Source of the DNA: an uncultured Elusimicrobia bacterium
Lineage (GTDB): Bacteria > Elusimicrobiota > Endomicrobiia > DTEH01
Direction: 5' to 3'
Length of the DNA stretch: 64,000 bases
Assembly (NCBI GenBank): GCA_964508565.1
Contig: CAZDUB010000006.1
Span: forward strand, 10,647 to 74,646
In this document: positions 1 through 64,000 of the stretch, piece by piece
Position numbering within the stretch: position 1 is the first letter of the stretch
Layout: each line of letters starts with the position of its first letter
Translations under genes and position numbers: made by a program
The notes under the pieces: model-generated
Databases searched by the model: none
Told to the model about the DNA's origin: nothing
What the model saw: the letters and a program-made list of their open reading frames with translations, nothing else

Positions 1-1
1 T

Positions 2-610
2 GGTTCTGGCAAAGGTACTCAAGCACAACTTATTTCTAAAAATTTTGGTATACCGCATATCTCTACAGGAGATATATTTAGAAATATTATTAAAACAAAT
101 AAACCAAAAAAATTAGCAGATATTGTAAACAAATATGTGAAGGAAGGATTATTAGTACCTGACGATATAGTTTTTGAATGTGTAAAAACCGCATTAAAAA
201 ATAATAAAAGTTTTATTTTAGATGGATATCCGAGAAATTTGAATCAAGCGGAACTTTTGGATAAATACTTTGGCAACAATGGAATAAATAAGGTTATTTA
301 TTTTAAAGTTACAGATAAAGAAATAATAAAACGGTTGTCTTCAAGACGGGTGTGCCCAAAATGTGGAAAAGTTTATAATATATATACATTGAAACCTAAA
401 AAAGACAATATCTGTGATATATGTGGTATTAAATTGATAATTAGAGAAGATGATAAAGTTTCGACAATTAAAAAAAGACTAAAAGTTTACAAAAAAGAAA
501 CTCTACCTTTAATAGACTACTATAAAAAGAAAAATTTACTTTTAGAAGTAAAAGCTAACGATACTGTTGAGAATATATATAATAATATTGTTTCAAATAT
601 AATAAAGTGA
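2..610 (+). CDS. adk: Adenylate kinase, 5'-truncated by the window edge
   Basis: Frame from nt 2 reads GSGKGTQA (P-loop) and HISTGDIFR, in frame with track ORF 137..610. Has LDGYPR and a Zn-lid (CPKC...CDIC). Confidence 0.97.
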   Translation, partial: GSGKGTQAQLISKNFGIPHISTGDIFRNIIKTNKPKKLADIVNKYVKEGLLVPDDIVFECVKTALKNNKSFILDGYPRNLNQAELLDKYFGNNGINKVIYFKVTDKEIIKRLSSRRVCPKCGKVYNIYTLKPKKDNICDICGIKLIIREDDKVSTIKKRLKVYKKETLPLIDYYKKKNLLLEVKANDTVENIYNNIVSNIIK

Positions 611-1401
611 TCATAGAAAAAAAAAGTGATAAAGAAATCAAAATTATTAAAGAAGCTGCAGAAATTTTAAGTCAAATTATATTAAAGGCGAAAAAAAGTA
701 TATTAAAATGTAATTCAACACTAGATTTAGAAAATATAATATGTGATACGATAAAAAAATACAATTGTGAGCCTGCTTTTAAAGGTTACAGAGGATATCC
801 AGCTTGCAGTTGTATATCTATAGATGATGAATTAGTACATGGTATTCCTAACAAGAACAAAAAAATAAAAAGAGGGCAAGTTGTTTCTATTGATATAGGA
901 ATAAAGTATAAGAATTTATATGCAGATGCTGCGACAACTGTCTTTTTGGATTCACAAGATATAGATATAGAAAAAAAACAAGAGATAAAAAATTTACTTG
1001 AAGTAGCTTATCAATCAATATATAATGTTTTACCTTATATAAAAGATGGTGTGAGAACCGGAGATGTAGGATTTCATATTCAAAGATTTGTAGAGTCTAA
1101 AGGTTATAATGTAATTAGAGAATATGTGGGTCATGCTATAGGTAGAGAGCTTCATGAAAAACCCGATATACCTAATTTTGGGAATCCTGGAGAAGGATTA
1201 AGAATTTTGTCCAACACTGTTATTTGTGTAGAACCTATGGTAAGTATCGGTGATTGGCATACAGTTGTAGATAAAGATGGGTGGACTGTAAGAATGAAAG
1301 ATGGTAAGTTGTGTGCTCATTTTGAACACATGATTTTAGTTAGAGAACAAGATTCTCAAATATTAACTGATCACGAAGCAATTAAACCAGAGATCATCTG
1401 A
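607..1401 (+). CDS. map: Methionine aminopeptidase type I
   Basis: [25 protein letters not shown] and AHFEHMI motifs; adk-map-infA synteny. Confidence 0.96.
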
Positions 1402-1408
1402 AATATCT

Positions 1409-1657
1409 ATGGCAAAAGAGAGAGATGACAAAATAGTTACAGAAGGTACAATAGTTGAAGTTTTACCTGCGACAATGTTTAGAGTAAGAGTGGACAATAC
1501 CGGACATATAGTATTGGCGCACCTTTCTGGTAAAATGAGATTAAATTTTATAAAACTTGTTGTAGGTGACAGAGTTAAAATAGAAATGTCACCTTATGAT
1601 TTAACGAAAGCAAGAATAGTATATAGAATAACGGGTAAAAAAAATGAAAGTACGTAG
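1409..1657 (+). CDS. infA: Translation initiation factor IF-1
   Basis: EGTIVEVLP...[38 protein letters not shown]. Confidence 0.97.
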
Positions 1658-1757
1658 TTCAGTAAAAAAAATATGTAAAAATTGTAAAATCATAAAAAGA
1701 AAAAAAAATATATTGGTTATTTGCTCTGATCCAAGACATAAACAAAAACAAGGCTAA
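1644..1757 (+). CDS. rpmJ: 50S ribosomal protein L36 (37 aa, Zn-binding form); not in the ORF track
   Basis: Hand translation [37 protein letters not shown], with C11/C14/C27/H32; lies between infA and rpsM. Confidence 0.97.
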
Positions 1758-1805
1758 ATATTTTTGGATGCTGGAATAAATTTATAAATATAGGAGGATA
1801 CTAAG

Positions 1806-2213
1806 ATGGTACGTATTGCTGGTGTTAATTTGCCAAGCAATAAAAGAATAGACATAGCTTTAAGTTATATATATGGCATAGGCAGAAGTTTAGCTAAAAA
1901 AATTTTGGAAGCTACTAATATAGATGGTTCAATAAGAACAAAAGATTTAACAGAAGAACAAGTTGCAATTTTAAATAAGTATATAGAAGAGAATTTGAAA
2001 GTAGAAGGTGACCTTAGGTTAGAAGTTCAACAAAATATAAAACGCTATATAGATATCCAATGTTATAGAGGGATGCGTCATAGAAGAAATCTTCCTGTGC
2101 ATGGACAGCGTACCAGAACCAATGCAAGGACTCGTCGTGGGCCGAGGAAAACTGTGGGTTCTGTAAGTGCCGCAACTAAAAAGAAAATGGCACAACAAGA
2201 TAAGAAAAAATAA
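1806..2213 (+). CDS. rpsM: 30S ribosomal protein S13
   Basis: [33 protein letters not shown]; AGGAGG RBS upstream. Confidence 0.98.
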
Positions 2214-2238
2214 ATAATTAAAAAAGGGTTTATTTACT

Positions 2239-2607
2239 ATGAAAAAAGAAAAACGTCTAACAGAACCAGTAGGAAGAGTATATATAAAAGCAACTTTTAA
2301 TAACACTATAGTGACTATTACTGATACTAAAGGTAATACAATTTGTAGTAGTTCTGCTGGTAGTAGTGGTTTTAAAGGTACAAAAAAAGGTACTCCTTTT
2401 GCAGCACAAATAGCTGCACAAAATGCAGCCAAACGTGCTGTAGAACTTGGATTAAAATATGTTTCTGTTTATGTTAAAGGTCCTGGACCAGGTCGCGATT
2501 TAGCTATAAGAGCATTACAAACTGCTGGGTTAACAGTAACTGCTATTTATGATATTACTCCTATTCCACATAATGGTTGTAGGCCAAGGAAACTCAGAAG
2601 AGTATAA
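2239..2607 (+). CDS. rpsK: 30S ribosomal protein S11
   Basis: [37 protein letters not shown]. Confidence 0.98.
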
Positions 2608-2638
2608 AAAATTAACATTTTAGGAGGTATAGCAATTT

Positions 2639-3265
2639 ATGGGACGTTATTTAGGAGCCACCTGTAGAATTTGTCGTAGGGAAGGCCAAAAATTGATGTT
2701 AAAAGGGGAGAAGTGTTTATCTCAAAAATGTCCTATTGAGAAAAATAGGAAGTACCCTCCAGGACAACATGGTAGAAAACCTGTTAAACTTACTGAATAT
2801 GGTAAAAGATTAAGAGAGAAACAAAAGTTAAAACATATGGCTGGTATAACTGAAAGACAATTAAAAAATTATTTTGAAATTGCGAGAAGACAAAAAGGTT
2901 TAGTTGGCGATAACTTATTAAAGTTAATAGAGAGACGACTTGACAACGTTGTTTATCAGATAGGTTTTGCACCTTCTAGAAAAGCTGCAAGACAACTAGT
3001 TAGTCATAAAAACATTCTTGTAAATGATAAAATTGTAAATATTCCGTCATATTTAGTAAAAGTTGGTGATAAGATAAAGCTAAAGGACTATTTAAAAGAA
3101 AATATATATGTTCAAAAAAGCTTAGATTTAAAAGGTGGTAAAGTTCCAGGTTGGATAAAATATAATCCTGAAGAATTAACAGCAGAAATAATTAGATTAC
3201 CTTCTAGAGAAGAAATTTCTTTTCCAGTAAATGAAACTTTAATTGTAGAATTTTATTCTAGATAA
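2639..3265 (+). CDS. rpsD: 30S ribosomal protein S4 (Cys-containing N-terminus)
   Basis: MGRYLGATCRICRREG, YPPGQHG, LREKQK, ERRLDNVV, NETLIVEFYSR. Confidence 0.98.
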   Translation: MGRYLGATCRICRREGQKLMLKGEKCLSQKCPIEKNRKYPPGQHGRKPVKLTEYGKRLREKQKLKHMAGITERQLKNYFEIARRQKGLVGDNLLKLIERRLDNVVYQIGFAPSRKAARQLVSHKNILVNDKIVNIPSYLVKVGDKIKLKDYLKENIYVQKSLDLKGGKVPGWIKYNPEELTAEIIRLPSREEISFPVNETLIVEFYSR

Positions 3266-3276
3266 GGGGAAAAGAT

Positions 3277-4272
3277 ATGGAAAAATTGCTTTTACCAACA
3301 GAATTTGAAGATATTACAGATGAATCAAAAAGAAAAAATAAATATGGATATGAGGTATATGGTAAATTTGCTATATATCCTTTTGAAAGAGGATTCGGTC
3401 ATACTATAGGTAACTCTTTAAGAAGAATACTTCTCTCAAGTATTGAAGGGGCAGCTATTACAAGTTGCAGAATTAATAATGTTTTGCATGAATTCAGCGA
3501 AATTCCAGGTGTTAAAGAAGATGTTATATATATATTAATGAATCTTAAAAAAATAAGATTTAAAGTATATGGGGATCATCCTGAAAAAATAAAATTATCT
3601 GTATCAGGAAAAGAAAAAAGTATTGTTGTAGCTGGCGATTTTCAAACCTCGCATAATGTAGAAATAGTAAATAAAGACGAATACATTGCAACGATAGATG
3701 AGAGGGGATTGTTAGAAATAGAATGTGAAGTTAAAAAAGGACGAGGATATGTTTTGAAAGAGCAAAATCAAACAGAAAATGCGCCTATTGGTACTCTGTT
3801 TGTTGATAGTATGTTTTCACCAATTATTAAAGTAAACTACGAAGTTGAATCAGTACGTGTAGGAGAAAAAACTGATAAAGATAAACTTATTATGGAAGTT
3901 TGGACAGATGGTACCATTTCTCCGAAAGATAGCATAATTTATGCTGCTAATATATTAAGAGAAAATCTAAAAGTTTTCTTTATAAAATCAGCAATAGAGT
4001 CAGCTTTATTAATGTCAGAGAAAAAAGAAAGTGAAATGAGTGAACAAGAGATGCTGAGATTAAAAAACTTGTTTTCTCAACCTATAGAAAATTTAGGCTT
4101 GTCTAACAGGCCAAAAAATTGTTTAAAAGAAAATAATATAGAGACTATAGGTCAACTTGTTCAAATGACAGAAGAACAACTTAAAATGTTAAGAAATTTA
4201 GGAGAAAAATCTTTAGAGGAAATAAAACAAAAACTTAAAGAAAATAATCTAAGTTTGGGGATGAAACTATGA
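3277..4272 (+). CDS. rpoA: RNA polymerase alpha subunit
   Basis: PFERGFGHTIGNSLRRILLSSIEGAAIT, IPGVKEDV, TDGTISP, C-terminal RNLGEKSLEEI. Confidence 0.98.
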   Translation: MEKLLLPTEFEDITDESKRKNKYGYEVYGKFAIYPFERGFGHTIGNSLRRILLSSIEGAAITSCRINNVLHEFSEIPGVKEDVIYILMNLKKIRFKVYGDHPEKIKLSVSGKEKSIVVAGDFQTSHNVEIVNKDEYIATIDERGLLEIECEVKKGRGYVLKEQNQTENAPIGTLFVDSMFSPIIKVNYEVESVRVGEKTDKDKLIMEVWTDGTISPKDSIIYAANILRENLKVFFIKSAIESALLMSEKKESEMSEQEMLRLKNLFSQPIENLGLSNRPKNCLKENNIETIGQLVQMTEEQLKMLRNLGEKSLEEIKQKLKENNLSLGMKL

Positions 4273-4625
4273 TAAAAAATGTATATAGAAGAAAACTAAA
4301 TCGTACATCTTCTCACAGAAAAGCAACATTAAGAAACCTTGTAGGTAACTTAATAAAATATGAAAGTATAAAAACAACAAAAGCAAAAGCGAAAGAACTT
4401 AGGTGGTTTATTGAAAAACTAATATCTAAAATAAAGAATACAAAAGAGTTATTCAATAAATATAGGATTGCTAATAGTGTACTATTTTCTAAAAAGTTAA
4501 GTGAGAAATTAATAAAAGTTATAATCCCAAGATACGAGAATATTAATTCTGGATATGTCAAATTAGCTACTTTAGGAAGACGAAAAGGCGATAATGCTGA
4601 AATGAGTATAATAAAATTTAAATAA
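4269..4625 (+). CDS. rplQ: 50S ribosomal protein L17
   Basis: [34 protein letters not shown]; follows rpoA. Confidence 0.95.
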
Positions 4626-4639
4626 CAATAGGAGAGGAT

Positions 4640-5665
4640 ATGTTTGATTTCTTATTTAAACTTTTTTCAAACGATATGGGGATGGACCTTGGTACAGCAA
4701 CTGTTTTGGTGTATGTTAAAGGACAGGGGATAGTCTTGTGTGAACCTTCTGTTGTAGCTATAGATAAAGAGACACAGGAAATATTAGCTATAGGATTAGA
4801 AGCTAAGCGTATGTTGGGCAAAACACCAGCTAATATTGTAGCAGTAAGGCCGTTACGCAACGGCGTTATAGCAAATTTTGATATTACGGAAAAAATGATT
4901 AGATACTTTATACAAAAAGTTCACAACAAAAAAACTTTACTTCATCCTAGGATTGTAATTGGAATTCCCTCAGGTATTACAGAGGTTGAGAAAAGAGCTG
5001 TTAGGGAGTCAGCAGCACAGGCAGGTGCAAGAGAAATATATTTGATTGAAGAACCTATGGCAGCAGCTATAGGCGCAGGGATAGAAATAAACCAACCACG
5101 TGGAAGTATGATTGTGGACATTGGTGGAGGGACTACAGAAGTAGGAGTGATATCTTTAGGTGGTATGGTTGTAAGTAAATCAATTGACATAGCAGGAGAC
5201 GAACTTGATGAAGCTATAATTCAATATTTTAGAAGGAGATATAATCTTTTTATTGGTGAAAATACAGCTGAAGAAATAAAAATAAGAATTGGTTCTGTTT
5301 TTCCATTAGAAGAAGAACTTTCTATGGAAGTAAAAGGTAGAGATCAGGTTACAGGCTTACCAAAAACAATAGTAGTAACTTCTGAAGAGATAAGAGCTGC
5401 CCTTATGGAACCTGTATCTTCTATTATAAGTTTAATAAAAAGTGCACTTGAAGAAACACCTGCTGAGCTTGCTGCAGACTTAGTAGAGACAGGAATAACA
5501 TTGGCAGGTGGTGGTGCACTACTTCGTGGTATAGATAAGTTAATAACAAAAGAAACAGGTCTGCCCACAAGAATAGCAGATGACCCTATCACATGTGTGG
5601 TGCGTGGAACAGGTAAATATTTGGAAGAAATAGATCATATTAAAAGAAAAAAAATGTTTAAATGA
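4640..5665 (+). CDS. mreB: Rod shape-determining actin homologue MreB
   Basis: [38 protein letters not shown]. Confidence 0.98.
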
Positions 5666-6492
5666 GTTTTAAAGAGTTTTTAGATAAGAACCATCCAACT
5701 ATTTTTTATATCTTTTCTTTAACTTTTTCAATAATATTCTTATCAATACAACTTGTAACTTATTATGTATCTACATTTAGAAGTTTTTTTTTATATTTTT
5801 TTTCTTATACTTATAGGCCTATATACAATATTATCAATTATCCTTTAGAAGTTACAAACAGGTTTGTACAAATACCATATTTGTATGAAGAAAATCTTCA
5901 TCTTAAAAAAGTGTTGTGGAATTTTTATTCTTACAAGATTTCATATGACAAGATTTTTGAGAATTTTAGACAATTAGAAATTTATAACGATGTTAAGTCA
6001 TTTAAAAAATATGATTTTTGTCTAAGTACAGTTATAAACAGAAATTATGAAACATGGTTTAATGAACTTACGATTGAAATTTTAAACAAAGAAACTAAAA
6101 TAAAAGAGGACATGCCAGTTGTAGTTTATGTAAAACCTGACAAATTCTTTTTTGTTGGAAGAATATGGAGTGTAAATAACAATGTTGCTAAGGTTTTGTT
6201 GATTACAAATTCTTTAAGTATGATACCTGCAAAAATAAAAGATAAAGAAATCTATGGAGTAGCTATTGGAAATTCTTCATCTGATGTGTTATTTATGGAT
6301 TATATTCTTTTAGAAGATGATGTAAGAATTGGTGATGTTGTTGTTACAAATGGAATTAACAATATACCTTTAGGTATAGAAATAGGTAGAGTTATTGACA
6401 TTCAGTTGTCAGAAACTGGTTTTAAAAAAGCAGTTGTTAAATTAGATTATAACATAAATGCTCTTAAAAATTTGTTGATAATTGCCAATTAA
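5662..6492 (+). CDS. mreC: Rod shape-determining protein MreC
   Basis: N-terminal TM segment, LYEEN coiled coil, VGRI and [18 protein letters not shown]; position after mreB. Confidence 0.88.
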
Positions 6493-6501
6493 TAAAAAGT
6501 T

Positions 6502-6990
6502 ATGAAAATGTATAAAGTTGTTATATTTATAACAGTTGTCTTTTTTATTTTAGTGTTTGAAATAATATTTAAAAACATATTACCTTTTTATATACAGCCT
6601 AATTTATGGCTATCATATATTGTTTTTCTTGCCTTATTTATGTCTCACACAGAAGCAGTAACAGGGGGGTTTTTTTTAGGTATTATATATGACACTCTAC
6701 ATCTTACAGTTTTTGGAGTTAATATATTGTTATTTTCTACTATTGGATATATTATGGGTTGGTTTAACAAAAAAATAAACGAAAAATTGTCAAAAGTTCA
6801 AATTTTAACATTGTTTATTGGTAATATGATTTATTATTTAATTATGTTCGTTTTAGTTATCTTTAATGTATGCAATTATAATTTAAGTATCCTAAAGATA
6901 TTATATTCAACCTTGTTGACTGTATTGATAGGATATTTTGAATTGCAAATTTTATACAAATATTATAAAATGAACTCTCTTATATCGTAA
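6502..6990 (+). CDS. mreD: Rod shape-determining protein MreD
   Basis: Hydrophobic 162 aa, QPNL and GFFLGIIYD..FGVN motifs; between mreC and mrdA. Confidence 0.88.
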   Translation: MKMYKVVIFITVVFFILVFEIIFKNILPFYIQPNLWLSYIVFLALFMSHTEAVTGGFFLGIIYDTLHLTVFGVNILLFSTIGYIMGWFNKKINEKLSKVQILTLFIGNMIYYLIMFVLVIFNVCNYNLSILKILYSTLLTVLIGYFELQILYKYYKMNSLIS

Positions 6991-6995
6991 GAAAA

Positions 6996-8816
6996 ATGGA
7001 TTGGGAAAACATACCTTATTTTATAAGAAGACAATTCCTTAATACTTCTAAAAAGATACAATATATATTGATTGGTTCATTTTTATTTATTTATGCTGTT
7101 TTGATTTATTATCAAGTAATTAGAGGAGGTTATTATTATAATCTTTCAGAAAAAAACAGGTTAAGGATGTTTGTTATAAATGCTCCTCGTGGAGTTATTT
7201 ACGACTTTAATAACGAAGTTATAGCAGATAATCGTCCTTCTATAAATGTTTATTACTATCCAGTAAAAGCACCTTCGGATCAAGAAATTAATTTAATATT
7301 GAATTTATTTCCCTCTGTTAAAGACAAAATATATTATGCTTTAAAAACTGGCAAAATTATTCAATTATATACAGATTTAGAAAGAGAAAAATTGTTTTAT
7401 CTTTATTCTTTAAAACACAGAATAAGTAATATTTTTATTTCAACTGAGTTTAAAAGAAAATATCCTTACCAAAATTTATTTTCACATTTAATAGGTTATG
7501 TCGGAAGAATTTCTTATGATGAGTATTTAAGTGTAAAGCATAAAGGGTACTTGTACGAAGATTTGATTGGGAAATCCGGCATTGAAAAATTTTATGAAGA
7601 CCATCTTCGAGGAATTAATGGTGTTTTGCTTATGGAAGTAGATGCAAAGGGAAATCCTACAAAAATTTTAAAAAATGTCCCACCTGAACCAGGCAACAAC
7701 ATTTATACAACTGTTGATTTAGATTTACAAAAAGTAGCCAGAAATGCTTTAATTAAAACTGGCCACAACGGTGCTATTGTAGGTATAGATCCTAGAGATG
7801 GAGCAATTAGAATATTTGTTTCTTTCAAAGATTTTGATCCTAATATGTTTATAAACAAAAGACAAATAGAAAGCGAAATTTTTAATGATCCTAATCTACC
7901 TTTGTTTAATAGAATAACACAAGGGGTATATCCAGCTGGCTCTACATTTAAAATTTTAACAACAATAGCTGCACTTAATAGTGGAAAACATTCTCAAGAT
8001 ATTGAATATTTTTGTCCTGGCAGTTTTAAACTTGGAGAAAAAATTTTTAAATGTTGGGAAAAAAAAGGACATGGAAAAGTTGATTTGTATAATGCAATAA
8101 AATTATCTTGTAATGTTTACTTTATAAATTTAGGTTTAAAGATAGGAATAGATGAGATAGAAAAATATGCTAAAATGTTTCATTTTGGTCAAAAAGTAGG
8201 GATTGATTTGCCATATGAATCTACTGGCATTGTACCTTCAAAAAAATGGAAAAAAGAGAAAACAAAAACAGATTGGTATGAAGGAGATACAGCATCTGTA
8301 AGTATAGGCCAAGGATATCTTAGTGTAACACCTTTACAGCTTGCTTTGTTTGCCTCAATTATTGCAAATAAAGGAGAAGTATACTTACCATATATAGTTT
8401 CAAAAATTGTTGACCACGAGGGGAATATTTTATATGTTCATACTCCTGTTAAAAAAGAGATAAAAGAAATAAAACCTGAGATATGGGACTTTATACACAA
8501 GGCTATGAAATCGGTTGTAGATAGTGGGACTGGTATAGCTGCAAAAATACCAGGATGTGATTTAGCTGGTAAAACAGGGACAGCACAAAATCCTCATGGG
8601 AAAGACCATGCCTGGTTTATATGTTTTGGACCTTTAGAAGAAGGAAAAACTCCTGAGTTAGCATTAGCTATTTTAGTAGAACATGGAGGAACTGGTGGGG
8701 GAGTTGCAGCACCAATTGCAAGAGAAATTTTTAAGTGTTATTTAGAGAAGTCAAAAAAAATTAAAATGGACCTTCCAAGTCAACAAATAATTAAAGCAGA
8801 AGAGTATGGAGACTAA
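6996..8816 (+). CDS. mrdA: Penicillin-binding protein 2
   Basis: APRGVIYD, GKSGIE, SxxK (STFK), SxN (SCN), KTGT. Confidence 0.96.
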   Translation: MDWENIPYFIRRQFLNTSKKIQYILIGSFLFIYAVLIYYQVIRGGYYYNLSEKNRLRMFVINAPRGVIYDFNNEVIADNRPSINVYYYPVKAPSDQEINLILNLFPSVKDKIYYALKTGKIIQLYTDLEREKLFYLYSLKHRISNIFISTEFKRKYPYQNLFSHLIGYVGRISYDEYLSVKHKGYLYEDLIGKSGIEKFYEDHLRGINGVLLMEVDAKGNPTKILKNVPPEPGNNIYTTVDLDLQKVARNALIKTGHNGAIVGIDPRDGAIRIFVSFKDFDPNMFINKRQIESEIFNDPNLPLFNRITQGVYPAGSTFKILTTIAALNSGKHSQDIEYFCPGSFKLGEKIFKCWEKKGHGKVDLYNAIKLSCNVYFINLGLKIGIDEIEKYAKMFHFGQKVGIDLPYESTGIVPSKKWKKEKTKTDWYEGDTASVSIGQGYLSVTPLQLALFASIIANKGEVYLPYIVSKIVDHEGNILYVHTPVKKEIKEIKPEIWDFIHKAMKSVVDSGTGIAAKIPGCDLAGKTGTAQNPHGKDHAWFICFGPLEEGKTPELALAILVEHGGTGGGVAAPIAREIFKCYLEKSKKIKMDLPSQQIIKAEEYGD

Positions 8817-10176
8817 AAAGAATTTGAAATTTACTTCTTTAAAACAAGAAGAAAGTATATTAAAACAAATATTTTTCAAAACAAATTGGCAATTAGTTAT
8901 AATTGTTTTTGCATTAACATTGATAGGTTTTATTATGATTTATTCTGCAACTTTTTCTAATTATGGTGCTTCTTATTTGATTAAACAGTTTGTCGCTTTA
9001 ATTATAGGACTATCGTTATTTTTTATGTTTAGTATAATTAATTACCAACTATTTCAAGACTATTATATTTATCTATACTATATTTGTTTGTTTTTATTAG
9101 TAGCAGTCTTATTAATAGGTACAGTGTATAGAAACACGCGTGCTTGGATAGATTTTAAGTTTTTTTCTTTCCAACCTTCAGAAATAGTAAGGATTTTATT
9201 TATATTATTTATATCAGGATTTTTTAGCGATTATCAGAAAAACTCAAAATTTAGTAGATTTTTGTTAGCGTGTATTTATTTTGGAATAATAGCAATACTT
9301 TTACTTTTAGAACCTGATTTTTCTGCGGTAGTGTTATATTTTCCTATACTTGTTGTAATTTTTTATTTAGCAGGAGTCAACAAGATAATGTTAAATTATA
9401 TTTTGTTGTTTAGTATAACAACTATTTTTTTGTTTTTAACAAAAATTTTTTTATTACTTAAACACGAAAGTATAAATTCACATATTTTAAAATTCTTTTA
9501 TTTGTCTATAAATGGAATAAATATTCAGTATTTTTTAGTATTATTTATGATTGCGTTAATTTGTTTTTTGATTTGGTGGATACTTAAAAAATTATTATTT
9601 AGAGTTAATGTATTATTTCTTTTTTTGACAATAATTGTTTTATGGTTTAGCTATACTTGTGTAAGTATTAGTCATAAGTTCATAAGATTATATCAACAAA
9701 AAAGAATTATAGCATTATTAGATCCTTATTTTGATCCATCTGGTAGTGGATATCAGGTAATCCAAACGAAGATTGCTATAGGTAGCGGACGAATTTTTGG
9801 TAAAGGATTATTTAGAGGAACACAAACAAAGCTTGGTTTTGTTCCTGAAAAACATACTGATTTTATTTTTTCTTTAATAAGTGAAGAGTTTGGATTTATA
9901 GGTTCCACATTAACATTGTTATTATATTTGTGGTTAATATTGGAAGGTATAAGAATTTTAAATACTGCAAGAGATTTCTATGGTAGTTTGGTGTCTGCAG
10001 CTATAACTGTGATGTTTTGTTTTTATTTTTTTATAAATGTTGGTATGTGCTTAGGTATTGTGCCTGTAATAGGTATACCTTTGCCATTTATATCATATGG
10101 TGGTTCAAATTTAATTGCTTCGTATTTTGCAGTTGGAATATTGAATTCAATATATATAAGAAGATATATTTATTAA
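8806..10176 (+). CDS. rodA: Rod shape-determining SEDS protein RodA
   Basis: FQPSEI, EPDF, GSGYQVIQTKIAIGSG, PEKHTDFIFS, GIPLPFISYGGS. Confidence 0.95.
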   Translation: METKKNLKFTSLKQEESILKQIFFKTNWQLVIIVFALTLIGFIMIYSATFSNYGASYLIKQFVALIIGLSLFFMFSIINYQLFQDYYIYLYYICLFLLVAVLLIGTVYRNTRAWIDFKFFSFQPSEIVRILFILFISGFFSDYQKNSKFSRFLLACIYFGIIAILLLLEPDFSAVVLYFPILVVIFYLAGVNKIMLNYILLFSITTIFLFLTKIFLLLKHESINSHILKFFYLSINGINIQYFLVLFMIALICFLIWWILKKLLFRVNVLFLFLTIIVLWFSYTCVSISHKFIRLYQQKRIIALLDPYFDPSGSGYQVIQTKIAIGSGRIFGKGLFRGTQTKLGFVPEKHTDFIFSLISEEFGFIGSTLTLLLYLWLILEGIRILNTARDFYGSLVSAAITVMFCFYFFINVGMCLGIVPVIGIPLPFISYGGSNLIASYFAVGILNSIYIRRYIY

Positions 10177-10177
10177 T

Positions 10178-12667
10178 ATGGAAAACATTTCTGATTTGTT
10201 AAAGTTAGTATCAAATCCAGGACAGTACATTAATTCTGAATATAATTCAGCGGTAGATTCTATTATTTATAAATGGCAAAAGAAAGATGTCGTAAAAATT
10301 TGTATATGTTATCCTGACAAATATGTAATAGGTATGTCTAATTTAGGAATTGAGATAATTTACAAGTTACTTAACTCATTAGATAATGCTTTATGTGAAC
10401 GCGTTTTTGCACCAGAACAGGATATGGAAGACCTATTATCCAAGACTAATACTGAGTTGTTCTCTTTAGAAACACAACATAAACTTTCGGATTTTGATGT
10501 TATAGGATTTTCTTTACAGCATGAAATGTGTTATACTAACATATTTACGATTTTACATCTTGCCAAAATACCTTTTAAAAGAAAGGAAAGAAAAAACATT
10601 TTTCCTTTAATAATTGCAGGAGGGCATTGTAGTTGTAATTATTCTGTTCTTATGGAATATATAGATTTTTTTGTTATTGGAGAAGCAGAAGATTTTTTAC
10701 CGCAGTTTGTTAATTTGGTTTTTAATTATAAAAGAAAAATTTTAGAAAAAAAAGACGAAAATATTAAATCAGAATTACTTAATGAAATAGATAAATTTAA
10801 GGAAACATTTGTCCCGGAAAACGAAAATAAAAAAGTTTTCCCAGCAGTTGTAGATATAAAGAAAAGTTTTTATCCTTTATCACCAACAGTCCCAACTATT
10901 AGGACTGCTCATCTACGCTTAAATATAGAATTAACTCGTGGTTGTGGCTATAACTGTAACTTCTGTCAAGCTACGTATACCCATAAACCTTTAAGATATA
11001 GGGACAAAGAGTATGTTAAATATATAATAGAACAAAGTTTAAATACTACTGGATATGATGAAATTGCTTTGACAGGATATTGTGTTACTAATTATCCATA
11101 TTTAATAGAAATAATGAAGTTTATTCATAACAAATTTGATAAAAATTATGTATCAATATCTTTACCGTCTTTGAGAATAGAGGATATAAATGAAGAATTA
11201 GTTAGAGAGTTATCGTATCCGAGGAAATCTACAATTACACTTGCTCCCGAAGCAGGTACTGAAAGATTAAGAAAAGTTTTAAACAAAAATATATCTAATA
11301 ACGAGATATTTAATAAAATTAAAATATTGTATAAAAATGGTTTTAAAAAAATAAAGTTATATTTCATGATAGGTTTACCAACAGAAACACAACAAGATAT
11401 AGAATCTATTCCTAAATTGATAAAAGAATTAAAAAAATACTTTCCACTTATTAAGTTTAATGTATCTGTTTCAATTTTTGTTCCAAAACCACATACACCT
11501 TTTCAGTTTGCTAAAATGGATAATTATGAAAGTTTATATAATAAATTAAATTTCTTAATAAAAAATTTAAAGAAAGATATGATTATTGGTTCAGTTAAAA
11601 ATAAAATTTATTCGTCATTTATAGAAGCACTTATTTCTCGCGGTGATAAAAGAATTGGAGATTTGATAGAATCGGTATGGGAAAGAGGAGCAAGGTTTGA
11701 CAATTGGGATGAAAGTTTTAAAGTTGATTTGTGGATTAATGGAATAATAAAAAATAATATAGAGTTAAACGATTATTTATTTACAGAATACTCAGCATTT
11801 GCAAAATTCAGTTGGGATAATGTTGTCTATACTTCTAAAGAGAAACTTTATGAGAGATATAATAATGCTATCCAAGCGTTTGCTCTTAGTTCTTTAGAAC
11901 AGAAAGAGTTACAATTTAGTGAGATTGATATAAGAGGTAATTTCGATAGTGTAGAAACAAGAAACAATACAGAAATAATAAAAAATAAAAACGAAAATCG
12001 TTATACATTGAGATTAAGATTTGCTCGTAAGGGTAAAATTAGATTTATCTCTTATTTTGATCAAATGGAAATCATAAAAAGAACATTAAGAATGTCTAAT
12101 TTACCACTTAGTTACACTCAAGGGTTTAATCCTCAGATTAAACTTTCTTATGCCCCACCTACTTCAATAGGATATGAAAGTGAATCAGAATATGTAGATG
12201 TAGAAATCACAGATTTAATAGATATACATCAAACTATAAAAATAATAAATAAAAATTTGCCACACGGTTTTAGTTTAATGAACGCTAAAATTTTTATGGC
12301 AGAATTGAAGAAAATACCAGCTTTAAACAATGTAGTAAATTTAATAGAATATTTAGTTACATATAGTGATACATTTGCTGTTGAAAAACTTGAGAACTTT
12401 TTTTTAGAGAAAGAAGTAATTGTTGAGAAAGTAAAAAGAACAGGTGTTGATATAATAAACTTGAAAGATCTAATAAAAGACATAAAGATTATAGCTCAAA
12501 ATAAATTACAGCTGTTGTTAAGATTTGGCCCTAACAAGAGTTTAAAACCAGAATTTGTAGTTAGTAAAATTTTCAATATCTCAGAAGAGAATTTATATAA
12601 ATTTGATATCTTAAGAAAAAATTTGTATATAGAAACACCTAATGGAAATATCTTGGAGTTAATGTAA
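10178..12667 (+). CDS. Radical SAM protein (TIGR03960-like) fused to a C-terminal radical-SAM-linked domain (TIGR03936-like)
   Basis: YPDKYVIGMSNLG, RGCGYNCNFCQA (CxxxCxxC), TLAPEAGTERLR, YFMIGLPTE; C-terminal RFARKG..RFIS..D...YTQGFNP..K; usual position after rodA. Confidence 0.85.
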   Translation: MENISDLLKLVSNPGQYINSEYNSAVDSIIYKWQKKDVVKICICYPDKYVIGMSNLGIEIIYKLLNSLDNALCERVFAPEQDMEDLLSKTNTELFSLETQHKLSDFDVIGFSLQHEMCYTNIFTILHLAKIPFKRKERKNIFPLIIAGGHCSCNYSVLMEYIDFFVIGEAEDFLPQFVNLVFNYKRKILEKKDENIKSELLNEIDKFKETFVPENENKKVFPAVVDIKKSFYPLSPTVPTIRTAHLRLNIELTRGCGYNCNFCQATYTHKPLRYRDKEYVKYIIEQSLNTTGYDEIALTGYCVTNYPYLIEIMKFIHNKFDKNYVSISLPSLRIEDINEELVRELSYPRKSTITLAPEAGTERLRKVLNKNISNNEIFNKIKILYKNGFKKIKLYFMIGLPTETQQDIESIPKLIKELKKYFPLIKFNVSVSIFVPKPHTPFQFAKMDNYESLYNKLNFLIKNLKKDMIIGSVKNKIYSSFIEALISRGDKRIGDLIESVWERGARFDNWDESFKVDLWINGIIKNNIELNDYLFTEYSAFAKFSWDNVVYTSKEKLYERYNNAIQAFALSSLEQKELQFSEIDIRGNFDSVETRNNTEIIKNKNENRYTLRLRFARKGKIRFISYFDQMEIIKRTLRMSNLPLSYTQGFNPQIKLSYAPPTSIGYESESEYVDVEITDLIDIHQTIKIINKNLPHGFSLMNAKIFMAELKKIPALNNVVNLIEYLVTYSDTFAVEKLENFFLEKEVIVEKVKRTGVDIINLKDLIKDIKIIAQNKLQLLLRFGPNKSLKPEFVVSKIFNISEENLYKFDILRKNLYIETPNGNILELM

Positions 12668-12694
12668 TTACTTTGAAAAGGAGGTATGCTACTT

Positions 12695-12934
12695 ATGGCA
12701 CATGCAACCAATGGTAGAGATAGCAGACCTAAATATCTTGGAGTTAAAGTTTTTGAAGGTCAATTCGTAAAACCGGGTCAAATTATACTTAAACAAAGAG
12801 GAACAAAATTTTTAGCAGGAAAAAACACTTATATGTCAAAAGATTTTACAATACATTCTAAAATAGAGGGGAAAGTAAACTTTAGATTTATTTCTAAAAA
12901 TAAACAAATTGTAGAAGTTATTCCATTAAACTGA
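12695..12934 (+). CDS. rpmA: 50S ribosomal protein L27 (probable start 12695)
   Basis: NGRDS..KYLGVK, GQIILKQRGTKF, DFTIHSKIEGKV. AGGAGGT at 12679-12685 abuts ATG 12686 but is 9 nt from ATG 12695. Confidence 0.93.
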   Translation: MAHATNGRDSRPKYLGVKVFEGQFVKPGQIILKQRGTKFLAGKNTYMSKDFTIHSKIEGKVNFRFISKNKQIVEVIPLN

Positions 12935-12940
12935 AATATT

Positions 12941-14227
12941 ATGTTTGTAGATAAAGCTACAATTATAGTAGAATCTGGACGAGGTGGTAACGGCTGCGTA
13001 AGTTTTCGTAGAGAAAAGTTTGTACCATATGGTGGACCTGATGGTGGTAATGGTGGTAAAGGTGGTGATGTTTATTTGAAGGCTAATCCAAACATTGCTA
13101 CTTTATATGATTTTTTACACAGACCACACTACAAAGCAGAAAATGGAGAACATGGCAAAGGTAAAAATATGTCCGGCAAAGATGGGAAAGACATATATAT
13201 TGATGTGCCTTGTGGTACAGTAGTTTATAAGATTGACGAAAATAACAATAAAATAAAGATTGGAGATTTAAATACACCATATCAAACAATTTTAGTAGCA
13301 AAAGGTGGTAGAGGAGGGAGAGGAAACGCTGCTTTTAAATCTTCTACAAATAGAGCTCCCAAAATTGCAGAGTTGGGACAACCTGGTGAAGTTGTTAAAT
13401 TGTTTTTAGAATTAAAACTTATTGCTGATGTAGGAATTGTTGGTTTGCCAAATGCTGGGAAGTCAACTCTTCTTTCTGTGTTAACTTCAGCTAGACCTAA
13501 AATTGCAGATTATCCTTTTACTACATTGTATCCAAACTTAGGAGTTTGTAAATACGATAATTTTGAATTTGTATTAGCAGATATACCTGGGATAATAGAA
13601 GATGCTCATAAAGGTAGAGGTTTAGGGTTAGAATTTTTGCGACATATTGAAAGAACAAAACTTATTTTACATTTAATAGACATAAGTGTTGGAAGTGTTG
13701 AAAAAATTTATCATAATTTTAAAATAATAAAAAAAGAGTTAAGAAGTTATTCTAAGGAAATTTTAAAAAAGCCAATGATAATTGTTTTAAATAAAATTGA
13801 TTTAGTTGAAGAAAAAAGATTAAATAAAATAATTAAAAGTTTATCTAAAAAATTGAACAACAAATATCCAATAATTTCTATTTCAGCAATTAAAAAACAA
13901 TCTCTTGATATTTTGGTAAAAAAAATTGTATATTTTTTATCAAAAATTAAAACTGAGAAGTTTGAACCTGAACAATTACAACACCAAGAAACAAAGTTTG
14001 AATATCAACCAATTTATACAATAGAAAAGATTGGTAGTAGTTTTATTATAAAAGGAAAAAAAATAGAAGATATTGTGAAAATGACAAATTTGGATTCTGA
14101 AGAAAGTCTTGAGAGATTGCAGAAGATATTTAAGAAAATTGGACTTGAGAAGATGTTAAAGAAACAAGGTATAAAACCTGGTGATAAAGTTATAATATCT
14201 GATATTGAATTTACATACACTGAATAA
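12941..14227 (+). CDS. obgE: GTPase ObgE/CgtA with C-terminal extension domain
   Basis: MFVD, GGPDGGNGGKGG, GLPNAGKST, DYPFTT, DIPG, NKID. Confidence 0.97.
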   Translation: MFVDKATIIVESGRGGNGCVSFRREKFVPYGGPDGGNGGKGGDVYLKANPNIATLYDFLHRPHYKAENGEHGKGKNMSGKDGKDIYIDVPCGTVVYKIDENNNKIKIGDLNTPYQTILVAKGGRGGRGNAAFKSSTNRAPKIAELGQPGEVVKLFLELKLIADVGIVGLPNAGKSTLLSVLTSARPKIADYPFTTLYPNLGVCKYDNFEFVLADIPGIIEDAHKGRGLGLEFLRHIERTKLILHLIDISVGSVEKIYHNFKIIKKELRSYSKEILKKPMIIVLNKIDLVEEKRLNKIIKSLSKKLNNKYPIISISAIKKQSLDILVKKIVYFLSKIKTEKFEPEQLQHQETKFEYQPIYTIEKIGSSFIIKGKKIEDIVKMTNLDSEESLERLQKIFKKIGLEKMLKKQGIKPGDKVIISDIEFTYTE

Positions 14228-14240
14228 ATTTTTTAAGAAA

Positions 14241-14312
14241 GCCGGCGTAGCTCAGTGGTAGAGCAGGCGCCTTGTAAGCGTCAGGTCGGGGGTTCAAATC
14301 CCTTCGCCGGCT
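14241..14312 (+). tRNA. tRNA-Thr(TGT)
   Basis: Acceptor GCCGGCG/CGCCGGC, anticodon loop CT-TGT-AA, GGTTCAAATCC; no encoded CCA. Confidence 0.95.
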
Positions 14313-14386
14313 TTTTAATTTAGATAATTATTTTGTGTAAACTCTTTAATTTAATTTTTTAATTTTATAAACCATTTAACTTAGTT

Positions 14387-14460
14387 GCGCCTGTAGCTCA
14401 ACAGGATAGAGCAACGGCCTTCTAAGCCGTGGGCTGTGGGTTCAACTCCCTCCAGGCGCG
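14387..14460 (+). tRNA. tRNA-Arg(TCT)
   Basis: Acceptor GCGCCTG/CAGGCGC, stem ACGGC/GCCGT, loop CT-TCT-AA, GGTTCAACTCC. Confidence 0.94.
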
Positions 14461-14498
14461 TTTAATCAGTCAATTATTATTTTTAAAAATTTAGAAGT

Positions 14499-14571
14499 GG
14501 GCCCGTAGCTCAGTAGGTAGAGCACCGGCCTTTTAAGCCGGGTGTCGAGAGTTCGAATCTCTCCGGGCTCA
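14499..14571 (+). tRNA. tRNA-Lys(TTT)
   Basis: Acceptor GGGCCCG/CGGGCTC, stem CCGGC/GCCGG, loop CT-TTT-AA, GTTCGAATC. Confidence 0.95.
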
Positions 14572-14590
14572 CTTTGTTTTGAAAATATTT

Positions 14591-14665
14591 GGTGGTTGTA
14601 GCTCAACTGGATAGAGCACCTGGCTGTGGCCCAGGTTGTTGCGGGTTCGAGTCCCGTCAACCACC
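14591..14665 (+). tRNA. tRNA-His(GTG), with encoded G-1 and C73
   Basis: G + GTGGTTG/CAACCAC + C, stem CCTGG/CCAGG, loop CT-GTG-GC, GGTTCGAGTCC. Confidence 0.95.
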
Positions 14666-14690
14666 CAGAGTGGAAAGTAGTGTTGTTAAT

Positions 14691-14770
14691 AGTTTGAAGT
14701 ATGGAGTTCGGAGTTTAAAGTTTGTAAAAAATTATTATTTCAACTTTGAATTCAGAACTCTATACTAACA
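14691..14770. repeat. Heptamer-built inverted repeat (hairpin) in the tRNA-His/tRNA-Val spacer
   Basis: Arms 14698-14722 and 14742-14766 match at 21/25 positions (24/25 pair allowing G-U). Left arm is AGTTTGA AGTATGG AGTTCGG AGTTTAA AGTTTGT. Confidence 0.85.
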
Positions 14771-14777
14771 TAAAACT

Positions 14778-14849
14778 GGGCGGTTAGCTCAGCGGGAGAG
14801 CGCCCGGTTTACACCCGGAAGGTCAGAGGTTCAAATCCTCTACCGCCCA
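14778..14849 (+). tRNA. tRNA-Val(TAC)
   Basis: Acceptor GGGCGGT/ACCGCCC, loop TT-TAC-AC, GGTTCAAATCC. Confidence 0.94.
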
Positions 14850-14873
14850 TTTTGAGTTTTTAAATTAAAACAA

Positions 14874-14949
14874 GGGCTCGTGGTGTAGCCTGGTTTAACA
14901 CGCTGGCCTGTCAAGCCAGAGAGCGCGGGTTCAAATCCCGTCGAGCCCG
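14874..14949 (+). tRNA. tRNA-Asp(GTC)
   Basis: Acceptor GGGCTCG/CGAGCCC, stem CTGGC/GCCAG, loop CT-GTC-AA, GGTTCAAATCC. Confidence 0.95.
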
Positions 14950-14966
14950 TTTTAGAGGGGGAAAAA

Positions 14967-16070
14967 ATGGCTGAAGTAGTTTTAGAAAATGTGACAAAAA
15001 AGTATGGCGAGTTTGAAGCAGTTAAGGGAATTAACCTTGAAATAAAAGACAAAGAATTTTGTGTTCTTGTAGGTCCTTCTGGTTGTGGAAAGACAACAAC
15101 TTTACGTATGATAGCTGGACTTGAAGAAGTAACCAGCGGTAAGATATATATTGATGGTAAGTTAGTAAATAATTTACATCCTAAAGATAGAGATATAGCA
15201 ATGGTATTTCAGAACTATGCTCTTTATCCTCATATGAAGGTGTATGACAACATGGCTTTTGGGTTAAAAATTCGTGGTTATTCAAAAAAAGAAATTGATA
15301 TGAGAGTAAATGAAGCAGCAGAAATTTTAGGTATAAAACACCTTTTGAACAGATATCCGAAAGAGCTTTCAGGTGGACAAAGACAAAGAGTGGCTGTTGG
15401 TCGTGCTATTGTAAGAAAGCCAAAGGTATTTTTGTTTGATGAACCACTATCTAACCTTGATGCAAAACTAAGAGTTCAGATGCGTGCAGAACTTAAAAAA
15501 CTCCATGAAAGATTGCAAACCACAATTATATATGTAACTCATGATCAAGTTGAAGCTATGACTTTAGGTGACAAAATATGTGTTATGAAAGACGGTGTTA
15601 TACAACAAGTTGATGAACCTATAAAGTTATATGACAATCCTAAGAACAAATTTGTTGGAGGATTCATTGGTTCTCCACCCATGAATTTTGTAGATGTAGA
15701 AATAAAGAAAGAAAATGGTGATTTATATGCTGACGAAGGTACATTTAAACTAAAACTTCCAAAAGAGTTTGAAGACAAAATAGCAAATTATGTAGGTAAA
15801 AAAATGATTCTCGGTATGAGACCGGAATATATGTATGATAAGTTATTTTATTCTGGTCCGATTGCAGAAGGTTCTGTTATAACTTTAACAGTTGATTTTA
15901 TTGAGCAACTCGGTTCTGAAATATATTTACACTTAACAAGTGGTAAAAACAATTTTGTAGTAAAAGCAGATCCACACGATAAGGCTAAACCTAACCAGAT
16001 AATAGAAGTGGTAGTAAATTTAAATAAAATACACTTATTTGACCACGAAACAGAAGAAACAGTTGTATAA
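14967..16070 (+). CDS. Carbohydrate ABC transporter ATP-binding subunit (MalK/UgpC/MsmX family)
   Basis: GPSGCGKT, VFQNYALYPH, LSGGQRQR, FLFDEPLSNLD, YVTHDQ, FIGSPPMN, C-terminal regulatory domain. Confidence 0.93.
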   Translation: MAEVVLENVTKKYGEFEAVKGINLEIKDKEFCVLVGPSGCGKTTTLRMIAGLEEVTSGKIYIDGKLVNNLHPKDRDIAMVFQNYALYPHMKVYDNMAFGLKIRGYSKKEIDMRVNEAAEILGIKHLLNRYPKELSGGQRQRVAVGRAIVRKPKVFLFDEPLSNLDAKLRVQMRAELKKLHERLQTTIIYVTHDQVEAMTLGDKICVMKDGVIQQVDEPIKLYDNPKNKFVGGFIGSPPMNFVDVEIKKENGDLYADEGTFKLKLPKEFEDKIANYVGKKMILGMRPEYMYDKLFYSGPIAEGSVITLTVDFIEQLGSEIYLHLTSGKNNFVVKADPHDKAKPNQIIEVVVNLNKIHLFDHETEETVV

Positions 16071-16071
16071 T

Positions 16072-16278
16072 TTATTTCTTTGAGTAAATAGATACAAAAA
16101 ATTCTATACTTCTATTATATGTCTTTTCTTTTTCTGGTGGGAAAAAGCACCCAGGAAGTTCTCCATGACTTCTATGATACAAAACACATTCACAGCATTT
16201 TCCTTTTCTATGGCAAGGTTCATAACTACAGGTGCAATTCTTTAAGTTTCTATCTATATTACAAATGGATTTATTCAT
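16072..16278 (-). CDS. Small Cys-rich protein (DUF6485-like), probable start 16278
   Basis: [22 protein letters not shown]...LPGCFFP..EKTYNRS; GGAGG RBS precedes the second Met of the track ORF. Confidence 0.7.
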
Positions 16279-16373
16279 AGTGGTACCTCCTTCTTGTATA
16301 ATTTTAGACAATGTCAATATTTAAATACAGATCTCAAAAAAATGACAAAAATAAATATATTTTATTAAAATAT

Positions 16374-16400
16374 CTCTGTCCACTCTGTGTCTTTGTGGTG
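16374..16400. repeat. Solo arm of the 9-mer CTCTGTG repeat family
   Basis: CTCTGTCCACTCTGTGTCTTTGTGGTG resembles 30601-30637. Confidence 0.65.
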
Positions 16401-16430
16401 TCTTTCTTTATATAAATTTATATAAATAAT

Positions 16431-18572
16431 TTAAATTCTTTCAAATAATAAAATTATACTTAGAAAAACACTAAATAGGCTCAAAATAGTTCCTATCTTG
16501 AAACTTAAAGGTTCATAAATAAAAATAATTTTGTTTTTGCCTGCTGATAATATTATTCCACTCATAAAGATATTTGTGTGATATATTTTTGTTTCTTTAT
16601 TGTTAACTTTACACTTCCATCCAGGATAAAAATTTTTTGATAAAACAAAAAATTTTGGAGAGTCAGAAATTATTTCTATTATAATTTTATTGTTTAAATA
16701 ATTTATTTTTTCTAAATCTATATTTTTAGATTTTTGGTTATTACTTAGCATCTTTTTAATTTCAAAGTCATAATTGTGTACTATTGCAGTATTAAAAATC
16801 TTCCAGTTTATTTCTTCCATTAGTTTTAAAGATTTTCCTAAGTTAGATTCAAAAATTATGTTTTCTACGGGATATATAACTGGTAAAACAAAAGGATTTT
16901 CATAAATCTTCATATGTTTAAAATTATAAGCAAGTTTGAAGTAATTGGTCTTTTGTTCCAGAGATGATAAAACATATTTAATATTGGCTATACTTAAAAA
17001 CGCTACGGTGTCATCTAATGATTTTCTACTATAAATAAAATTTTTGAATTTATTATAATTTTTCAGTTCAATATCTTGTCCTTGGAAGTTGAAAAGTTTA
17101 TATTCTATATTTACATTTCCTAATAACTTATCTTTATAGTTAGCGATTGCGTTATATAAGTCTTCTGCGTAAGAAATGCCTGCTAATTTTTGTGTTAATG
17201 GAGTTAACATAAAGCGATATTTATGTATGTCTAAATTATTTTTTTCTATCATAAAATTTATCACTTCTTTTTTTTCTTCAAGTATAGAATTAGGTAACAA
17301 CATTGATATTTTATTATTATAAAAATACAATTCAAAAAAAGTAATAATTGCTAAAAGAGATAAAAATTTCTTATATTTTTTTAACTTTATTTCTAAAAAC
17401 TGCAGACCATAACTCCCTAATATACAAATAATAAACAGAATTACATACATTGATGTAGCTGGATATCTAAAAATCCTTATAAATGGAAAAACTTTATACA
17501 AAATCCTAAAAATAAAAAAGTTGTCTCCAAGTGAATAACTCAATATTATGATAGCTACTAAAATTAAAAATATTTTTTCTTTTAAATCTTTATGAAATAA
17601 AACTCCCAATATAACCAAAGCAATAGCTACTACACCGCAATAAAATGTATACCACCAATAATTAGAAATTTCTAAAATTAAGTTTGAATATAAATTTTTG
17701 AAATTAAATTGCCAACTAAAAGGATAAATTAGATTTAACAAATCTTTAAAATTTAATGCTCCCAATCTAGCTTCTTCATATTTTAGCCCAATGTTTTTAA
17801 TATCTTCTCCTGCACGAACAGAATAGAAGAAAAATTCAGCTGTTGGAATGATCTGTATCGAGGCTAAAAGTAATGAAAATGTCAGACTTATTGTTAACAC
17901 TAAAATTGGTGTAGTTGTTTTTCGTTCAAAACATTTATAAATAGCATAAAAAATTAAAAATAAAACAGAATAAACCCATATCTGCGCGTGCCCAGCTAAA
18001 AATTGTATAGCAACCACATAGGATAATATTATAATTTTGTACATTTTTATTGTTTTTATTTCGTCAAACAACAAAATTATTAACGGCAACCATATCATAG
18101 TAGCAAACACGCTTAAAAATTCAATTCTACTTACCATATAGCCATTAAAACTCCAAATAATACTTCCAAATATAGAAGCAGTTAAACTTATTCTTTTTTT
18201 TCTTAGAAACAAAAACATAAATATGAAAGCTAATAAAAAATGCAGAATTATAAATATTTTATATGCTGCTACGAAGTCTTCTAAAAGGTAAAATATTAAA
18301 CTAAAAGGATAAAATACTTGAGATTGCAAGTTTGCTAAAAATGGATAACCACAATAGTTATAATGGTTCCATAGAGGTATTACTTCTAAATAATTTACAC
18401 TTTGAGATTTTAAATTTAACAAGAAATTTTTTGTTAATACTTTCCAGGGTTTAAATTGTAAAATTATATCACGCTGGAAGTATGTTAATGGTTTAAATAT
18501 TATTTTATTGAAAAAAATCAGATTTAAAACACAACCAAATATAAAAACTATTAAATATATTTTTTTTCTCAT
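16431..18572 (-). CDS. YfhO-family multi-TM (GT-C-like) membrane protein
   Basis: PLWNHYNYCGYPFLANLQSQVFYP, FLAGHAQ, many TM segments, C-terminal NFYPGWKCKVN...FIYEPLSFKIG. Confidence 0.82.
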   Translation of the reverse strand: MRKKIYLIVFIFGCVLNLIFFNKIIFKPLTYFQRDIILQFKPWKVLTKNFLLNLKSQSVNYLEVIPLWNHYNYCGYPFLANLQSQVFYPFSLIFYLLEDFVAAYKIFIILHFLLAFIFMFLFLRKKRISLTASIFGSIIWSFNGYMVSRIEFLSVFATMIWLPLIILLFDEIKTIKMYKIIILSYVVAIQFLAGHAQIWVYSVLFLIFYAIYKCFERKTTTPILVLTISLTFSLLLASIQIIPTAEFFFYSVRAGEDIKNIGLKYEEARLGALNFKDLLNLIYPFSWQFNFKNLYSNLILEISNYWWYTFYCGVVAIALVILGVLFHKDLKEKIFLILVAIIILSYSLGDNFFIFRILYKVFPFIRIFRYPATSMYVILFIICILGSYGLQFLEIKLKKYKKFLSLLAIITFFELYFYNNKISMLLPNSILEEKKEVINFMIEKNNLDIHKYRFMLTPLTQKLAGISYAEDLYNAIANYKDKLLGNVNIEYKLFNFQGQDIELKNYNKFKNFIYSRKSLDDTVAFLSIANIKYVLSSLEQKTNYFKLAYNFKHMKIYENPFVLPVIYPVENIIFESNLGKSLKLMEEINWKIFNTAIVHNYDFEIKKMLSNNQKSKNIDLEKINYLNNKIIIEIISDSPKFFVLSKNFYPGWKCKVNNKETKIYHTNIFMSGIILSAGKNKIIFIYEPLSFKIGTILSLFSVFLSIILLFERI

Positions 18573-19327
18573 TTTATGTTAAAAAAATTTTTTGCGTTTT
18601 GTTGTGTAATTGTGTTAACTGTCATAAAATCAAGATTTTTTATCTGTGCTATTTTTTCAATTATATACTTTAAGTTTAAAGGAGAATTTACTCTTCCTCG
18701 TAACGGTTCAGGGGAAAGATAAGGTGCGTCTGTTTCTACTAAAATTTTTTCATTTGGTAAAGTTTTTATTAAATTTTCGTAGTTGCTGTTTTTAAAAGTG
18801 ATAACACCTGTAAAACCTAAATATAGTCCTTTATTTATAACTTTTTTAGCAAATTCTAAATCATTATTCATACAATGAATAACAGCATTTGAGATTTCAT
18901 ATTTTTCTATTATTTCATATACTTGTTGGTTGCTATTTCTTGTATGAATTATTATTGGTAAAGAATGATTTTTAGCGAATTCTATTTGAGATATAAAAGC
19001 AACGATCTGCTGTTGGGGAGAAGAAAAATTATAATAAAAATCCAGACCAATTTCTCCTATAGCTACTAATTTATTTGTAACACTTAAGCTGTTAAACAAA
19101 TTTTCTAATAAATTTTCAGAGTAGTGTTTCGCGTTATGCGGATGAATCCCTACAGCACAGTATAAAAATTCATAATTTTTGTAATATTTTAAAAAATTTT
19201 CAACATCTTTTTCGTTTTCACAAATACATATAATTCCATTGAAATTTAAATTTTTAGTTTCTTCTAAAATTTGCTCTATTTTTTCTAAGAGTTTTTCATC
19301 AAAAATATGAGTATGTGTATCAAACAT
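18569..19327 (-). CDS. tatD: TatD-family nuclease
   Basis: DTHTH, GIHPH, GEIGLD, IIHTR, HC, LVETDAPYL. Confidence 0.93.
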   Translation of the reverse strand: MFDTHTHIFDEKLLEKIEQILEETKNLNFNGIICICENEKDVENFLKYYKNYEFLYCAVGIHPHNAKHYSENLLENLFNSLSVTNKLVAIGEIGLDFYYNFSSPQQQIVAFISQIEFAKNHSLPIIIHTRNSNQQVYEIIEKYEISNAVIHCMNNDLEFAKKVINKGLYLGFTGVITFKNSNYENLIKTLPNEKILVETDAPYLSPEPLRGRVNSPLNLKYIIEKIAQIKNLDFMTVNTITQQNAKNFFNIK

Positions 19328-19329
19328 AA

Positions 19330-20700
19330 TTATGTTTCAACACAGAGTTTATTTAAATTTTTAGAATTTATTTCTTTTACATAATTTTTTAGTCTTAAAA
19401 AATCTTCATAAGAACACCAAGCAGGAACCTTATTTTTTATCCCGTTAAATAGAAAGATGGAGTTGTTGTGTAGTAATGGATCAACATCTTCATCGAGACC
19501 TAATTGATAAAAAAGTTTGCTTTTCGGTACAGGAGACATCTCACACAATCTTACTCTCATACCGTATTTTGCTACATAGTTTATAGAGTTGTATACATCT
19601 TCTAAAGTTTCATTTGGAAGCCCTGCTAATATGTATACAGAGATTTCTTGTGGTTTGTATCCAGCATCTATCAAATTGTTTAGTCCGTATTCAAATTCTT
19701 TTGTATTTATTTTTCTGTCTACAATGTTGTGTGTTTTGTTGTTACTTGTTTCTAAGCTTAATCTTGGGTCTGTAAAGTTTAATTCTTTCATTAGTAAAGC
19801 TAGTTCTTTATCTATAAATTTTGGATTTATTCCATTAGGAGTATAAAATTTTATTGGTACTCTTAGTTCTAAAAGTTTTCTAAATAGTTGTTTTACTTCA
19901 TCTATATTTTTGGCATTGAATAAAGCGTCATCATAAAAAACAAAGTTTTTTGCTCCTGTTAGGTAAAATAAGTTTTTTATTTCTTCTGTAAAAGTTTCTA
20001 TTGATTTTTGTTGATACTGTGTTGATATAGAACGAGCTGCGCAATAGTCACAATTGTTTAGACATCCATAAGAGAATCTTGTTACTACATACCAAATCTT
20101 TTTGTAGCTTGAGTAGTCAGGTAATGGATAATTTCTAAAATTTAAGTAATTCTCAATAGAAGAAAGATTAAGAAATTTTAACAACTCATAAACACTATTT
20201 GTAGTAAATAAGCAGTCTACTAAATTGCCAAATTTTAAGTAAGAATGTTTGAGCATAAGTTTTGGATAAATACCCCCAAGTAAAATTTTTGTATTTGCTA
20301 AATAAGTTCTTAAAAGCTCAACAATTTCTTTTACGCCTAAATACCAGTAAGTCATTGTAGAGGTGACTATTGCATAGTCAGCATCTTTATTTGATTTTAG
20401 AAAATCTATGATTTTTTGTTGGTCTATACCATAGCGTTTATATTTTAGTGGGATATTTGAAAGTATTTCTGGTTTTTCTACTACTGAGTAAGAAAATTTT
20501 CCTGTGCCATCCGGCTTAACTTTTATTTCTTCAAAGTAATTTCTATCCAAACAGTCTAATAGAACAACTTCTATGTTATAAGACTTTAGTATATTTGATA
20601 TGTATAAAAGTCCAAGGGGTTTTATCCATACATCGTAAGCGTTGAAATCGTAAATAGGTGGGTTTATTAAAAGTACTTTCATAAGAGGATAATCTATCAA
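19330..20700 (-). CDS. B12-binding-type radical SAM protein
   Basis: LLINPPIYDF...KPLGLLY, ILLGGIY, YGCLNNCDYCA (CxxxCxxC), FYDDAL, YILAGLP. Confidence 0.85.
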   Translation of the reverse strand: MIDYPLMKVLLINPPIYDFNAYDVWIKPLGLLYISNILKSYNIEVVLLDCLDRNYFEEIKVKPDGTGKFSYSVVEKPEILSNIPLKYKRYGIDQQKIIDFLKSNKDADYAIVTSTMTYWYLGVKEIVELLRTYLANTKILLGGIYPKLMLKHSYLKFGNLVDCLFTTNSVYELLKFLNLSSIENYLNFRNYPLPDYSSYKKIWYVVTRFSYGCLNNCDYCAARSISTQYQQKSIETFTEEIKNLFYLTGAKNFVFYDDALFNAKNIDEVKQLFRKLLELRVPIKFYTPNGINPKFIDKELALLMKELNFTDPRLSLETSNNKTHNIVDRKINTKEFEYGLNNLIDAGYKPQEISVYILAGLPNETLEDVYNSINYVAKYGMRVRLCEMSPVPKSKLFYQLGLDEDVDPLLHNNSIFLFNGIKNKVPAWCSYEDFLRLKNYVKEINSKNLNKLCVET

Positions 20701-20793
20701 AATTACTCTTTTTTTTCAACACTTTAATCTTCTATATAAATTTTATAAAATAAAAAATTAAATTTTACATATTGGAGGTAATTTTGTTTACTT

Positions 20794-21942
20794 ATGAAAA
20801 ATGTAATTTTAATGGGATTGACGAGTTTGTTTACAGATATATCTTCTGAGATGATTTATCCACTTTTAGGTTTGTACTTGGTTTCTTTAAATACCCCGTT
20901 TACTATAATTGGAATAATAGAGGGAATAGCAGAAAGTGTAGCCAACTTACTTAAAGTTTTTTCAGGTAACATTTCTGATAAGTTAAACAAAAGAAAACCT
21001 TTTGTGATTTTTGGATACAGCTGTTCTACATTTGGTAAGATATTTTTGTATTTAAGCAAGTCATGGCCGTTAGTTCTTTTTGCAAGAATAGTAGATAGAT
21101 TTGGTAAAGGAATAAGGAACGCTCCCAGAGATGCTCTCATTGCAGAATCTACGGATGATACAAAAAAAGGAAAAATTTTTGGATTACATCGTGCTATGGA
21201 TACATTCGGTGCTATGTTAGGTGTAGTTATTGTGTATTTGATATTTTTTTATTCTAAAGATAATATTCCTTTTAAAAAAGTTTTTCTATACTCAATCATA
21301 CCTGCTGTTGTTGCTTTGATATTTTTGCTTTTTGTAAAAGAAAAAAAGTCACAAATGATTTCTACTAAAAAATTTGAGTTTAAACTATACCAGTTTAGAT
21401 ATATACCCCAAAAAGCAAAAACCTATATTCTAATTTCGGTTTTGTTTGCTTTGGGAAATTCGTCAAATCAATTTTTAGTTTTAAGAGCAAAAAATTTAGG
21501 TATGGAATATATAGATGTTATACTTCTTTATCTTTTGTATAACCTTTCTTATACTGTTTTTTCTTATCCTGCAGGTATAATAAGTGATAAGGTTGGTAAA
21601 AAAACAATTATTACTGCAGGATACTTTATATATATGTTAGTATACTTGTGTTTTGCATTGATTAATGAAAATACGAAAAATTTGATATGGATTCTGTTTA
21701 TAGTATATGGTATATACATAGGATTAGTAGAAGGACAAGAAAAAGCATTTCTTTCTGAAGTTGCACCTCAAGAGTACAAAGCAACGATTATAGGTTTACA
21801 CTATACACTAACAGGTTTTATGTTGTTTCCTGCAAGCTTTATTGCAGGAGTTTTGTGGGACAAAATAGGGGCATTTGCTACTTTTATTTTTGGTAGCATA
21901 ACAAGTTTTATAGCTATGTTGTCTATGATTTTATTTTTGTAA
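20794..21942 (+). CDS. MFS transporter
   Basis: DISSEMIYP, GNISDKLNKRK, DRFGKGIRNAPRDALIA, about 12 TM segments. Confidence 0.92.
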   Translation: MKNVILMGLTSLFTDISSEMIYPLLGLYLVSLNTPFTIIGIIEGIAESVANLLKVFSGNISDKLNKRKPFVIFGYSCSTFGKIFLYLSKSWPLVLFARIVDRFGKGIRNAPRDALIAESTDDTKKGKIFGLHRAMDTFGAMLGVVIVYLIFFYSKDNIPFKKVFLYSIIPAVVALIFLLFVKEKKSQMISTKKFEFKLYQFRYIPQKAKTYILISVLFALGNSSNQFLVLRAKNLGMEYIDVILLYLLYNLSYTVFSYPAGIISDKVGKKTIITAGYFIYMLVYLCFALINENTKNLIWILFIVYGIYIGLVEGQEKAFLSEVAPQEYKATIIGLHYTLTGFMLFPASFIAGVLWDKIGAFATFIFGSITSFIAMLSMILFL

Positions 21943-21956
21943 TAAAGGAGTTTTTT

Positions 21957-22457
21957 ATGGATGGATTGGAGATGTTAAAAACAAGAAGAAGTATTAGAAG
22001 ATATATAAAAAAAGAAATACCTAAACAGATAATAGAAGAAATAATTAATTGTGCCAGATTAGCACCAACAGCTAACAATAAACAACCCTGGCTTTTTGTA
22101 GTAATAAAAGATTCAATTCTAAAAGATAAAATAGCAGAGCTAACCGATTATGGTAAATTTATAAAAGAAGCAGATTGTGTTGTATCTGTTTTTTGTGAAA
22201 ACACAAAATATTATTTAGAAGACGGTTCCGCAGCTACTCAGAATATCTTACTTGCTGCGTGGTATTTTGGAATTGGTAGTTGTTGGATAGCAGGTGATAA
22301 AAAACCATATGCAGAAAAAATAAGAGAATTACTTAATATTCCTGAAAAATATAAATTAGTTAGTTTAGTATCATTAGGATATCCTACTAAAGAAGAATTA
22401 GTTAATACAAAAAAGATATTCAAAAAAGATTTAAAAGATGTTATGATTATAAAATGA
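21957..22457 (+). CDS. Nitroreductase-family protein
   Basis: RRSIRRY, APTANNKQPW, QNILLAA, GSCWI, LGYP. Confidence 0.92.
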   Translation: MDGLEMLKTRRSIRRYIKKEIPKQIIEEIINCARLAPTANNKQPWLFVVIKDSILKDKIAELTDYGKFIKEADCVVSVFCENTKYYLEDGSAATQNILLAAWYFGIGSCWIAGDKKPYAEKIRELLNIPEKYKLVSLVSLGYPTKEELVNTKKIFKKDLKDVMIIK

Positions 22458-22888
22458 AAAAAGATAATGTAAGATTTGAATACTCTGCAGGCGGGGTAGT
22501 TGTGGATAAAGATAAAGTATTGGTAATAAAAACAAAAAATCTTAAAAATGAAGTAATTTATACTTTTCCAAAAGGCCATATTGAAGAAGGAGAAACTCCA
22601 CAACAGGCAGCCATTAGAGAAGTGGAAGAGGAAACAGGTGTAAAAGCTGATATAAAAGAAAAAATAAAAGATGTAGAATATTGGTTTATACATAATGGTA
22701 AGAAAATTCATAAAACAGTTAACTGGTTTTTAATGACTCCCATAGAAGTAAAACCTACTAAAAATATTGAAGTAGATGAAGTTTTTTGGTATGATATAAA
22801 TAAAGTAAAGGATATCTTATCATATAACTCAGATAAAGAATTAATATCCAAAGTTTTAGATATTTTAAGCAAGAACAAGAAAACATAA
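22454..22888 (+). CDS. NUDIX hydrolase (Ap4A hydrolase-like)
   Basis: SAGGVV and Nudix box GHIEEGETPQQAAIREVEEETGV. Confidence 0.92.
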   Translation: MKKDNVRFEYSAGGVVVDKDKVLVIKTKNLKNEVIYTFPKGHIEEGETPQQAAIREVEEETGVKADIKEKIKDVEYWFIHNGKKIHKTVNWFLMTPIEVKPTKNIEVDEVFWYDINKVKDILSYNSDKELISKVLDILSKNKKT

Positions 22889-22909
22889 ATTTTAAATATT
22901 AACTAAAAG

Positions 22910-23242
22910 GTGACTAAAATGCAAAAAAAAGAGAAATATACATTTGAAGAGGCTCTTCATAGGTTAGAAGAGATAGTATCTAAACTTGAGATGGGAGATG
23001 TCCCTTTAGAAGATACTATTAAACTTTTCCAAGAAGGAATGGAACTTATAAATTTTTGTAATCACAAGTTGGAAGAAGTAAAATTTAAAGTTGAAATGGT
23101 GGTAAGAAATAAAGATGGATTTAGTTTGGTAGATTTTAATAAAATATCTAATAAAAATGTTGAGATAAAAAATAATGAATTAGATGAAATTGAAGAAGAG
23201 GAAGATAACAAGGATGATGAAAACGGTGAACTCCCATTTTGA
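22910..23242 (+). CDS. xseB: Exodeoxyribonuclease VII small subunit with acidic C-terminal extension
   Basis: [36 protein letters not shown]; xseB-ispA-dxs synteny. Confidence 0.92.
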
Positions 23243-24098
23243 TATTGAGAAAAAATTAAAAAAAGACATTGAATGGTTTTCTAAAAAATTAAATGTTACA
23301 TTATTGAGATATTTAAAACCTCTGTCAAACAAATTTAGAAAGATGGTTATGTATTCTTTATTTCCTGGTGGCAAAAGAATTAGACCAATACTTATGTTTG
23401 CTACAGGTGAGATGTTAGGCATCAGAAAAGATAAACTCTTTATTCCTGCTTGCAGTATTGAATTGATTCATAATTACTCTTTAATTCATGACGACTTACC
23501 TTCAATGGACAATGATGACTATCGGAGAGGAAAGTTGACAGTTCATAAAAAGTTTGGAGAGGCGAACGCTATTCTTGTTGGAGATGGTTTGTTAACTTTA
23601 AGTTTTGAAATATTGTCTAATTGGAAAATTAACCATGAAATATTTAAAAAAGTTTTAAAATTAGTTTCAAATGTAGCTGGTTTTAGTGGACTTATAAAAG
23701 GTCAATTTTTAGATTTGTCTGCCACTACTATAGAAAACAAAAAATTAAAAAAACTTTTAGTTGATATATGTGCAAACAAAACTGCAAAACTGATCCAAGC
23801 CTCTATACTTATTCCTGGATTGGTTAAGAAATTAAACAAGAAAAGATTAAGTATTTTGTCTGAAATAGGTTATAAGATAGGTATGTTATTTCAGATAACA
23901 GATGATTTAATAGATTATATATCAGGCCAAGACAAAAACAAGTTGTGCTATCCTAAAGTTTACTCAATAGATGGGACAAAGAAAATAATAAAGCTTTTAT
24001 ATGAAGAAATAGTTAATAAAATAAGAACAAATTTTAACAATCCTACTCAACATTATTTTATATATTTAGTAGACAAGATTGCCAATAGAACAGTGTAG
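23184..24098 (+). CDS. ispA: Polyprenyl (farnesyl) diphosphate synthase; real start probably 23214 or 23217
   Basis: [39 protein letters not shown]. Confidence 0.92.
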
Positions 24099-24104
24099 AG
24101 TTTT

Positions 24105-25964
24105 ATGAGACTTTTAGATTTAGTAAATTCGCCTAAAGATATTAAAAAATTTAATTACGCTCAACTAAAACAGTTAAGTGAAGAAATAAGAGAATTTATT
24201 TTAAACACTGTCTCTCAAACTGGTGGACACTTAGCTTCAAGTCTAGGATCTGTAGAACTTACTGTTGCACTTCACTATGTTTTCAATACTCCTGAAGATA
24301 AAATTGTGTGGGATGTAGGCCATCAAGCTTATGCTCACAAGATTTTAACAGGTAGAAAAGATCAGTTTCATAAGTTAAGACAGTTTAACGGGATAAGTGG
24401 CTTTCCAAGAAGAGAAGAATCTGAATATGATACATTTGGTGTAGGGCATGCATCAACTGCTATTTCTGCTGCCTTAGGAATGGCTGTAGCCAGAGACCTA
24501 CAAGGTAAAAAACACAAAGTTATAGCAGTTGTTGGAGATGGTTCTTTAAGTGGAGGACTTTGTTATGAAGGATTAAACCATGCTGGGCACTTAGGAAAAG
24601 ATTTTATTGTTGTTTTAAATGACAATGCTATGTTTATTTCTAAAAGTGTCGGTGCGATAGCAAAGATGCTTGTAAAGATTTTGACTTTAGGTTTAATCAA
24701 AAAAATAGAAGCAAAAGTTGATAAATTTTTAAGAAGGTTAAAGTATATAGGAAGTGTGATGTTAAGAGTGGCAAAAAGGTTTAAATTACTGTTGTTCCCA
24801 GGAATGTTGTTTGAAGAGATGGGATTTGCCTATATAGGACCAGTTGATGGACACGATATAAAAGAATTGTGTGAAGTATTTAAAAGTGTTGACATGTTTA
24901 AAGGGCCGGTAGTTGTGCATGTTGTTACAAAAAAAGGAAAGGGCTTTAAACCTGCAGAAGCAAAACCAGAAAAATATCACGGAGTAAGCTGTTTTGATTT
25001 AGTTACAGGAGATGTTGTAAAATTTAATAATAAAATGACTTTTACAGAAGTTTTTAGTGAAAGTATAGTTTCTTTAGCAGAAAAAGATGAAAGAATAATT
25101 GGTATTACTGCTGCTATGACAGAAGGCTGTGGATTAGAGAAATTTTCCTTACTTTATCCCGAAAGATTCTTTGATGTTGGAATTGCAGAAGAACATGCAG
25201 TGACTTTTGCTGCTGGTTTGGCTGTTGAGGGATATGTCCCTATTTGTGCTATCTATTCTACTTTTCTTCAAAGAGCGTTTGACCAAATCATACACGATGT
25301 TGCTTTACAAAACCTACATGTAATTTTTATGATTGATCGCGCCGGTATTGTAGGAGAAGATGGTCCTACTCATCACGGAGTGTTTGATCTTTCATATCTT
25401 AGGTTAATACCAAATATGACTATTATGGTGCCAAAAAATGGAGAAGAACTTAAAAATATGTTATATACTGCAATATATCACATATCAGGGCCTGTGGCTA
25501 TTAGGTATCCTAGAGACTATATTCCGGATGAAAATATTAACTTTAATGATTTTACAAAAATAAATTTTCCAAAAGCAGAGATTTTAAGAAAAACAGAAAC
25601 TTCAAAAGTTAAATTTTTAGTATGTGGTCCTAAAATTTATTTTTTAGAAGAATTACTAAAAAATAAGTATAAAGATTTGGATTACACATTAATAAATATG
25701 CGATTTATAAAACCGATAGATGAAGAATTGTTAAAAGAAATATGTAATAACTTCTCTGCAGTAGTAACTGTAGAAGAAAATACTATAGTAGGGGGATTAT
25801 TTTCTTGTATTAGTGAATTTGTAGTAAGAAATAATAAAAAAACAAAAGTAGTGCCAGTTGCTATACCAGATAAATTTATAACTTTTGGTAAGAAAAGTTT
25901 GCTTGAAGAATATGTAGGTTTTTCAGAAGAAAATTTTGTCAATATTATAAACAGTCTGATATGA
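24105..25964 (+). CDS. dxs: 1-deoxy-D-xylulose-5-phosphate synthase
   Basis: GGHLASSLG, WDVGHQAY, GDGSLSGG, DVGIAEEH, IYSTFLQRAFDQ, DGPTHHG. Confidence 0.97.
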   Translation: MRLLDLVNSPKDIKKFNYAQLKQLSEEIREFILNTVSQTGGHLASSLGSVELTVALHYVFNTPEDKIVWDVGHQAYAHKILTGRKDQFHKLRQFNGISGFPRREESEYDTFGVGHASTAISAALGMAVARDLQGKKHKVIAVVGDGSLSGGLCYEGLNHAGHLGKDFIVVLNDNAMFISKSVGAIAKMLVKILTLGLIKKIEAKVDKFLRRLKYIGSVMLRVAKRFKLLLFPGMLFEEMGFAYIGPVDGHDIKELCEVFKSVDMFKGPVVVHVVTKKGKGFKPAEAKPEKYHGVSCFDLVTGDVVKFNNKMTFTEVFSESIVSLAEKDERIIGITAAMTEGCGLEKFSLLYPERFFDVGIAEEHAVTFAAGLAVEGYVPICAIYSTFLQRAFDQIIHDVALQNLHVIFMIDRAGIVGEDGPTHHGVFDLSYLRLIPNMTIMVPKNGEELKNMLYTAIYHISGPVAIRYPRDYIPDENINFNDFTKINFPKAEILRKTETSKVKFLVCGPKIYFLEELLKNKYKDLDYTLINMRFIKPIDEELLKEICNNFSAVVTVEENTIVGGLFSCISEFVVRNNKKTKVVPVAIPDKFITFGKKSLLEEYVGFSEENFVNIINSLI

Positions 25965-26407
25965 AGTACATAGTATTAATTAGTCCAAAAATACAAGCAA
26001 ATAATTTGTCTTTGCTTAAATCTATTGAAATGTTAAATTATAAAAACATAAAAGAAATTTCCACAAATAAAATTTATGCCTTTAAAGGAAACATAGGTAA
26101 AAAAGAAATATATAAAATAGCAGATGTTTTACTTGTAGACCCAATTGTAGAAGTATTTAGTATCGTTCAAAAAATTAGAAGTATTAAAGATTCGACAATA
26201 GTTAATATCTGGTATAGACCAGAAGTGTTAGATGTTGAAGCTTTATATATAAGCAAAGCTATAAAGTATATTAACATAAAAGACAATTTAGAAATACATT
26301 CAGGCATATCTTTAAAATTTACCCCTAAGTTAAAAAAAGAAGTAGTAGCAGATATAATAAAGAGTCTATTTATGAATCCTCTGATACAATACTATGAAAT
26401 TATATAA
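25961..26407 (+). CDS. purS: PurS-like FGAM synthase subunit with two tandem PurS repeats
   Basis: Two ~75-aa halves ending LLVDPIVE and LFMNPLIQYY (PurS LLANPVIE motif); directly upstream of purL. Confidence 0.68.
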   Translation: MKYIVLISPKIQANNLSLLKSIEMLNYKNIKEISTNKIYAFKGNIGKKEIYKIADVLLVDPIVEVFSIVQKIRSIKDSTIVNIWYRPEVLDVEALYISKAIKYINIKDNLEIHSGISLKFTPKLKKEVVADIIKSLFMNPLIQYYEII

Positions 26408-28778
26408 CACTATAAAAATTTTAAATGCTTCGGATAAACAACTAATAGAGATAAGCAAAAAAGGTCTGCTTTCTCTTTCACTTGAAGAGATGAAAGCTAT
26501 CCAAAAATATTTTACTGCTAAAGGTAGAAATCCAACAGATTGCGAAATAGAAACTATAGCTCAAACATGGTCAGAACATTGTAAACACAAAACTTTGACA
26601 GCTGCTTTAGAATTAAAAATAAAAAATGGGAAAAAACAACTCATAAAAAAATATAATAATGTGTTAAAAGAAACAATATTTGAGGCCACTAAAAAAATAA
26701 GCCATCCAGATTGTATTTCTGTTTTTGAAGACAATGCTGGTGTAATAAAGTTTGACGAGAAATACGCTTTAGCATTTAAAGTAGAAACTCATAACCATCC
26801 ATCTGCTTTAGAACCATATGGTGGTGCAGCTACAGGTATCGGTGGTGTAATTAGGGATATAATTGGATGTGGTCTTGCCGCAAAACCAATAGCAAACACA
26901 GATGTTTTTTGTTTTGGTGAGCTTAACTATACGGGACAGCTCCCAGAAGGTGTTTTTCATCCTAAAAGAATATTTAGTGGAGTAGTATCTGGAGTTAGGG
27001 ATTATGGTAATAGAATGGGGATTCCAACTGTAAATGGTAGCATAGTGTTTAATAATGGCTATTTATACAATCCTTTAGTATACTGTGGGTGCGTAGGAAT
27101 ACTTCCAATAGACAAGGTCAAAAAAGAAGTATATCCAGGCCAAGTAATAGTTTTAGTTGGAGGAAAAACAGGAAGAGATGGTATTCACGGAGCAACTTTC
27201 TCTTCAGATGCTCTTCATAACAAGCTTCCAACCTCAGTGGTTCAAATAGGAGATCCTATAACAGAAAAAATGTTTTTAGATGTGATACTAAAAGCGCAAA
27301 AGTTAAATTTATTTACAGCTATTACTGACTGTGGAGCAGGAGGGCTGTCTTCTGCATGTGGCGAGCTGACAAAAGAATGTGGATGTAAAATTTACCTTGA
27401 AAAAGTTCCACTAAAGTATAAAGGAATGTTACCATGGGAAATATGGCTATCCGAATCTCAAGAAAGAATGGTGTTAATATGTGATAAAGATAAAGCAGAA
27501 AAACTATTAGACATATGTAAAAAAGAAGATGTTGAAGCTACAATAATAGGAGATGTAACAAATACGAAAAAACTTGAAGTTTACTATAATGACACTCTGA
27601 TATGTGATCTTGATATGGAATTTTTACATAACGGCCTTCCAAAAAGAGAATATAGTTTTACATATACTTCTAAGCTAAAAAAAATTAAATCAACAAAAAT
27701 AAATTCTAAATATTCTATAGAAGAGTTAGTTTATAAAGTTGTTGCTTGTGGTAATGTTGCATCAAAAGAATTTGTTATAAGACAGTACGACCATGAAGTT
27801 CAAGGCAATACTGTGTTAAAACCTCTTGTTGGGGACAGTTCCACCAACATTTTCTCCCCCCAAGATGCTTGTGTGATATATCCATTTAATATAGACAACA
27901 TGCTTGACTCTAAAAAAGCATTTGCAATAGCATGTGGAATAAAACCCACCTTAAGCAAAATTGATATAAAAGTTATGACTCAATATGTGATAGATGAAGC
28001 AATAAGAAATTTAATATGTGTTGGTGTAAACTTTGAAAAAATATTTTTATTAGACAACTTCTGTTGGGGTGAACTTAACAAAAAAAATCTGCTAGATTTG
28101 TTTTTATCTTGTGAAACAGCAGCACAAACTGCTATTTTATTTTCTACACCATTTATATCTGGAAAAGATAGCCTCAACAACTACTACTTAGTTGGTAAAA
28201 AAAGAATATCAATACCTTCTACTTTATTGATATCTTCTATAGGCATAATTGATGACATCAACCACATAAAATCTTCCTATTATAAACAAAGTGGAAATAT
28301 TTTACTTCTGCTTGGGAAAATACAACCCTCATTAGGTGGCTCTGTAGTAGAAAAATTTTTAAATAGTAAAAACTTACCAGTAGGTACTCTAAATGTTATC
28401 GAAGCGAAAAAAATTTACAAATTTCTAAATAAGCATAACAACTTCATCCTTTCTGCCCATGATATTTCAGATGGCGGGTTGATAACAACAATTTTAGAGT
28501 CGTGTTTTGCACAAAATATGGGAGCTACTATAAATCTAAATACAGACAACTTAATAGTTACTTTATTTTCAGAACCGCCATCTTGTATAGTAGTTGAAGT
28601 AGAAAAATCTAAAAGCAATGAGTTTTTAAAATATTTACAAAAAGAAGAGGTTCCTTATTTATATTTAGGAGAAGTTACAGACAACAGAGAAGTTACTATT
28701 GTTAACAAAGGAAAAACTGTATTAAAACTTTCAGTTGAAGAAATATATAAATTATGGTCTGATAGTATAAAATTATAA
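26394..28778 (+). CDS. purL: FGAM synthase subunit PurL
   Basis: QTWSEHCKH, FKVETHNHP, GIHGATFSS, DCGAGGLSS, SESQERM, QYDHEV. Confidence 0.96.
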   Translation: MKLYNTIKILNASDKQLIEISKKGLLSLSLEEMKAIQKYFTAKGRNPTDCEIETIAQTWSEHCKHKTLTAALELKIKNGKKQLIKKYNNVLKETIFEATKKISHPDCISVFEDNAGVIKFDEKYALAFKVETHNHPSALEPYGGAATGIGGVIRDIIGCGLAAKPIANTDVFCFGELNYTGQLPEGVFHPKRIFSGVVSGVRDYGNRMGIPTVNGSIVFNNGYLYNPLVYCGCVGILPIDKVKKEVYPGQVIVLVGGKTGRDGIHGATFSSDALHNKLPTSVVQIGDPITEKMFLDVILKAQKLNLFTAITDCGAGGLSSACGELTKECGCKIYLEKVPLKYKGMLPWEIWLSESQERMVLICDKDKAEKLLDICKKEDVEATIIGDVTNTKKLEVYYNDTLICDLDMEFLHNGLPKREYSFTYTSKLKKIKSTKINSKYSIEELVYKVVACGNVASKEFVIRQYDHEVQGNTVLKPLVGDSSTNIFSPQDACVIYPFNIDNMLDSKKAFAIACGIKPTLSKIDIKVMTQYVIDEAIRNLICVGVNFEKIFLLDNFCWGELNKKNLLDLFLSCETAAQTAILFSTPFISGKDSLNNYYLVGKKRISIPSTLLISSIGIIDDINHIKSSYYKQSGNILLLLGKIQPSLGGSVVEKFLNSKNLPVGTLNVIEAKKIYKFLNKHNNFILSAHDISDGGLITTILESCFAQNMGATINLNTDNLIVTLFSEPPSCIVVEVEKSKSNEFLKYLQKEEVPYLYLGEVTDNREVTIVNKGKTVLKLSVEEIYKLWSDSIKL

Positions 28779-28783
28779 ATCCT

Positions 28784-29557
28784 ATGGAAACAAAAGCTAT
28801 TGTAATAAGAGTAGGTGGTACTAACTGTGATAAAGAAACAGTAAATGCATTAAATCTCGTAGGATTTGATACAAAACTTGTTCACATAAATGAGCTCATA
28901 AGAAAAGAAATAGATATTTTAGATTTTAACTTGTTGGTTATTCCTGGAGGATTTTCTTTTGGTGATTATATTTCTGCAGGGAAAATTTTCGCAGTTGAGT
29001 TGTATTATAAATTAAAAAAAGATTTAGAGAAATTTATATCTAATAGAAAAAATTACATAGTTGGGATATGCAATGGTTTTCAAATTTTAGCAAAATTAGG
29101 ACTTCTACCAAATCCTACATTTAAACAACAGTTTACACTTACCTATAATGATTCTGGAAGATTTGAGTGTAGATGGGTTTATCTAAAAGTCAACAAAAAC
29201 AACCCATCAGTTCTTAAAAATTTACCAGAAATCATAGAATTACCAATAGCACACGCAGAAGGAAAGTTTTTTTGTGAAAATAATATATTAGATTACATTA
29301 TTGAAAATAATTTAAATTTATTTGAGTATTGTGATAAAAATGGAACACCTAAAAATTATCCTATTAATCCAAATGGTTCTATTCATAATATAGCAGGCAT
29401 AACAGATCTAACAGGACATATAATTGGTCTTATGCCACATCCTGAAAGATACATAATTCCTTTACAACATCCTTTATATCACTTAAAACGAAATCTTCTA
29501 CCATATGGAAAGCTGTTTTTTTCTTTAATAAAGGAATCTATTCTACAGAATAACTAA
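28784..29557 (+). CDS. purQ: FGAM synthase glutaminase subunit PurQ
   Basis: GTNCD, PGGFSFGD, GICNGFQIL, IAHAEG, MPHPER. Confidence 0.96.
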   Translation: METKAIVIRVGGTNCDKETVNALNLVGFDTKLVHINELIRKEIDILDFNLLVIPGGFSFGDYISAGKIFAVELYYKLKKDLEKFISNRKNYIVGICNGFQILAKLGLLPNPTFKQQFTLTYNDSGRFECRWVYLKVNKNNPSVLKNLPEIIELPIAHAEGKFFCENNILDYIIENNLNLFEYCDKNGTPKNYPINPNGSIHNIAGITDLTGHIIGLMPHPERYIIPLQHPLYHLKRNLLPYGKLFFSLIKESILQNN

Positions 29558-29558
29558 T

Positions 29559-30356
29559 ATGGAAGTTAAAAAAAGGTTAGATAAAATACTAGTTGAAAAA
29601 AATTTGGCTGATTCTAGGGCTAAGGCTGCCAAAATAGTAAAAGATTTTGGAGTAAAAGTGGACAATGAAGTTGTGTATGACCCATCAAAATTAGTCAGCG
29701 AAGATACAAAGATAGAACTTGTTAAACCCTACGAATATGTGTCTGCCGGTGGTTACAAATTAGAAGGATTGCTTAATAAAAAAATAATAGATGTTAAAGA
29801 TAAAATTTGTTTTGATATAGGTTCTTCAACTGGTGGTTTTGTTGATTGCCTTTTAAGATTTGGTGCAAAAAAAGTTTATTGTTGTGATGTAGGGAAAGAC
29901 CTTTTACATGAAAAGTTGAGAAACAATCCAAAAGTAGTCTTGTTTGAAGGAGTTAACTTTAGATATTTCGTAGAATTAGGATATAAAGAAAAAATAGAAG
30001 ATAAAATAGATATATTTACAGCAGATGTGTCATTCATATCTTTGACAAAAATTATTCCAGTTATATTAAAAATAGCACCATATAAACATATTTTAATTGC
30101 TCTTATCAAACCGCAGTTTGAATGTGAGCCCAAATATGTAAAAAAAGGTATAGTTAGAGAGGAAAAATATCGCCTTCAAGCAGTAGAAAAAATTGTCAAT
30201 TTTTGTAAACAGCTTGGATATAAAAAAAATACTGTAGAAGAATCATTAGTTAAAGGTAAAGAAGGAAATATTGAGTATTTTGGTGTGTTTGAATTTGTAA
30301 GTGAATGTGTTCATTGTTCTAATTTAAAAAGAACCACAAAGTACGCAAAGGCGTAG
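29559..30356 (+). CDS. tlyA: TlyA-family rRNA methyltransferase
   Basis: KRLDKILV (S4 domain), YVSAGGYKL, DIGSSTGGF, DVSFISL, LIKPQFE, GKEGNIEY. Confidence 0.93.
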   Translation: MEVKKRLDKILVEKNLADSRAKAAKIVKDFGVKVDNEVVYDPSKLVSEDTKIELVKPYEYVSAGGYKLEGLLNKKIIDVKDKICFDIGSSTGGFVDCLLRFGAKKVYCCDVGKDLLHEKLRNNPKVVLFEGVNFRYFVELGYKEKIEDKIDIFTADVSFISLTKIIPVILKIAPYKHILIALIKPQFECEPKYVKKGIVREEKYRLQAVEKIVNFCKQLGYKKNTVEESLVKGKEGNIEYFGVFEFVSECVHCSNLKRTTKYAKA

Positions 30357-30675
30357 AAGATTTATGAGAGTAAAAACAAATAGATGTATGAATAAATTTG
30401 TAAAGGCCTTATTTAATATAAGTCCACCTGACTTCTTCTGTGCTCCCTTTGTCTTTTATTTTTTCTCTGTTGTAAAATTAATGAAGTATACCACAAAGGA
30501 CATAAAGACCCAGAGAATTTATGAAAGACAAGAAAGTAAAATCTGTGAATGAGTTTGTTAATGATTCTCTCTACACATTTATTCAACAAATTTTAAGATT
30601 CTCTGTGTTCTTTGTGTCTCTTATATTCTCTGTGGTGAAAAATAACAAACCACAGAGAGTACGAAGACAAAGAGG
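30332..30675. repeat. Two tandem ~158-nt hairpin units with 9-mer arms, plus a third left arm
   Basis: Left arms start at 30332, 30490 and 30648 (ACCACAAAG-GACATAAAG-ACCCAGAGA type). Right arms at ~30432-30473 and 30598-30637 (CTCTGTGTTCTTTGTGTC...CTCTGTGGT). Confidence 0.82.
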
Positions 30676-30679
30676 TTTT

Positions 30680-30759
30680 GTTAGGGTCAGCATATTACTG
30701 AACCTTAACCTTCTATACCCTACACCATTTTATAAATTGTAGGGTTCTGATTTATCAGA
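30680..30759. repeat. Three abutting short hairpins
   Basis: GTTAGGGTCAG/CTGAACCTTAAC with AACCTT x2; perfect ACCCTACA/TGTAGGGT (30717-30745); TCTGA/TCAGA (30746-30759). Confidence 0.75.
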
Positions 30760-30762
30760 CAT

Positions 30763-30874
30763 AGTGAGCAGTTGGTAGCTAGGAGTTGGTAGTAAGTAGT
30801 GATTGGTAGGTAGTGAGGTAAGATATTAACATACTCTGAACTTCCTGCTCCAGATTCCGAACTACAAACTAACT
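30763..30874. repeat. Facing degenerate heptamer tracts
   Basis: Eight AG/GG-initiated 7-mers at 30763-30818 (AGTGAGC AGTTGGT AGCTAGG AGTTGGT AGTAAGT AGTGATT GGTAGGT AGTGAGG). Six ACT-type 7-mers at 30833-30874 (ACTCTGA ACTTCCT GCTCCAG ATTCCGA ACTACAA ACTAACT). Confidence 0.85.
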
Positions 30875-31038
30875 TCCCCTCTATTAAGAGGGAATTAAGG
30901 GGTGTATTACACGAGTTTATTGAGTTTGTTGAATTTATTAAGTTTTCTAGTATAGTGCTAAATCCTAAACCTTTTTGAAAACAGACAACGATAAAACCAA
31001 ACGACCAGATAATCAAACAACTAAACAATCACATAACT
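30875..31038. repeat. GC hairpin, 9-mer tract and 8-mer tract
   Basis: CCCTCT-ATTA-AGAGGG then AATTAAGGGGTGT; GAGTTTATT GAGTTTGTT GAATTTATT AAGTTTTCT (30913-30948); seven octamers AGACAACG ATAAAACC AAACGACC AGATAATC AAACAACT AAACAATC ACATAACT (30983-31038). Confidence 0.8.
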
Positions 31039-31050
31039 GATATTTTAATT

Positions 31051-32451
31051 ATGCAAAACTTATATCGCCAGATTTTTTTCACAACAACAAAATATGTGTT
31101 TTTAAGAAACTTTTTTATGGTAATTACTGGAATTGTAAGCATCTTCATTGTTCGTCTGTTGGGCCCTGAGGAATACGGTAAGTACGCATTAGTTTGGCAA
31201 CTTATAGGAACAATAGGGCCAATACTTTCTTTAGGTTGGCATGCAACTTTAGCAAAGTTTTTACCTGAAAAAGATGAACAAGAGAAAAAAATTTTATTTT
31301 CACAAAGTGTGTTAAGTGTAGCAGTTTTATGTTTGCTTTTCTTACTCATAGGATATATTATAATTCAATTTCTGCCGCAAATAATACCAGCAGAAATAAA
31401 GCAAATAAAAACCTTATTTCTTTTTTTTATATCTTTTGTTGCATTCTTTAATGTGTTTGAAGGTTTTTATAGGGGATTAGGAAAGTTTAACCAGTGGAGT
31501 ATTATTGATGGAATGAGGTCTAATTTGGGAAATTTGTTGGGACTAATTTTTCTAATTTTAGGTTTTCGTATATACAAAAGCATAATATATAGCAATTTTG
31601 CTGTAGCTTTTATTTTTTTAGTTGTTGTTGCTTTTTCATTACGTAATTATTTCTTTTTCACCAAAAACAAAGTTGAGAAAGTAGTTTTAAAATTTGCTTT
31701 AACTATGTTTTTAGGCCAGATAGTTTATCTTTTTATGTCTAGTATAGATTCTGTGATGTTGCGTTCAATACTAAAAGATCCTTCAAAAGTTGGTATATAC
31801 AATGCAGGTATAAGAATTCCTAAAATTATTGAAACGATGTTTATTGCGGTTCTGTCCACACCATTTTTATATTATTTTTCATCACCTGGATTTGCTGAAC
31901 AAAGATTAAAAATACTGGAGTTTAGTAGTAGAATTTTATTTATTTTTTTTGGATTTGTATCATTACTGCTGTTCGTTTTCTCAAAATATATAATATTTAT
32001 TCTATTTGGTAACATCTACAGTGAGAGTATCATAACTTTACAACTTTCAAGTTTAGGTTTGTCGTTACTTGCGTATCTTATATTGTTTTCTGTTTATTTT
32101 ATGTCAATTAACAAGCCAGAAATAGGTACTTTCTTAGGTATAGCTTATTTTTTAATAGTTGGAATGTTGAATTTATTATTTATTCCGATGTTTAAATCGT
32201 ACGGTCCCGCAGTGAGTAATCTTATTGCTTTAGTTGTTTATTGTATTTTAATTTTAGTGATTGTAAAAAAATTAGAGTTTTTTAAAAAATTTTTGTTAGT
32301 TGGTTTATGTATATTTATATCTGTGATGTTTGGATATATTTTTAATCATTTATTATCTCCTGCTATATATCTTCTACTTATTATTTTGTTTAATGTAATC
32401 ACTTTTGAGGAGGGGAAAAAAGTATGGGAGATTATAATTCGCAAGGTTTGA
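31051..32451 (+). CDS. Oligosaccharide flippase (Wzx-like)
   Basis: VRLLGPEEYGKYAL, VGIYNAG, ILFGNIYSES, GPAVSN; 12-14 TM segments; heads a glycosyltransferase cluster. Confidence 0.9.
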   Translation: MQNLYRQIFFTTTKYVFLRNFFMVITGIVSIFIVRLLGPEEYGKYALVWQLIGTIGPILSLGWHATLAKFLPEKDEQEKKILFSQSVLSVAVLCLLFLLIGYIIIQFLPQIIPAEIKQIKTLFLFFISFVAFFNVFEGFYRGLGKFNQWSIIDGMRSNLGNLLGLIFLILGFRIYKSIIYSNFAVAFIFLVVVAFSLRNYFFFTKNKVEKVVLKFALTMFLGQIVYLFMSSIDSVMLRSILKDPSKVGIYNAGIRIPKIIETMFIAVLSTPFLYYFSSPGFAEQRLKILEFSSRILFIFFGFVSLLLFVFSKYIIFILFGNIYSESIITLQLSSLGLSLLAYLILFSVYFMSINKPEIGTFLGIAYFLIVGMLNLLFIPMFKSYGPAVSNLIALVVYCILILVIVKKLEFFKKFLLVGLCIFISVMFGYIFNHLLSPAIYLLLIILFNVITFEEGKKVWEIIIRKV

Positions 32452-33178
32452 ATAAAAACTTTGATTTACATGAAGTAGTATGGGATAAACAAAAAATTAA
32501 AAGGTTATGGGAGTGTTATGAGACGACAGATATTTTTAAAGATGAAAAATTTTGTCAAGCAGATTTTTATGTTAATTTTTTGAAAATATGTAGAAAATAT
32601 TTACCATCTAAAGGTAAAGTGTTGGTTGTGGAGTTGGACGGTTAGTTACATCACTTTATGATTACGGATACGAAGTTTATGCAACAGCTATTTCTGAAAA
32701 GACGGTAAATATGTTAAAGCAAGTATTTTCTGATAAAAATATAATTATAAAACAAGGTGAGATATCCAGAATACCTTTTGAAGATAATTATTTTGATTGC
32801 GTTTTTATAACTGAGGTTTTGGAACACTTAACTTATGATGATCTTTACAGTGGACTACAAGAAATAAGGCGTGTTCTAAAACCTTATGGTAAGTTTGTCA
32901 TCACTGTTCCTTATAAAGAACAATTGCAAAAGATAATCTGTCCTGACTGTAGTGCAATATTTGTCCCATCTCAACATATGAGAAGTTTTGATGAAAATTC
33001 AATGATTTTATTGTTATCACAAGCTGGATTCAGAATAAAATTTTGTAAACTTATGCCTAAAATTCCGTTAACAGGTAATCTCTTTAAAGACCTTGTTAAA
33101 AAAATTTTAGCAAAACTTAATAAAGTAGCAATGCAATTTATGTACGGGAGTATTTTTGTCACTATCGCTGAAAAATAA
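32424..33178 (+). pseudogene. Frameshifted class I SAM-dependent methyltransferase
   Basis: Frame 1 ends ...KGKVL. From 32624 another frame reads GCGVGRLVTSLYDYGYEVYATAISEKTVNM, continuous with track ORF 32711..33178 (FDCVFITEVLEHL). The motif I Asp is missing. Confidence 0.85.
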
Positions 33179-34106
33179 TGAATATTCTTTTAGTTTATCT
33201 CAAACGTAAATGGTCAACTGCCGAATATTTTGAGGAAGCATTTAGAAAATTTGCTGATGTTGATGTTTTTAATTTTGCAGAAACGCCATATTGGAGTGAT
33301 TTTAGGTTTAAATTACCATTTTATATTCCCAAAGGAATTCCTGTATCAGTTAAAAGCGTAATAGAAAAGTTTGATAAAAAATTTGATTTAATTATAGAAA
33401 TAGCAACTGCTGGACAGCACCATCTTGTAGGATATAAGAAGGTCCACAAATTATTTCCTGAAATAAAGAGAATATTTATAGCTTGTGATGTTTACCGTTT
33501 TGACCAGAGAAAATTTATGTTGTGGATAAAAAACGATTTTGATTATATATTTTCTACTCAAAAAATTTTGTGAACATATTTAAACCGGTGCACTCATATT
33601 GGTTGACATATGCTTGTGACACGAAAATACATAAGAAATTTGATTTATCAAAAATTTATGATATTGTTTTTGTTGGCAATATTGACCCGGGTGTTTATCC
33701 TGAACGAGTAAGATTGCTTGAACTTATTGGCAAAAAATTCAACTTGAAAGTCTTTACAAATGTCTATGGTGAAGAAATGGCGAAAATTTATTCTCAAGCA
33801 AAGAGTGTGTTTAATAAATCAGCTGCTGGAGAGATAAATATGCGAATATTTGAAGCAATGTCATGTGGAAGCTTACTTATTACTGATAGGTTAAAGCCAG
33901 AAACAGGACTTGAAGAAATTTTTCAGGACAAAAAACATCTGGTGTTTTATGATAACGAAAATGATTTATTACAAAAAATTGATTATTATTTAACTCACGA
34001 ATCTGAACGAGAAGAGATAGCTTTAGGAGGGTATAAAGAAGTTTTAGAAAAACATACCTATGAACATAGAGTAAAACAATTGTTGGGAATAATTTTGGGT
34101 GATTAA
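33178..34106 (+). pseudogene. Frameshifted glycosyltransferase (CgeB/Glyco_trans_1_2-like)
   Basis: Track ORFs 33178..33573 and 33570..34106 join if one A is added to the A6 run at 33560-33565 (STQK-NFVNIF). The C-terminal half has YDIVFVGN, NMRIFEAMSCGSLLITD, HTYEHRV. Confidence 0.8.
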
Positions 34107-34109
34107 CAT

Positions 34110-34160
34110 TTGAAATCAGAAGTTAAGTTAGATATAATAAATTAACAAAAATACTAACTT
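34110..34160 (+). promoter_or_regulatory. Probable sigma70 promoter and inverted-repeat operator of the abiE operon
   Basis: TTGAAA (34110-34115), 17-nt spacer, TATAAT-type -10 box at 34133-34138. AAGTTAG (34125-34131) and CTAACTT (34154-34160) form an inverted repeat straddling the -10. Confidence 0.55.
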
Positions 34161-34183
34161 TTTATATTTTTTAGCAATGACCT

Positions 34184-34768
34184 ATGAGGTTACCTATTTT
34201 AATCGAGAACGACAGGCTTTTATTCACTTTAAGTGATATCTGCCAAATATTAAGAATAAAACCTTCATCTGTTAAGGTTTTATTATCAAGGTATGTAAAA
34301 AATGGGTATTTAATAAGAATTAAAAGAAATTTGTATATACTTAAAAACAAAATAGGAAATTTGTCAAACGAGGAGAAGTTTATTATAGCAAATATGGTTT
34401 AGGCGCCTTCATATATTTCATTTACAACCGCTTTTTCATACTATGGTATATCAACACAGCTACAGCAAAATTTTATAGAATCAGCAGCAGTATGTAGAAC
34501 AAAAATTATGGGAAACGAATATTTTACTTTCAGATATTTTAAATTGGACAGAAAGTATTATTTTGGATTTATAAGAAAAAACAATTTTTTTATAGCAACT
34601 CCTGAAAAAGCAATTTTAGATAGTTTATATCTTATAGTGTTAGGTAAATATAAACTTGATGCATCAGCAATTGATTGGAGCAAAATTAGTAAGATAAAGC
34701 TTACGAAAATTTTGAAGAAATTTCCTGAAAAAATTAGTAAACTAATTCTAAGTTTATGTAAGATTTAA
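34184..34768 (+). pseudogene. AbiEi-family antitoxin (type IV TA) with one in-frame TAG
   Basis: wHTH-like N-terminus (FTLSDICQIL...LSRYVKNGYLIRIKRNLY). TAG at 34400-34402, then in-frame APSYISFTTAFSYYGI...IATPEKAILDSLYL. Confidence 0.85.
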
Positions 34769-35420
34769 TTAAACAAGAAATTTTTGAGCTAGAAGTTTTG
34801 CAATATCTAAAAAACAAGAAATTTTGGATAATCTAGTATTTAATTGATGGAACAATGTTAAGGTTGTGTTATGATTTGCCAAGATATTCTGTCGATTTAG
34901 ATTTTTGGTTAAAAAGAAGATAAATATAAATAATTTTTATACTCAGAGCATAAACACTTTGCAGGAACGATATTATTTTAACTAATAAACAAAACAAGTT
35001 TTTTACACTACTATTTGAGATAAAATCAAAAGATTATCCAAGAAAATTAAAAATTGAGATAAGAAAAAAATAGTAAGATATGAATTTAAACCCAAGATAG
35101 CATTTTCTAAACACTCAACTACTCAAGTTTTATTAAATTGTTTAAATTTAGACCAAACTATGAAGAACAAAATCCTTACTTTTATTGAAAGAAAAGAAAT
35201 AAGAGATTGTTTTGATATAGAATTTTTGTTAAAAAAAGGTATGGAACTTAAAACTTCAAAGTCAAATCTGAGAAAAATGAAAAATATACTTCTAAAGTTT
35301 AAACCTGTAGATTACAAAGTTACATTAGGTTCTATTTTAGAACCAGAGTTAAGAAAATATTACGAAAAAAATAACTTTGAATTTTTAATCACAAAAATTA
35401 ATGAGTTGTTGAAAGAATAA
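34756..35420 (+). pseudogene. AbiEii-family nucleotidyltransferase toxin, multiply disrupted
   Basis: ATG-TAA at codons 1-2. Fragments in shifting frames: DLIKQEIFELEVL, LDNLVF, DGTMLRLCYDLPRYSVDLDFW, LKIEIRK, KNKILTFIERKEIRDCFDIEF. Confidence 0.85.
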
Positions 35421-35421
35421 A

Positions 35422-36147
35422 ATGAAATATTACAGAGAAAACTATGATATTGACAAAATCTGTCCTTTGTGGGCAGATTATCAGGTTGTGCAAATGATAA
35501 AACCATCTTCAATTATTTTAGAGATAGGTTGTGCAACTGGCTATATTGGAAAGTTTTTGAAAGAAAAAAGAAATTGTAAAATGTATGGTATTGAAATTGA
35601 CAAAGAAGCAGCGAAATTGGCACAGCCATATTATAAAAAAATCATTGTTGGCGATGTTGAAGATGAAAATACTTTATCAACTCTTAACTACGAACTTCCT
35701 ATCATGAACTATTTTGACTATATTTTATGTATGAATGTTTTAGAACATCTTAAAGATCCTAAAAATGTTTTGAAAAATATAAGAAAGTATTTAAAGTCAG
35801 ATGGATATTTAATAATCTGTGTTCCGAATGTCGCACATTGGGCAGTAAGGTTAAGATTGTTATTTGGAGACTTTGGAGATGATAGAAAGATATTTGGTGA
35901 ACATGGTATTGCGGTACTTGATGAAACGCATTTAAGGTTTTTTACATTGAAAAAAATTAAACAATTAATTATAGAGTCTGGATATGACATACTAAGGTTA
36001 ACAATAGATCCTGATAAAGGTATTCCAAAAATACATGGCTTAGTATTAAGAATCCCTAATGGTTGGAAAATACTCAAAGCATTTTATTCTATTTGGCCAA
36101 CACTTTTTGCAGGGCAGTTTGTAATATTAACTAAACCAAGATTTTGA
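35422..36147 (+). CDS. Class I SAM-dependent methyltransferase (sugar O-methyltransferase-like) containing an in-frame heptamer tract
   Basis: ILEIGCATGYIG, FDYILCMNVLEHLKDP, PNVAHW, HLRFFT. Confidence 0.88.
   Translation: MKYYRENYDIDKICPLWADYQVVQMIKPSSIILEIGCATGYIGKFLKEKRNCKMYGIEIDKEAAKLAQPYYKKIIVGDVEDENTLSTLNYELPIMNYFDYILCMNVLEHLKDPKNVLKNIRKYLKSDGYLIICVPNVAHWAVRLRLLFGDFGDDRKIFGEHGIAVLDETHLRFFTLKKIKQLIIESGYDILRLTIDPDKGIPKIHGLVLRIPNGWKILKAFYSIWPTLFAGQFVILTKPRF
35673..35714 (+). repeat. Six degenerate heptamers inside the methyltransferase CDS
   Basis: TTTATCA ACTCTTA ACTACGA ACTTCCT ATCATGA ACTATTT, encoding about LSTLNYELPIMNY. ACTTCCT is identical to 30840-30846. Confidence 0.7.
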
Positions 36148-36166
36148 ATAATTATCTGATTTATAT

Positions 36167-37303
36167 ATGAGCTTGAAAATAGATATTATAACTCCATTTT
36201 TTTATCCAATGGTTGGAGGTGCTGAGACTTATGTTTATGAGTTGTCTACACGATTAGCAAAATGTGGTTATGATGTTACTGTTCATACTTCATTTTTTGT
36301 AAAAGAATCATTCAATTTATCTCAGTTTGAAGTTATTAATGGAGTTAAAGTTTATAGATATAAACCAATATGGAGAAATTATTATTATTACTGGCTTTGG
36401 GTACCAATGATTTCAAAAACAGATGTTTTGCATGTATGCGGTTATGGCCATCTGTGTTTTAGTTTAACAATTTTACGCTACAGTCGTAAATTTCCAATAA
36501 TTTCTACACCAATTGGTGTATCTGCACCTATTGAAGGTCCAAAATCTAGGTTATTAAGAAGACTTTATGATTCTATAATTGGTATAAAACATCTCTCAAT
36601 ATGTAAAAAAATCATAGTTTTAGCAGAAGAAGAAAAACAATGGTGTATAACAAGAGGAATTAAAGAGGATAAAATAATCAAAATTCCAGTAGGAATACCA
36701 GAAGAAGCCTTCTTAATTTATGATCCATCTTTAACAAAACAACTTTATAATTTGGAGAAATATATATTATATGTAGGCCGTATTCATAAAGATAAAGGTG
36801 TAGTTGAATTAGTAAAAGCATTTTCATTAGTTAATGTTGAAGTGTCAGATTTAAAATTAGTATTTGTAGGGCCAGATGACGGTTACAGGGATGAAGTTCA
36901 AAAAGTAGCTACACAGTTAAATATACAAGATAAAATTGTATGGGTTGGGAAGGTGACTCAAGAGGAGAAGTATTTATTGATTTCTAATTGTAAAATTTTG
37001 GTTTTACCAAGCAAATATGAACTTCAGGGAATAGTTTTGGTTGAAGCAATGGCGCAAGGAAAACCAGTAGTTGCTACTAATGTAGGTGGTGTTTCTGATT
37101 TTGTAAAAAACGGATGGAATGGGTTTTTGGTTAGGTATGGAGATGTAGAAAGTTTAGCTGATAAAATTAAGATTTTATTAAGCGACAGCAAAATATATGG
37201 GTATTTATCATACAATGCTAAAAAAACTGCGGAAGAATTTAAATGGGATAAAATTATTGATAGATACGAAAAAATTTATAGAGAGATAGCCACAATTAAA
37301 TGA
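36167..37303 (+). CDS. Glycosyltransferase family 4
   Basis: PMVGGAE, LYVGRI..DKG, LPSKYELQGIVLVEAMAQGKPVVATNVGG. Confidence 0.92.
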   Translation: MSLKIDIITPFFYPMVGGAETYVYELSTRLAKCGYDVTVHTSFFVKESFNLSQFEVINGVKVYRYKPIWRNYYYYWLWVPMISKTDVLHVCGYGHLCFSLTILRYSRKFPIISTPIGVSAPIEGPKSRLLRRLYDSIIGIKHLSICKKIIVLAEEEKQWCITRGIKEDKIIKIPVGIPEEAFLIYDPSLTKQLYNLEKYILYVGRIHKDKGVVELVKAFSLVNVEVSDLKLVFVGPDDGYRDEVQKVATQLNIQDKIVWVGKVTQEEKYLLISNCKILVLPSKYELQGIVLVEAMAQGKPVVATNVGGVSDFVKNGWNGFLVRYGDVESLADKIKILLSDSKIYGYLSYNAKKTAEEFKWDKIIDRYEKIYREIATIK

Positions 37304-38523
37304 AAATAGCATTTAACGCAATAAGAGTATCAAATAAAGCGGGTTCTGGTTTTGATACTTTTATAATTAATTTTATTAATACTTTTGCAAAATATATCTA
37401 CTCTGAATTCCAAACTCCTAACTCTGAATTATATTTCGATGTTTATACTTTATATCCATACCACTTCCCAGAAGTTAAAAAAGAAGACATAAAACATATA
37501 AAAATTCCTTTTTTAAGTTGGAGGCGTAATACTAAGTCTCAAAGGACATCAAATAGTATTGGTAACAAACAACAAACTAAAAAGATTTTTTCTTTCCTGA
37601 CTCCTATCTACTACCTCCTATCTACTATCTACTGCCTTTTCGGTGATTACTTTCGTATGTTTTGGACACAATTTATTTTCCCATTTTATGCTTTAAGATA
37701 CGACTTGGTAATTTCATTAACTGAATATGAAGCATCTGTTTTTTTCTCTAAACGGCAAATAATAATTATGCATAGTGTTGTTTTGTTTTTGTTTAGAAAT
37801 TTCCCTAAAAAATATAAGTTATATGTCTCATTTTTACTACCAGAAATATTAAAAAAATGTAGGAAAATAATAGTTGTATCAGAAACCTTGAAGTCGCAAC
37901 TACAACAGATTTTTAGTATTCCTGAAGATAAAATATTTGTTTTATATGAAGGAGTAGATACACAAAAGTTCAGACCTGCTTCAAAAGAAGAGATATTGGA
38001 GTTTAAAAAAGAATTAAACTTGCCCAACAGATATGTTCTTATGGTTGGACATAGTCATCCAGTAAAAAACTTTAGTCGGATACTGGAAAGTTTTAAGTAT
38101 GTGAAAGAAAAAATACATTGTGAACTTGTAATTGCTGGATATATAGGAAAAAATTTAAAGCTACCTTTGTATGTTAGGTATGTTGGTCATGTGACAAATG
38201 AAAAACTATATTTATTATACTCAGCTGCAGAGTGTTTTGTTTTTGCTTCACTTTATGAAGGTTTTGGTCTTCCACCACTTGAAGCAATGGCTTGTGGCTG
38301 TCCTGTAGTTGTTTCAAATAGTGGTTCATTACCAGAAGTATGCGGTGATGCTGCAATTTATGTTGATCCTTATAATCCAAAAGATATTGCGGAAGGAATT
38401 ATTAAAGTTTTATCTAACGAGACATTACGCCAAGAACTTATCAAAAGAGGTTTTAAACAAATAAAAAAATTTACTTGGGAAAAATCAGCTCAAAGATTTA
38501 TGGAGTTGTTGAAAAATATTTAA
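37300..38523 (+). CDS. Glycosyltransferase family 4 (MtfB/WbdA-like) containing in-frame heptamer tracts
   Basis: [47 protein letters not shown]. Confidence 0.92.
37400..37634 (+). repeat. Three degenerate heptamer tracts inside the GT4 CDS
   Basis: ACTCTGA ATTCCAA ACTCCTA ACTCTGA (37400-37427); AACAAAC x2 (37564-37577); ACTCCTA TCTACTA CCTCCTA TCTACTA TCTACTG (37600-37634). Confidence 0.8.
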
Positions 38524-38568
38524 AAATAGTATAAAATATTAAAATAACAATTTTAGGAGGAAAAAACT

Positions 38569-39603
38569 ATGTCTAAAGAAGAAAAACTTAAAGCTTTAAG
38601 TTTAGCTATATCACAAATAGAAAAAGAATACGGTAAAGAAGCAATCGTAAAGCTTGGTGAAAAGAAAAAACTTGAAGTAGAAGTTATACCAACAGGGATT
38701 TTATCTTTAGATTTAGCTTTAGGAGTTGGAGGAGTACCTAAAGGAAGAGTAATAGAAATCTTTGGTCCAGAAGCTTCTGGAAAGACAACCTTAGCTTTAA
38801 CAATTGCTGCTGAAGCACAAAAGCAAGGTGGAATAGCAGCAATGATAGATGCAGAACATGCTTTTGACCCAAATTTTGCAAAAAAATTAGGAGTGGATGT
38901 AGAAAATCTCTATGTTTCACAACCTGATTATGGAGAACAGGCTTTAGAAATAGCGGAAACACTTGTTAGAAGTGGGGCAGTAGATGTTGTTATAGTAGAT
39001 TCTGTTGCAGCGCTTGTTCCTAAAGCTGAAATAGAAGGGGAGATGGGAGAAGCACAGATCGGTCTACAAGCACGACTTATGTCTCAAGCATTAAGAAAGC
39101 TTACTGCTGCTGTAAGCAAATCCAAATCAATTATAATATTTATTAACCAAATTAGACAAAAAATAGGAGTGATGTTTGGTTCTCCTGAAACAACAACAGG
39201 TGGTTTAGCATTAAAATTCTACGCTTCTGTGAGATTAGAGGTAAGAAAAACAGATATTATTCGAGTAGGCGATGAAGTTGTAGGATATTGGGTTAAAGTT
39301 AAAGTTGCCAAAAACAAAGTAGCCCCTCCTTTTAAAGAAGCTACATATGAATTTTATTTTGACAGCGGGATAGATAGGTTGGGATGTTTATTAGATGTAG
39401 CGGTGGAGGAAGGTATAATAGAAAAAGCAGGTTCTTGGTATACTTACAAAAACGAAAAATTAGGGCAAGGAAGGGAACAAGTAAAGAATTACTTAAAGTC
39501 TAATTTAGAATTAGCAAAAGAAATAGAGTCTTCTTTAAGAGCTAAGTTTAATATTCAGCAAACTTCTGCAGTAGAAGAAAAACAACAAGAAAAGAAAAAA
39601 TAA
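38569..39603 (+). CDS. recA: Recombinase RecA
   Basis: [49 protein letters not shown]; AGGAGG RBS. Confidence 0.99.
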
Positions 39604-39615
39604 AGTTTAAATTCT

Positions 39616-41544
39616 TTGATGAGAATTTTAATCATATCTCATACTTTTCCTTATCCACCAAACGAAGGGATAAAACTTCCTTTATACAATTTAATAAAGG
39701 AATTTTCATTGCAAAGCGAAGTGTATCTTTTAAGTTTCATCTTAAAAGATGAATTAAAGTTTATAGATGAAATAAAGAAATATTGCAAAAAAATTGAAAC
39801 TGTAGAATTTGCTCCTCCAATGAGTAGCTTAAAGCGTTTTATTAATTTATTTGAGGCTTTGCCTTTTAATGTAAAACAATTTTATAGTCAAATTTTTAAA
39901 AATAAACTTGTTCAATTGATAGAAGAGAACACCATAGATATTGTATTTTTTGATTTTTTAACAACTGCTCTATATAGTAAATTTGTACAAAAAACAAATG
40001 TTAAATTCTTACACTATCATGATGCTATGAGTATGTTATTTTATAGAAATTCATTAGTTGAAAGAAATTTAATAAAAAAATCTTATTGGTACTTGCAGTA
40101 TAAAAAGCTCTTAAAGTTTGAAAATAATTTTAATGAAATGTTTGACAAAATTACAGTAGTTGCTCCAAAAGATAAATATTGGTTGGTAAATAATTCAAAA
40201 ATTCTTGAACAAAAAATTGAAATTATTCCAAACGGAGTAGATATTGGATATTTTGCTCCTTTTAGTAAAGAGAGAATTTTAGAATTAAAAAAAAGATACA
40301 AAATACATTCCCCATCTTTACTTTTTCGCGGAATAATGAACTTTCAACCTAATATAGATGCCTGTGTATGGTTTATTGAAAAAGTTTTTCCGCTGATTAA
40401 AAAAGAAATTCCTGAGATAAAACTCTATATAGTAGGGCCTAATCCTCCAGCCAAGCTTTTTAAACATAGTGGTCAAGATATAATTATTACTGGATATGTA
40501 GATGACATAAGAGTATATATAGCTTGCTGTGATATAAATATTGCTCCAATGATTAGCGGTTCTGGTATAAAAAATAAAGTGCTTGAAGCAATGGCAATTG
40601 GAAAACCTTCCGTTGTTAGTTCTATTGTAAAAGAAGGAATGCCTGAACTTGAAAACAATTTTAATGTATTATTTGCAGATACTCCGGAAGAATTTGTAAG
40701 ACAAATAAAGTTGTTATTGAATAACAAAGGACTCTATAATAAAATTTCCCAAAATTCTATAAAAACAATTTTAGAAAAATATACTTGGAAGAGTGCGTCA
40801 AAAAAATTTATGGATTTATTTAATGAGGAAATTCAAAAAAGAAAAGTTAAAAGAATCTCAATAATAATTCCTGCTTATAATGAATATAACACAATTTGTG
40901 ATGTATTAAAAAAAGTAAACGAAGTAGACTACGGAATAGAGAAAGAAATTATAGTTGTAAATGATGGTTCTACAGATTCTACTGCTGATAAAGTGAAGCA
41001 GCTTATAAATGAGGGATATCCAATTAAATTAATTTCTCATCAGAAAAATTGTGGAAAAGGTACTGCAATAAAAACTGGTATAAAAAACTCTACTGGCGAT
41101 GTTGTTGCTATTCAAGATGCTGACTTAGAATATAATCCAGAAGAAATTAAGTTTTTGCTTGAACCCATATTAAATAAAAAAAGTTTAGTAGCATATGGCT
41201 CCAGATTTTTAAAACCAAATCCTGTGATTTATAAAAAATACTACTTAGGCAATAAAATAATCAGTAAGTTTATAAGTTTACTTTTTAAAAGAAAAGTTAC
41301 AGATTCCTATACATGTTATAAAGTTTTTCATAAAAAGGCTTTAGAAAACATTGTTTTAAAAAGTAAAGGGTTTGAAATAGAAGCAGAACTTACTTGCAAG
41401 TTTTTAAAAAAAGGTTATGATATTCTTGAACTACCTATTAGTTATTCACCAAGAACTTTACAACAAGGTAAAAAAATCAAATTTAAAGATGCAGTTAAAG
41501 GTTTCTTAACAATATTAGCTAATAAGTTTTCTTTAGCCGATTGA
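39616..41544 (+). CDS. Fused GT4 + GT2 (DPM1-like) glycosyltransferase
   Basis: N-half FRGIMNFQPNID, GSGIKNKVLEAMAIGKP. C-half IIIPAYNE, VNDGSTD, QDADLEYNP, DSYTCYK, GFEIEAELT. Confidence 0.88.
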   Translation: MMRILIISHTFPYPPNEGIKLPLYNLIKEFSLQSEVYLLSFILKDELKFIDEIKKYCKKIETVEFAPPMSSLKRFINLFEALPFNVKQFYSQIFKNKLVQLIEENTIDIVFFDFLTTALYSKFVQKTNVKFLHYHDAMSMLFYRNSLVERNLIKKSYWYLQYKKLLKFENNFNEMFDKITVVAPKDKYWLVNNSKILEQKIEIIPNGVDIGYFAPFSKERILELKKRYKIHSPSLLFRGIMNFQPNIDACVWFIEKVFPLIKKEIPEIKLYIVGPNPPAKLFKHSGQDIIITGYVDDIRVYIACCDINIAPMISGSGIKNKVLEAMAIGKPSVVSSIVKEGMPELENNFNVLFADTPEEFVRQIKLLLNNKGLYNKISQNSIKTILEKYTWKSASKKFMDLFNEEIQKRKVKRISIIIPAYNEYNTICDVLKKVNEVDYGIEKEIIVVNDGSTDSTADKVKQLINEGYPIKLISHQKNCGKGTAIKTGIKNSTGDVVAIQDADLEYNPEEIKFLLEPILNKKSLVAYGSRFLKPNPVIYKKYYLGNKIISKFISLLFKRKVTDSYTCYKVFHKKALENIVLKSKGFEIEAELTCKFLKKGYDILELPISYSPRTLQQGKKIKFKDAVKGFLTILANKFSLAD

Positions 41545-41562
41545 TATTTTGGAGATATTATT

Positions 41563-43461
41563 ATGTGTGGTATTTGTGGGATAGTAAATTTTAACACATT
41601 ATCTATAGATCAACAAAAATTAAAAAAAATGTGTGCTGTTTTGTTTCATAGAGGGCCGGATGAAGAAGGCTTTTACTTTGATAGCCAAGTGGGATTTGGA
41701 ATGCGTCGTTTAGCAATAATAGATCTTATAACTGGACACCAACCAATTCATAACGAAGAACAAACAGTTTGGATTATATGCAATGGTGAAATTTACAACT
41801 TCTTGGAACTTCGTAAAGAACTTGAGATAAAACATCATAAGTTTTATACAAACACAGATGTGGAAGTAATAGTCCATTTATATGAAGAATACGGAATAAA
41901 TTGTGTTAACTACCTAAGAGGAATGTTTGCTTTTGCTTTGTGGGATAAAAAAATAAAAAAATTGTTTTTGGTAAGAGATAGAATTGGTAAAAAACCTTTA
42001 TTTTATTGTTTTAGAAACGGAATGTTACTTTTTGCTTCAGAAATAAAGTCTATACTTGAATACTTAGATTCTACTCCTGAAATAAATCTAAATGCAATAG
42101 ACTATTTCTTAACTTATCAGTATATCCCTCAACCTATAACAATTTTTAAGGATATATACAAACTTCCAGCCGCTTCATATATGGTTTGTGATATGAAAGG
42201 CAACTATCAGATAAAAAAATATTGGGAGGTTGATTTTAGAAAAAAATTAAACATTAGCTTTGAAGATGCAAAATACAAAATAAAACAAATTTTAACTGAA
42301 GCTACAAGGTTACGATTAATAAGTGATGTCCCAATAGGTGCTTTCTTATCTGGTGGACATGATTCAAGTATAATAGTTGGGTTGATGGCTGAGAATTTGC
42401 AACAGAAGGTAAAGACATTTTCTGTTGGATTTAAAGAGCAGAATTTTTCAGAATTAAGATATGCTAGAATTGTAGCAAAACATTTTGGTACTGAACATAC
42501 AGAAATAATTGTAGAACCAAATATGGTAGAAATCTTGCCAAAACTTGTTTGGTTTTATGACCAACCATTCGCGGATACATCAATGATCCCATCCTATTAT
42601 GTGTCAAATGTGACAAGAAAATATGTCAAAGTTGCATTAAATGGTGATGGAGGAGATGAAAACTTTTGTGGATATTTAAGATATCAAGCTATGAAATTGG
42701 CTTCGTTATTTCCATTTGAAGTTTTTGACAGCAGCTTATATGTTACATTAAGCAAACTTATTCCGAATCTAAAAGTTTCTTTTATAAAAAACAAACTTAG
42801 ATATTTTAAAAGGTTTCTTACAGCTTTAGGATATCCAACTCCAACAAGACAAGTTATTTGGCATTGTTTTTTTACTAACGAACTTAAAAATTTTATATAT
42901 TCTAGATATATGAAAGAAAATGTAAAACAAAATGTTTATAACTATTTGATTGATACATATTATAAAGCAAAAGCTTATGATATAATAGACAAAATTTCTT
43001 ATATAGATATTAACACATATCTACCAGAGGATTTACTTGTTAAAATGGATATCGCTTCTATGGCAAATTCACTTGAAGCGCGTTCACCTTTTTTGGACCA
43101 TGTTTTATTTGAGTTTACAGCACAAATCCCATCTAACTGGAAGCTGAAATATGGATTTAAAACGAAATATATCTTAAAAGAAGCATTTAAAAATTTTTTA
43201 CCAAAAGAAATAATAAAAAGACCAAAACAAGGTTTTGGACTTCCTATTAGTAAGTGGTTAAAAGAAGATTTAAAAGAGTATGTTAAAGATATATTGTTTT
43301 CTGAAAAGTTTGCAAAAAGAGGGTTATTTGAACAAAAAAAAGTTGAATTTTTAGTAAACAGGCACTTTTCAGGAAAAGAAGACCATGGATATAGAATATT
43401 TGCTTTAATAGTTTTAGAGTTGTGGTTTAGGGTATATATTGACAAGGAGATAAAATTTTAA
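41563..43461 (+). CDS. asnB: Asparagine synthase-like glutamine amidotransferase (polysaccharide-associated AsnB)
   Basis: MCGICG, HRGPD, CNGEIYN, RDRIGKKPL, FLSGGHDSS, GDGGDE, SLEARSPFLD. Confidence 0.93.
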   Translation: MCGICGIVNFNTLSIDQQKLKKMCAVLFHRGPDEEGFYFDSQVGFGMRRLAIIDLITGHQPIHNEEQTVWIICNGEIYNFLELRKELEIKHHKFYTNTDVEVIVHLYEEYGINCVNYLRGMFAFALWDKKIKKLFLVRDRIGKKPLFYCFRNGMLLFASEIKSILEYLDSTPEINLNAIDYFLTYQYIPQPITIFKDIYKLPAASYMVCDMKGNYQIKKYWEVDFRKKLNISFEDAKYKIKQILTEATRLRLISDVPIGAFLSGGHDSSIIVGLMAENLQQKVKTFSVGFKEQNFSELRYARIVAKHFGTEHTEIIVEPNMVEILPKLVWFYDQPFADTSMIPSYYVSNVTRKYVKVALNGDGGDENFCGYLRYQAMKLASLFPFEVFDSSLYVTLSKLIPNLKVSFIKNKLRYFKRFLTALGYPTPTRQVIWHCFFTNELKNFIYSRYMKENVKQNVYNYLIDTYYKAKAYDIIDKISYIDINTYLPEDLLVKMDIASMANSLEARSPFLDHVLFEFTAQIPSNWKLKYGFKTKYILKEAFKNFLPKEIIKRPKQGFGLPISKWLKEDLKEYVKDILFSEKFAKRGLFEQKKVEFLVNRHFSGKEDHGYRIFALIVLELWFRVYIDKEIKF

Positions 43462-43479
43462 ATATAAGGAGGTTTTGCT

Positions 43480-43671
43480 ATGCCAATAATAAGAGTAGAA
43501 ATGTGGGAAGGGAGAGATACACAAACGAAAAAAAATTTAGTAGAAAAGTTAACTCAAGTTACATCTGAAGTACTAAACTGTCCAAAACAAGCAGTAACAA
43601 TTGTTATTTATGATATACCTAAACATAATTGGGCACAAGAAGGTAAACTTGCATCAGAACAATCCAAATGA
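43480..43671 (+). CDS. 4-oxalocrotonate tautomerase-family protein
   Basis: 63 aa, Pro-1 (MPII), GR.....K..LV, HNWAQEG; GGAGG RBS. Confidence 0.9.
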   Translation: MPIIRVEMWEGRDTQTKKNLVEKLTQVTSEVLNCPKQAVTIVIYDIPKHNWAQEGKLASEQSK

Positions 43672-44765
43672 AAAAAGACGAAGTTTATATTAAAAGATGT
43701 TTTGAGTTAGCTAAAAAAGCAACAGGATATACATCTCCTAACCCTTTGGTTGGATGTGTTATAGTATGCAACAATAAAATAATTGCTGAGGGCTATCATA
43801 CTGCTTTTGGTAAGCCCCATGCTGAAGTAGAAGCAATCAATGACGCTATAAAAAATGGGTACAAAGATTTACTAAAAAAAGCTACCTTATATGTAAACTT
43901 GGAGCCGTGTTCTCATTGGGGTAAAACTCCTCCTTGTGTAGATAAAATAATAGAAGTAGGGATAAAAAGAGTTGTCTGTTCAATGATAGATCCTAACCCG
44001 TTGGTAAAGGGAAAAGGAATAAAAAAATTGCTTTCTAAAAGAATAGAATGTAAAGTTGGAGTTTTAGAAGAAGAAGCGAAAGAATTAAATAAGTTTTATA
44101 TAAAGTGGATAACAAAAAAACTTCCATATGTAACAATAAAGATGGCTTCTACCTTTGATGGTAAAGTCGCTACAAAAAAGGGAGAATCTAAATGGATAAG
44201 TAATAGATATTCTAGGTATTATGTACACAAACTAAGAAGTGAGTACGATGCTGTGCTGGTAGGAATAAATACAGTAGTTGTTGATAATCCAAAGTTGACA
44301 ACTCATGGACAAGGTAGAAATCCTGTAAGAATTATAGTGGGCAATCTAAAAAACTTAAAATACGCACATAAGAAATATAATGTCTTTGATGATAAAGTTA
44401 AAACCATAATTTTTACAGATGAAGAAAATTCAAATTTTGCTAAAATAAGATTTAGTAATACTTATTTTTATTTTTACTCTAGAGAAATAAAATTTAAAGA
44501 TATCTTTTCAAAGTTAGCAAAAGACCATAATGTTAGTTCTGTATTAGTTGAGGGAGGTCCTAATACAGTTTGGAGGATTTTAGATGAGAAGCTAGCAGAT
44601 GATATAATTTTGTTTGTTGCTCCAAAAATATTTGGAGGAATAAATTCCAAAACATGGGTAGAAGGAGAAGGAGTAGAACGAATTACTAAAGCAATAAATG
44701 TTGAGTTTATAAATATTGAAAGTATGTATGGAGATTTGATAATAAAGGCAAAAATATTGTCTTAG
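43668..44765 (+). CDS. ribD: Riboflavin biosynthesis deaminase/reductase RibD
   Basis: PNPLVGCVIV, HAEVEA, LEPCSHWGKTPPC, SKWIS, LVEGG. Confidence 0.96.
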   Translation: MKKDEVYIKRCFELAKKATGYTSPNPLVGCVIVCNNKIIAEGYHTAFGKPHAEVEAINDAIKNGYKDLLKKATLYVNLEPCSHWGKTPPCVDKIIEVGIKRVVCSMIDPNPLVKGKGIKKLLSKRIECKVGVLEEEAKELNKFYIKWITKKLPYVTIKMASTFDGKVATKKGESKWISNRYSRYYVHKLRSEYDAVLVGINTVVVDNPKLTTHGQGRNPVRIIVGNLKNLKYAHKKYNVFDDKVKTIIFTDEENSNFAKIRFSNTYFYFYSREIKFKDIFSKLAKDHNVSSVLVEGGPNTVWRILDEKLADDIILFVAPKIFGGINSKTWVEGEGVERITKAINVEFINIESMYGDLIIKAKILS

Positions 44766-44782
44766 TGTAAAATAGAAAGATT

Positions 44783-45406
44783 ATGTTTACAGGGATAATA
44801 GAAGAAGTAGCTGAAATAAAAGAAATAACTTCAGATAAATTAGTTATTAAATCCACTCTTGAGGAACTTAAAATTGGAGATAGCATTGCTGTAAATGGAG
44901 TTTGTCTTACGATTGTGGATTTAAAAAAAGTTGATAAACTTTTAGAATTTTCTGTTAATATATCAACAGAAACATTAAATAAAACAAACTTGAAATTTTT
45001 AAAATCAACACATAAAGTTAACTTGGAAAGACCGCTAAAAATAAACGGTCGTTTACATGGCCACATTGTTACTGGACATGTGGATACTATTATACAATTA
45101 CAAAAAATTGATAAAGAAAACTTTTATTTTAGTTTACCAGATGGAGATTACGAAAAATATATTGTAGAAAAGGGCTCAGTTGCTTTAGACGGTATAAGTT
45201 TAACCGTAGCTAAGAAATTTAAAGATAGTTTTAGTGTAGCTGTAATACCTTTTACTCTAAATAACACAAATTTGAAATTTAGAAAAGTAGGAGATTACAT
45301 AAACTTAGAAGTTGACATTTTAGCGAAATATGTTGAGAATATCCTTAAGAAAAATAAAGGCTCTAATATAGATTTAGATTTTCTAAAACAACATGGTTTT
45401 GCTTAA
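44783..45406 (+). CDS. ribE: Riboflavin synthase (alpha chain)
   Basis: [49 protein letters not shown]. Confidence 0.96.
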
Positions 45407-45411
45407 TAAAT

Positions 45412-46632
45412 ATGAAAAAATTAAAAAATAAAGTTTTTGCAACAATCCCAGAAGCCATAAAGGAGATTAAAAAAGGCAGACCAGTGATAGTAGTTGATGA
45501 CCCAGACAGAGAAAATGAAGGAGATGTTGTAATCCCCGCCGAAAAAGTAACTCCATATTGGATAAATTTTATGGCAAAATATGCAAGAGGGTTAATTTGT
45601 GTTGCTCTTCCAGAAGAAAGACTTGTAAAACTTAAAATATACCCAATGGTTGACAATCCTGACTTACCACATGAAGCGGCTTTCGCTGTATCTGTAGATG
45701 CAAAAGAGGGAGTAACTACAGGTATTTCTGCTTATGATAGAGCTACTACTATTAAAAAATTAATAGATCCTTCAGCAAAACCTGAAGATTTTGCTCGTCC
45801 TGGCCATGTATTTCCGTTGATATATAAAGAAGGAGGAGTTTTAGTTCGGGCTGGTCACACAGAAGCTTCAGTTGATTTAGCAAAGCTTGCTGGTTTATAC
45901 CCAGCGGGAGTGATTTGTGAAATAATGAACGAAGACGGTACTATGGCAAGATTACCTGAACTTGTTAAGTTCGCAAGAAAACATAAGTTAAAAATTATAA
46001 CTATTAGTGATCTTATAAAATATCGTAGAACCACAGAAAAACTTGTAAAAAAAATTGTCACTACCAATTTGCCTACCAAATATGGAAATTTTAAACTATA
46101 TGTATATCAAAACATCATAACTAAGGAACACCATTTAGCATTAGTAAGTGGAAAAATAAATCAAAGAAAAGAAATATTAGTTAGAGTACATTCTTCTTGT
46201 CTTACAGGAGATATACTTCATTCATTAAGATGTGATTGCGGTTTCCAGTTAGAAGAAGCACTTAAAAAAATAGGAAAAGAGGGTGGAGTACTTTTATATC
46301 TACATCAAGAGGGAAGAGGTATCGGTTTAGTTAATAAACTCAAAGCGTATAATTTGCAAGATAAAGGACTCGATACGGTAGAGGCAAACATAAAATTAGG
46401 TTTTCCTCCAGATTTGCGTGATTATGGGATAGGTGCTCAAATACTTGCGGATTTAGGAGTAAAAAAAATTAGACTGTTAACAAACAATCCAAGAAAAATT
46501 GTTGGATTGGAAGGATATGGAATTAAAATAGTAGAAAGAATACCAATAGAAATCCCTCCTATTAGTAAATATATGAAGAAATATCTTAAAGCAAAAAAAT
46601 ATAGACTTGGACACTGGTTGAAACACATTTAG
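45412..46632 (+). CDS. ribBA: Bifunctional DHBP synthase / GTP cyclohydrolase II
   Basis: [49 protein letters not shown]. Confidence 0.97.
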
Positions 46633-46635
46633 AAA

Positions 46636-47781
46636 CTATTTATATTTAATCTGCACAATACTTGATAAAAATGCTGTAAATATTGTTTGTATACCTATTG
46701 CACTGATAATTAAACTTATAATTCCCAATCTTAATTCTTGTAATTCTCCAAAATTGCTCTTAGCCCATATATAAATAATATAAAGTAACCCCAAAATTCC
46801 TATTGTTAATATCAATAATCCAATAAGTAAAATTCTCTCTAAAGTTAAAAAATTCAAAAGTTTTTTTATAAATTTATTTTCTTCTAAATTTATACTATGT
46901 GTGAACGCTTTTGCAGCAAACCATATGTTTAATATTTGCCATCCAACAATTGTAACCACCCCATTGAAGAATAAAACATGTGTACCCCACTGTCTACCAA
47001 ATAAAAATAAATATCCTTTAAAAACAATTATTAAAGATATTATAACAGTCGGTATAAAGAGTAACACTCCAGGAAGAAGAAACAAATAATCTGGACTATA
47101 TAGTAGCATAAATCTTATATGTCTCCAAGCATCTCTAAAAGAAGAGAGTTTTGACTCACCAATTCTTGGATAGTAAGTAATAGGAATTTCAGTTATTTTT
47201 AGCTTTTTCTTTAAAGCGTGAATCACCATCTCTGAAGCAAATTCCATTCCTGTAGTTCTAAGGTTCATTTTTTGATAAGCTTCCTTGGAAAAACCTCTTA
47301 ATCCACAGTGTGCATCAGAAACATTACCCCCAAAAAACAATTTCAACATCCCACTTAATATTGGATTCCCAATATATCTGTGTGACCAACTCATTGCACC
47401 TTTTAAAATTTTACCTTTAAATCTTGAGCCCATTACTAAGTCGTATCCTTCTTGAAGTTTTTCTAAAAACTTTGGAATTTCATAGAAGTCATATGTATTG
47501 TCGGCATCGCCCATTATTATATATTTACCATTAGCATTTTCTATTCCTTTTCTTAAAGCAGCTCCGTATCCTTTTTGTTCTTCAAATAAAAGTATCACAT
47601 CAGGATACTTTTTTATAACTTCTACAGAAGAATCAGTAGAACCGTTATCAACAACGATTATTTCACCAACAATGTTGTTTTTCTTAAAAACATCTTGTAT
47701 TTTTTTTATACAAATCTCTATTGATTTTTCTTCATTTAAACAAGGAATAACAACGGATAGTTCTATGTGATTTTTGTTCAT
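46636..47781 (-). CDS. GT2 polyprenyl-phosphate glycosyltransferase with C-terminal TM helices
   Basis: VVIPCLNEE, VDNGSTD, MGDADNTYD, DAHCGLRGF, GMEFASEM. Confidence 0.88.
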   Translation of the reverse strand: MNKNHIELSVVIPCLNEEKSIEICIKKIQDVFKKNNIVGEIIVVDNGSTDSSVEVIKKYPDVILLFEEQKGYGAALRKGIENANGKYIIMGDADNTYDFYEIPKFLEKLQEGYDLVMGSRFKGKILKGAMSWSHRYIGNPILSGMLKLFFGGNVSDAHCGLRGFSKEAYQKMNLRTTGMEFASEMVIHALKKKLKITEIPITYYPRIGESKLSSFRDAWRHIRFMLLYSPDYLFLLPGVLLFIPTVIISLIIVFKGYLFLFGRQWGTHVLFFNGVVTIVGWQILNIWFAAKAFTHSINLEENKFIKKLLNFLTLERILLIGLLILTIGILGLLYIIYIWAKSNFGELQELRLGIISLIISAIGIQTIFTAFLSSIVQIKYK

Positions 47782-47899
47782 AGAGATTTATATACAATAT
47801 ATACATAAGAAAATCAATTTGTTTGTAAATATTGATTTTAGGATATTAATTAAATAATAAAAACATATTTAAAAAATTTTTATTAGGGGGGCAGAAATT

Positions 47900-48217
47900 A
47901 TGTACAGCGTGATTGAAGTGGGTGGAAAACAATATATAGTAGGAATAGGAGATGTAATAATTACAGAAAAATTAAATTTAGAAAAAAACAGTGAGTATAT
48001 AATAGATAAAGTAATGTTAGTCAAAATGGACGATGGTACCATAAAAATAGGAACCCCTTATGTTGAAAACGCAAAAGTAATAACAGAAGTTGTTGATAAT
48101 GTAAAAAGCAAGAAAGTAATAGTATTAAGAAAAGGAAATCCTAAAAAGAATTGGAGAAGAAAATATGGACATAGACAACAACTAACTATTTTAAAAATAA
48201 AAAATATTGAAGCTTAG
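47900..48217 (+). CDS. rplU: 50S ribosomal protein L21
   Basis: MYSVIEVGGKQY, IGTPYVENAKV, YGHRQ.LT. Confidence 0.95.
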   Translation: MYSVIEVGGKQYIVGIGDVIITEKLNLEKNSEYIIDKVMLVKMDDGTIKIGTPYVENAKVITEVVDNVKSKKVIVLRKGNPKKNWRRKYGHRQQLTILKIKNIEA

Positions 48218-48228
48218 GGGTTAAAGAT

Positions 48229-49917
48229 ATGGATGATATATCTAAATATATTGAAGAAGACATAATACCAGAAGATATTTATCAATATAATCATGAGTTA
48301 AAAGTAGGAGATGTAATAGAGGGCAAAATCATAGAGATTACAGATGAAGGTATTTATGTAGATATAGGTTCTAAAACAGATGGCCTTATTCCTATAGAAG
48401 AATTTGCTAGAACAAAAAATATAGACAAGATTTTTAAACCCCAACAAGTAATAAAAGTTTTCGTAAATAGACTTAATTATGATAATGTGCATCTTTTATC
48501 GTATAAAAGAGCAAAAGAAATAGAATTAGTAGATAAACTTAAAGAGAACTTTGAAAAAAGGGTGCCAATAGATGCTCATATAGTTTCAGTAGTAGATAGG
48601 GGCTACATTATAGACATAGGTGGTGTAGATGCATTTTTACCATTTAATGAAATAAGCAAAGAAGTAAAACAAAAAATTTCAGAAGAAAAGAATATATTAG
48701 ATTCAGACCTTACTTTTAGAGTTATTATAAAAAATTTGGATATCTCACCAGATAAGAGATTAAAAATAACAGCTTCTAATAAATTATATGAAGAAATTGT
48801 TAAAGAAGAACTTAAAGAAAAATTGTTTTCACAAATAAAAGAAGGTGATGAGGTTATTGGCACTGTAAAAACAATAACCAACTTTGGAGCTTTTGTAGAT
48901 ATAAACGGGGTAGATGCATTATTACACATAAGTAACATTGCATGGTATAAACTAAATCATCCGCAAGAAATCTTAAACTGTGGTGATAAAATAAAAGTAA
49001 AAGTTTTAAAAATAGATAAAGAGAAAGGCAAAATAGAAGTTGGACTGAAACAACTTTTTCCACACCCATGGGATGAAGTTGATAAGAAATATAAATTAGG
49101 GGAAGTAATAAAATGTAGAATAACAAACATTACTATTTTTGGAATTTTTGCTGAAGTGGAACCTGGAGTGGAAGGTTTGATACATATTTCAGAAGTTGTT
49201 TGGGGTAACAGAAATATAGATTTAAAGAAAATGTTTAAAATAGGACAAGAAATAGAAGCAAAAATAATAGGTATTAATAAATCTGAAAGAAAAATTTCTT
49301 TATCAATTAAAAAAGCCACTAATAACCCTTGGGAAGATATTAAAAAAGAATATCCTGTAGGAAGTGTTCACAAAGGTAAAATCACAAAGATTACGCCGTA
49401 CAAAATCTATGTATCTATTAAGCCTGGATTTGATGGGGTGATTCATATTTCAGATATTTCGTGGACTAGAAGAAATATAGATTTGCATAAAGAATTTAAA
49501 GTTGGTGATTATATAGAATATAAAATTTTGGATATAATACCAGAACAAGAAATGGCTGTGTTATCTATTAAACATTTAAAGGAAAACCCATATGAAAAAT
49601 ATAAAGTTGATACTATAGTTAAGTGCAAAGTAAAAAAAATCTTACAGAATCTTTTAATTGTAGAAATTGAAAAAGATGTTGAAGGTATAATACATAAAAA
49701 AGAAGCCATCGTTGAACAAAAAGATTTAGGAAAAGATCTTAAATTAATTTATAAACAAGGCCAGGAATTAGATGCTGTTGTAATAGATTCTAATGAAAAA
49801 GCGCGTAGAATTGAGTTGTCTGTTAAGAAACTTGAAAAGATAATACAACAACAGCTAATTAAGAAGTTTTCTGAAGTAAAACTCCCTACATTAGGTGATA
49901 TCCTATCTGAGAAATAG
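48229..49917 (+). CDS. rpsA: 30S ribosomal protein S1
   Basis: Repeated S1 domains (VGDVIEGKI, FGAFVDINGVDALLHIS, EGLIHISE, DGVIHISDISW). Confidence 0.93.
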   Translation: MDDISKYIEEDIIPEDIYQYNHELKVGDVIEGKIIEITDEGIYVDIGSKTDGLIPIEEFARTKNIDKIFKPQQVIKVFVNRLNYDNVHLLSYKRAKEIELVDKLKENFEKRVPIDAHIVSVVDRGYIIDIGGVDAFLPFNEISKEVKQKISEEKNILDSDLTFRVIIKNLDISPDKRLKITASNKLYEEIVKEELKEKLFSQIKEGDEVIGTVKTITNFGAFVDINGVDALLHISNIAWYKLNHPQEILNCGDKIKVKVLKIDKEKGKIEVGLKQLFPHPWDEVDKKYKLGEVIKCRITNITIFGIFAEVEPGVEGLIHISEVVWGNRNIDLKKMFKIGQEIEAKIIGINKSERKISLSIKKATNNPWEDIKKEYPVGSVHKGKITKITPYKIYVSIKPGFDGVIHISDISWTRRNIDLHKEFKVGDYIEYKILDIIPEQEMAVLSIKHLKENPYEKYKVDTIVKCKVKKILQNLLIVEIEKDVEGIIHKKEAIVEQKDLGKDLKLIYKQGQELDAVVIDSNEKARRIELSVKKLEKIIQQQLIKKFSEVKLPTLGDILSEK

Positions 49918-49922
49918 TATAA

Positions 49923-50777
49923 ATGAAAAAGATTTTGACTCTTATCTCAATATTGATTTTATTTTTATTGGTTATTATAATCTCGTTTTCTTTAAAACCA
50001 AAAAAAGTTTTTTTCCCAAGGGAAAACGAAATAAAAATTATTGATGAGGATAAAATAGATGCTGAAATAAATAATTTGTCTTCAAAATTAGAATCTTCTT
50101 CAGAAGATGTTAATTTGATGGTAGAGTTAGGAATAAGGTATTTTATAAAGGGCCCACAGTTTTACGATAAATCTATAAATCTCCTATATAAAGCTTGGAA
50201 GTTAGGAAGTACAGATATAAGAATTTTCTATTATTTAGGTTGCATGTATGAATTTCTTAAGCTTTATAATATGGCTGTAGATGAATACAAAAAGTTTTTA
50301 ACAAATGTGCCCGATGACATAGAGGTTCTTGTAAGGTTAGGCAATCTATATTATAAATTAGGAAAAACAGTAGATAGCATAAAAATTTTTGATTATGTTT
50401 TGCAAAAAGACAAAAATAATATTATCGCTTTGTCTAACCTGGGATTTATATATTTTAACCAGAATCAAATAGATAAAGCTCAGGAATTGTTTAATCAAGT
50501 ATTAGCTATATCAAAGAAAAAAAATATAATTGAACCTAAAAATGTTAATTATTACTTAGGTCAAATTTTTTATAATAACAAAAATTATGATACAGCAAAG
50601 ACATATCTTTTAAGAGAACAACAATTATATCCCGACAACATAGAAAACTCATTGTTGTTAGTTAAAACTTATATTGCAGTTCAGGAATATCAAAATGCTT
50701 ATGATTTAGGCACACAACTTTTGGAGATTACTCCAGAGAATAGGGAATTAAAACTTTTATTAAAAAAATTGAAATAA
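49923..50777 (+). CDS. Membrane-anchored TPR protein
   Basis: N-terminal TM segment, repeated LG..Y..LG...A...Y helical repeats. Confidence 0.8.
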   Translation: MKKILTLISILILFLLVIIISFSLKPKKVFFPRENEIKIIDEDKIDAEINNLSSKLESSSEDVNLMVELGIRYFIKGPQFYDKSINLLYKAWKLGSTDIRIFYYLGCMYEFLKLYNMAVDEYKKFLTNVPDDIEVLVRLGNLYYKLGKTVDSIKIFDYVLQKDKNNIIALSNLGFIYFNQNQIDKAQELFNQVLAISKKKNIIEPKNVNYYLGQIFYNNKNYDTAKTYLLREQQLYPDNIENSLLLVKTYIAVQEYQNAYDLGTQLLEITPENRELKLLLKKLK

Positions 50778-50795
50778 AAAATAAACTTTTAAAAT

Positions 50796-52316
50796 ATGTT
50801 AGCCAAAGTTTATTCTGGTACAGTATATGGTATAGATGGTTTTATTGTAGATGTAGAAATAGATATTTCAAGCGGATTACCTTCTTTTAACATTGTTGGT
50901 TTACCTGACACTGCAGTAAAAGAATCAAAAGAACGCGTGAGCTCTGCCATAAGGAATTCAGGATTTGATTTCCCTTCAAAAAAAATTACAGTAAATCTTG
51001 CACCAGCTGATATTAAAAAAGAAGGTGCTGGATTTGATTTAGCTATAGCATTAGGAATTTTAGCAGCTTCTGGACAGATTAGTGTTGAAGAAGTAAAAAA
51101 ATATTATGTAATAGGAGAACTTGCATTAGACGGAAGCATAAGACCAGTTAAAGGGGTACTACCATTAGCATTAAAACTTGCAGAAGAAAATTCCAAAGAT
51201 TTGATAGTTCCTTTCCAAAATGTAAAAGAAACAGCTGTAACAAAAATAAATTCTTATCCAGTACAAACACTTAAGGAAGTTGTGATGTTTCTTAACAAAG
51301 AAATAAAGATAGAACCATTTAGAATAGATTTAGAAAAGTTGTACGAAGAAAATTTTGTATACGAGGTAGATTTTTCTGAAGTAAAAGGACAGCAATATGC
51401 AAAAAGAGCAATAGAAGTTGCAGCAAGTGGGGGACATAATATAATAATGATAGGACCTCCTGGCTCTGGAAAAACGATGCTCGCTTCAAGAATTCCAACA
51501 ATTCTGCCCAAACTTACACTGGAGGAAGCAATAGAAACTACGAAGGTTTATTCTGCAGCAGGACTTGCTAATAACAAACTTATCTCTACGCGACCTTTTA
51601 GGTCGCCTCATCACACTATTTCAGATATATCCTTAGTAGGGGGTGGGCAGTTTCCAAGACCAGGTGAGATTTCTTTAGCTCACAATGGTGTTTTATTTTT
51701 AGATGAACTTCCAGAATTTAATAGGAATGTATTGGAAGTTTTAAGGCAACCTCTTGAAAAGGGATATATAACAATTTCAAGGGCAGCAGGGAGATGTGAT
51801 TTCCCTGCGAGATTTATGCTAGTGGCAGCATGTAACCCTTGCCCTTGTGGATACTATGGACACCCAAAAAGGGAGTGTATATGTTCACCATATCAAGTTC
51901 AAAAATACATCTCAAAAATATCAGGTCCTTTACTTGATAGAATAGATATTCAAATAGAAGTACCACCAGTAGAGGTTGAAGACCTTACAAGTACCATACC
52001 TGCAGAGTCATCTTACTTAATAAGACAAAGAGTTGAAAGAGTTAGAAAAATACAATATGAAAGATATAAAGATAAAAAAATTTTTACTAATTCTCAACTT
52101 ACAAGTAAATTAATAAAAGAATTTTGTCCAATGACAGATGAAGCAAAAAGAATTCTAAAATTGAGTATTGAAAGTTTAAATCTATCTGCAAGATCATATG
52201 ATAGAATCATAAAAGTAGCTAGGACCATTGCAGATATGGATAATAAAGAAGTAATTGATTCGGTACATATTTCAGAAGCAATACAATATAGAAGTATTGA
52301 CAAATTTATTAGATAA
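50796..52316 (+). CDS. comM: YifB/ComM Mg-chelatase-like AAA+ ATPase
   Basis: IVGLPD.AVKESKERV, VNLAPAD, GPPGSGKT, PFRSPHH, LFLDE, SGPLLDRID, LSARSYDRI. Confidence 0.93.
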   Translation: MLAKVYSGTVYGIDGFIVDVEIDISSGLPSFNIVGLPDTAVKESKERVSSAIRNSGFDFPSKKITVNLAPADIKKEGAGFDLAIALGILAASGQISVEEVKKYYVIGELALDGSIRPVKGVLPLALKLAEENSKDLIVPFQNVKETAVTKINSYPVQTLKEVVMFLNKEIKIEPFRIDLEKLYEENFVYEVDFSEVKGQQYAKRAIEVAASGGHNIIMIGPPGSGKTMLASRIPTILPKLTLEEAIETTKVYSAAGLANNKLISTRPFRSPHHTISDISLVGGGQFPRPGEISLAHNGVLFLDELPEFNRNVLEVLRQPLEKGYITISRAAGRCDFPARFMLVAACNPCPCGYYGHPKRECICSPYQVQKYISKISGPLLDRIDIQIEVPPVEVEDLTSTIPAESSYLIRQRVERVRKIQYERYKDKKIFTNSQLTSKLIKEFCPMTDEAKRILKLSIESLNLSARSYDRIIKVARTIADMDNKEVIDSVHISEAIQYRSIDKFIR

Positions 52317-52328
52317 ATTTTTGTCATT

Positions 52329-55115
52329 ATGGAACTATCAAAAATAACTCCTAAAGTTGTAGTTTTTACGCCAACTTACAACGAGGCAGAAAATATAGAA
52401 ATTTTTGTTAAGGAAGTTTTTGAAGCTCTTCCAAATTGCCATTTATTAGTAGTAGATGATAATTCTCCAGATGGCACCTCTAAAAAGGTAGAACAACTTA
52501 AAAAGATTTATCCAAATCTTCATCTTTTATTAAGAAAAGAAAAAAGAGGACGTGGATATGCTGGTATAGATGGTTTCAAAAGAGCATTGGAGTTGAATGC
52601 GGATATAATAGTAGAAATTGATGCCGATTTATCACACTCCCCTAAAGACTTACCTAGATTTATAGAATTTTTACAAAATAATCCTGATGTAGATATAGTT
52701 GTGGGTTCTAGATATATTGAAAATGGGAAAGATTCAGAAAGGAACATAATAAGAAAACTAATAAGCTTGTTTGCTAGAGTATATATAAGAATAATCACAG
52801 GTATTCCATTAAAAGATATTACTTCTGGATACAAAGCCTATAGACGAAAAGTAATTGAGACTATTTTACCATATCTTTCTGCGTCAGATCCATTTATAGT
52901 AACAGAAGTAAATTATATATGTAAACTGCATGGCTTTAAGTTTTATGAAATTCCAATTTCATTTCACAAAAGATTACATGGTAAAAGTAAACTTTCTTTT
53001 TTTAAATTGTTAAAATATTTATTTAAAGTTTGGTTGTTAACAATAAAGTGGTTTTTTAAAGATAGTTATAATGCTAACTTTTTTAAGATATTAACCATAT
53101 CTACATTATTGAAATTATTGCTATTAGACAAATTTGGACTTACAGATGACGAGTCTCATTATTGGCAATATGCTCAACATCTTGACTTTTCATATTATGA
53201 CCATCCTGGAATGGTGGGATATTTGATTTATTTATCTACAAAGATTTTTGGTAACAATTACTACGGGGTAAGAACTCCTGCTATATTTTGTTTCTTAATT
53301 GCTTGTTTCTATTTTTATAAATTAGTTAAGGAAATATTTAATTCAAAAATAGCTTTTATGTCTGCTTTCTTGTTAAATGTTATACCAATAGCGTTTGTTG
53401 GCTCAATTATAACCTTACCAGATGCTCCAGTTGGTATGTTTTGGATGATGTATATGTTTTACTTTTATAAGTTTATTATTTCAAAAGATAGTTGGTTTCT
53501 TTATATATGTGGAGTAATTTTAGGAGCTGCTTTTATATCAAAATATAACGCGATATTTTTGTTTATAGGAAGCTTACTTATATTCTTTTTTGATAAAGAA
53601 TTAAGAAAACTTTTAATAAAAAAGGATTTCTATATTTTCTTAATAAACATACTAATTTTTTCTTCACCACTTATTCTTTGGAATATAGCACACAGCTTTG
53701 CTTCATTTCAATATCAATTTTTAAATAGAGTTTCTCAAAAATCTAGTATTTCACTTTTGACTTTCTTAGAGAACTTTGGGTATCAATCAGCATATATTTC
53801 ACCCATAGTTTTTTTATTGTTATGGTATACTATATTCTATTCAATTTTAAATCATAGCAAAGATAAAAAATATAATTTTTTTCTATACTTTGCTCTTCCT
53901 GGAGTTTTACTTTTTAATCTTTTAGGATTTAAAAATAAAATTTTACCGCACTGGCCTGCTATTTCGTATTTTACTTTATTACCAGTATTTGTGGCTTCTA
54001 ATAGAAAAAAGTTTTTGTATACAATTTCCTGGGTATCTTCTTTAGTTATTACTGTTGGGGTAGTTTTTATTACTATTTTTGGATTTATATCTATCCCTGA
54101 AAAATACCAAAATGCTGACACTCCTGATAAACTTTATGGTTGGAATGTAGCAGCTGACGAACTTCATAGATTAATAGAAAAATATCCTGATAGTTTTATA
54201 TTTACACATAAATACTATGTAGCTGGACAAATCCGGTTTGCTTTAGCTAAATACTACAAGGAAAAAATTCCTGAAGTGTTTTGTATAGATGATCATTTTA
54301 ATCAATATGATTTTTGGTCTGAGAATTTAAAGTTCTACAGCGGTAAAGATGCTATTTATGTTACTGAAGAAAGATTTCCGGAAGATAAAGTGTTAAATAA
54401 GTTGCCTTTTGAGAAAATAGAGTTGATATCAGTTATTTCATTTAAGAAAAGTAAATATTGGCCCTTGAGGAAATTTAAGTTTTATATATGTAAAAATTTT
54501 AATTATAAAAACTTATCTGAAGAATTTATACAAAACAAATATAATAATAACATCCGTGTGCTTCAATTTTATAGAGATTATGATAAAAAATTCTTTTTAA
54601 AAATTAACCGAAGCCATTTATATAAAAATAAAATTTTTAGAATTAGTTGGTATGCCTTAACTAGCCTAGGTAATGGATTATTTTTAATTCCAATAGTGAT
54701 AATTACTCTATATTTTATTGATAAAAAAAACTTTGTCAGAAATTTGATATCATTTTTAATACTAATAAGCATAGGTGGTGTGTTAATTCAGTTATTCAAA
54801 AATATTTTTAACAAACCACGGCCATTAAAACTTTTCCATGATATACTACACCAACCAATCAATGTAATTGGAGAACAACTCCGTGAATTGGGATTTCCCT
54901 CAGGACATACATTTCTTGCGTTTTCTTCTATGATATTTTTATCTGATAGAATTAAAAAATTTAAAGTTGATATAATTTTGTTTCTATTAGCTGTATTGAT
55001 TGGTATAAGCAGAGTTTTTGTAGGTGCACATTTCTTAAGTGATGTAATAGGTGGAATACTTTTTGCAGTAGTATTTACAAATATATACCTTAAGATTGAA
55101 AAAGAACTTTCGTAA
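52329..55115 (+). CDS. Triple fusion: polyprenol-phosphate sugar synthase (GT2) + ArnT/PMT-like GT-C + PAP2 phosphatase
   Basis: PTYNEAEN/DDNSPDGT/DADLSH; DDESHYWQYAQHLDFSYYDHPG followed by TM helices; KNIFNKPRP, PSGH, SRVFVGAHFLSD. Confidence 0.86.
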   Translation: MELSKITPKVVVFTPTYNEAENIEIFVKEVFEALPNCHLLVVDDNSPDGTSKKVEQLKKIYPNLHLLLRKEKRGRGYAGIDGFKRALELNADIIVEIDADLSHSPKDLPRFIEFLQNNPDVDIVVGSRYIENGKDSERNIIRKLISLFARVYIRIITGIPLKDITSGYKAYRRKVIETILPYLSASDPFIVTEVNYICKLHGFKFYEIPISFHKRLHGKSKLSFFKLLKYLFKVWLLTIKWFFKDSYNANFFKILTISTLLKLLLLDKFGLTDDESHYWQYAQHLDFSYYDHPGMVGYLIYLSTKIFGNNYYGVRTPAIFCFLIACFYFYKLVKEIFNSKIAFMSAFLLNVIPIAFVGSIITLPDAPVGMFWMMYMFYFYKFIISKDSWFLYICGVILGAAFISKYNAIFLFIGSLLIFFFDKELRKLLIKKDFYIFLINILIFSSPLILWNIAHSFASFQYQFLNRVSQKSSISLLTFLENFGYQSAYISPIVFLLLWYTIFYSILNHSKDKKYNFFLYFALPGVLLFNLLGFKNKILPHWPAISYFTLLPVFVASNRKKFLYTISWVSSLVITVGVVFITIFGFISIPEKYQNADTPDKLYGWNVAADELHRLIEKYPDSFIFTHKYYVAGQIRFALAKYYKEKIPEVFCIDDHFNQYDFWSENLKFYSGKDAIYVTEERFPEDKVLNKLPFEKIELISVISFKKSKYWPLRKFKFYICKNFNYKNLSEEFIQNKYNNNIRVLQFYRDYDKKFFLKINRSHLYKNKIFRISWYALTSLGNGLFLIPIVIITLYFIDKKNFVRNLISFLILISIGGVLIQLFKNIFNKPRPLKLFHDILHQPINVIGEQLRELGFPSGHTFLAFSSMIFLSDRIKKFKVDIILFLLAVLIGISRVFVGAHFLSDVIGGILFAVVFTNIYLKIEKELS

Positions 55116-55157
55116 ATTATATATTATAATATATTGATTAAAATTTAGGAGAAAAAT

Positions 55158-55928
55158 ATGAAAAAGATAATTTTTATAATAAGTTTTTTGTTTACATTTT
55201 TTAATTATTTTGTAGCAATGGAATATACTGTTGTAAAAGGTGATTGTTTGTGGAATATAGCAAAAAAATTTTATGAAAATCCTTTCTTATGGGGGAAGAT
55301 TTATGAAGCAAATAAAGATAAAATAAAAAATCCAGATTTAATCTATCCAGGACAGGTTTTTTTATTGCCTGATGTAGAGAATATTAAGAAATCTCAAGAA
55401 CAACAATTTCAACCTGAGGAAGTTGAAGAAGAAACTGAGCTTTCAGAAGAAAATAAATTAGAAACACAAAAAGAACAGACTACTGAATATTTCCAAGAAC
55501 AACAAGAGACAGAACAACTTGATCAACCTACTGAAGAAACTAAAGAAGTAAAAGAAGAAGTATCAACAATGCCACAACTAAAATATGAAGAAAACTTAGA
55601 ATTCCCAAAAAAATATAATTCAAAAGAATTTATTCCTTTTGGCAAAATAGTATCTGCTAAAGAAAGGAAGTTTTTTTATATTGATTTTGACATTGTATAC
55701 TGTGAAATTAATAAAAAATACGAAATAAAAGTTGGTGATATTTTAGGAATTTATCATTTAGGTCCCTCAAAATATGATACAACTTTGTTTAATGTTCCCA
55801 AAAATCAACTTACACTAATTGGTAAACTACAAGTTTTAGAGATTGACGAAGACAAAGTTGTTTGTAAAATAATAAGAGCTTATTCTCCTATTCTTATAGG
55901 TGATATGATATCAGGTTTTAAGAAATGA
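55158..55928 (+). CDS. Secreted LysM protein, TsaP-like
   Basis: Signal peptide, YTVVKGDCLWNIAKKFY.NPFLW..IYEAN...IKNPDLIYPGQ, acidic linker, beta-rich C-terminus; near dprA. Confidence 0.75.
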   Translation: MKKIIFIISFLFTFFNYFVAMEYTVVKGDCLWNIAKKFYENPFLWGKIYEANKDKIKNPDLIYPGQVFLLPDVENIKKSQEQQFQPEEVEEETELSEENKLETQKEQTTEYFQEQQETEQLDQPTEETKEVKEEVSTMPQLKYEENLEFPKKYNSKEFIPFGKIVSAKERKFFYIDFDIVYCEINKKYEIKVGDILGIYHLGPSKYDTTLFNVPKNQLTLIGKLQVLEIDEDKVVCKIIRAYSPILIGDMISGFKK

Positions 55929-56329
55929 AAAAACTGATATTGTTTATAGCAATTTTAGTACTTGCTTATTATATTTTTTATAATCAGTTTTATGTAAATG
56001 GGAAATTTAATGATTTTTTGGCAAAATATCCGCAATCAAAATATGCACAGATAGTGGATTATATATTAGGGTGGATATGTTCGTTATTAGGTAAAACAGA
56101 TAGTGCAATATTTAGATTTCAAAGAGTAGTTGAAATTTATGAAGTAGAAAATTTGAAACCAGCTGCACTTTATAATATTGCCCAATCTTATGAAGAAGGC
56201 AAAAAGGAAAAAAAACTTGCATTAAAGTTTTATAAATTAGTATATGAAAAATATCCAGATACCTATTATGGTGACCTTGGTAAAAAACGGTATGAATATT
56301 TAATTCTTATAGGCGTAAGGGAGGACTAA
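55925..56329 (+). CDS. Small TPR protein with N-terminal anchor
   Basis: KYPQSKYA, ALYNIAQSYE, YPDTYYG. Confidence 0.7.
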   Translation: MKKLILFIAILVLAYYIFYNQFYVNGKFNDFLAKYPQSKYAQIVDYILGWICSLLGKTDSAIFRFQRVVEIYEVENLKPAALYNIAQSYEEGKKEKKLALKFYKLVYEKYPDTYYGDLGKKRYEYLILIGVRED

Positions 56330-57145
56330 TTGTTGTTAGTGGTATTAAGAATTTTTATTACAATATTAACAATAATTTTGCCAACTTATTGCCAAGAAGA
56401 AAAATATTATGTGGAGATTGTATGCAGTTCTGAAGATGAAGTGTGTTCAATCTCTGGAGTGTTAAATGCTCAATCGTGGATAGACAAAGAAAAGATTTCA
56501 AGCAATAGTTCTTTTATATTAATAGGTCCGTATAATTTGGATGAAATAAACAATATTAAAGAGCGCATATCTCAAGAATTAAATTTACCCTGTAGCATAT
56601 ATGTAGATATTAATAAATTAGATGATATAGAGCCATATAATTTAACACAAGATTTAGATGATAATGTTTATATTTCTTCTTCTGCCAAAGTTGTATCTGA
56701 GGATATATTGAGTATTTATAACAACGAGAAAGTAAAGAAAATAATTCGTACAGCATTAGAACTTTATACTACGCCTTATAAATGGGGTGGAACAAACATA
56801 CACAAAGGTATTGACTGCTCATTTTTTGTACAGTATGTATTTATGAGATTAGGGATAAAATTACCAAGAACATCAAGAGAACAATTTAAAGTAGGAAAGT
56901 TTGTAGAAAAAGATGAACTTAAATGCGGAGATTTAGTTTTCTTTAAAAAAATAAAATATAGAAAAGTAAAAGGTAAACTTAAAAGATATGAATACATCAA
57001 CCATGTAGGGATTTATCTAATGAACGGAGAGTTTATTCATGCTACAATAAATTCTAAAAAAGTAACCATTTCTTCATTAGATGAACCATATTTCAAAACT
57101 CATTATGCTGGAGCAAGAAGAGTATTAAAAGATAATGATCTATGA
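56330..57145 (+). CDS. NlpC/P60 (C40) peptidoglycan endopeptidase
   Basis: TTG start after GGAGGA; signal peptide; PYKWGG, GIDCS, LPRTSREQF, GDLVFF, HVGIY, FIHA. Confidence 0.9.
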   Translation: MLLVVLRIFITILTIILPTYCQEEKYYVEIVCSSEDEVCSISGVLNAQSWIDKEKISSNSSFILIGPYNLDEINNIKERISQELNLPCSIYVDINKLDDIEPYNLTQDLDDNVYISSSAKVVSEDILSIYNNEKVKKIIRTALELYTTPYKWGGTNIHKGIDCSFFVQYVFMRLGIKLPRTSREQFKVGKFVEKDELKCGDLVFFKKIKYRKVKGKLKRYEYINHVGIYLMNGEFIHATINSKKVTISSLDEPYFKTHYAGARRVLKDNDL

Positions 57146-58278
57146 ATACATTAGAAGAACTTAAAAATTTGATTATATTAAATAATATTCCATCATTAGG
57201 TCCTGCTCGACTTAAGAAATTATTAGATTTTTTTGGTTCAGCGTCTAACATTTTGTCTGCAAGTGTAGGGGAATTAACTCAAGTTGAAGGGATATCTTTT
57301 CCAATAGCAAAAAGTATTCTTGAATATAAGAATAAATTTAATCCAGAAAAAGAATTAGAAATATTAGAAAAGAATAATGTTAAGTTAATTGCGTATTATC
57401 ATGAAGATTATCCGGAAGTATTAAAACATCTTACAGCTCCTCCAATACTATTATATGTCAAAGGAGAAATAAAGCCTTCAGACCTGATTTCAATTTCTAT
57501 AGTAGGAACAAGAAAACCCACTAATTATGGAAAACTTGTTGTGGAACATTTGATAAAAGGACTTGCTGATTATAATTTGACAATAATAAGTGGCTTAGCT
57601 TATGGAATTGATACATTTGCTCATGATTATGCTATTAAATATGGATTAAGAACAATAGCTGTGTTAGGTAATGGTTTAGGTATATTTTATCCTTTAGCTA
57701 ACAAAAAACTTCAACAGGAGATACCATCGTATGGAGCGGTTATATCGGAATTCCCTTATTTTTTTAAACCTAACAAATCAACATTTCCTCAAAGAAACAG
57801 AATCATAGCGGCTTTATCTTTAGGAACCGTTATAGTAGAGGCAGATATTAAGAGTGGTGCTTTAATAACTGCAAAGTTTGCAGCAGATTTAGGAAAGGAG
57901 GTTTTTGCGGTTCCAGGAAGCATTTTTTCAAAACAAAGCACAGGTACTAATTATCTTATAAAAAACGGTGCAAAAGTTGTAACAGAACCCGAAGACATTA
58001 TAGAAGAAATAAGAGAAATTTCTAATTTGTTTCGAAAAAAAATTAATCATAATAAAAATGTTGTAAAAACCAAAAAAAATCAACTTTTCTTTGATAATTT
58101 ATCAGAAAATGCAGAAAAAGTTTTAAACATAATATCTTCAGAGCCAGAAGGTATACATATAGATAAACTTCACAGTATATCAAATATAGAAATGCCTATG
58201 CTTATGCAAATACTTTTTGAACTTCAAATTGCATCCAAAATAAAAGAAATGCCTGGGAAGATTTATATATCAGTATGA
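57142..58278 (+). CDS. dprA: DNA-processing protein DprA
   Basis: IVGTRKP, ISGLAYGID, FPQRNRIIAALS, VEADIKSGALITA, VFAVPGSI, C-terminal wHTH. Confidence 0.96.
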   Translation: MNTLEELKNLIILNNIPSLGPARLKKLLDFFGSASNILSASVGELTQVEGISFPIAKSILEYKNKFNPEKELEILEKNNVKLIAYYHEDYPEVLKHLTAPPILLYVKGEIKPSDLISISIVGTRKPTNYGKLVVEHLIKGLADYNLTIISGLAYGIDTFAHDYAIKYGLRTIAVLGNGLGIFYPLANKKLQQEIPSYGAVISEFPYFFKPNKSTFPQRNRIIAALSLGTVIVEADIKSGALITAKFAADLGKEVFAVPGSIFSKQSTGTNYLIKNGAKVVTEPEDIIEEIREISNLFRKKINHNKNVVKTKKNQLFFDNLSENAEKVLNIISSEPEGIHIDKLHSISNIEMPMLMQILFELQIASKIKEMPGKIYISV

Positions 58279-60191
58279 AACTAATAATAGTAGAGTCACC
58301 AACAAAAGAGAAAACTATATTTAAGTTTTTAAACAAGCAATCAAGTAGTTCTAATAAAGAATATATAGTTAAAAGTTCATATGGACATGTAAGAGATCTA
58401 CCTAAAAATAACTTAGGTATAGATGAAAAAAATAGTTTTAAACCATATTATGTAGTTTTACCAAAATCAAAAAAAGTAATATCTGAACTAAAAAAATTTG
58501 TTCAACAGGCACAAGAGATTTATTTAGCAACTGACTATGATAGAGAAGGTGAATCTATTGCATGGCATTTAGTGAATGTTCTCGGGTTAGACATTGATAA
58601 AGTTTTAAGAATTACATTTCATGAAATAACTGAACGAGCAATAATTGAAGCATTAAACAATCCTCGCAAAATTGACATGAATTTAGTAAATGCACAACAA
58701 GCAAGAAGAATTATAGATAGATTAGTTGGTTATAAGATATCTCCTTTATTATGGAAAAAAATAACAAATAGGTTGTCTGCAGGTAGAGTTCAGTCTGTTG
58801 CACTTAAATTTATATACGATAGAGAACTTGAAATAAAAAAATTTGTTCCACAAGAATATTGGACTATTGAGTGTGAGTTTCATAGAGATAAAAACCATTT
58901 ATTGGAAACAAAGTTAACCCATATAAATGGTAAAAAATTAGATAAATTAGATATAAAAACAAAAGACGAAGCTGAAAAAATTATTGAAGAAGTAAAAAAT
59001 GTAGGTTTTGGTAAAATTTTAAGTATAAAGAGAGAAGAAAAATATAAATCACCACCAGAACCTTATATAACTTCCACTCTACAACAAGAAGCCTCTTGGA
59101 AGTTAAAATTTTCTCCTTCAAAAACAATGCTTATAGCACAAAGTTTATATGAAGGTGTGGATTTGGGAAATAACGAACGAGTTGGACTTATTACTTATAT
59201 GAGAACAGATTCTGTATATGTTTCTCCTTATGCTATTGATGAACTTAGACAATACATAAAAGAAAAATTTTCAGAACAATATCTATCAGAAGATATAAGA
59301 AAGTACAAAACAAAAGTAAAAAATGCACAAGAAGCTCATGAAGCTATAAGACCCACAAGTGTTTATAGGGAACCAGAGCAAATTAAAAAGTATCTTACAC
59401 AAGACCAATATAAACTATACAAACTCATATGGCAAAGATTTGTTGCTACACAGATGAAAGATTTAAAATATGAGAATATTATAGTTAAAATAGATGTAAA
59501 CAACAAATTTATGTTTGAATCGAATATCAAAAAAATTTTATTTGATGGTTACACTAAAATTTATCCTGAAGAGCAAAAGGAAGAAACAAAAAAATTTTTT
59601 GAAGTAAACCAAGATGAAATACTTAAGGTTGGTAGTTGTATAAGCAAGCAACATTTTACAGAACCACCACAAAGATATACAGAAGCAAGTTTAATTAAAG
59701 AACTTGAGAAAAATGGCATAGGAAGACCGTCTACTTATGCTACAATTGTGGATACTTTAAAACTTCGTGGTTATGTGCAACTTAAGGAAAGAAAATTTTA
59801 TATAACATCACTGGGTAAGGAAGTGATTGAATTATTGTCTAAATATTTCCCCGATATAATAGACAAATCTTATACTGCAAATATAGAAAAGTTATTAGAT
59901 AAAATTTCTCAAGGCAAAGAAGATTGGGTAAAAGTTGTTTCATTATTTTATAATCCGTTATTAAAACAGTTAAAAAGAGCAATGGAAGAAGTAAAACCAA
60001 AAAACGAAGTTGTATCCGACCAAAGATGTCAACTTTGTGGGGGAAGATTAATAGTTAGAACAAGTAGATATGGAAAATTTTTATCTTGTGAAAATTTCCC
60101 AAAGTGTAAATTCAAAATAAACAACTATGAAAAATCAGGAATTAAAACAGAACCAACTACAAATAACTCAGATATTTCAAAAATTACCTGA
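58275..60191 (+). CDS. topA: DNA topoisomerase I
   Basis: IVESPTK, ATDYDREGE, SAGRVQS, ITYMRTDS, AHEAIRPT, GIGRPSTY, one C-terminal Zn ribbon. Confidence 0.97.
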   Translation: MKLIIVESPTKEKTIFKFLNKQSSSSNKEYIVKSSYGHVRDLPKNNLGIDEKNSFKPYYVVLPKSKKVISELKKFVQQAQEIYLATDYDREGESIAWHLVNVLGLDIDKVLRITFHEITERAIIEALNNPRKIDMNLVNAQQARRIIDRLVGYKISPLLWKKITNRLSAGRVQSVALKFIYDRELEIKKFVPQEYWTIECEFHRDKNHLLETKLTHINGKKLDKLDIKTKDEAEKIIEEVKNVGFGKILSIKREEKYKSPPEPYITSTLQQEASWKLKFSPSKTMLIAQSLYEGVDLGNNERVGLITYMRTDSVYVSPYAIDELRQYIKEKFSEQYLSEDIRKYKTKVKNAQEAHEAIRPTSVYREPEQIKKYLTQDQYKLYKLIWQRFVATQMKDLKYENIIVKIDVNNKFMFESNIKKILFDGYTKIYPEEQKEETKKFFEVNQDEILKVGSCISKQHFTEPPQRYTEASLIKELEKNGIGRPSTYATIVDTLKLRGYVQLKERKFYITSLGKEVIELLSKYFPDIIDKSYTANIEKLLDKISQGKEDWVKVVSLFYNPLLKQLKRAMEEVKPKNEVVSDQRCQLCGGRLIVRTSRYGKFLSCENFPKCKFKINNYEKSGIKTEPTTNNSDISKIT

Positions 60192-61077
60192 AAATTTTAG
60201 AAATCTAATAACTAAATTTAAATTATATTTAATGGCAGAACAAAATGTGTCTCCTAATACGACCATTGCTTATATAGGAGATATAACAGAATTTTTTTGG
60301 TTTGTTTTTAGTAAACTGAAAATTAAAGAAGTTGAACTTGTTAACAAAGTAGTAGTAAGAAGTTTCATATCTTACTTACAAGATTTAAATTATGAAAAAT
60401 CATCAATTATAAGAAAAGTAAATAGTTTAAAAACATTTTTTAGATTTTTGATTAGAAAAAAGATCATTCAATTTAACCCAGTTTTATATATAAGCAACAT
60501 AAAGAAAGCACAACGGCTACCCACCTTTCTTACTAAAGAAGAAATAGAAAATTTGTTTTCTTTAATAGAACCTAAAGATTTTGCTTCAGCAAGGGATAGA
60601 GCATTGTTAGAGCTTTTTTATTCTTCAGGGTTGCGAATTTCCGAAGTTGCCCAACTTACAGAAGATGATATAGATTTATATGAGGGGTTAGTTACAGTAA
60701 AAGGAAAAGGAAATAAAGAACGGATTGTACCTGTAGGAGATATAGCTTTAAAGTATCTTAGGGAATATATGAGATATAAACACAAATTAGTAAATGCTGA
60801 AAAATATTTGTTTTTAAATAAGTTTGGACAAAGATTAAGTGTACGTGGCATAAGAAAAGTAGTATCTAAATGGATTAAAAAAGCGGCAATACACAAGAAA
60901 GTAACCCCACATACATTTAGACATACTTTTGCAACTCACTTATTAGAAGCAGGTTGTGATTTAAGAAGTATCCAAGAGATGTTAGGACACCAGAGTTTGT
61001 CCACTACAAATATATATACGCATTTAACCATAGAGAGATTAAAAAAAATATATCAAGAAGTCCACCCAAGAAAATGA
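60127..61077 (+). CDS. xerC: Tyrosine recombinase XerC/XerD family
   Basis: SGLRISE, GKGNKER, PHTFRHTFATH, LGHQSLSTTNIYTH (R-K-H-R-H-Y intact). Confidence 0.88.
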   Translation: MKNQELKQNQLQITQIFQKLPENFRNLITKFKLYLMAEQNVSPNTTIAYIGDITEFFWFVFSKLKIKEVELVNKVVVRSFISYLQDLNYEKSSIIRKVNSLKTFFRFLIRKKIIQFNPVLYISNIKKAQRLPTFLTKEEIENLFSLIEPKDFASARDRALLELFYSSGLRISEVAQLTEDDIDLYEGLVTVKGKGNKERIVPVGDIALKYLREYMRYKHKLVNAEKYLFLNKFGQRLSVRGIRKVVSKWIKKAAIHKKVTPHTFRHTFATHLLEAGCDLRSIQEMLGHQSLSTTNIYTHLTIERLKKIYQEVHPRK

Positions 61078-61817
61078 AAACCAATTACAAAGTATTAAAA
61101 TATAAATTGGCTATAAATAACAGGCATTTATACTCTTGCGGTTTTATTTTGTTAAATAGCAAAACTAAAAGTGTTGAAAGAATATGTTGTGTTGTTTCAT
61201 ATAATCCCGCAATATTTGAGGTGGATGTTAAACAAGATATTGATAAAATAGAAACAATTGTTTACAAATCTAAATTTGACGAAGGTTGTTGTTCAGAACT
61301 GACTCGAAAACTATATGTGTCATTTCATAATTTAGAAGAAAAGATATCTTCTGTTATTGAGAATGAATCAGAAGAAGCAATAAAAAATTTATTAATAGAA
61401 TCTTTAAATATAGATGATAGACAAAACATAAGGTTTGAATATTCTGTTGAAAATCTAAAATATAATATAGAAGATACTTCTGATTATTCTAGAATAGAAA
61501 CCGACGCAAACAAATTTAGTAGTAATAAATTTTTCATTAAAGCAAAACCAGTTATTGAAAATAAAAAGGGAGTAAGTATAGAAAAACTTAAGTTAAAAAA
61601 TGAGATATTGTGTGAGTTGACAGATAATAGAGAAATAGTAAAATATATAATGAGAATTTTGTTTGCGAAAGATAAAGATGAAAAAAGATTCTATGCAAGA
61701 ATAATAGAAATAAATAAAAAAAATGAACGGTATTATGAAATAATATGCTCTCTTACTCCTATAATTCTTACAAAAATAATAGTAGAAAAAACTAAAAAAT
61801 TAGTGGTAAAAAAATAA
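61074..61817 (+). CDS. Hypothetical protein (247 aa)
   Basis: Long ORF overlapping xerC by ATGA and ending 1 nt before the next ATG; no motif recognised. Confidence 0.75.
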   Translation: MKTNYKVLKYKLAINNRHLYSCGFILLNSKTKSVERICCVVSYNPAIFEVDVKQDIDKIETIVYKSKFDEGCCSELTRKLYVSFHNLEEKISSVIENESEEAIKNLLIESLNIDDRQNIRFEYSVENLKYNIEDTSDYSRIETDANKFSSNKFFIKAKPVIENKKGVSIEKLKLKNEILCELTDNREIVKYIMRILFAKDKDEKRFYARIIEINKKNERYYEIICSLTPIILTKIIVEKTKKLVVKK

Positions 61818-61818
61818 C

Positions 61819-64000
61819 ATGAATGATGAAAAAGATATAGAATTAAACGATTTGGATAAAGAGATTTATCAAGCAGAAAGAGAAATTTCACAATCAACTG
61901 TTAATTTTTTAAGGAACAAAATTGCACAACAAAAAGAACAATTTGAAAAGTTTAGTATAGCTAAGCAGAAAGAAATACAAGAATTACAGGAAAAGTTAAA
62001 AAATACTGAGGAAGCTTTAAAACAAACTCAAGCATTGTTAGAGAGATATCAACAATCAGAATTAGAAAATTTAAAAAAAGCAGCTGAAGAGCTACAAAGA
62101 CAAAAAGAGAAGGAAATGCAACGGTGGAAAATGATTGAAGAGGAGATTAAAAAATTCAAAGAAATTTCTTATTCTTCAGAACTAAGATTGAAAGAAGAAA
62201 TAAAAAGGTATCAAGAATTAAAACAACTATATGAAGAAAAAGTGAAGGAATGGGAAAATAAGTTCCTCCAGTTAGAAGTAGAACTACAAAATTATAAAGA
62301 ATTGTTATCCAAAAAAGAAGAAGAAATAATAAAGATTAACGAGGTAAAAAATAACGAAATTTCACAATTAAATCAAGAAATAGAAAAATTAAGAAAACAA
62401 ATTATTGACGAAAAAAGGACTTATGAACAAAGGATAAATGAAGCAAACGACACAATTAAAGAATTACAAGAAAGTTTAAACCAAGTATTGTTAAAGCAAC
62501 AACATTGGAAATTAGAAGCAGAGAAATATAAAGAATATTTACAAGAAAAAACTTTACAGATTGAACAGTATGAATTAAATATGAAACATTTGAAAGAAGA
62601 AGCAGAAGCTAAATATAGACAATATGAAGAACAGATAAACAAATATAAACAACAAATAGAATCACAATCAGTTGCTTTCCAAAATGAGAAAAAACAATTC
62701 CAAGACAGTTATGAAACAGAAATTGGTAAATTGAAATACGAGTTAGCAGAAGAAAGGAAGATAACTCACGAATTAACAAACATAAATAAAAACTTAGAAC
62801 AACAACTATTACAAAAAGAGGAACAAATTCAGAAACTTAAAAATGAACTAAAAAGTTTTGAAGCAGTAAAATTACAAGAATTTAAACAATTAAACGATAA
62901 AATTTCTTATTTAAATCAGGAAAACGAAAAGTTAATTTTAGAATTAAATCAGATAAAGCATAATTATGAAGAAGAACATAAATTAAGAATGATTATTGAA
63001 CAAAAACTTGATAACATAATAGCTGAAAAAAACAGACTTATTGAACAACTAAACAAAGATATAGAAGTTTGGAAGCATACACTTGAAGAAGAAAAGACTA
63101 AGGCAGAACAAAGGATAAATGCATTGATTGAGAGGTACGAAAATATTGTATCGTCTAGGAATGAAGAAATTAAAAAATTGCAGCAAGAGCTGATTGTTTT
63201 AGAAAACGAATATAATGAATTAAGAAAAATCTATCAAGAAACAAAGATAAATAATCAACACTCGCAAGCATCTGTTGATTATTTAGAAAAAAAAGTTGAA
63301 GAATTAAACAACCAACTACAAACAGAACGTGATAGATTCGCTGAAATTTTATCTTCCGAAAGGGCAAGTTGGGAAGAGAGAAGTAAGAAATATAATGAAG
63401 AATTGGAAAAAATTAAAATGGAGTATGAAGAAAAAATTAATTTTATGAAAAAAACAGAGGAAGGGCTGTTAAATGAGATAAAAAATTTAGATGTGGAATA
63501 CAAAAAATTATTAATTGTTAAAAACGATTTAGAAGAGAAAATAAAAAGCCTTTATGATGAAAATGAAAGTTTAAAACAAGCATTGGAATCTAAAACAAAT
63601 GAATATATAAAAAAATTAGAAGAACAAAAAATTTATTATGAAGAGAACATCAAGAAGTTAAACTCACAAATAGAGAAATTACAAAATGATTATTCTAATC
63701 TTCAAGTTCAAAAGAACAATGAGATATCAAATTTAATCTCACAATATGAAGAAAAAATTAAACAAATAGAAGAAAATTTTGCACAACAGTATAATAATTT
63801 TAATTCAGAAAGAAATGAACTTTTGAAAAAAATAGATGCTCTATCGTTAAAGATACAAGAATTAAATAGAGAAAAAGAAATATTATTGAATATAAAAAAC
63901 GAAAATGAAAAAATAATTAACGATTTGAAAGTAGAAATGAAAAAACAAATAGAACAAAAAAATAAAGAAATAGAAAATCTAAACCTACTTATTGATGAGG
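61819..64000 (+). CDS. Very long coiled-coil protein, 3'-truncated by the window edge; not in the ORF track
   Basis: Hand translation from ATG 61819 gives 727 sense codons with no stop; E/K/Q/N/L/I-rich, zero Pro, zero Cys, two Gly. Confidence 0.92.
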   Translation, partial: MNDEKDIELNDLDKEIYQAEREISQSTVNFLRNKIAQQKEQFEKFSIAKQKEIQELQEKLKNTEEALKQTQALLERYQQSELENLKKAAEELQRQKEKEMQRWKMIEEEIKKFKEISYSSELRLKEEIKRYQELKQLYEEKVKEWENKFLQLEVELQNYKELLSKKEEEIIKINEVKNNEISQLNQEIEKLRKQIIDEKRTYEQRINEANDTIKELQESLNQVLLKQQHWKLEAEKYKEYLQEKTLQIEQYELNMKHLKEEAEAKYRQYEEQINKYKQQIESQSVAFQNEKKQFQDSYETEIGKLKYELAEERKITHELTNINKNLEQQLLQKEEQIQKLKNELKSFEAVKLQEFKQLNDKISYLNQENEKLILELNQIKHNYEEEHKLRMIIEQKLDNIIAEKNRLIEQLNKDIEVWKHTLEEEKTKAEQRINALIERYENIVSSRNEEIKKLQQELIVLENEYNELRKIYQETKINNQHSQASVDYLEKKVEELNNQLQTERDRFAEILSSERASWEERSKKYNEELEKIKMEYEEKINFMKKTEEGLLNEIKNLDVEYKKLLIVKNDLEEKIKSLYDENESLKQALESKTNEYIKKLEEQKIYYEENIKKLNSQIEKLQNDYSNLQVQKNNEISNLISQYEEKIKQIEENFAQQYNNFNSERNELLKKIDALSLKIQELNREKEILLNIKNENEKIINDLKVEMKKQIEQKNKEIENLNLLIDE

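What the first reader, a model, noticed from the sequence alone, without database searches (positions are those of the whole stretch)
30332..31038. Candidate system: a concatenated catalogue of hairpin and tandem-repeat modules (6-, 7-, 8-, 9-nt periods) gating the polysaccharide locus
Seen: the ~700 nt between tlyA and the flippase are almost fully tiled by distinct modules. In order: 9-mer-armed hairpins, an AACCTT hairpin, an ACCCTACA/TGTAGGGT hairpin, a TCTGA hairpin, eight purine heptamers facing six pyrimidine-rich heptamers, a CCCTCT/AGAGGG hairpin, four GAGTTTATT 9-mers and seven AAACAACT-type octamers. Units within a tract are degenerate but keep exact phase, which plain slippage of one motif does not explain. 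No transposase, cas or integrase is adjacent. Inference: an accumulation site for end-structures of small mobile cassettes whose cargo was lost, i.e. a cassette-capture hotspot, or a stack of RNA-processing stems tuning downstream glycan genes. From recollection only (unverified), similar arms flank GxxExxY, four-helix-bundle and DUF559-type genes in other genomes.
Basis: partly seen in the sequence, partly recalled or inferred. Interest (0 to 1): 0.85.

Follow-up and report, generated by a model that had tools for sequence, protein, structure and literature searches.

The report
Graveyard of gene-less hairpin cassette ends
The 694 bases between tlyA and the flippase gene are an insertion specific to this lineage, made of decayed, gene-less copies of small palindromic elements; one kind belongs to a family found across bacterial phyla that, when complete, carries a small GxxExxY nuclease-like gene, so the site is a junkyard of selfish elements and not a dedicated switch for the sugar genes.

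Summary
The modules are present at the stated coordinates, but only some exceed chance. Unit U2 (30490-30636), the 30624-30661 junction hairpin and four small hairpins fold better than shuffles. The purine 7-mers and the GAGTTTATT 9-mers are truly periodic. The two large "facing tract" hairpins, the pyrimidine tract and unit U1 are not supported.

Related Endomicrobiia genomes have tlyA 5-115 nt from the orthologous wzx. The spacer is therefore an insertion, and it also gave TlyA a 19-residue tail.

Positions 30333-30680 hold three tandem units with ACCACARAG arms. The same arms occur in at least 120 metagenome loci, mostly as 60-300-nt empty hairpins. They flank GxxExxY (TIGR04256/PF13366) genes in every independent sample I took, and one mini-hairpin still keeps the last 20 codons of such a gene.

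In a related Endomicrobiia MAG, a four-helix-bundle gene (PF05635) flanked by tandem-8-mer arms sits between cas4 and cas1. Two other modules recur in relatives.

The window holds no cargo gene or remnant. The mobility mechanism and any RNA processing are inferred. No paper I could find describes these armed cassettes outside rRNA.

Verdict: real; a new variant of the IVS/MITE/BIME kind; moderately interesting.

The parts
29559..30356 (+). tlyA (S4 + FtsJ methyltransferase). The last 19 codons (about 30300-30353, ...SECVHCSNLKRTTKYAKA) are a lineage-specific tail that runs into the first arm.
   Evidence: Pfam. In the alignment with five relatives, their proteins end at ...GNIEYFAVF(K/G)xx, giving 245-246 aa against 265 aa here. 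The tail peptide TTKYAK is the arm-coded peptide also seen at the C-terminus of GxxExxY protein P0077.
30333..30474 (+). Unit U1: a decayed ACCACAAAG-armed element. Left arm 30333-30359, relic ATG at 30364, right arm 30434-30474.
   Evidence: Homologous to U2 over 72 nt (Smith-Waterman, 0/1000 shuffles). The first 18 nt are identical to the 3' arm of the GxxExxY cassette in L151. It no longer folds better than shuffles (z -0.5).
30490..30636 (+). Unit U2: an intact 147-nt hairpin element. Left arm 30490-30516, relic ATGAAAGAC at 30521, right arm 30596-30636 ending CTCTGTGGT followed by GAAAAA.
   Evidence: RNA fold -41.7 kcal/mol, z -4.85, 0/200 shuffles. The terminal sequence TTCTCTGTGGTGAAAA is identical to element ends in more than 20 metagenome loci. 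No GxxExxY homology was found inside it.
30624..30661 (+). Back-to-back junction hairpin formed by the U2 right arm and the U3 left arm.
   Evidence: 13-bp stem, 92% complementary (I12); -19.1 kcal/mol, z -6.2.
30649..30680 (+). Unit U3: a solo left arm (ACCACAGAGAGTACGAAGACAAAGAGG) with no right arm.
   Evidence: Pattern hit. No complementary partner was found downstream.
30679..30760 (+). TGTAGGG-type units. These are TGTTAGGGT...ACCCTACA (30679-30724, with an inner AACCTT hairpin), a spacer, then TGTAGGGT plus the TCTGA hairpin (30738-30760). The ACCCTACA/TGTAGGGT 'hairpin' is the junction of two such units.
   Evidence: Folds have z -3.3, -2.65 and -2.7. The same architecture ([TGTAGGG..CCCTACA]-spacer-[TGTAGGGT + small hairpin]) fills the orthologous tlyA-wzx gap of L002, but sequence similarity is only weak (38/1000 shuffles). 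TGTAG..CTACA double-hairpin units recur in L001 intergenic regions.
30762..30822 (+). Purine-rich tract with 7/14-nt period (TAGTGAG CAGTTGG TAGCTAG ...). It resembles a single tandem-repeat arm.
   Evidence: Periodicity p<0.0005. It has no significant sequence similarity to the L004 arms or the L006 tracts. With the following tract it does not fold better than shuffles (z +0.4).
30836..30875 (+). Pyrimidine-rich tract, proposed as the decayed partner arm.
   Evidence: Periodicity is not significant (p=0.18). Assigning it as an arm is inference only.
30875..30905 (+). CCCCTCT-ATTA-AGAGGG hairpin plus ATTAAGGGGTGT module.
   Evidence: A 31-nt match to L006 606-637, in a similar mosaic spacer at another site of a related MAG (E 0.003; 0/1000 shuffles; sequence). 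Fold z -2.3.
30913..30948 (+). GAGTTTATT 9-mer tandem tract (3.7 copies). It overlaps a promoter-like site at 30929-30956.
   Evidence: TRF score 45; periodicity p<0.0005. The promoter-like match is at consensus level only. No copies were found elsewhere.
30976..31034 (+). A/C-rich tract with a weak 8-nt period.
   Evidence: p=0.04. It does not pair with the 9-mer tract beyond chance (z +0.8).
31051..32451 (+). wzx-type flippase. In relatives it lies 5-115 nt after tlyA.
   Evidence: Pfam; alignment with L001-L003 orthologues; junction sequences.
16375..16400 (-). Solo arm of the same family (minus strand: ACCACAAAGACACAGAGTGGACAGAG). It lies in another spacer, about 30 nt after the stop of the minus-strand gene 16431-18572.
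   Evidence: Pattern search gave 6 hits in the window against 0.53 expected (0/100 shuffles). Five of the six lie in these two spacers.

Best explanation
The tlyA-wzx spacer is a lineage-specific pile-up of gene-less, partly decayed copies of short palindromic 'armed' elements from several families.

The best-defined part (30333-30680) is a head-to-tail array of three units: U1 decayed, U2 an intact 147-nt hairpin, U3 a left arm only. Their arms are AT-shifted versions of a cross-phylum arm family. That family has 9-nt periodic units (ACCACAGAG GACACAGAG ACACAGAG) and ends of the form tcACCAC...GTGGTga(aaa). Complete members carry a promoter-less GxxExxY PD-(D/E)XK gene between the arms and sit co-directionally in the short spacers of host operons.

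The remaining modules are of the same general kind:
- TGTAGGG...CCCTACA units.
- The CCCCTCT hairpin module.
- The 7-nt and 9-nt periodic tracts.
Two of these recur in related Endomicrobiia genomes. In this lineage, tandem-repeat arms also flank a four-helix-bundle (23S_rRNA_IVP) gene.

Shown:
- Insertion relative to orthologous loci.
- Membership of the arm family.
- The link between arms and cargo.
- Derivation of mini-hairpins by cargo deletion.
- Co-directional operon placement.

Inferred:
- The elements arrived by successive insertion, or by tandem duplication, at a permissive operon junction.
- They are transcribed with the operon.
- By analogy with 23S rRNA intervening sequences, their stems are cut by RNase III or otherwise act as processing or stability sites.
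- In the window they are neutral debris. Their side effects are a 19-residue tail on TlyA and the uncoupling of wzx from tlyA.

The enzyme that moves the elements is unknown. The GxxExxY nuclease itself is the obvious candidate.
For: 1. Insertion. TlyA relatives at 67-74% identity have the orthologous wzx 5 nt (L001), 6 nt (L003), about 55 nt (L006) or about 115 nt (L002) after tlyA, against 694 nt here. TlyA is 19 residues longer here.

2. Arm family. ACCACARAG is enriched in the window (6 hits against 0.53 expected). A pattern derived from U1 and U2 found at least 120 metagenome loci and one viral locus. Forty-two of these have an inverted partner within 400 nt, with spans of 68-292 nt. Where the left arm departs from the consensus, the right arm carries the matching change 27 times and keeps the consensus 14 times. 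Nested and tandem arrangements occur, as in the window (L041, L061, L081, L094).

3. Cargo. GxxExxY/PF13366 is the only family found more than once next to arms. It is flanked by arms in:
- L090, L081 and L155;
- L151-154 (between rtcB and rtcA);
- L146-150 (after topA);
- viral L145, which was found starting from the protein side.
In an unselected sample of 8 genes from isolate replicons, 4 have significant inverted arms, 1 has a 9-mer-armed mini-hairpin just downstream, and 2 have direct repeats of arm-type motifs. Of the 120 top GxxExxY proteins, 62 have arm-coded C-terminal tails.

4. Deletion derivative. The 158-nt hairpin in L141 still encodes ...LLINFSKSTLIDGVKRLVL*.

5. Same lineage. 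In L004 a PF05635 gene has 48-nt arms made of tandem 8-mers (75-83% complementary) and lies between cas4 and cas1. The L006 mosaic spacer shares the CCCCTCT module.

6. Orientation. The cargo gene is co-directional with both neighbours in 8 of 8 loci where both are annotated. All three window units point the same way as tlyA and wzx.

7. U1 and U2 are homologous.
Against: - No GxxExxY or other cargo gene, nor any remnant, is detectable in the window.
- Only 64 kb of this genome could be examined, so copy number and any autonomous copy are unknown.
- No clear target-site duplication was seen.
- The 7-mer, 9-mer and 8-mer tracts have no significant relatives. Their assignment as arms rests on resemblance of design only.
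- The AT-rich window arms match the GC-rich consensus only over 16-18 nt stretches, so convergence cannot be excluded.
- Arm mismatches show no G:U over A:C bias, so an RNA-level role is not demonstrated. U2 does fold 6 kcal/mol better as + strand RNA.
- Related Endomicrobiia loci (about 120 kb) contain no ACCACARAG arms.
Confidence: 0.65

Rival explanations
1. The spacer is a functional regulatory leader. A stack of RNA stems (processing, stability or attenuation sites) sets expression of the downstream polysaccharide genes, and the element-like sequences have been co-opted.
For: The whole region folds better than shuffles as + strand RNA (z -3.55). U2 is more stable on the + strand than on the - strand. 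It lies directly upstream of a glycan locus. A promoter-like site sits at 30929-30956.
Against: It is absent from relatives that have the same tlyA-wzx pair. There is no Rfam match. Promoter-like sites are fewer than in shuffles, and there is no + strand terminator. U1 and the large tracts are unstructured. The same arm family lies next to unrelated housekeeping genes everywhere.
Confidence: 0.12
2. The spacer was generated locally, by replication slippage, tandem duplication and decay of low-complexity AT-rich sequence, with no mobile element involved.
For: Two tracts are true short-period tandem repeats. U1 and U2 are adjacent homologues that could be a tandem duplication. No target-site duplication or transposase was found. 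The periodic tracts have no relatives.
Against: This cannot explain arms and exact element ends shared with more than 100 loci from other phyla. It also does not explain the shared CCCCTCT module at another site in L006, or a further solo arm at 16375-16400.
Confidence: 0.15
3. The spacer is the wreck of an ordinary gene, or of a full cassette with its cargo, that once lay between tlyA and wzx.
For: U1 and U2 keep an ATG at the cassette position (ATGAGAG, ATGAAAGAC), like the MKD/MRD starts of GxxExxY genes. Small ORFs are present.
Against: There was no hit to Pfam at E<=10. A GxxExxY HMM built from 120 proteins found nothing in six-frame fragments. A search of 5.8 billion proteins found nothing. 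U2's interior is itself palindromic.
Confidence: 0.06

Closest known systems
23S rRNA intervening sequences (IVS) of Leptospira, Coxiella, Salmonella and CPR bacteria
   Same: The IVS has terminal inverted repeats that form a long stem (28 bp in Coxiella) and a small ORF of the 23S_rRNA_IVP/S23p family in the loop. ORF-less and decaying versions exist, distribution is sporadic and suggests horizontal transfer, and the element is transcribed within a host operon. [quoted passage not shown] The L004 cassette carries the same protein family between inverted arms.
   Different: The elements here lie between protein-coding genes, not in rRNA helices. The arms are built from short tandem units (9-, 8- or 7-nt). 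The main verified cargo is a PD-(D/E)XK GxxExxY protein. RNase III cleavage has not been tested. The window copies carry no ORF.
BIMEs / REP clusters and REPINs of Proteobacteria (from my own knowledge: Gilson et al. 1991; Bertels and Rainey 2011)
   Same: Both are extragenic mosaics of several short motifs. Units alternate in orientation with two alternating linkers (here L arm, about 75 nt, R arm, about 12 nt, L arm, ...). Both form hairpins, sit inside operons between co-directional genes, and occur in tandem.
   Different: Single arms are not themselves palindromic and lack the GTAG head. The family is shared across phyla instead of being species-specific. The associated gene is a GxxExxY PD-(D/E)XK protein, not a RAYT (IS200/IS605-type) transposase.
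MITEs (for example Correia elements and cyanobacterial Nezha; from my own knowledge)
   Same: They are short (70-300 nt), have terminal inverted repeats, are non-coding deletion derivatives of a longer gene-carrying element (L141), lie in intergenic regions, and show nested and tandem insertions.
   Different: No target-site duplication was seen. The parent element encodes no recognisable transposase. The arms are tandem-repeat arrays.
Cyanobacterial STRR heptamer repeats and small dispersed repeats (from my own knowledge: Mazel et al. 1990; Elhai et al. 2008)
   Same: Both have intergenic tandem heptamers, often in inverted blocks, and small palindromic units nested within them.
   Different: The phylum and the sequences differ. 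I could not retrieve these papers in the library, so this comparison is a lead and not a test.

Membership tests
23S rRNA intervening sequence (IVS) | Inserted in a 23S (or 16S) rRNA helix | tested here: not met
   The region lies between tlyA and wzx. Rfam finds only six tRNAs in the window and no rRNA.
23S rRNA intervening sequence (IVS) | Terminal inverted repeats forming a long stable stem | tested here: met
   U2 has z -4.85. The L004 cassette arms are 48 nt and 75-83% complementary.
23S rRNA intervening sequence (IVS) | ORF of the 23S_rRNA_IVP (PF05635) family in the loop (many IVS have one) | tested here: not met
   There is none in the window (motif scan; Pfam). It is present in the related MAG locus L004.
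23S rRNA intervening sequence (IVS) | Excision from the transcript by RNase III | not testable with these tools
   This needs RNA end mapping or an in vitro cleavage assay.
Armed GxxExxY cassette (working class defined in this report) | Inverted arms of 9-nt periodic units with ends (tc)ACCAC...GTGGT(ga) | tested here: met
   U2 reads ACCACAAAGGACATAAAG...TTCTCTGTGGTGAAAAA. It matches element ends in more than 20 loci, and the pattern is shared with at least 120 loci.
Armed GxxExxY cassette (working class defined in this report) | TIGR04256/PF13366 gene between the arms | tested here: not met
   The HMM of 120 GxxExxY proteins gave no hit in six-frame fragments of the window. Pfam gave no hit. 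The window units are therefore at most gene-less derivatives.
Armed GxxExxY cassette (working class defined in this report) | Sits co-directionally in a short spacer between host genes | tested here: met
   U1-U3 point the same way as tlyA and wzx. The cargo is co-directional in 8 of 8 annotated cargo loci.
MITE | Terminal inverted repeats and small size | tested here: met
   U2 is 147 nt. The 42 paired relatives span 68-292 nt.
MITE | Target-site duplication | tested here: inconclusive
   Flanks continue the palindrome (tc/ga), but no consistent direct repeat is seen. One possible 11-nt repeat (TTGATTTAACC) occurs in L146.
MITE | Autonomous partner encoding a transposase with the same ends | tested here: not met
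   The only recurrent cargo is the GxxExxY protein, whose function is unknown (PMC3424549 lists PDDEXK_3 as 'Unknown'). No transposase family was found next to arms.
REP/BIME/REPIN | Unit is itself a short imperfect palindrome with a conserved head, mobilised by a RAYT | tested here: not met
   Single arms are purine-rich tandem units, not palindromes. No RAYT lies in the window ORFs scanned. The rest of the genome was not available.
REP/BIME/REPIN | Extragenic clusters of alternately oriented units with alternating linkers | tested here: met
   The L and R arms alternate, with an interior of about 75 nt and spacers of 12-15 nt.
Known structured RNA (Rfam) | Match to a curated covariance model | tested here: not met
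   There was no match at gathering score in the window or in 8 related loci. Only noise appeared at E<=10.

The most novel reading that the evidence does not exclude
The arms mark an undescribed, cross-phylum class of promoter-less 'operon-hitchhiker' cassettes, that is, IVS-like elements living outside rRNA.

Each cassette is a small GxxExxY PD-(D/E)XK or four-helix-bundle (23S_rRNA_IVP) gene enclosed by tandem-repeat inverted arms. It inserts co-directionally between genes of host operons; examples here are fabD-fabG, rtcB-rtcA, cas4-cas1 and tlyA-wzx. It is expressed from the host transcript.

The arm stem lets RNase III cut the cassette out of the polycistronic RNA, so the host tolerates it. 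Gene-less hairpins and solo arms then accumulate as debris.

On this reading, 23S rRNA intervening sequences are the special case that landed in rRNA operons. The '23S_rRNA_IVP genes associated with cas loci' reported in the literature would be hitchhikers and not Cas accessory proteins.
Probability: 0.3. Interest if true: 0.8.

Novelty: new variant of a known kind. Interest (0 to 1): 0.55.

Why it matters
For this genome the practical lessons are three:
- The 694-nt spacer should not be annotated as genes or as a regulator.
- TlyA's odd C-terminus is an insertion artefact.
- wzx has been uncoupled from tlyA.

The wider value lies in the family behind the debris. GxxExxY (PF13366) and 23S_rRNA_IVP (PF05635) proteins are abundant and have no known function. 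Here they are shown to come as armed cassettes wedged co-directionally into operons of many phyla, with empty hairpins as their decay products. Three things follow:
- It gives a concrete, testable model for where rRNA intervening sequences come from and how they spread.
- It offers an alternative reading of reports that 23S_rRNA_IVP genes are 'CRISPR-associated' (PMC3936711).
- It explains a common source of spurious small ORFs and odd protein tails (TTKYAK, PQRTQRTQR, SALSAFFAVK) in metagenome annotation.

Tried and rejected
- **Rfam.** Searched at gathering score on the window and on 8 related loci, and at E<=10 on the region. Only tRNAs and noise appeared.
- **blastn.** The region gave no match against 72,556 plasmids or 50,697 phages.
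- **Protein-space search.** The 102-aa minus-strand ORF covering the heptamer, CCCTCT and 9-mer modules had no candidate among 5.8 billion proteins.
- **Pfam.** The U1 and U2 peptides gave nothing at E<=10.
- **GxxExxY HMM.** An HMM of 120 proteins was run against all six-frame fragments of the window. The best E-value was 3.8, and that fragment lies outside the region. Gene remnants are therefore rejected.
- **Viral-contig scans.** CCCCTCTATTAAGAGGG and a heptamer pattern hit only ordinary phage terminators and one coding-region chance match. They were rejected as relatives.
- **Similarity of the tracts to known arms.** The purine and pyrimidine tracts are not significantly similar to the L004 arms or the L006 tracts.
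- **G:U versus A:C mismatch bias in arms**, tested as a sign of strand-specific RNA selection. No bias was found.
- **Arm clusters in relatives.** A search of the 8 related Endomicrobiia loci found none of the ACCACARAG type.
- **L091.** An arm pair 1.3 kb apart turned out to be an inverted duplication of an aminotransferase 5' end, probably an assembly artefact, and was not used.
- **CRISPR reading.** Rejected: there are no identical direct repeats with spacers.
- **Terminator reading.** Rejected: the conserved A-run follows the hairpin and the T-run precedes it.
- **Literature.** Searches for GxxExxY, PDDEXK_3, S23p and 23S_rRNA_IVP found no description of armed cassettes outside rRNA.
Full report
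**Observation.** Pfam confirms both flanking genes, and the ten neighbouring ORFs include no transposase, cas or integrase gene.

Tests against dinucleotide-preserving shuffles divide the modules into three groups.
- Clearly real hairpins: unit U2 (30490-30636; -41.7 kcal/mol; z -4.85; 0/200) and the 30624-30661 hairpin (z -6.2).
- Modestly supported hairpins: the AACCTT (z -3.3), ACCCTACA/TGTAGGGT (z -2.65), TCTGA (z -2.7) and CCCTCT (z -2.3) hairpins.
- Not supported: the first 9-mer-armed unit U1 (z -0.5) and the two large "facing tract" structures (z +0.4 and +0.8).

Periodicity is highly significant for the purine 7/14-nt tract and for the GAGTTTATT 9-mers (p<0.0005). It is marginal for the A/C octamers (p=0.04) and absent for the pyrimidine tract. 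An identical spacer is present in two other assemblies made with different software, so the region is not a chimera.

**The spacer is an insertion.** A scan of one genome per species with TlyA found the closest relatives (67-74% identity) among Endomicrobiia/Elusimicrobiota MAGs. In L001, L002, L003 and L006, tlyA is followed by the orthologous flippase gene (alignment). The gap is 5, about 115, 6 and about 55 nt respectively, against 694 nt in the window. The relatives' TlyA proteins end at ...GNIEYFAVFxx. The window protein runs on for 19 more residues (SECVHCSNLKRTTKYAKA) into the first arm. The whole spacer is thus lineage-specific, and its acquisition rewrote the end of tlyA.

**The 9-mer-armed units belong to a family found across phyla.** Positions 30333-30680 hold three head-to-tail units:
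- U1: left arm ACCACAAAGTACGCAAAGGCGTAGAAG, an ATG, and a degenerate right arm.
- U2: ACCACAAAGGACATAAAGACCCAGAGA ... TTCTCTGTGGT.
- U3: a left arm only.

U1 and U2 are homologous over 72 nt, including their interiors (0/1000 shuffles). ACCACARAG occurs six times in the window against 0.53 expected. Four of the hits lie here and one lies in another spacer, at 16375-16400.

Nearly all of these read ACCACAGAG-GACACAGAG-ACACAGAG and come from DNA of 55-65% G+C. Forty-two have an inverted partner within 400 nt, giving hairpins of 68-292 nt. The partner tends to carry the same variant bases as its arm (27 matching against 14 keeping the consensus). Element ends are conserved as tcACCAC...GTGGTga(aaaa). 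The window's TTCTCTGTGGTGAAAA is identical to more than 20 of these ends. Nested hairpins (L041, L061) and tandem units (L081, L094) are common, which matches the tandem layout in the window.

**The arms are the ends of GxxExxY cassettes.**
- Among ORFs next to arms, PF13366/TIGR04256 (GxxExxY PD-(D/E)XK) was the only family seen more than once. All the others were assorted housekeeping genes beside empty hairpins.
- Starting from the protein instead of the arms, the single viral homologue (L145) is flanked by ACCACAATGGTCACAAAGAGCACGAAGG ... CCTTCGTGTCCTTTGTGTTCTTTGTGTTCTTTGTGGTGAA.
- Three proteins looked up in public assemblies are all armed or followed by armed hairpins. They lie between rtcB and rtcA, after topA, and upstream of a glycosyltransferase gene.
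- The 3' arm of L151 is identical to the window's U1 left arm over 18 nt. It encodes the same TTKYAK peptide that now ends the window's TlyA.
- In an unselected set of eight GxxExxY genes on replicons of cultured bacteria, four have significant inverted arms: Bacteroides finegoldii, Sphingomonas (between fabD and fabG), Bernardetia and Treponema. One has a 9-mer-armed mini-hairpin just downstream, two have direct repeats of arm-type motifs, and one has nothing.
- Of the 120 best GxxExxY proteins, 62 carry C-terminal tails translated from arms.
- The 158-nt hairpin in L141 still encodes the last 20 residues of a GxxExxY protein. This shows directly that empty hairpins arise by deletion of the cargo.
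- In all eight loci where both neighbours are annotated, the cargo gene points the same way as both of them.

**The same design exists in this lineage with a different cargo.** In L004, a related Endomicrobiia MAG, a PF05635 (23S_rRNA_IVP, four-helix-bundle) gene lies between cas4 and cas1. It is enclosed by 48-nt arms made of tandem 8-mers (TTAGTATC x6.8 on the left and its complement on the right; 75-83% complementary). It also shows that arms built from short tandem units, like the window's 7-mer and 9-mer tracts, are cassette ends in this clade.

**The other modules.**
- The CCCCTCT-ATTA-AGAGGG-ATTAAGGGG module matches a module in L006 (31 nt; 0/1000 shuffles). In L006 it lies in a 650-nt mosaic spacer of the same style at a different site, again next to a purine-rich periodic tract.
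- The segment 30679-30760 has the same architecture as the entire tlyA-wzx gap of L002: a TGTAGGG...CCCTACA unit, a spacer, then TGTAGGGT plus a small hairpin. TGTAG...CTACA double-hairpin units recur in L001 spacers. Sequence similarity, however, is weak (38/1000).
- The 7-mer, 9-mer and 8-mer tracts have no detectable relatives. Reading them as solo or decayed arms is inference.

**What the window does not contain.** No GxxExxY, PF05635 or other cargo gene was found, and neither was any remnant. There is no Rfam family, no enrichment of promoters and no + strand terminator. Arm mismatches show no excess of G:U over A:C. U2 is nevertheless 6 kcal/mol more stable as + strand RNA.

**Mechanism.** The most likely account is that these are selfish, promoter-less cassettes that settle co-directionally in short operon spacers and are expressed from the host transcript. 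Over time they lose their cargo and leave hairpins and single arms. At permissive junctions such as tlyA-wzx, successive insertions or tandem duplications build a mosaic.

By analogy with 23S rRNA intervening sequences, the arm stems are probably RNase III substrates. Those sequences have terminal inverted repeats, an ORF in the loop and RNase III excision, and they show ORF decay and horizontal spread (PMC4990558; bioRxiv 10.1101/2024.02.27.582315). Cleavage of this kind would make the insertions tolerable. That step, and the identity of the mobilising enzyme, are inferred and not shown.

The rival readings are less likely, for the reasons given under each:
- a dedicated regulatory leader (0.12);
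- purely local slippage (0.15);
- a wrecked ordinary gene (0.06).

**Comparison with known systems.**
- 23S rRNA IVS: closest in architecture. The location criterion fails, so these are not IVS.
- BIME/REP clusters: closest in layout, with alternating units and linkers inside operons. However, single arms are not palindromes and no RAYT is involved.
- MITEs: closest in life history. However, no target-site duplication or transposase was found.

PDDEXK_3 is listed as function unknown, with multiple horizontal transfers (PMC3424549). 23S_rRNA_IVP genes inside cas operons have been reported as possibly CRISPR-associated (PMC3936711). The armed, co-directional cassette in L004 suggests hitchhiking instead. 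I found no paper describing armed GxxExxY or IVP cassettes outside rRNA. The library is incomplete, so this negative result is weak.

**Verdict.** The feature is real. The "cassette-end accumulation" reading is largely right and the "RNA switch for glycan genes" reading is not supported. The locus itself is debris. The family it exposes is the interesting part.

Noticed in passing
L004:18780-19290 (related Endomicrobiia MAG): A PF05635 23S_rRNA_IVP gene with inverted tandem-8-mer arms sits between cas4 and cas1. The literature treats such genes in cas loci as possibly CRISPR-associated (PMC3936711). The arms and the co-directional placement suggest a hitchhiking cassette instead.
   Followed up: partly
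window 37535-37650 (inside glycosyltransferase gene 37300-38523); L002:16027-16064: There is an in-frame pyrimidine-rich repeat tract here (CTCCTATCTACTAC x2 / CTATCTA x4.3, translated as [15 protein letters not shown]). The orthologous gene in L002 has a different tract (TTCTCACC x4.5) in the same loop. Arm-like repeats may also lodge in coding loops. Just upstream, the 10-mer CAAAGGACAT is shared with the U2 left arm.
   Followed up: partly
window 34107-35421: A 1.3-kb stretch inside the polysaccharide locus has only broken ORFs. By eye it is a decayed AbiEi/AbiEii-type toxin-antitoxin pair (motif DGTMLRLCYDLPRYSVDLDF). The gene callers report three short ORFs with no Pfam hits.
   Followed up: no
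L001:15500-15880 and L021:900-1770: L001 has a tandem array of TGTAG...CTACA double-hairpin units, plus a hairpin followed by CACTCCAAAA. A GC-rich phage contig (L021) has a spacer that strings together GC-rich versions of the same motifs (hairpin + CACTCCAAAA, ...CCCCTAC, and an ACCACAGAG arm). Several module families thus seem to exist in AT- and GC-adapted forms across phyla.
   Followed up: partly
L166 (Sphingomonas parapaucimobilis NZ_CP155749.1, 482497-483659) and L151 (GCA_032774505.1): Armed GxxExxY cassettes are wedged inside core operons: between fabD and fabG in L166, and between rtcB and rtcA in L151. In both the gaps to the flanking genes are only a few tens of bases.
   Followed up: partly
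window 61830-64000: A very long lysine/glutamate-rich coiled-coil ORF runs off the end of the window, with AT skew up to 0.42. It is not related to the finding.
   Followed up: no
window 14241-14949: A cluster of six tRNA genes lies within about 700 nt (Rfam).
   Followed up: no
window 16112-16283 (- strand): A small cysteine-rich ORF ([32 protein letters not shown]...) with its own promoter-like TTGACA/TAAAAT lies just downstream of the solo arm at 16375-16400. This was read by eye only.
   Followed up: no

Follow-up and report, generated by a model that had tools for sequence, protein, structure and literature searches.

The window analysed here, a 64,000-nt stretch of DNA from an uncultured Endomicrobia bacterium of a hot spring (MAG of 1.65 Mb, 32% GC, 88% complete), carries on its + strand a gene for a tlyA-like rRNA methyltransferase (29559..30356), recognized from the ORF list and from comparison with orthologues, followed on the same strand by a wzx-like flippase gene from the ORF list (31051..32451), which in relatives is the immediate downstream neighbour of tlyA. 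The ~700-nt gap between the two genes contains no credible gene. Comparison with relatives and blastn copy numbers in the genome delimited at this place a mosaic insert of ~750 nt on the + strand (30297..31045), which is composed of several repeat families and includes a tandem array of hairpin-forming units.

Within the window, matches to ACCACARAGNNNNNNAAG are limited to three sites, 30333, 30490 and 30649, giving array periods of 157 and 159 nt. Left arms and ~158-nt hairpin units had been called at this place by the earlier sequence-only reading, and they exist, two of its coordinates being off by one. The left arm (L-arm) consists of three 9-nt words (ACCACAAAG / GACATAAAG / ACCCAGAGA) with an ACCAC head, and the right arm (R-arm) is its imperfect inverse, ending in TTCTCTGTGGT (GTGGT); an internal module of ~70-76 nt lies between them. 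The arms are 29-44 nt long and are purine/A+C-rich or pyrimidine-rich word arrays that are not self-complementary. Unit 1 (30333-30473, + strand) comprises L-arm 1 (30333..30361; ACCACAAAG TACGCAAAG GCGTAGAAGAT), located by pattern search, an internal module of type A (30362..30429; TTATGAGAGTAAAAAC...TATGAATAAATTTGT), which is homologous to modules at C1:205k and C8:70k, and R-arm 1 (30430..30473; ...TTCTTCTGTGC TCCCTTTGTC ...TTCTCTGTTGT), recognized as the inverse of the L-arm and by folding. Unit 2 (30490-30636, + strand) comprises L-arm 2 (30490..30518), likewise from the pattern search, a second type A module (30519..30594), defined by alignment of the units and a shuffle test, and R-arm 2 (30595..30636; TTCTCTGTG TTCTTTGTG TCTCTTATA TTCTCTGTGGT), which with 9 blastn matches has the most genome copies of any part. 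The copies are joined by A-rich linkers of 12-16 nt, namely linker 1 (30474..30489) and linker 2 (30637..30648; GAAAAATAACAA), the latter forming the loop of a palindrome made by R-arm 2 and L-arm 3. L-arm 3 (30649..30675), also found by the pattern search, opens a third, truncated unit of a long variant without a partner R-arm, and the interior of this variant (...CTGATTTATCAGACAT, 30747-30762) is common to C8:70k and C1:301k. The unit boundary (L...R or R-loop-L) is ambiguous, and most arrays in the genome start with a lone R-arm. Duplex energies of each L-arm with the upstream R-arm, the downstream R-arm or all other R-arms revealed no consistent preference, so that L...R pairing was not favoured over R-loop-L pairing.

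An independent 41-kb Logan contig from the source run was identical to the window over 29900-31300, with 0 differences, so the array is not an assembly artefact of the MAG. The sequence is contained in one public run, a hot-spring metagenome, as contigs only, and no alternative joints or copy polymorphism were seen in the contigs of this one run. The R-arm contains TGTCTCTTATA, and an adapter or Tn5 mosaic-end artefact was considered and rejected, the region lying inside the 41-kb contig at uniform depth and the family being dispersed and diverged.

TlyA of this genome has 265 aa as against 245-246 aa in its orthologues, which end in ...IEYFAVFKFG. The native tlyA stop has been lost, and the last 19 codons together with the stop (30297-30356) come from the insert and L-arm 1, the 19-codon run-on (VSECVHCSNLKRTTKYAKA) terminating at a TAG inside L-arm 1 (30354-30356). 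In three congeneric genomes and 11 metagenome loci (contigs with TlyA 72-78% identical), the spacing from tlyA to wzx is 4-264 nt; the shortest junction reads ...GGTTAA-TAAC-ATGCAAAA, and the longer ones have other small palindromes nested at the same spot. Since different small palindromes occupy the same junction in sister species, the junction appears to be a permissive hot spot. The insert in the former tlyA-wzx junction is lineage-specific: a tight junction, probably within an operon, has taken up ~750 nt of repeat modules. According to blastn, the modules present besides the CACAGAG units are the CTGATTTATCAGACAT module (3 genome copies), a small CCCCTCT..AGAGGG hairpin (at least 12 genome copies) and a GAGTTTATTGAG word arm (7 genome copies); among the modules of the insert is a GTTTATTGAG word arm.

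The CACAGAG units belong to a dispersed family. An nhmmer profile of the R-loop-L core detected 16 copies (E<1e-4) at 9 loci, all intergenic, and weaker lone arms were found at about three further loci, for a total of 9-12 intergenic loci. Ten full units could be aligned, eight of them outside the window, with lengths of 101-147 nt and pairwise identities of 34-67%; all arm pairs in this genome enclose no more than 150 nt. The spacers of the first two units had been described as related from the letters alone. Their direct comparison was marginal, with 133 of 2000 dinucleotide shuffles scoring as well, and the relation was established through other copies: none of 2000 shuffles was as good for spacer 1 against the C1:205k copy, for spacer 2 against the C8:70k copy or for these two copies against each other. 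Because each spacer is clearly homologous to one elsewhere, the type A internal module is real, with four copies. The flanks of the copies, which are old and diverged, consist of A-rich linkers with no recognisable direct repeat, and no clean insertion boundary or target-site duplication could be defined. Neither blastn nor the arm pattern detected copies in 7 congeneric genomes, and among ~390 other Elusimicrobiota genomes the arm pattern matched in six, at most twice in each. Within its genus, the element family is confined to this species. A CRISPR array was rejected, as the repeats form inverted pairs and the 'spacers' share homology among themselves and with copies at other loci; an integron attC reading was rejected on anatomy.

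Folding of the + strand RNA of 30320-30690 gave -91.4 kcal/mol (z = -4.0), which beat all of 100 shuffles; the - strand reached z = -2.9. In the minimum free energy fold the arms pair within each unit, R-arm 2 pairing in addition at its tip with L-arm 3. Such a significant sense fold would suit an RNA-level regulatory element, with hairpins kept for their action on the tlyA-wzx transcript as double-strand RNase processing sites, 3' exonuclease barriers or partial terminators that uncouple wzx from tlyA. Moreover, in 6 of the 6 arrays between co-directional genes the element is oriented with the genes (p ~0.016, suggestive), which could hint at a function in the transcript rather than pure selfishness. 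Elements often lie directly past a stop codon in foreign genomes as well, and RNase III takes the stems of rRNA intervening sequences, which share this design, as its substrates (PMC4990558). However, no consistent strand asymmetry was found in the folding of 9 arrays, which summed to -543 kcal/mol in sense and -520 kcal/mol in antisense with signs mixed per locus. No terminator-like site was found on the + strand of the region, and Rfam gave no match in the window and only sub-threshold plant miRNA-precursor look-alikes for 8 canonical foreign loci. In addition, relatives do well with a 4-nt junction, the copies are highly diverged (34-67% identity), and an RNase III gene (rnc) was not found in this 88%-complete assembly but is present in 7 of 7 congeners. 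We therefore consider an RNA-level role unlikely.

The arms of the window fit an unnamed cross-phylum CACAGAG design, which comprises the ACCAC head, about three C-R-C-A-R-A-G words at a 9-nt period and an inverse ending in GTGGT(GAAA). The canonical 26-nt arm CCACAGAGNNCNCARAGNCNCAGAGA, which has ~20 fixed bases and of which fewer than one match would arise by chance in 596 Gb, was found at more than 118 loci in GTDB species genomes that span many phyla, and three other copies of the present genome fit this pattern exactly. Among the matches listed are Acidobacteriota, Verrucomicrobiota, Kiritimatiellia, Planctomycetota, Chloroflexota, Gemmatimonadota, Chlamydiae, Omnitrophota, Patescibacteria, a Thermincola MAG, Alcanivorax and Tolypothrix, isolate genomes included. 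Most often the arm reads TTTcA-CCACAGAG-nnCACAGAG-nCACAGAGA and is followed by 4-200 variable nt, the inverse and TgAAA. In eight arm-rich genomes, a two-word pattern matched 18-603 times per genome as against 0-4 times for the reversed control. The variable dinucleotide was the same in both arms of 12 of 30 pairs, more often than by chance, since 3.8 such pairs are expected and none of 5000 shuffles gave more than 11, and in a Parachlamydiaceae listing 24 of 30 arm pairs agreed at the variable positions by hand count. Only 1 of 2.9 million viral contigs contained the arm pattern, and phages are not an obvious reservoir. No description of the arm sequence or of Elusimicrobia MITEs was found in the searchable literature. 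A near-identical 26-nt arm extending from Endomicrobia to Alcanivorax, Tolypothrix, Thermincola, Chlamydiae and Acidobacteriota must be underlain by conserved machinery or frequent horizontal transfer.

Elsewhere, the same arms enclose a small gene. At one of the foreign loci, in L174, a 127-aa GxxExxY protein (TIGR04256, E=8e-38) is encoded inside a CACAGAG L...R pair whose arms are 413 nt apart. Among 118 foreign loci, L...R pairs more than 200 nt apart contained ordinary genes, no ORF or, in L174 only, GxxExxY, and none contained a transposase; wide pairs that enclose ordinary genes are taken as separate elements for that reason. Further search gave 33 GxxExxY matches in 7 of the 8 arm-rich genomes and none above the cut-off in 14 control genomes. 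On inspection, many GxxExxY genes were bracketed by inverted word arrays, the words including CACAGAG itself (L188, L193, L200, L205 and L208) and others of like design (CACCAAGG, CGCCAAG, CGCAGAG, CACAAAG and CGCGAAG). No GxxExxY gene was found in the present 88%-complete assembly, and no gene was found inside any CACAGAG-armed copy of this genome. The genome does contain three 23S_rRNA_IVP/four-helix-bundle (S23p) genes (TIGR02436), which on reading of the sequence are flanked by inverted arrays of GTTTATTGAG, GTTCATAGT or AGTTTCAAA words. The bracketing is clear for two of them and weak on the downstream side for the third (C3:67442-67756). TRF, the word-array pairing of which is noisy at 32% GC, recovered brackets for 2 of the 3 genes (C3:67340-67412/67861-67885 and C3:162853-162909/163337-163384); generic repeat finding did not detect the S23p brackets, and a genome-wide minus-strand blastn for gene-bearing brackets was too insensitive to imperfect word arms. 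The link between nucleases and arms is an association, and an enzyme-substrate relation between them is putative.

Movement of the units by a REP-associated transposase (RAYT, Y1 HUH type), as for REP or REPIN elements, was considered. The genome has an IS200-like Y1_Tnp gene (C1:273002-273667; 37 bits, above the cut-off) with an array at C1:279k, 6 kb away, and the inverted doublets with a spacer and the mosaic, BIME-like arrays would suit such a system. Yet this gene, the only one of its kind in the genome, is flanked by another palindrome, TTCCAATGCGGGTTTGGAA hairpins, and not by CACAGAG arms; the head of the arms is ACCAC rather than GTAG or CGTC, and in other phyla it is GxxExxY genes, not RAYTs, that these arms enclose. 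A RAYT as the mover of these units is accordingly very improbable. We attach just as little weight to a purely local origin, by tandem duplication or slippage of one unit unrelated to mobile DNA. The head-to-tail order and the regular 157/159-nt period would agree with it, and the foreign genome L156, in which a tandem head-to-tail LR array has the same TGAAAAA linker and units alternating as A-B-A-B, demonstrates that local duplication can enlarge such arrays. Units 1 and 2, however, are 58% identical, no closer to each other than either is to a copy on another contig (58-61%), which indicates that the array is old and did not arise by recent local duplication; the family is moreover present at no fewer than 9 dispersed loci, and the entire insert is absent from relatives.

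Two mini-ORFs on the + strand, of 62 aa (30364..30552) and 73 aa (30521..30742), start within the array, and the ORF list, the unit alignment, Pfam and a codon-position test led us to judge both spurious. Their ATGs do lie where they had been reported, each 3 nt past an L-arm. The accompanying proposal of one paralogous mini-ORF or leader peptide per unit failed. In the eight other full units the ATG is absent and replaced by AGG, ATA, AGT or ATT, the junction of L-arm and module varying among copies as TTATGA, TTAGGA, TTATAA, TTAGTT and TTATTG; the frame is closed in 7 of the 10 units and open in 3, and units differ in length by numbers not divisible by 3. The differences between the two mini-ORF starts are distributed 3/7/7 over codon positions 1/2/3, with no third-position excess, and neither peptide matches any Pfam family. 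The loose peptide alignment (FV...FSVVK, or '...F.VFF.S..FSVVK') that had been read as paralogy is merely the translation of the repeated right arm TTCTCTGTGGTG. As read from the sequence, CACAGAG/CTCTGTG words have zero stop codons in all six frames, so that any nearby ATG opens an ORF that runs through the arm. The mini-ORFs are by-products of stop-free repeat sequence and not genes. Genuine small hydrophobic proteins under the control of the hairpins, for example type I toxins or leader peptides, are hardly credible here: the constant position of the ATG of both ORFs with respect to the arm, a hydrophobic C-terminal stretch in each ORF and a weak purine-rich stretch upstream speak for them, but start and frame are not kept in 7-8 other units and the hydrophobic stretch is the T-rich R-arm translated. 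A type I toxin-antitoxin or leader-peptide unit was likewise rejected, as no small ORF is conserved with its start and frame kept. For annotation, these arms cause gene callers to output spurious small hydrophobic proteins and give real genes false tails, as in TlyA with its 19 extra residues.

Taken together, the region consists of two complete and one truncated head-to-tail copies of a non-coding foldback element. The copies are probably cassette shells, for which a selfish cassette emptied of its gene, similar to a MITE, a REPIN or an rRNA intervening sequence, is the closest fit. Cassettes of MITE-like or internally deleted type, standing in an array, had been among the first suggestions for this locus, and this agrees with the terminal inverted arms, the lack of a conserved ORF, the multiple copies and the small genes enclosed by the same arms elsewhere. 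The units are probably old, AT-drifted, gene-less members of a word-arm inverted-repeat family of many bacterial phyla. In its fuller form, the same arms bracket one small gene, as seen here for GxxExxY nucleases of PD-(D/E)XK type, and other word arms in this genome appear to bracket S23p four-helix-bundle genes, the type of ORF present in 23S rRNA intervening sequences. A cargo or trans-acting nuclease that would since have gone from this genome may have promoted entry into the junction in a cut-and-copy or transposition-like manner; its absence now is in keeping with how strongly the copies have diverged and drifted towards AT. As this genome has neither a gene-carrying CACAGAG copy nor a GxxExxY gene, mobility here is historical at best. 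The array could have grown by insertion beside an existing copy or by an old local duplication, and it may persist because stop-free arms without a terminator tail would let the tlyA-wzx transcript run through and fold into long stems. More tentatively, word-arm hairpins may be the ends of an undescribed pan-bacterial small mobile cassette with GxxExxY or S23p cargo, of the same kind as the 23S rRNA 'intervening sequences', and the window would then present its end state, gene-less and tandem with the internal module kept. In that case the Shine-Dalgarno-like AGGAG and the ATG/GTG of the internal module could be a relic of the start of a lost cargo gene, which, if true, would explain the ATG right after each left arm. 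A link of these elements with rRNA intervening sequences and with GxxExxY nucleases would account for two orphan observations of long standing.

Among known systems, MITEs such as the Correia elements of Neisseria and Chunjie of Geobacter are gene-less elements of ~100-160 bp with inverted ends of ~26-30 bp, which insert within operons, sometimes side by side. The units of the window are similarly small and multicopy (ten units), with terminal inverted repeats and no coding capacity. In contrast to MITEs, no DDE transposase or parent insertion sequence with matching ends was found here, and fuller copies of the present family carry a small nuclease-type gene. REP, BIME and REPIN elements with RAYTs (PMC3116915, PMC3337134) are also short intergenic hairpin repeats that form inverted doublets around a spacer and mosaic arrays in which the arm orientation alternates and the linkers are conserved, in tens to hundreds of copies per genome. 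However, a REP is a 20-40-nt palindrome with a GTAG/CGTC head, whereas single arms of the present family are not palindromes and have no such head, the RAYT-like gene found here has a different palindrome at its flanks, and the present arm sequence spans phyla while REPs are lineage-specific.

GxxExxY (TIGR04256) cassettes in inverted word arrays, of which no published description was found, are identical to the units of the window in L- and R-arm sequence and in the head (ACCACAGAG...CTCTGTGGT), and differ in carrying a gene where the window units have a conserved non-coding module of ~70-76 nt. The IVS of Coxiella burnetii is a selfish element of 428 nt that contains an S23p ORF and has an inverted stem of 28 bp at its ends; RNase III excises the element from 23S rRNA (PMC4990558). 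ORF-bearing 23S rRNA intervening sequences of the Coxiella burnetii and Leptospira type (PMC4990558) resemble the present units as small selfish elements with terminal inverted repeats of ~28 bp and a long stem that are tolerated inside transcripts, and the present genome has members of their S23p four-helix-bundle cargo family enclosed by inverted word arms. Unlike them, the units described here have no ORF in the ~70-76 nt between their arms, are arranged in tandem with arms of CACAGAG words, and lie between the protein genes tlyA and wzx rather than in helix 9, 25 or 45 of 23S rRNA. What the present case adds to the word-arm family is a tandem layout, a conserved internal module and a clean comparative case of insertion into an operon-like junction.

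The insert of about 750 nt between the tlyA-like and wzx-like genes in the window (30297-31045) also contains a small hairpin module, ACTTCCCCTCTATTAAGAGGGAATTAAGGGGTGT, at 30872-30905. This hairpin occurs in at least 12 copies genome-wide with 83-94% identity, and its copies are far better conserved than the CACAGAG units, the gene-less hairpin repeats whose arms are arrays of short repeated words. In metagenome loci of sister species (L217-L228), the tlyA-wzx gaps of 27, 48, 112, 150 and 264 nt are occupied by nested small palindromes of other families, such as GTAGGGCAAAC...GTTTGC and TCCCGCAATCTGCGGGA. Hairpin repeats appear to have landed at this junction repeatedly.

A word array can evidently expand in the manner of a microsatellite, as indicated by about 15 perfect tandem copies of the word CACAGAGA beside a canonical arm head in a Caldilineaceae MAG (L127, about 3472-3610). 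In the source organism's own assembly (G000), an intact murA gene lies between inverted AAACCAAT and GGGTTTATTGGG word arrays (contig C5:151200-152650). Inverted word arms around a gene are not in themselves proof of a cassette, since a pair of independent elements, one in each adjacent spacer, would look the same. Inverted word arms of the GTTCATAGT type still enclose a gene for the four-helix-bundle protein S23p on contig C2 (69151-69448, minus strand), which is broken into two frames and is hence likely a pseudogene.

No RNase III gene was found in the whole G000 assembly (PF14622, PF00636 and tblastn). The gene is present in all seven congeners and in 17 of 17 high-quality relatives, and that of G000 probably falls within the missing 12% of the MAG.

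Outside the window, contig C1 carries a gene for an IS200-like, RAYT-like Y1 transposase of 221 aa (273002-273667) with the palindrome TTCCAATGCGGGTTTGGAA on either side. The same palindrome (C1:279790-279815) adjoins the CACAGAG array near 279k. In G000, the Y1 gene and TTCCAATGCGGGTTTGGAA look like a REP/RAYT pair of the classical type, distinct from the CACAGAG units.

Follow-up and report, generated by a model that had tools for sequence, protein, structure and literature searches.

How can a glycosyltransferase gene hold tracts built on a seven-nucleotide unit and still be read in frame, and are such tracts recent insertions, switches or inherited protein sequence? The question was raised by an earlier, sequence-only reading of a stretch of 64,000 nucleotides from an uncultured Elusimicrobia bacterium (this whole stretch is called the window throughout), in which a GT4 gene was described as colonised three times by heptamer repeats. 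The host genome of the locus is Endomicrobiia-like, with 28% GC, and the gene sits in a surface-glycan locus.

The glycosyltransferase and its three tracts

The gene and the features discussed within it are as follows.

37300..38523, + strand: predicted GT4 (GT-B fold) glycosyltransferase gene, an intact ORF of 407 amino acids
37400..37434, + strand: tract A, a heptamer array in ACT register, ACTCTGA ATTCCAA ACTCCTA ACTCTGA ATTATAT
37498..37638, + strand: subfamily-specific hypervariable segment (about residues 67-113), a polybasic linker followed by the start of an aromatic helix
37564..37577, + strand: tract B, AACAAAC in two copies, coding for N89-T93 in the disordered basic linker
37600..37637, + strand: tract C, a heptamer array, ACTCCTATCT, followed in ACT register by ACTACCT CCTATCT ACTATCT ACTGCCT

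As judged from its Pfam domains, its EX7E motif and its modelled GT-B fold, the product is a predicted GT4 glycosyltransferase. Glycos_transf_1 (PF00534) was detected on residues 232-386 with 121.9 bits and Glyco_transf_4 (PF13439) on residues 116-222 with 41.1 bits; the inserted segment makes the latter, N-terminal match incomplete. The EX7E motif reads E320-GFGLPPL-E328, and both E320 and E328 are invariant in an alignment of 30 homologues. The AlphaFold2 model (pLDDT 92.4, pTM 0.89) has the two-Rossmann GT-B fold and was matched by Foldseek to MshA (3c4q), GlgM (6tvp), PglA (8dqd), BshA, WaaG and PimA, with E values from 1e-14 to 1e-21 for MshA, GlgM, PglA, WaaG and PimA. Homologues of the protein carry the names of Endomicrobiia/Elusimicrobiota GT4 enzymes. 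As the earlier reading had noted, the gene is still in frame, and the tract-encoded peptides lie, exactly as quoted there, in the N-terminal, acceptor-side part of the enzyme. A neighbouring glycosyltransferase gene of the window carries a frameshift in a poly-A run (A7 to A6).

In the alignment, the hypervariable segment is missing from the generic GT4 proteins P0053, P0061 and P0106 and varies in all close homologues. Its linker (residues 71-100) has seven K/R and no D/E residues and was modelled by AlphaFold2 with a pLDDT of 50-63.

Tract C is C-rich and G-poor and includes a perfect 14-mer in 1.9 copies. It was detected by TRF with period 14 (1.9 copies, 100% identity) and with period 7 (4.3 copies, 82% matches overall), perfect adjacent copies amounting to about two at most (2.1 of a 7-mer, 1.9 of a 14-mer). 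Its information-weighted lag-7 score of 32.3 is the maximum of the window, and it also ranks top at lag 14 and lag 21; in 100 dinucleotide shuffles the lag-7 maxima were 13.8 +/- 3.5 and never exceeded 22.6. The tract codes for T101-L113, the N-terminal part of the modelled helix 101-131, and shows zero length change relative to any close homologue in the alignment.

Tract A codes for Y34-Y45, which form the end of helix 17-36 and the loop before strand 45-50 in the AlphaFold2 model; in the alignment this loop is four residues longer than in most homologues. The proposal that the repeats generate protein loops thus fits tract A and fails for tract C, which forms the start of a helix. Scored as a self-repeat within the window, tract A is at chance level, with a lag-7 score of 11.3, a score reached at about 1.6 sites in a shuffle. 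The window has 14 nearby 10-mer repeats, and shuffles have 6.3 +/- 2.7. Tract B is also at chance level, given that perfect two-copy heptamers occur 11 times in the window and 9.2 +/- 3.0 times in shuffles. It is absent from the closest orthologous locus (L001, described below), and the local pLDDT is 50-63. Tract B is coincidental and stands outside the repeat family, and the threefold colonisation is reduced to two arrays, A and C.

Heptamer arrays elsewhere in the window

Three further array sites were found in the window, which brings the total to five, three of them coding.

35680..35707, + strand: coding heptamer array in the methyltransferase gene 35422-36147, ACTCTTA ACTACGA ACTTCCT ATCATGA, translated as TLNYELPIMN
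30762..30874, + strand: intergenic heptamer array pair upstream of a Wzx-like flippase gene, direct-repeat family D2, with spacings of 14 and 21, seen in lag-7/lag-14 scores
14680..14770, + strand: inverted heptamer array pair in the tRNA-His/tRNA-Val spacer, with a lag-7 score of 18.5 and a strong hairpin

In the pair upstream of the flippase gene, 30762-30824 is in AGT register (TAGTGAG CAGTTGG and so on) and 30833-30874 in ACT register (ACTCTGA ACTTCCT GCTCCAG ATTCCGA ACTACAA ACTAACT). The region 30750-30890 folds into no stable hairpin (z = +0.87), whereas the pair in the tRNA spacer has a predicted RNA fold of -29 kcal/mol (z = -4.94), with none of 200 shuffles equally stable. The Rfam search of the window returned only tRNAs at the gathering threshold and nothing credible in 30300-31100 at E <= 1, and a scan for promoters and terminators gave no usable information.

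A heptamer profile (ACT + 4 nt) was trained solely on the four arms of the two intergenic arrays. Beyond these arms, just three positions in the window reached at least 20 bits, all of them coding, where 0.01 is expected per dinucleotide shuffle: 37400 (tract A, the best non-training match window-wide, with 26.7 bits), 35680 (20.3 bits) and 37610 (tract C, 20.1 bits). In shuffles, the maxima had means of 14.1-14.3 and stayed at or below 21.4. This genome has a family of ACT-type heptamer arrays, and tract A, weak as a self-repeat, is yet a member of this ACT + 4 nt family. The unit ACTCTGA is present in the window at 30833, 37400 and 37421, in agreement with the identity to 30833-30839 pointed out earlier. 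Local slippage by itself does not account for the presence of this unit at several unlinked sites.

The claim that the heptamer repeats are translated in frame is borne out for tracts A and C and for the adjacent methyltransferase, all of which match the profile. The sequence-only reading had also considered that such periodicity might be equally common in all genes; it is not, with three coding arrays of at least 20 bits against the 0.01 expected. All three lie in the glycan locus, in two genes and in about 18% of the coding sequence; for the idea of an enrichment in glycan loci this is suggestive only, the window being 64 kb long.

The resemblance of tract C to the reverse complement of the purine tract at 30763 holds for the repeat units and not for a contiguous match by BLAST. 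Compared with the reverse complement of 30762-30824, ACTACCT is identical, ACTATCT resembles ACTATGT and ACTGCCT resembles ACTGCTC. When the 5' region of the GT4 gene and both intergenic repeat regions were searched against the window using BLAST (word size 7), no contiguous dispersed copy was found beyond chance, and therefore no dispersed element can be defined in the window. Other leads were abandoned. The trimer (ACTCTGA)x3 is not special in viral contigs, where it had 7 matches and controls of the same composition had 16 and 45. Proteins were also searched with (SEFRVQS)x6, which (TCAGAGT)n encodes; the 51 matches were all tiny ORFs devoid of domains and uninformative on enrichment. An origin of the whole inserted GT4 segment from an inverted array pair, hinted at by locus L005 and the intergenic sites, was rejected, as its 5' part is without an AGT-register array.

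Related loci and codon usage

Relatives were collected using the GT4 protein as a query; a scan of a genome collection gave two informative Endomicrobia loci and a metagenome scan gave seven. The closest GT4 orthologue is 64% identical, and arrays occur in its syntenic locus (L001) where the window has tract A (ACTCTGA ACCCCGA ATTCTTG ACTCTGG ATTCCAT), tract C and the methyltransferase array (ACCCTTA ACTCTGA ACTACCA ACTACAA). Tract C and its L001 counterpart align without gaps, with 31 of 40 nucleotides identical. Judging from these shared positions, arrays A and C are old, inherited parts of the GT4 gene and not new insertions, and the word "colonised", if it means recent insertion, does not apply to them. 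At the methyltransferase array, the proteins of the window and of L001 are five amino acids longer than the L021 orthologue. The intergenic pair 30762..30874 lies in a 695-bp spacer, and the corresponding L001 spacer has 63 bp; the window has about 630 bp more repeat-laden DNA between tlyA and wzx than L001.

The position of tract C is occupied in different ways across the relatives. Arrays of period 7 are found in the window, L001, L092 and L005, and G-free arrays of period 8 in L011, L012, L014, L015, L020 and L021, among which L014 has CTTTTTCA in three perfect copies; L003, L016, L093 and L023 are without an array. The hypervariable segment of L005 contains an additional array of opposite orientation, and the L022 gene has a 21-nt in-frame insertion holding the 19-nt palindrome ATCCCGCAAATTGCGGGAT, which also occurs in an intergenic region near a Y1_Tnp gene. 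Outside the GT4 gene, the AsnB-like gene of L021 and L022 encodes 10 residues more than the copy in the window, derived from (GTTCAGA)x4-5; GTTCAGA is the reverse complement of ACTCTGA, and the array has the same length in both loci, one substitution apart.

Among about 30 homologues, in a protein database that is biased to intact ORFs, no differences in unit number were observed; nor were any when the window was set against L001 or L021 against L022. The variation in the about 90% identical P0003 clade consists of substitutions and of indels of 18-21 nt, not of whole octamer units. Three metagenome contigs end precisely at the edges of the variable segment.

The codons of tract C are highly atypical. 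Rare C-ending codons take 8 of its 15 positions, against 7.8% window-wide, and the codon log-likelihood is -44.0 against -19.9 under the null, none of 20000 synonymous re-encodings being as atypical. The methyltransferase array has atypical codons as well (P=0.017). Atypical codons are likewise found at the tract position in L001, L021 and L022, including the 8-nt arrays, and array-less orthologues have common codons there. Of the rare codons that the window uses at conserved residues, L001 shares 8 of 11 in tract C, against 100 of 496 elsewhere (20%) and 2 of 11 in the flanks within the GT4 gene; the difference between tract and flanks (P = 0.015) refers to a region picked after inspection, with n = 11. 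An initial test of synonymous conservation against 10 gene pairs was discarded as confounded, the 5' third of the GT4 gene being more conserved, and the re-test against the flanks was significant, but weaker. Since this third is more conserved at the nucleotide level, recombination could inflate the apparent synonymous conservation. At position 7, the units carry C,C,C,C,C (window) and A,A,A,C,C (L001), a pattern that would be expected under concerted evolution. Taken at the sequence level, the constraint at tract C appears to act on the DNA, beyond the peptide alone.

Known heptamer repeats and the origin of the arrays

Tandem heptamers known as STRR are found in heterocystous cyanobacteria (Calothrix/Nostoc), where they are lineage-specific, mainly intergenic and built on G/C-rich units, and some are inverted. 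Several STRR units have an AGT/ACT anchor (CCCCAGT, CAACAGT), a likeness of use as a lead only. Tandem lineage-specific heptamers, some of them inverted, occur in both cases, although the present genome is not cyanobacterial. The cyanobacterial STRR heptamers are mentioned in PMC4692102. As cited in that paper and in PMC4679880, Mrazek et al. (2007) described heptanucleotides as the most abundant long simple sequence repeat (LSSR) class in prokaryotes, sporadic across phyla, proposed polymerase slippage, its footprint being about 7 nt, as their cause and reported non-triplet LSSR units to be rare in coding regions; the heptanucleotide arrays described here, by contrast, are translated and retained across orthologues.

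The TAACTGA direct repeats of Beggiatoaceae, some Cyanobacteria and Bacteroidetes occur at many sites in sets of 2-6 copies (MacGregor 2015, PMC4679880). Stop codons close all three frames in one orientation and leave the opposite one open. Reverse-orientation copies also lie within ORFs and are translated in three frames (LSVISYQ); a beta-prime-like RNA polymerase protein, for instance, has them in a variable surface loop, and the mechanism of their spread is unknown (PMC4679880). Both systems consist of arrays of a specific 7-nt unit at many sites, some of them within ORFs. The unit of the present arrays is however ACTCTGA-like and degenerate, and the phylum is different. Whereas TAACTGA sets mostly lie just upstream of start codons, three of the five window sites are coding and conserved in orthologues, and the 8-nt variants and the atypical-codon signature seen here are undescribed there. 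The units ACTCTGA, ACTACCT and ACTATCT equal none of TAACTGA, STRR1-3, GGGAATC and GGGGAYT; the arrays are therefore the same kind of repeat and not a member of these named families. Heptanucleotide LSSRs are known to occur occasionally in ORFs, and the present family is of that kind with another unit. No report of heptanucleotide repeats in Elusimicrobia or Endomicrobium was found in the open-access papers searched.

In Neisseria pglE, a heptanucleotide repeat in the ORF of a glycan glycosyltransferase controls on/off phase variation (PMC7157529), and the GT4 gene, which also has heptanucleotide repeats read in three frames in a glycosyltransferase ORF, could be a contingency locus of the same type, switched by slipped-strand mispairing that changes the copy number. 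The non-triplet 7-nt unit is placed suitably for this, at codons 100-113 in the 5' third of the ORF of a glycan-locus GT4, and the arrays at this site differ across lineages. Perfect runs exist in relatives (CTTTTTCA x3 in L014, GTTCAGA x4 in the AsnB-like gene of L022), the contig ends at the edges of the variable segment suggest strain heterogeneity, and the poly-A frameshift in the neighbouring glycosyltransferase adds to these points, as does the documented case of pglE. The arrays of the GT4 gene, however, have 2-5 imperfect copies, with at most two perfect adjacent 7-mers or 14-mers in the window. Array length is also constant across relatives: the window aligns collinearly with L001, at the same copy number despite 36% protein divergence, the AsnB-like array keeps its length in L021 and L022, and the P0003 clade changes by 18-21 nt and not by octamers. 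No OFF or out-of-frame allele was found in the protein database, with its bias to intact ORFs. We consider switching, also proposed by the sequence-only reading, quite unlikely: there are few copies, they are imperfect, and out-of-frame alleles were not found.

Rickettsia palindromic elements and REP/RAYT elements are small repeats found in frame within permissive parts of proteins, and the arrays might likewise be selfish elements that move as pre-formed heptamer arrays and insert into the GT4 gene, as the sequence-only reading has it if taken strictly. The palindrome in the L022 insertion, dispersed, in frame and close to a Y1 transposase gene, is a true example of such an element. This reading could also account for ACTCTGA at two intergenic and several coding sites, in the window (GT4, 30833) and in relatives (GT4, methyltransferase, AsnB-like), for the clean length gains at the AsnB-like and methyltransferase arrays and for the extra tlyA-wzx DNA of the window. 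The window tracts are nevertheless tandem direct repeats of 28-38 nt, neither palindromic nor identically dispersed: tracts A and C show neither inverted repeats nor identical copies dispersed in the window, features that L022 has through a different element. Similarity within the window is limited to single units, with BLAST copies not beyond chance, and terminal repeats, target duplications and an associated transposase are absent from the window. Moreover, tract C is without length change, A and C are ancient and orthologously placed, the presence of period-7 and period-8 arrays at one site fits local turnover better than repeated invasion, and the comparable TAACTGA repeats have no known mobilisation mechanism (PMC4679880). 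Mobility of the arrays themselves is in our judgement unlikely.

The extremely atypical codons, rare ones being conserved between the window and L001, would also fit an element acting at the nucleic-acid level, in which the C-rich, G-poor tract, as a cluster of rare codons, pauses translation during the emergence of the N-terminal half-domain, or binds a single-strand-binding regulator at heptamer spacing. In other lineages the 8-nt arrays have kept the same composition, related arrays occur upstream of wzx and within the tRNA spacer, sites that allow no role other than one at the nucleic-acid level, and heptamer repeats have been proposed as binding sites of Csp/S1-type proteins (PMC4679880). 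L003, L016 and L093 nonetheless have neither the array nor the rare codons, so that the feature is not required by the enzyme family; a translational pause needs no 7- or 8-nt periodicity, and the pair upstream of wzx has no Rfam match and no significant fold. Such a role is very unlikely to explain the arrays. It could be argued instead that no repeat family exists and that the DNA periodicity is a product of selection for a heptad-like hydrophobic peptide (xxIYxLx, twice). The peptide TPIYY(L/I)L(S/H)T(I/L)YCLF is kept in the window and L001 and partly in P0022, the segment is helical in the AlphaFold2 model, and tract A alone is insignificant as a self-repeat. But a 7-residue peptide repeat needs no identity at 7-nt spacing, and the codons are rare and not those expected from mutation bias and peptide selection. 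Three coding arrays match a profile derived from non-coding arrays, against 0.01 expected, and arrays of the same unit make insertions in unrelated proteins. A peptide-driven coincidence is accordingly hardly credible.

The explanation that we favour, and hold to be somewhat probable, is that these are lineage-specific short-repeat arrays, driven by slippage and conversion, that glycan enzymes have tolerated and co-opted in permissive regions. The lineage carries a family of tandem arrays on a 7-nt unit (ACT and four mostly pyrimidine bases, archetype ACTCTGA) with 8-nt variants in relatives. By this account, the arrays arise and stay homogeneous through replication slippage and conversion between units, a mechanism inferred by comparing a handful of sequences. 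They would persist freely in non-coding DNA; in genes they would survive where the protein tolerates the sequence, the net length is a multiple of three and in-frame TGA units have mutated. Tract A would in this way have supplied the alpha1-beta2 surface loop of the GT4 and tract C the first ~13 residues of the long aromatic helix 101-131, after the disordered polybasic linker. For both tracts, the term array-derived is suggested by periodicity, unit similarity and codon usage, without a clean insertion boundary. A G-free, pyrimidine-rich unit would encode only L/I/F/Y/H/S/T/P in all three frames, giving a hydrophobic peptide of 7-residue periodicity; different arrays could occupy the tract C position across lineages because such a peptide results whatever the frame. 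By its composition and by analogy with the properties of PimA/WaaG-type GT4 enzymes, the linker together with helix 101-131 looks like an acceptor-side membrane-interface module.

A more far-reaching version, which we regard as unlikely, is that the arrays are still-active concerted DNA elements that repeatedly remodel the membrane- or acceptor-facing side of Endomicrobiia glycan enzymes, as a ready-made source of amphipathic helices and loops and possibly of rare frameshift switching in surface-glycan loci. Protein innovation would then be driven by the repeats and concentrated in these loci.

In practice, metagenome assemblies break at such tracts, and gene callers can be misled by them. Non-triplet repeats in genes are usually seen as deleterious or as on/off switches; here they are apparently ordinary, conserved protein sequence, and a loop and a helix start of the GT4 still betray a DNA-level repeat by their periodicity, their rare codons and their concerted unit changes. 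If this were true genome-wide, it would be a concrete case of simple repeats creating and diversifying protein segments in an uncultivated phylum, and the acceptor- or membrane-facing part of glycan enzymes would be the place where they are tolerated.

The glycosyltransferase gene and its heptamer tracts

The GT4 gene belongs to a surface-glycan locus of the window, whose GC content is 25-36%. The genes and arrays considered are as follows.

37300-38523, + strand: GT4 gene, intact, 407 aa
31051: Wzx-like flippase, same glycan locus
38569-39603: recA, embedded in the middle of the glycan locus
41563-43461: AsnB-like amidotransferase, glycan locus
same locus: methyltransferases and three further glycosyltransferases
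14680-14770: intergenic arrays, tRNA-His/tRNA-Val spacer
30762-30874: intergenic arrays, upstream of the flippase
35680: heptamer array in a methyltransferase gene

Pfam recognized Glyco_transf_4 at residues 116-222 and Glycos_transf_1 at residues 232-386, and the homologues, from Endomicrobiia or Elusimicrobiota MAGs, are named GT4/GT1-family glycosyltransferases. The AlphaFold2 model (103 input sequences, mean pLDDT 92.4) matches solved GT4 structures, among them MshA, GlgM, PglA, BshA, WaaG and PimA, and both glutamates of the EX7E motif (E320, E328) are invariant in the homologue alignment. The gene order of the glycan locus is kept in the related loci L001 (the syntenic locus of the closest orthologue, P0002, 64% identical), L021 and L022. 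In all relatives examined with enough flanking sequence, recA was found immediately or closely downstream of the GT4 gene (the window, L001 and L020-L023), and the longer loci continue past recA with more glycan genes.

The sequence-only reading described three heptamer tracts in this gene, A (37400-37434), B (37564-37577) and C (37600-37637), and both their positions and the quoted peptides are correct. Tract C consists of a perfect 14-mer (1.9 copies) and a 7-mer (4.3 copies) according to TRF, and its lag-7 score, an information-weighted measure of 7-nt periodicity, is the highest of the window (32.3); in 100 dinucleotide shuffles of the window the highest score was 13.8 +/- 3.5 on average and 22.6 at most. 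Tract B is AACAAAC in two copies, and is ordinary, the window containing 11 perfect two-copy heptamers versus 9.2 +/- 3.0 in the shuffles. Judged as a self-repeat, tract A is at chance level against the shuffles.

The remaining lag-7 signals of the window come from the two intergenic sites, both of which keep a single register of ACT followed by four bases, or its reverse complement, four bases followed by AGT. A 7-column profile was trained only on the four intergenic arms, and runs of four in-phase units were scored across the whole window. The best matches outside the training set were tract A (26.7 bits), the 35680 array (20.3 bits) and tract C (20.1 bits), the fourth being below 14 bits; maxima in the shuffles had a mean of about 14 and an extreme of 21.4, and 0.01 matches of at least 20 bits are expected per dinucleotide shuffle. 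Of the three tracts, two are heptamer arrays, C by its own periodicity and A by the profile. The unit ACTCTGA is indeed common to tract A and position 30833. As for the proposed resemblance of tract C to the reverse complement of the repeat at 30763, the unit ACTACCT is shared with the reverse complement of 30762-30824, but BLAST found no contiguous similarity among the repeat regions of the window, and the arrays are therefore a family of similar units rather than copies of one element. Within the scope of the analysis (64 kb of genome and about 20 related loci), all three coding arrays, in two genes, lie in the glycan locus (about 18% of the 56 kb of coding sequence), which is at most suggestive of enrichment there.

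The two arrays of the tRNA-His/tRNA-Val spacer (14667-14776) are in inverted orientation and fold into a strong hairpin (RNA -29 kcal/mol, z = -4.9, 0 of 200 shuffles equally stable), a candidate processing site or terminator made of heptamer-family units.

Inheritance, codon usage and structural position of the arrays

The GT4 protein was aligned with 29 homologues. Residues ~67-113 form a subfamily-specific segment that is absent from generic GT4s and is found in every close homologue with similar length and very variable sequence. Tract C makes no difference in length relative to the homologues, and its peptide is conserved in P0002 (the aligned pair, window first, includes TPIYYILHTLYCLF), whereas the tract A loop of the window and P0002 is 4 residues longer than that of most homologues. 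L001 carries ACTCTGA ACCCCGA ATTCTTG ACTCTGG ATTCCAT at the position of tract A and ACTATAT ACTACAT ACTCTCT ACTGCCT at that of tract C, where the two DNA sequences align ungapped with 31 of 40 nt identical. Since both positions are occupied in L001, the arrays are older than the split of lineages whose proteins are 64% identical, and the gene cannot be described as recently colonised.

Tract C uses the rare codons ATC (6%), TAC (18%), CTC (2%), CTG (3%), CTA (7%), TGC (15%) and TTC (11%), and C is the third base in 8 of its 15 codons, against a window-wide share of 7.8%; a set of 20000 random synonymous re-encodings included none as atypical. Atypical codons are also found at this position in L001, L021 and L022 (P <= 2e-4), and common ones in array-free orthologues. 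At residues conserved in L001 over ten gene pairs, a rare codon of the window is the same in 100 of 496 cases; in residues 100-119 it is the same in 8 of 11 (P = 2.5e-4). Because the 5' third of the GT4 gene is more conserved overall, the comparison was repeated against the local flanks, which share 2 of 11 (Fisher P = 0.015). At position 7 of the unit the window has C throughout its five units and L001 has A, A, A, C, C, and the perfect 14-mer duplication of the window corresponds to 9/14 identity at the same place in L001. Such patterns are what homogenisation between units leaves behind; selection acting on the nucleic acid may account for them as well.

In the AlphaFold2 model, tract A (Y34-Y45) closes helix 17-36 and continues into the loop that leads to strand 45-50, and tract C (T101-L113) is the start of a 31-residue helix (101-131), so that the suggested mapping of the inserts to loops fits tract A but not tract C. 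Tract B lies inside residues 71-100, which have pLDDT 50-63, seven K/R and no acidic residue. The helix 101-131 is aromatic at 12 of 31 positions and carries a 10-residue subfamily signature. By composition and by analogy with the behaviour of PimA/WaaG-type enzymes, we infer that the basic linker and aromatic helix may be a membrane-interface module on the acceptor side.

Repeats in related loci and neighbouring genes

The 45 nt upstream of the conserved (A/G)DYFRMFW motif were compared across the related loci. At the tract C position, period 7 is found in the window, L001, L092 and L005, and a G-free period 8 in L011 (TCATCYAC), L012 (CTTTCTCA), L014 (CTTTTTCA, three perfect copies), L015, L020 and L021; L003, L016, L093 and L023 have no periodicity there. 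In L005 the segment opens with a further, oppositely oriented array (TCATAGT TCGCAGT TTATAGT TCACAGT TTGAAGT). The L022 segment contains a 21-nt in-frame insertion (SIPQIAG) holding the 19-nt palindrome ATCCCGCAAATTGCGGGAT, of which an identical intergenic copy lies between tlyA and wzx, with two variants nearby (family sites 10277-10295, 6516-6534, 5545 and 6642); a Y1_Tnp gene (Y1, RAYT-like transposase; 4902-5384) is near these copies. SIPQIAG-type inserts are also present in P0009, P0014, P0015, P0017 and P0025. Three metagenome contigs stop exactly at the segment borders (L017 end, L018 start, L019 start), which is consistent with strain heterogeneity or repeat-induced assembly breaks and leads gene callers to take an internal M, that of MFWTQF, as the start (P0028, P0036). 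On the strength of the period-7 and period-8 arrays, the inverted array, the palindrome and the contig breaks, the segment is a hotspot taking in several kinds of small repeats.

In alignment A3 of the homologues, the N-terminal ~120 and C-terminal ~100 residues of P0023, P0025 and P0026 are almost exactly those of the P0003 clade and the middle ~170 are divergent, a pattern that points to mosaic recombination within the gene.

Clean in-frame insertions were found in other genes. The AsnB-like gene of L021 (14934-14968) and L022 (15694-15728) contains four to five near-perfect copies of GTTCAGA, the reverse complement of ACTCTGA, encoding SEF(G/R)VQSSEF, 10 residues that follow GPDEEGYY in a loop and are absent from the window copy; in L001 the array is degenerate (about 14800). 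The methyltransferase is 5 residues longer in the window and L001 than in L021, at the site of their arrays. The forward unit ACTCTGA contains TGA. Read from the sequence, all coding arrays keep intact units only where this triplet is not read as a codon, and the units whose frame would read it are altered (e.g. ACCCCGA in L001).

Several neighbouring sites are disrupted or rich in repeats. The tlyA-wzx spacer (30357-31050) measures 695 bp in the window, and its counterparts are far shorter (L001, 63 bp; L021, 93 bp; L022, 263 bp). That of L022 contains REP-like palindromes; besides the heptamer arrays, that of the window has direct repeats (30437-30478 and 30602-30643), a hairpin (30624-30661) and a G+C-rich stem (30875-30894), and gave no Rfam match. 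The glycosyltransferase at 33178-34106, whose L021 counterpart is a single gene of 309 aa, is broken into two ORFs (131 and 178 aa) by one missing A in a homopolymer (33560-33565, A6 versus A7 in L021); either a genuine frameshift (pseudogene or slippage) or a fault of the assembly may lie behind this. Compared with the intact L021 gene (6506-7243), the methyltransferase at 32424-33178 has a 7-nt deletion at about 32625, inside SAM-binding motif I, its downstream part being in another frame. Three short unannotated ORFs (72-86 aa) between glycan genes at 34184-35420 are absent from the syntenic L001 and L021 and may be what is left of an inserted pair of genes.

Relation to known repeats and interpretation

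As cited in PMC4679880 and PMC4692102, Mrazek et al. (2007) reported that heptanucleotides form the commonest class of prokaryotic long simple sequence repeats, that non-triplet units are uncommon in coding regions, and that polymerase slippage is a proposed cause. The heptamers of the window fall outside every named family (STRR, TAACTGA), and no report of heptanucleotide repeats in Elusimicrobia was found in the open-access literature searched. The closest described case, and of the same kind, is TAACTGA, a repeat described from Beggiatoaceae, cyanobacteria and Bacteroidetes. It is mostly intergenic and is closed by stops in one orientation, its reverse copies are translated inside ORFs, for instance in a variable surface loop, and a mechanism for its spread is not known (PMC4679880). 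The window arrays differ in unit, in phylum, and in having a larger and conserved coding component.

A selfish repeat, as the sequence-only reading had it, would in its strict form move between sites, which accounts for the recurrence of one unit at unlinked sites; nevertheless, dispersed copies, element boundaries and a mobilising enzyme were not found in the window. The suggestion that the GT4 arrays act as phase-variation switches is weak, since perfect copies are few, relatives agree in length and no allele with a frameshift occurs among the sequences examined; nor does the locus qualify as a pglE-type contingency locus (PMC7157529).

The most economical reading has three parts, the mechanistic steps of which we infer. 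The lineage would have a family of 7-nt tandem arrays (also 8-nt in relatives), maintained by slippage and conversion; arrays in genes would survive only in permissive places and in frame; and in the GT4 protein they have long formed one loop and one helix start. A G-free, pyrimidine-rich unit encodes L/I/F/Y/H/S/T/P in all three frames, which accounts for the acceptance of various arrays at a site where bulk hydrophobicity, and not a specific sequence, is needed.
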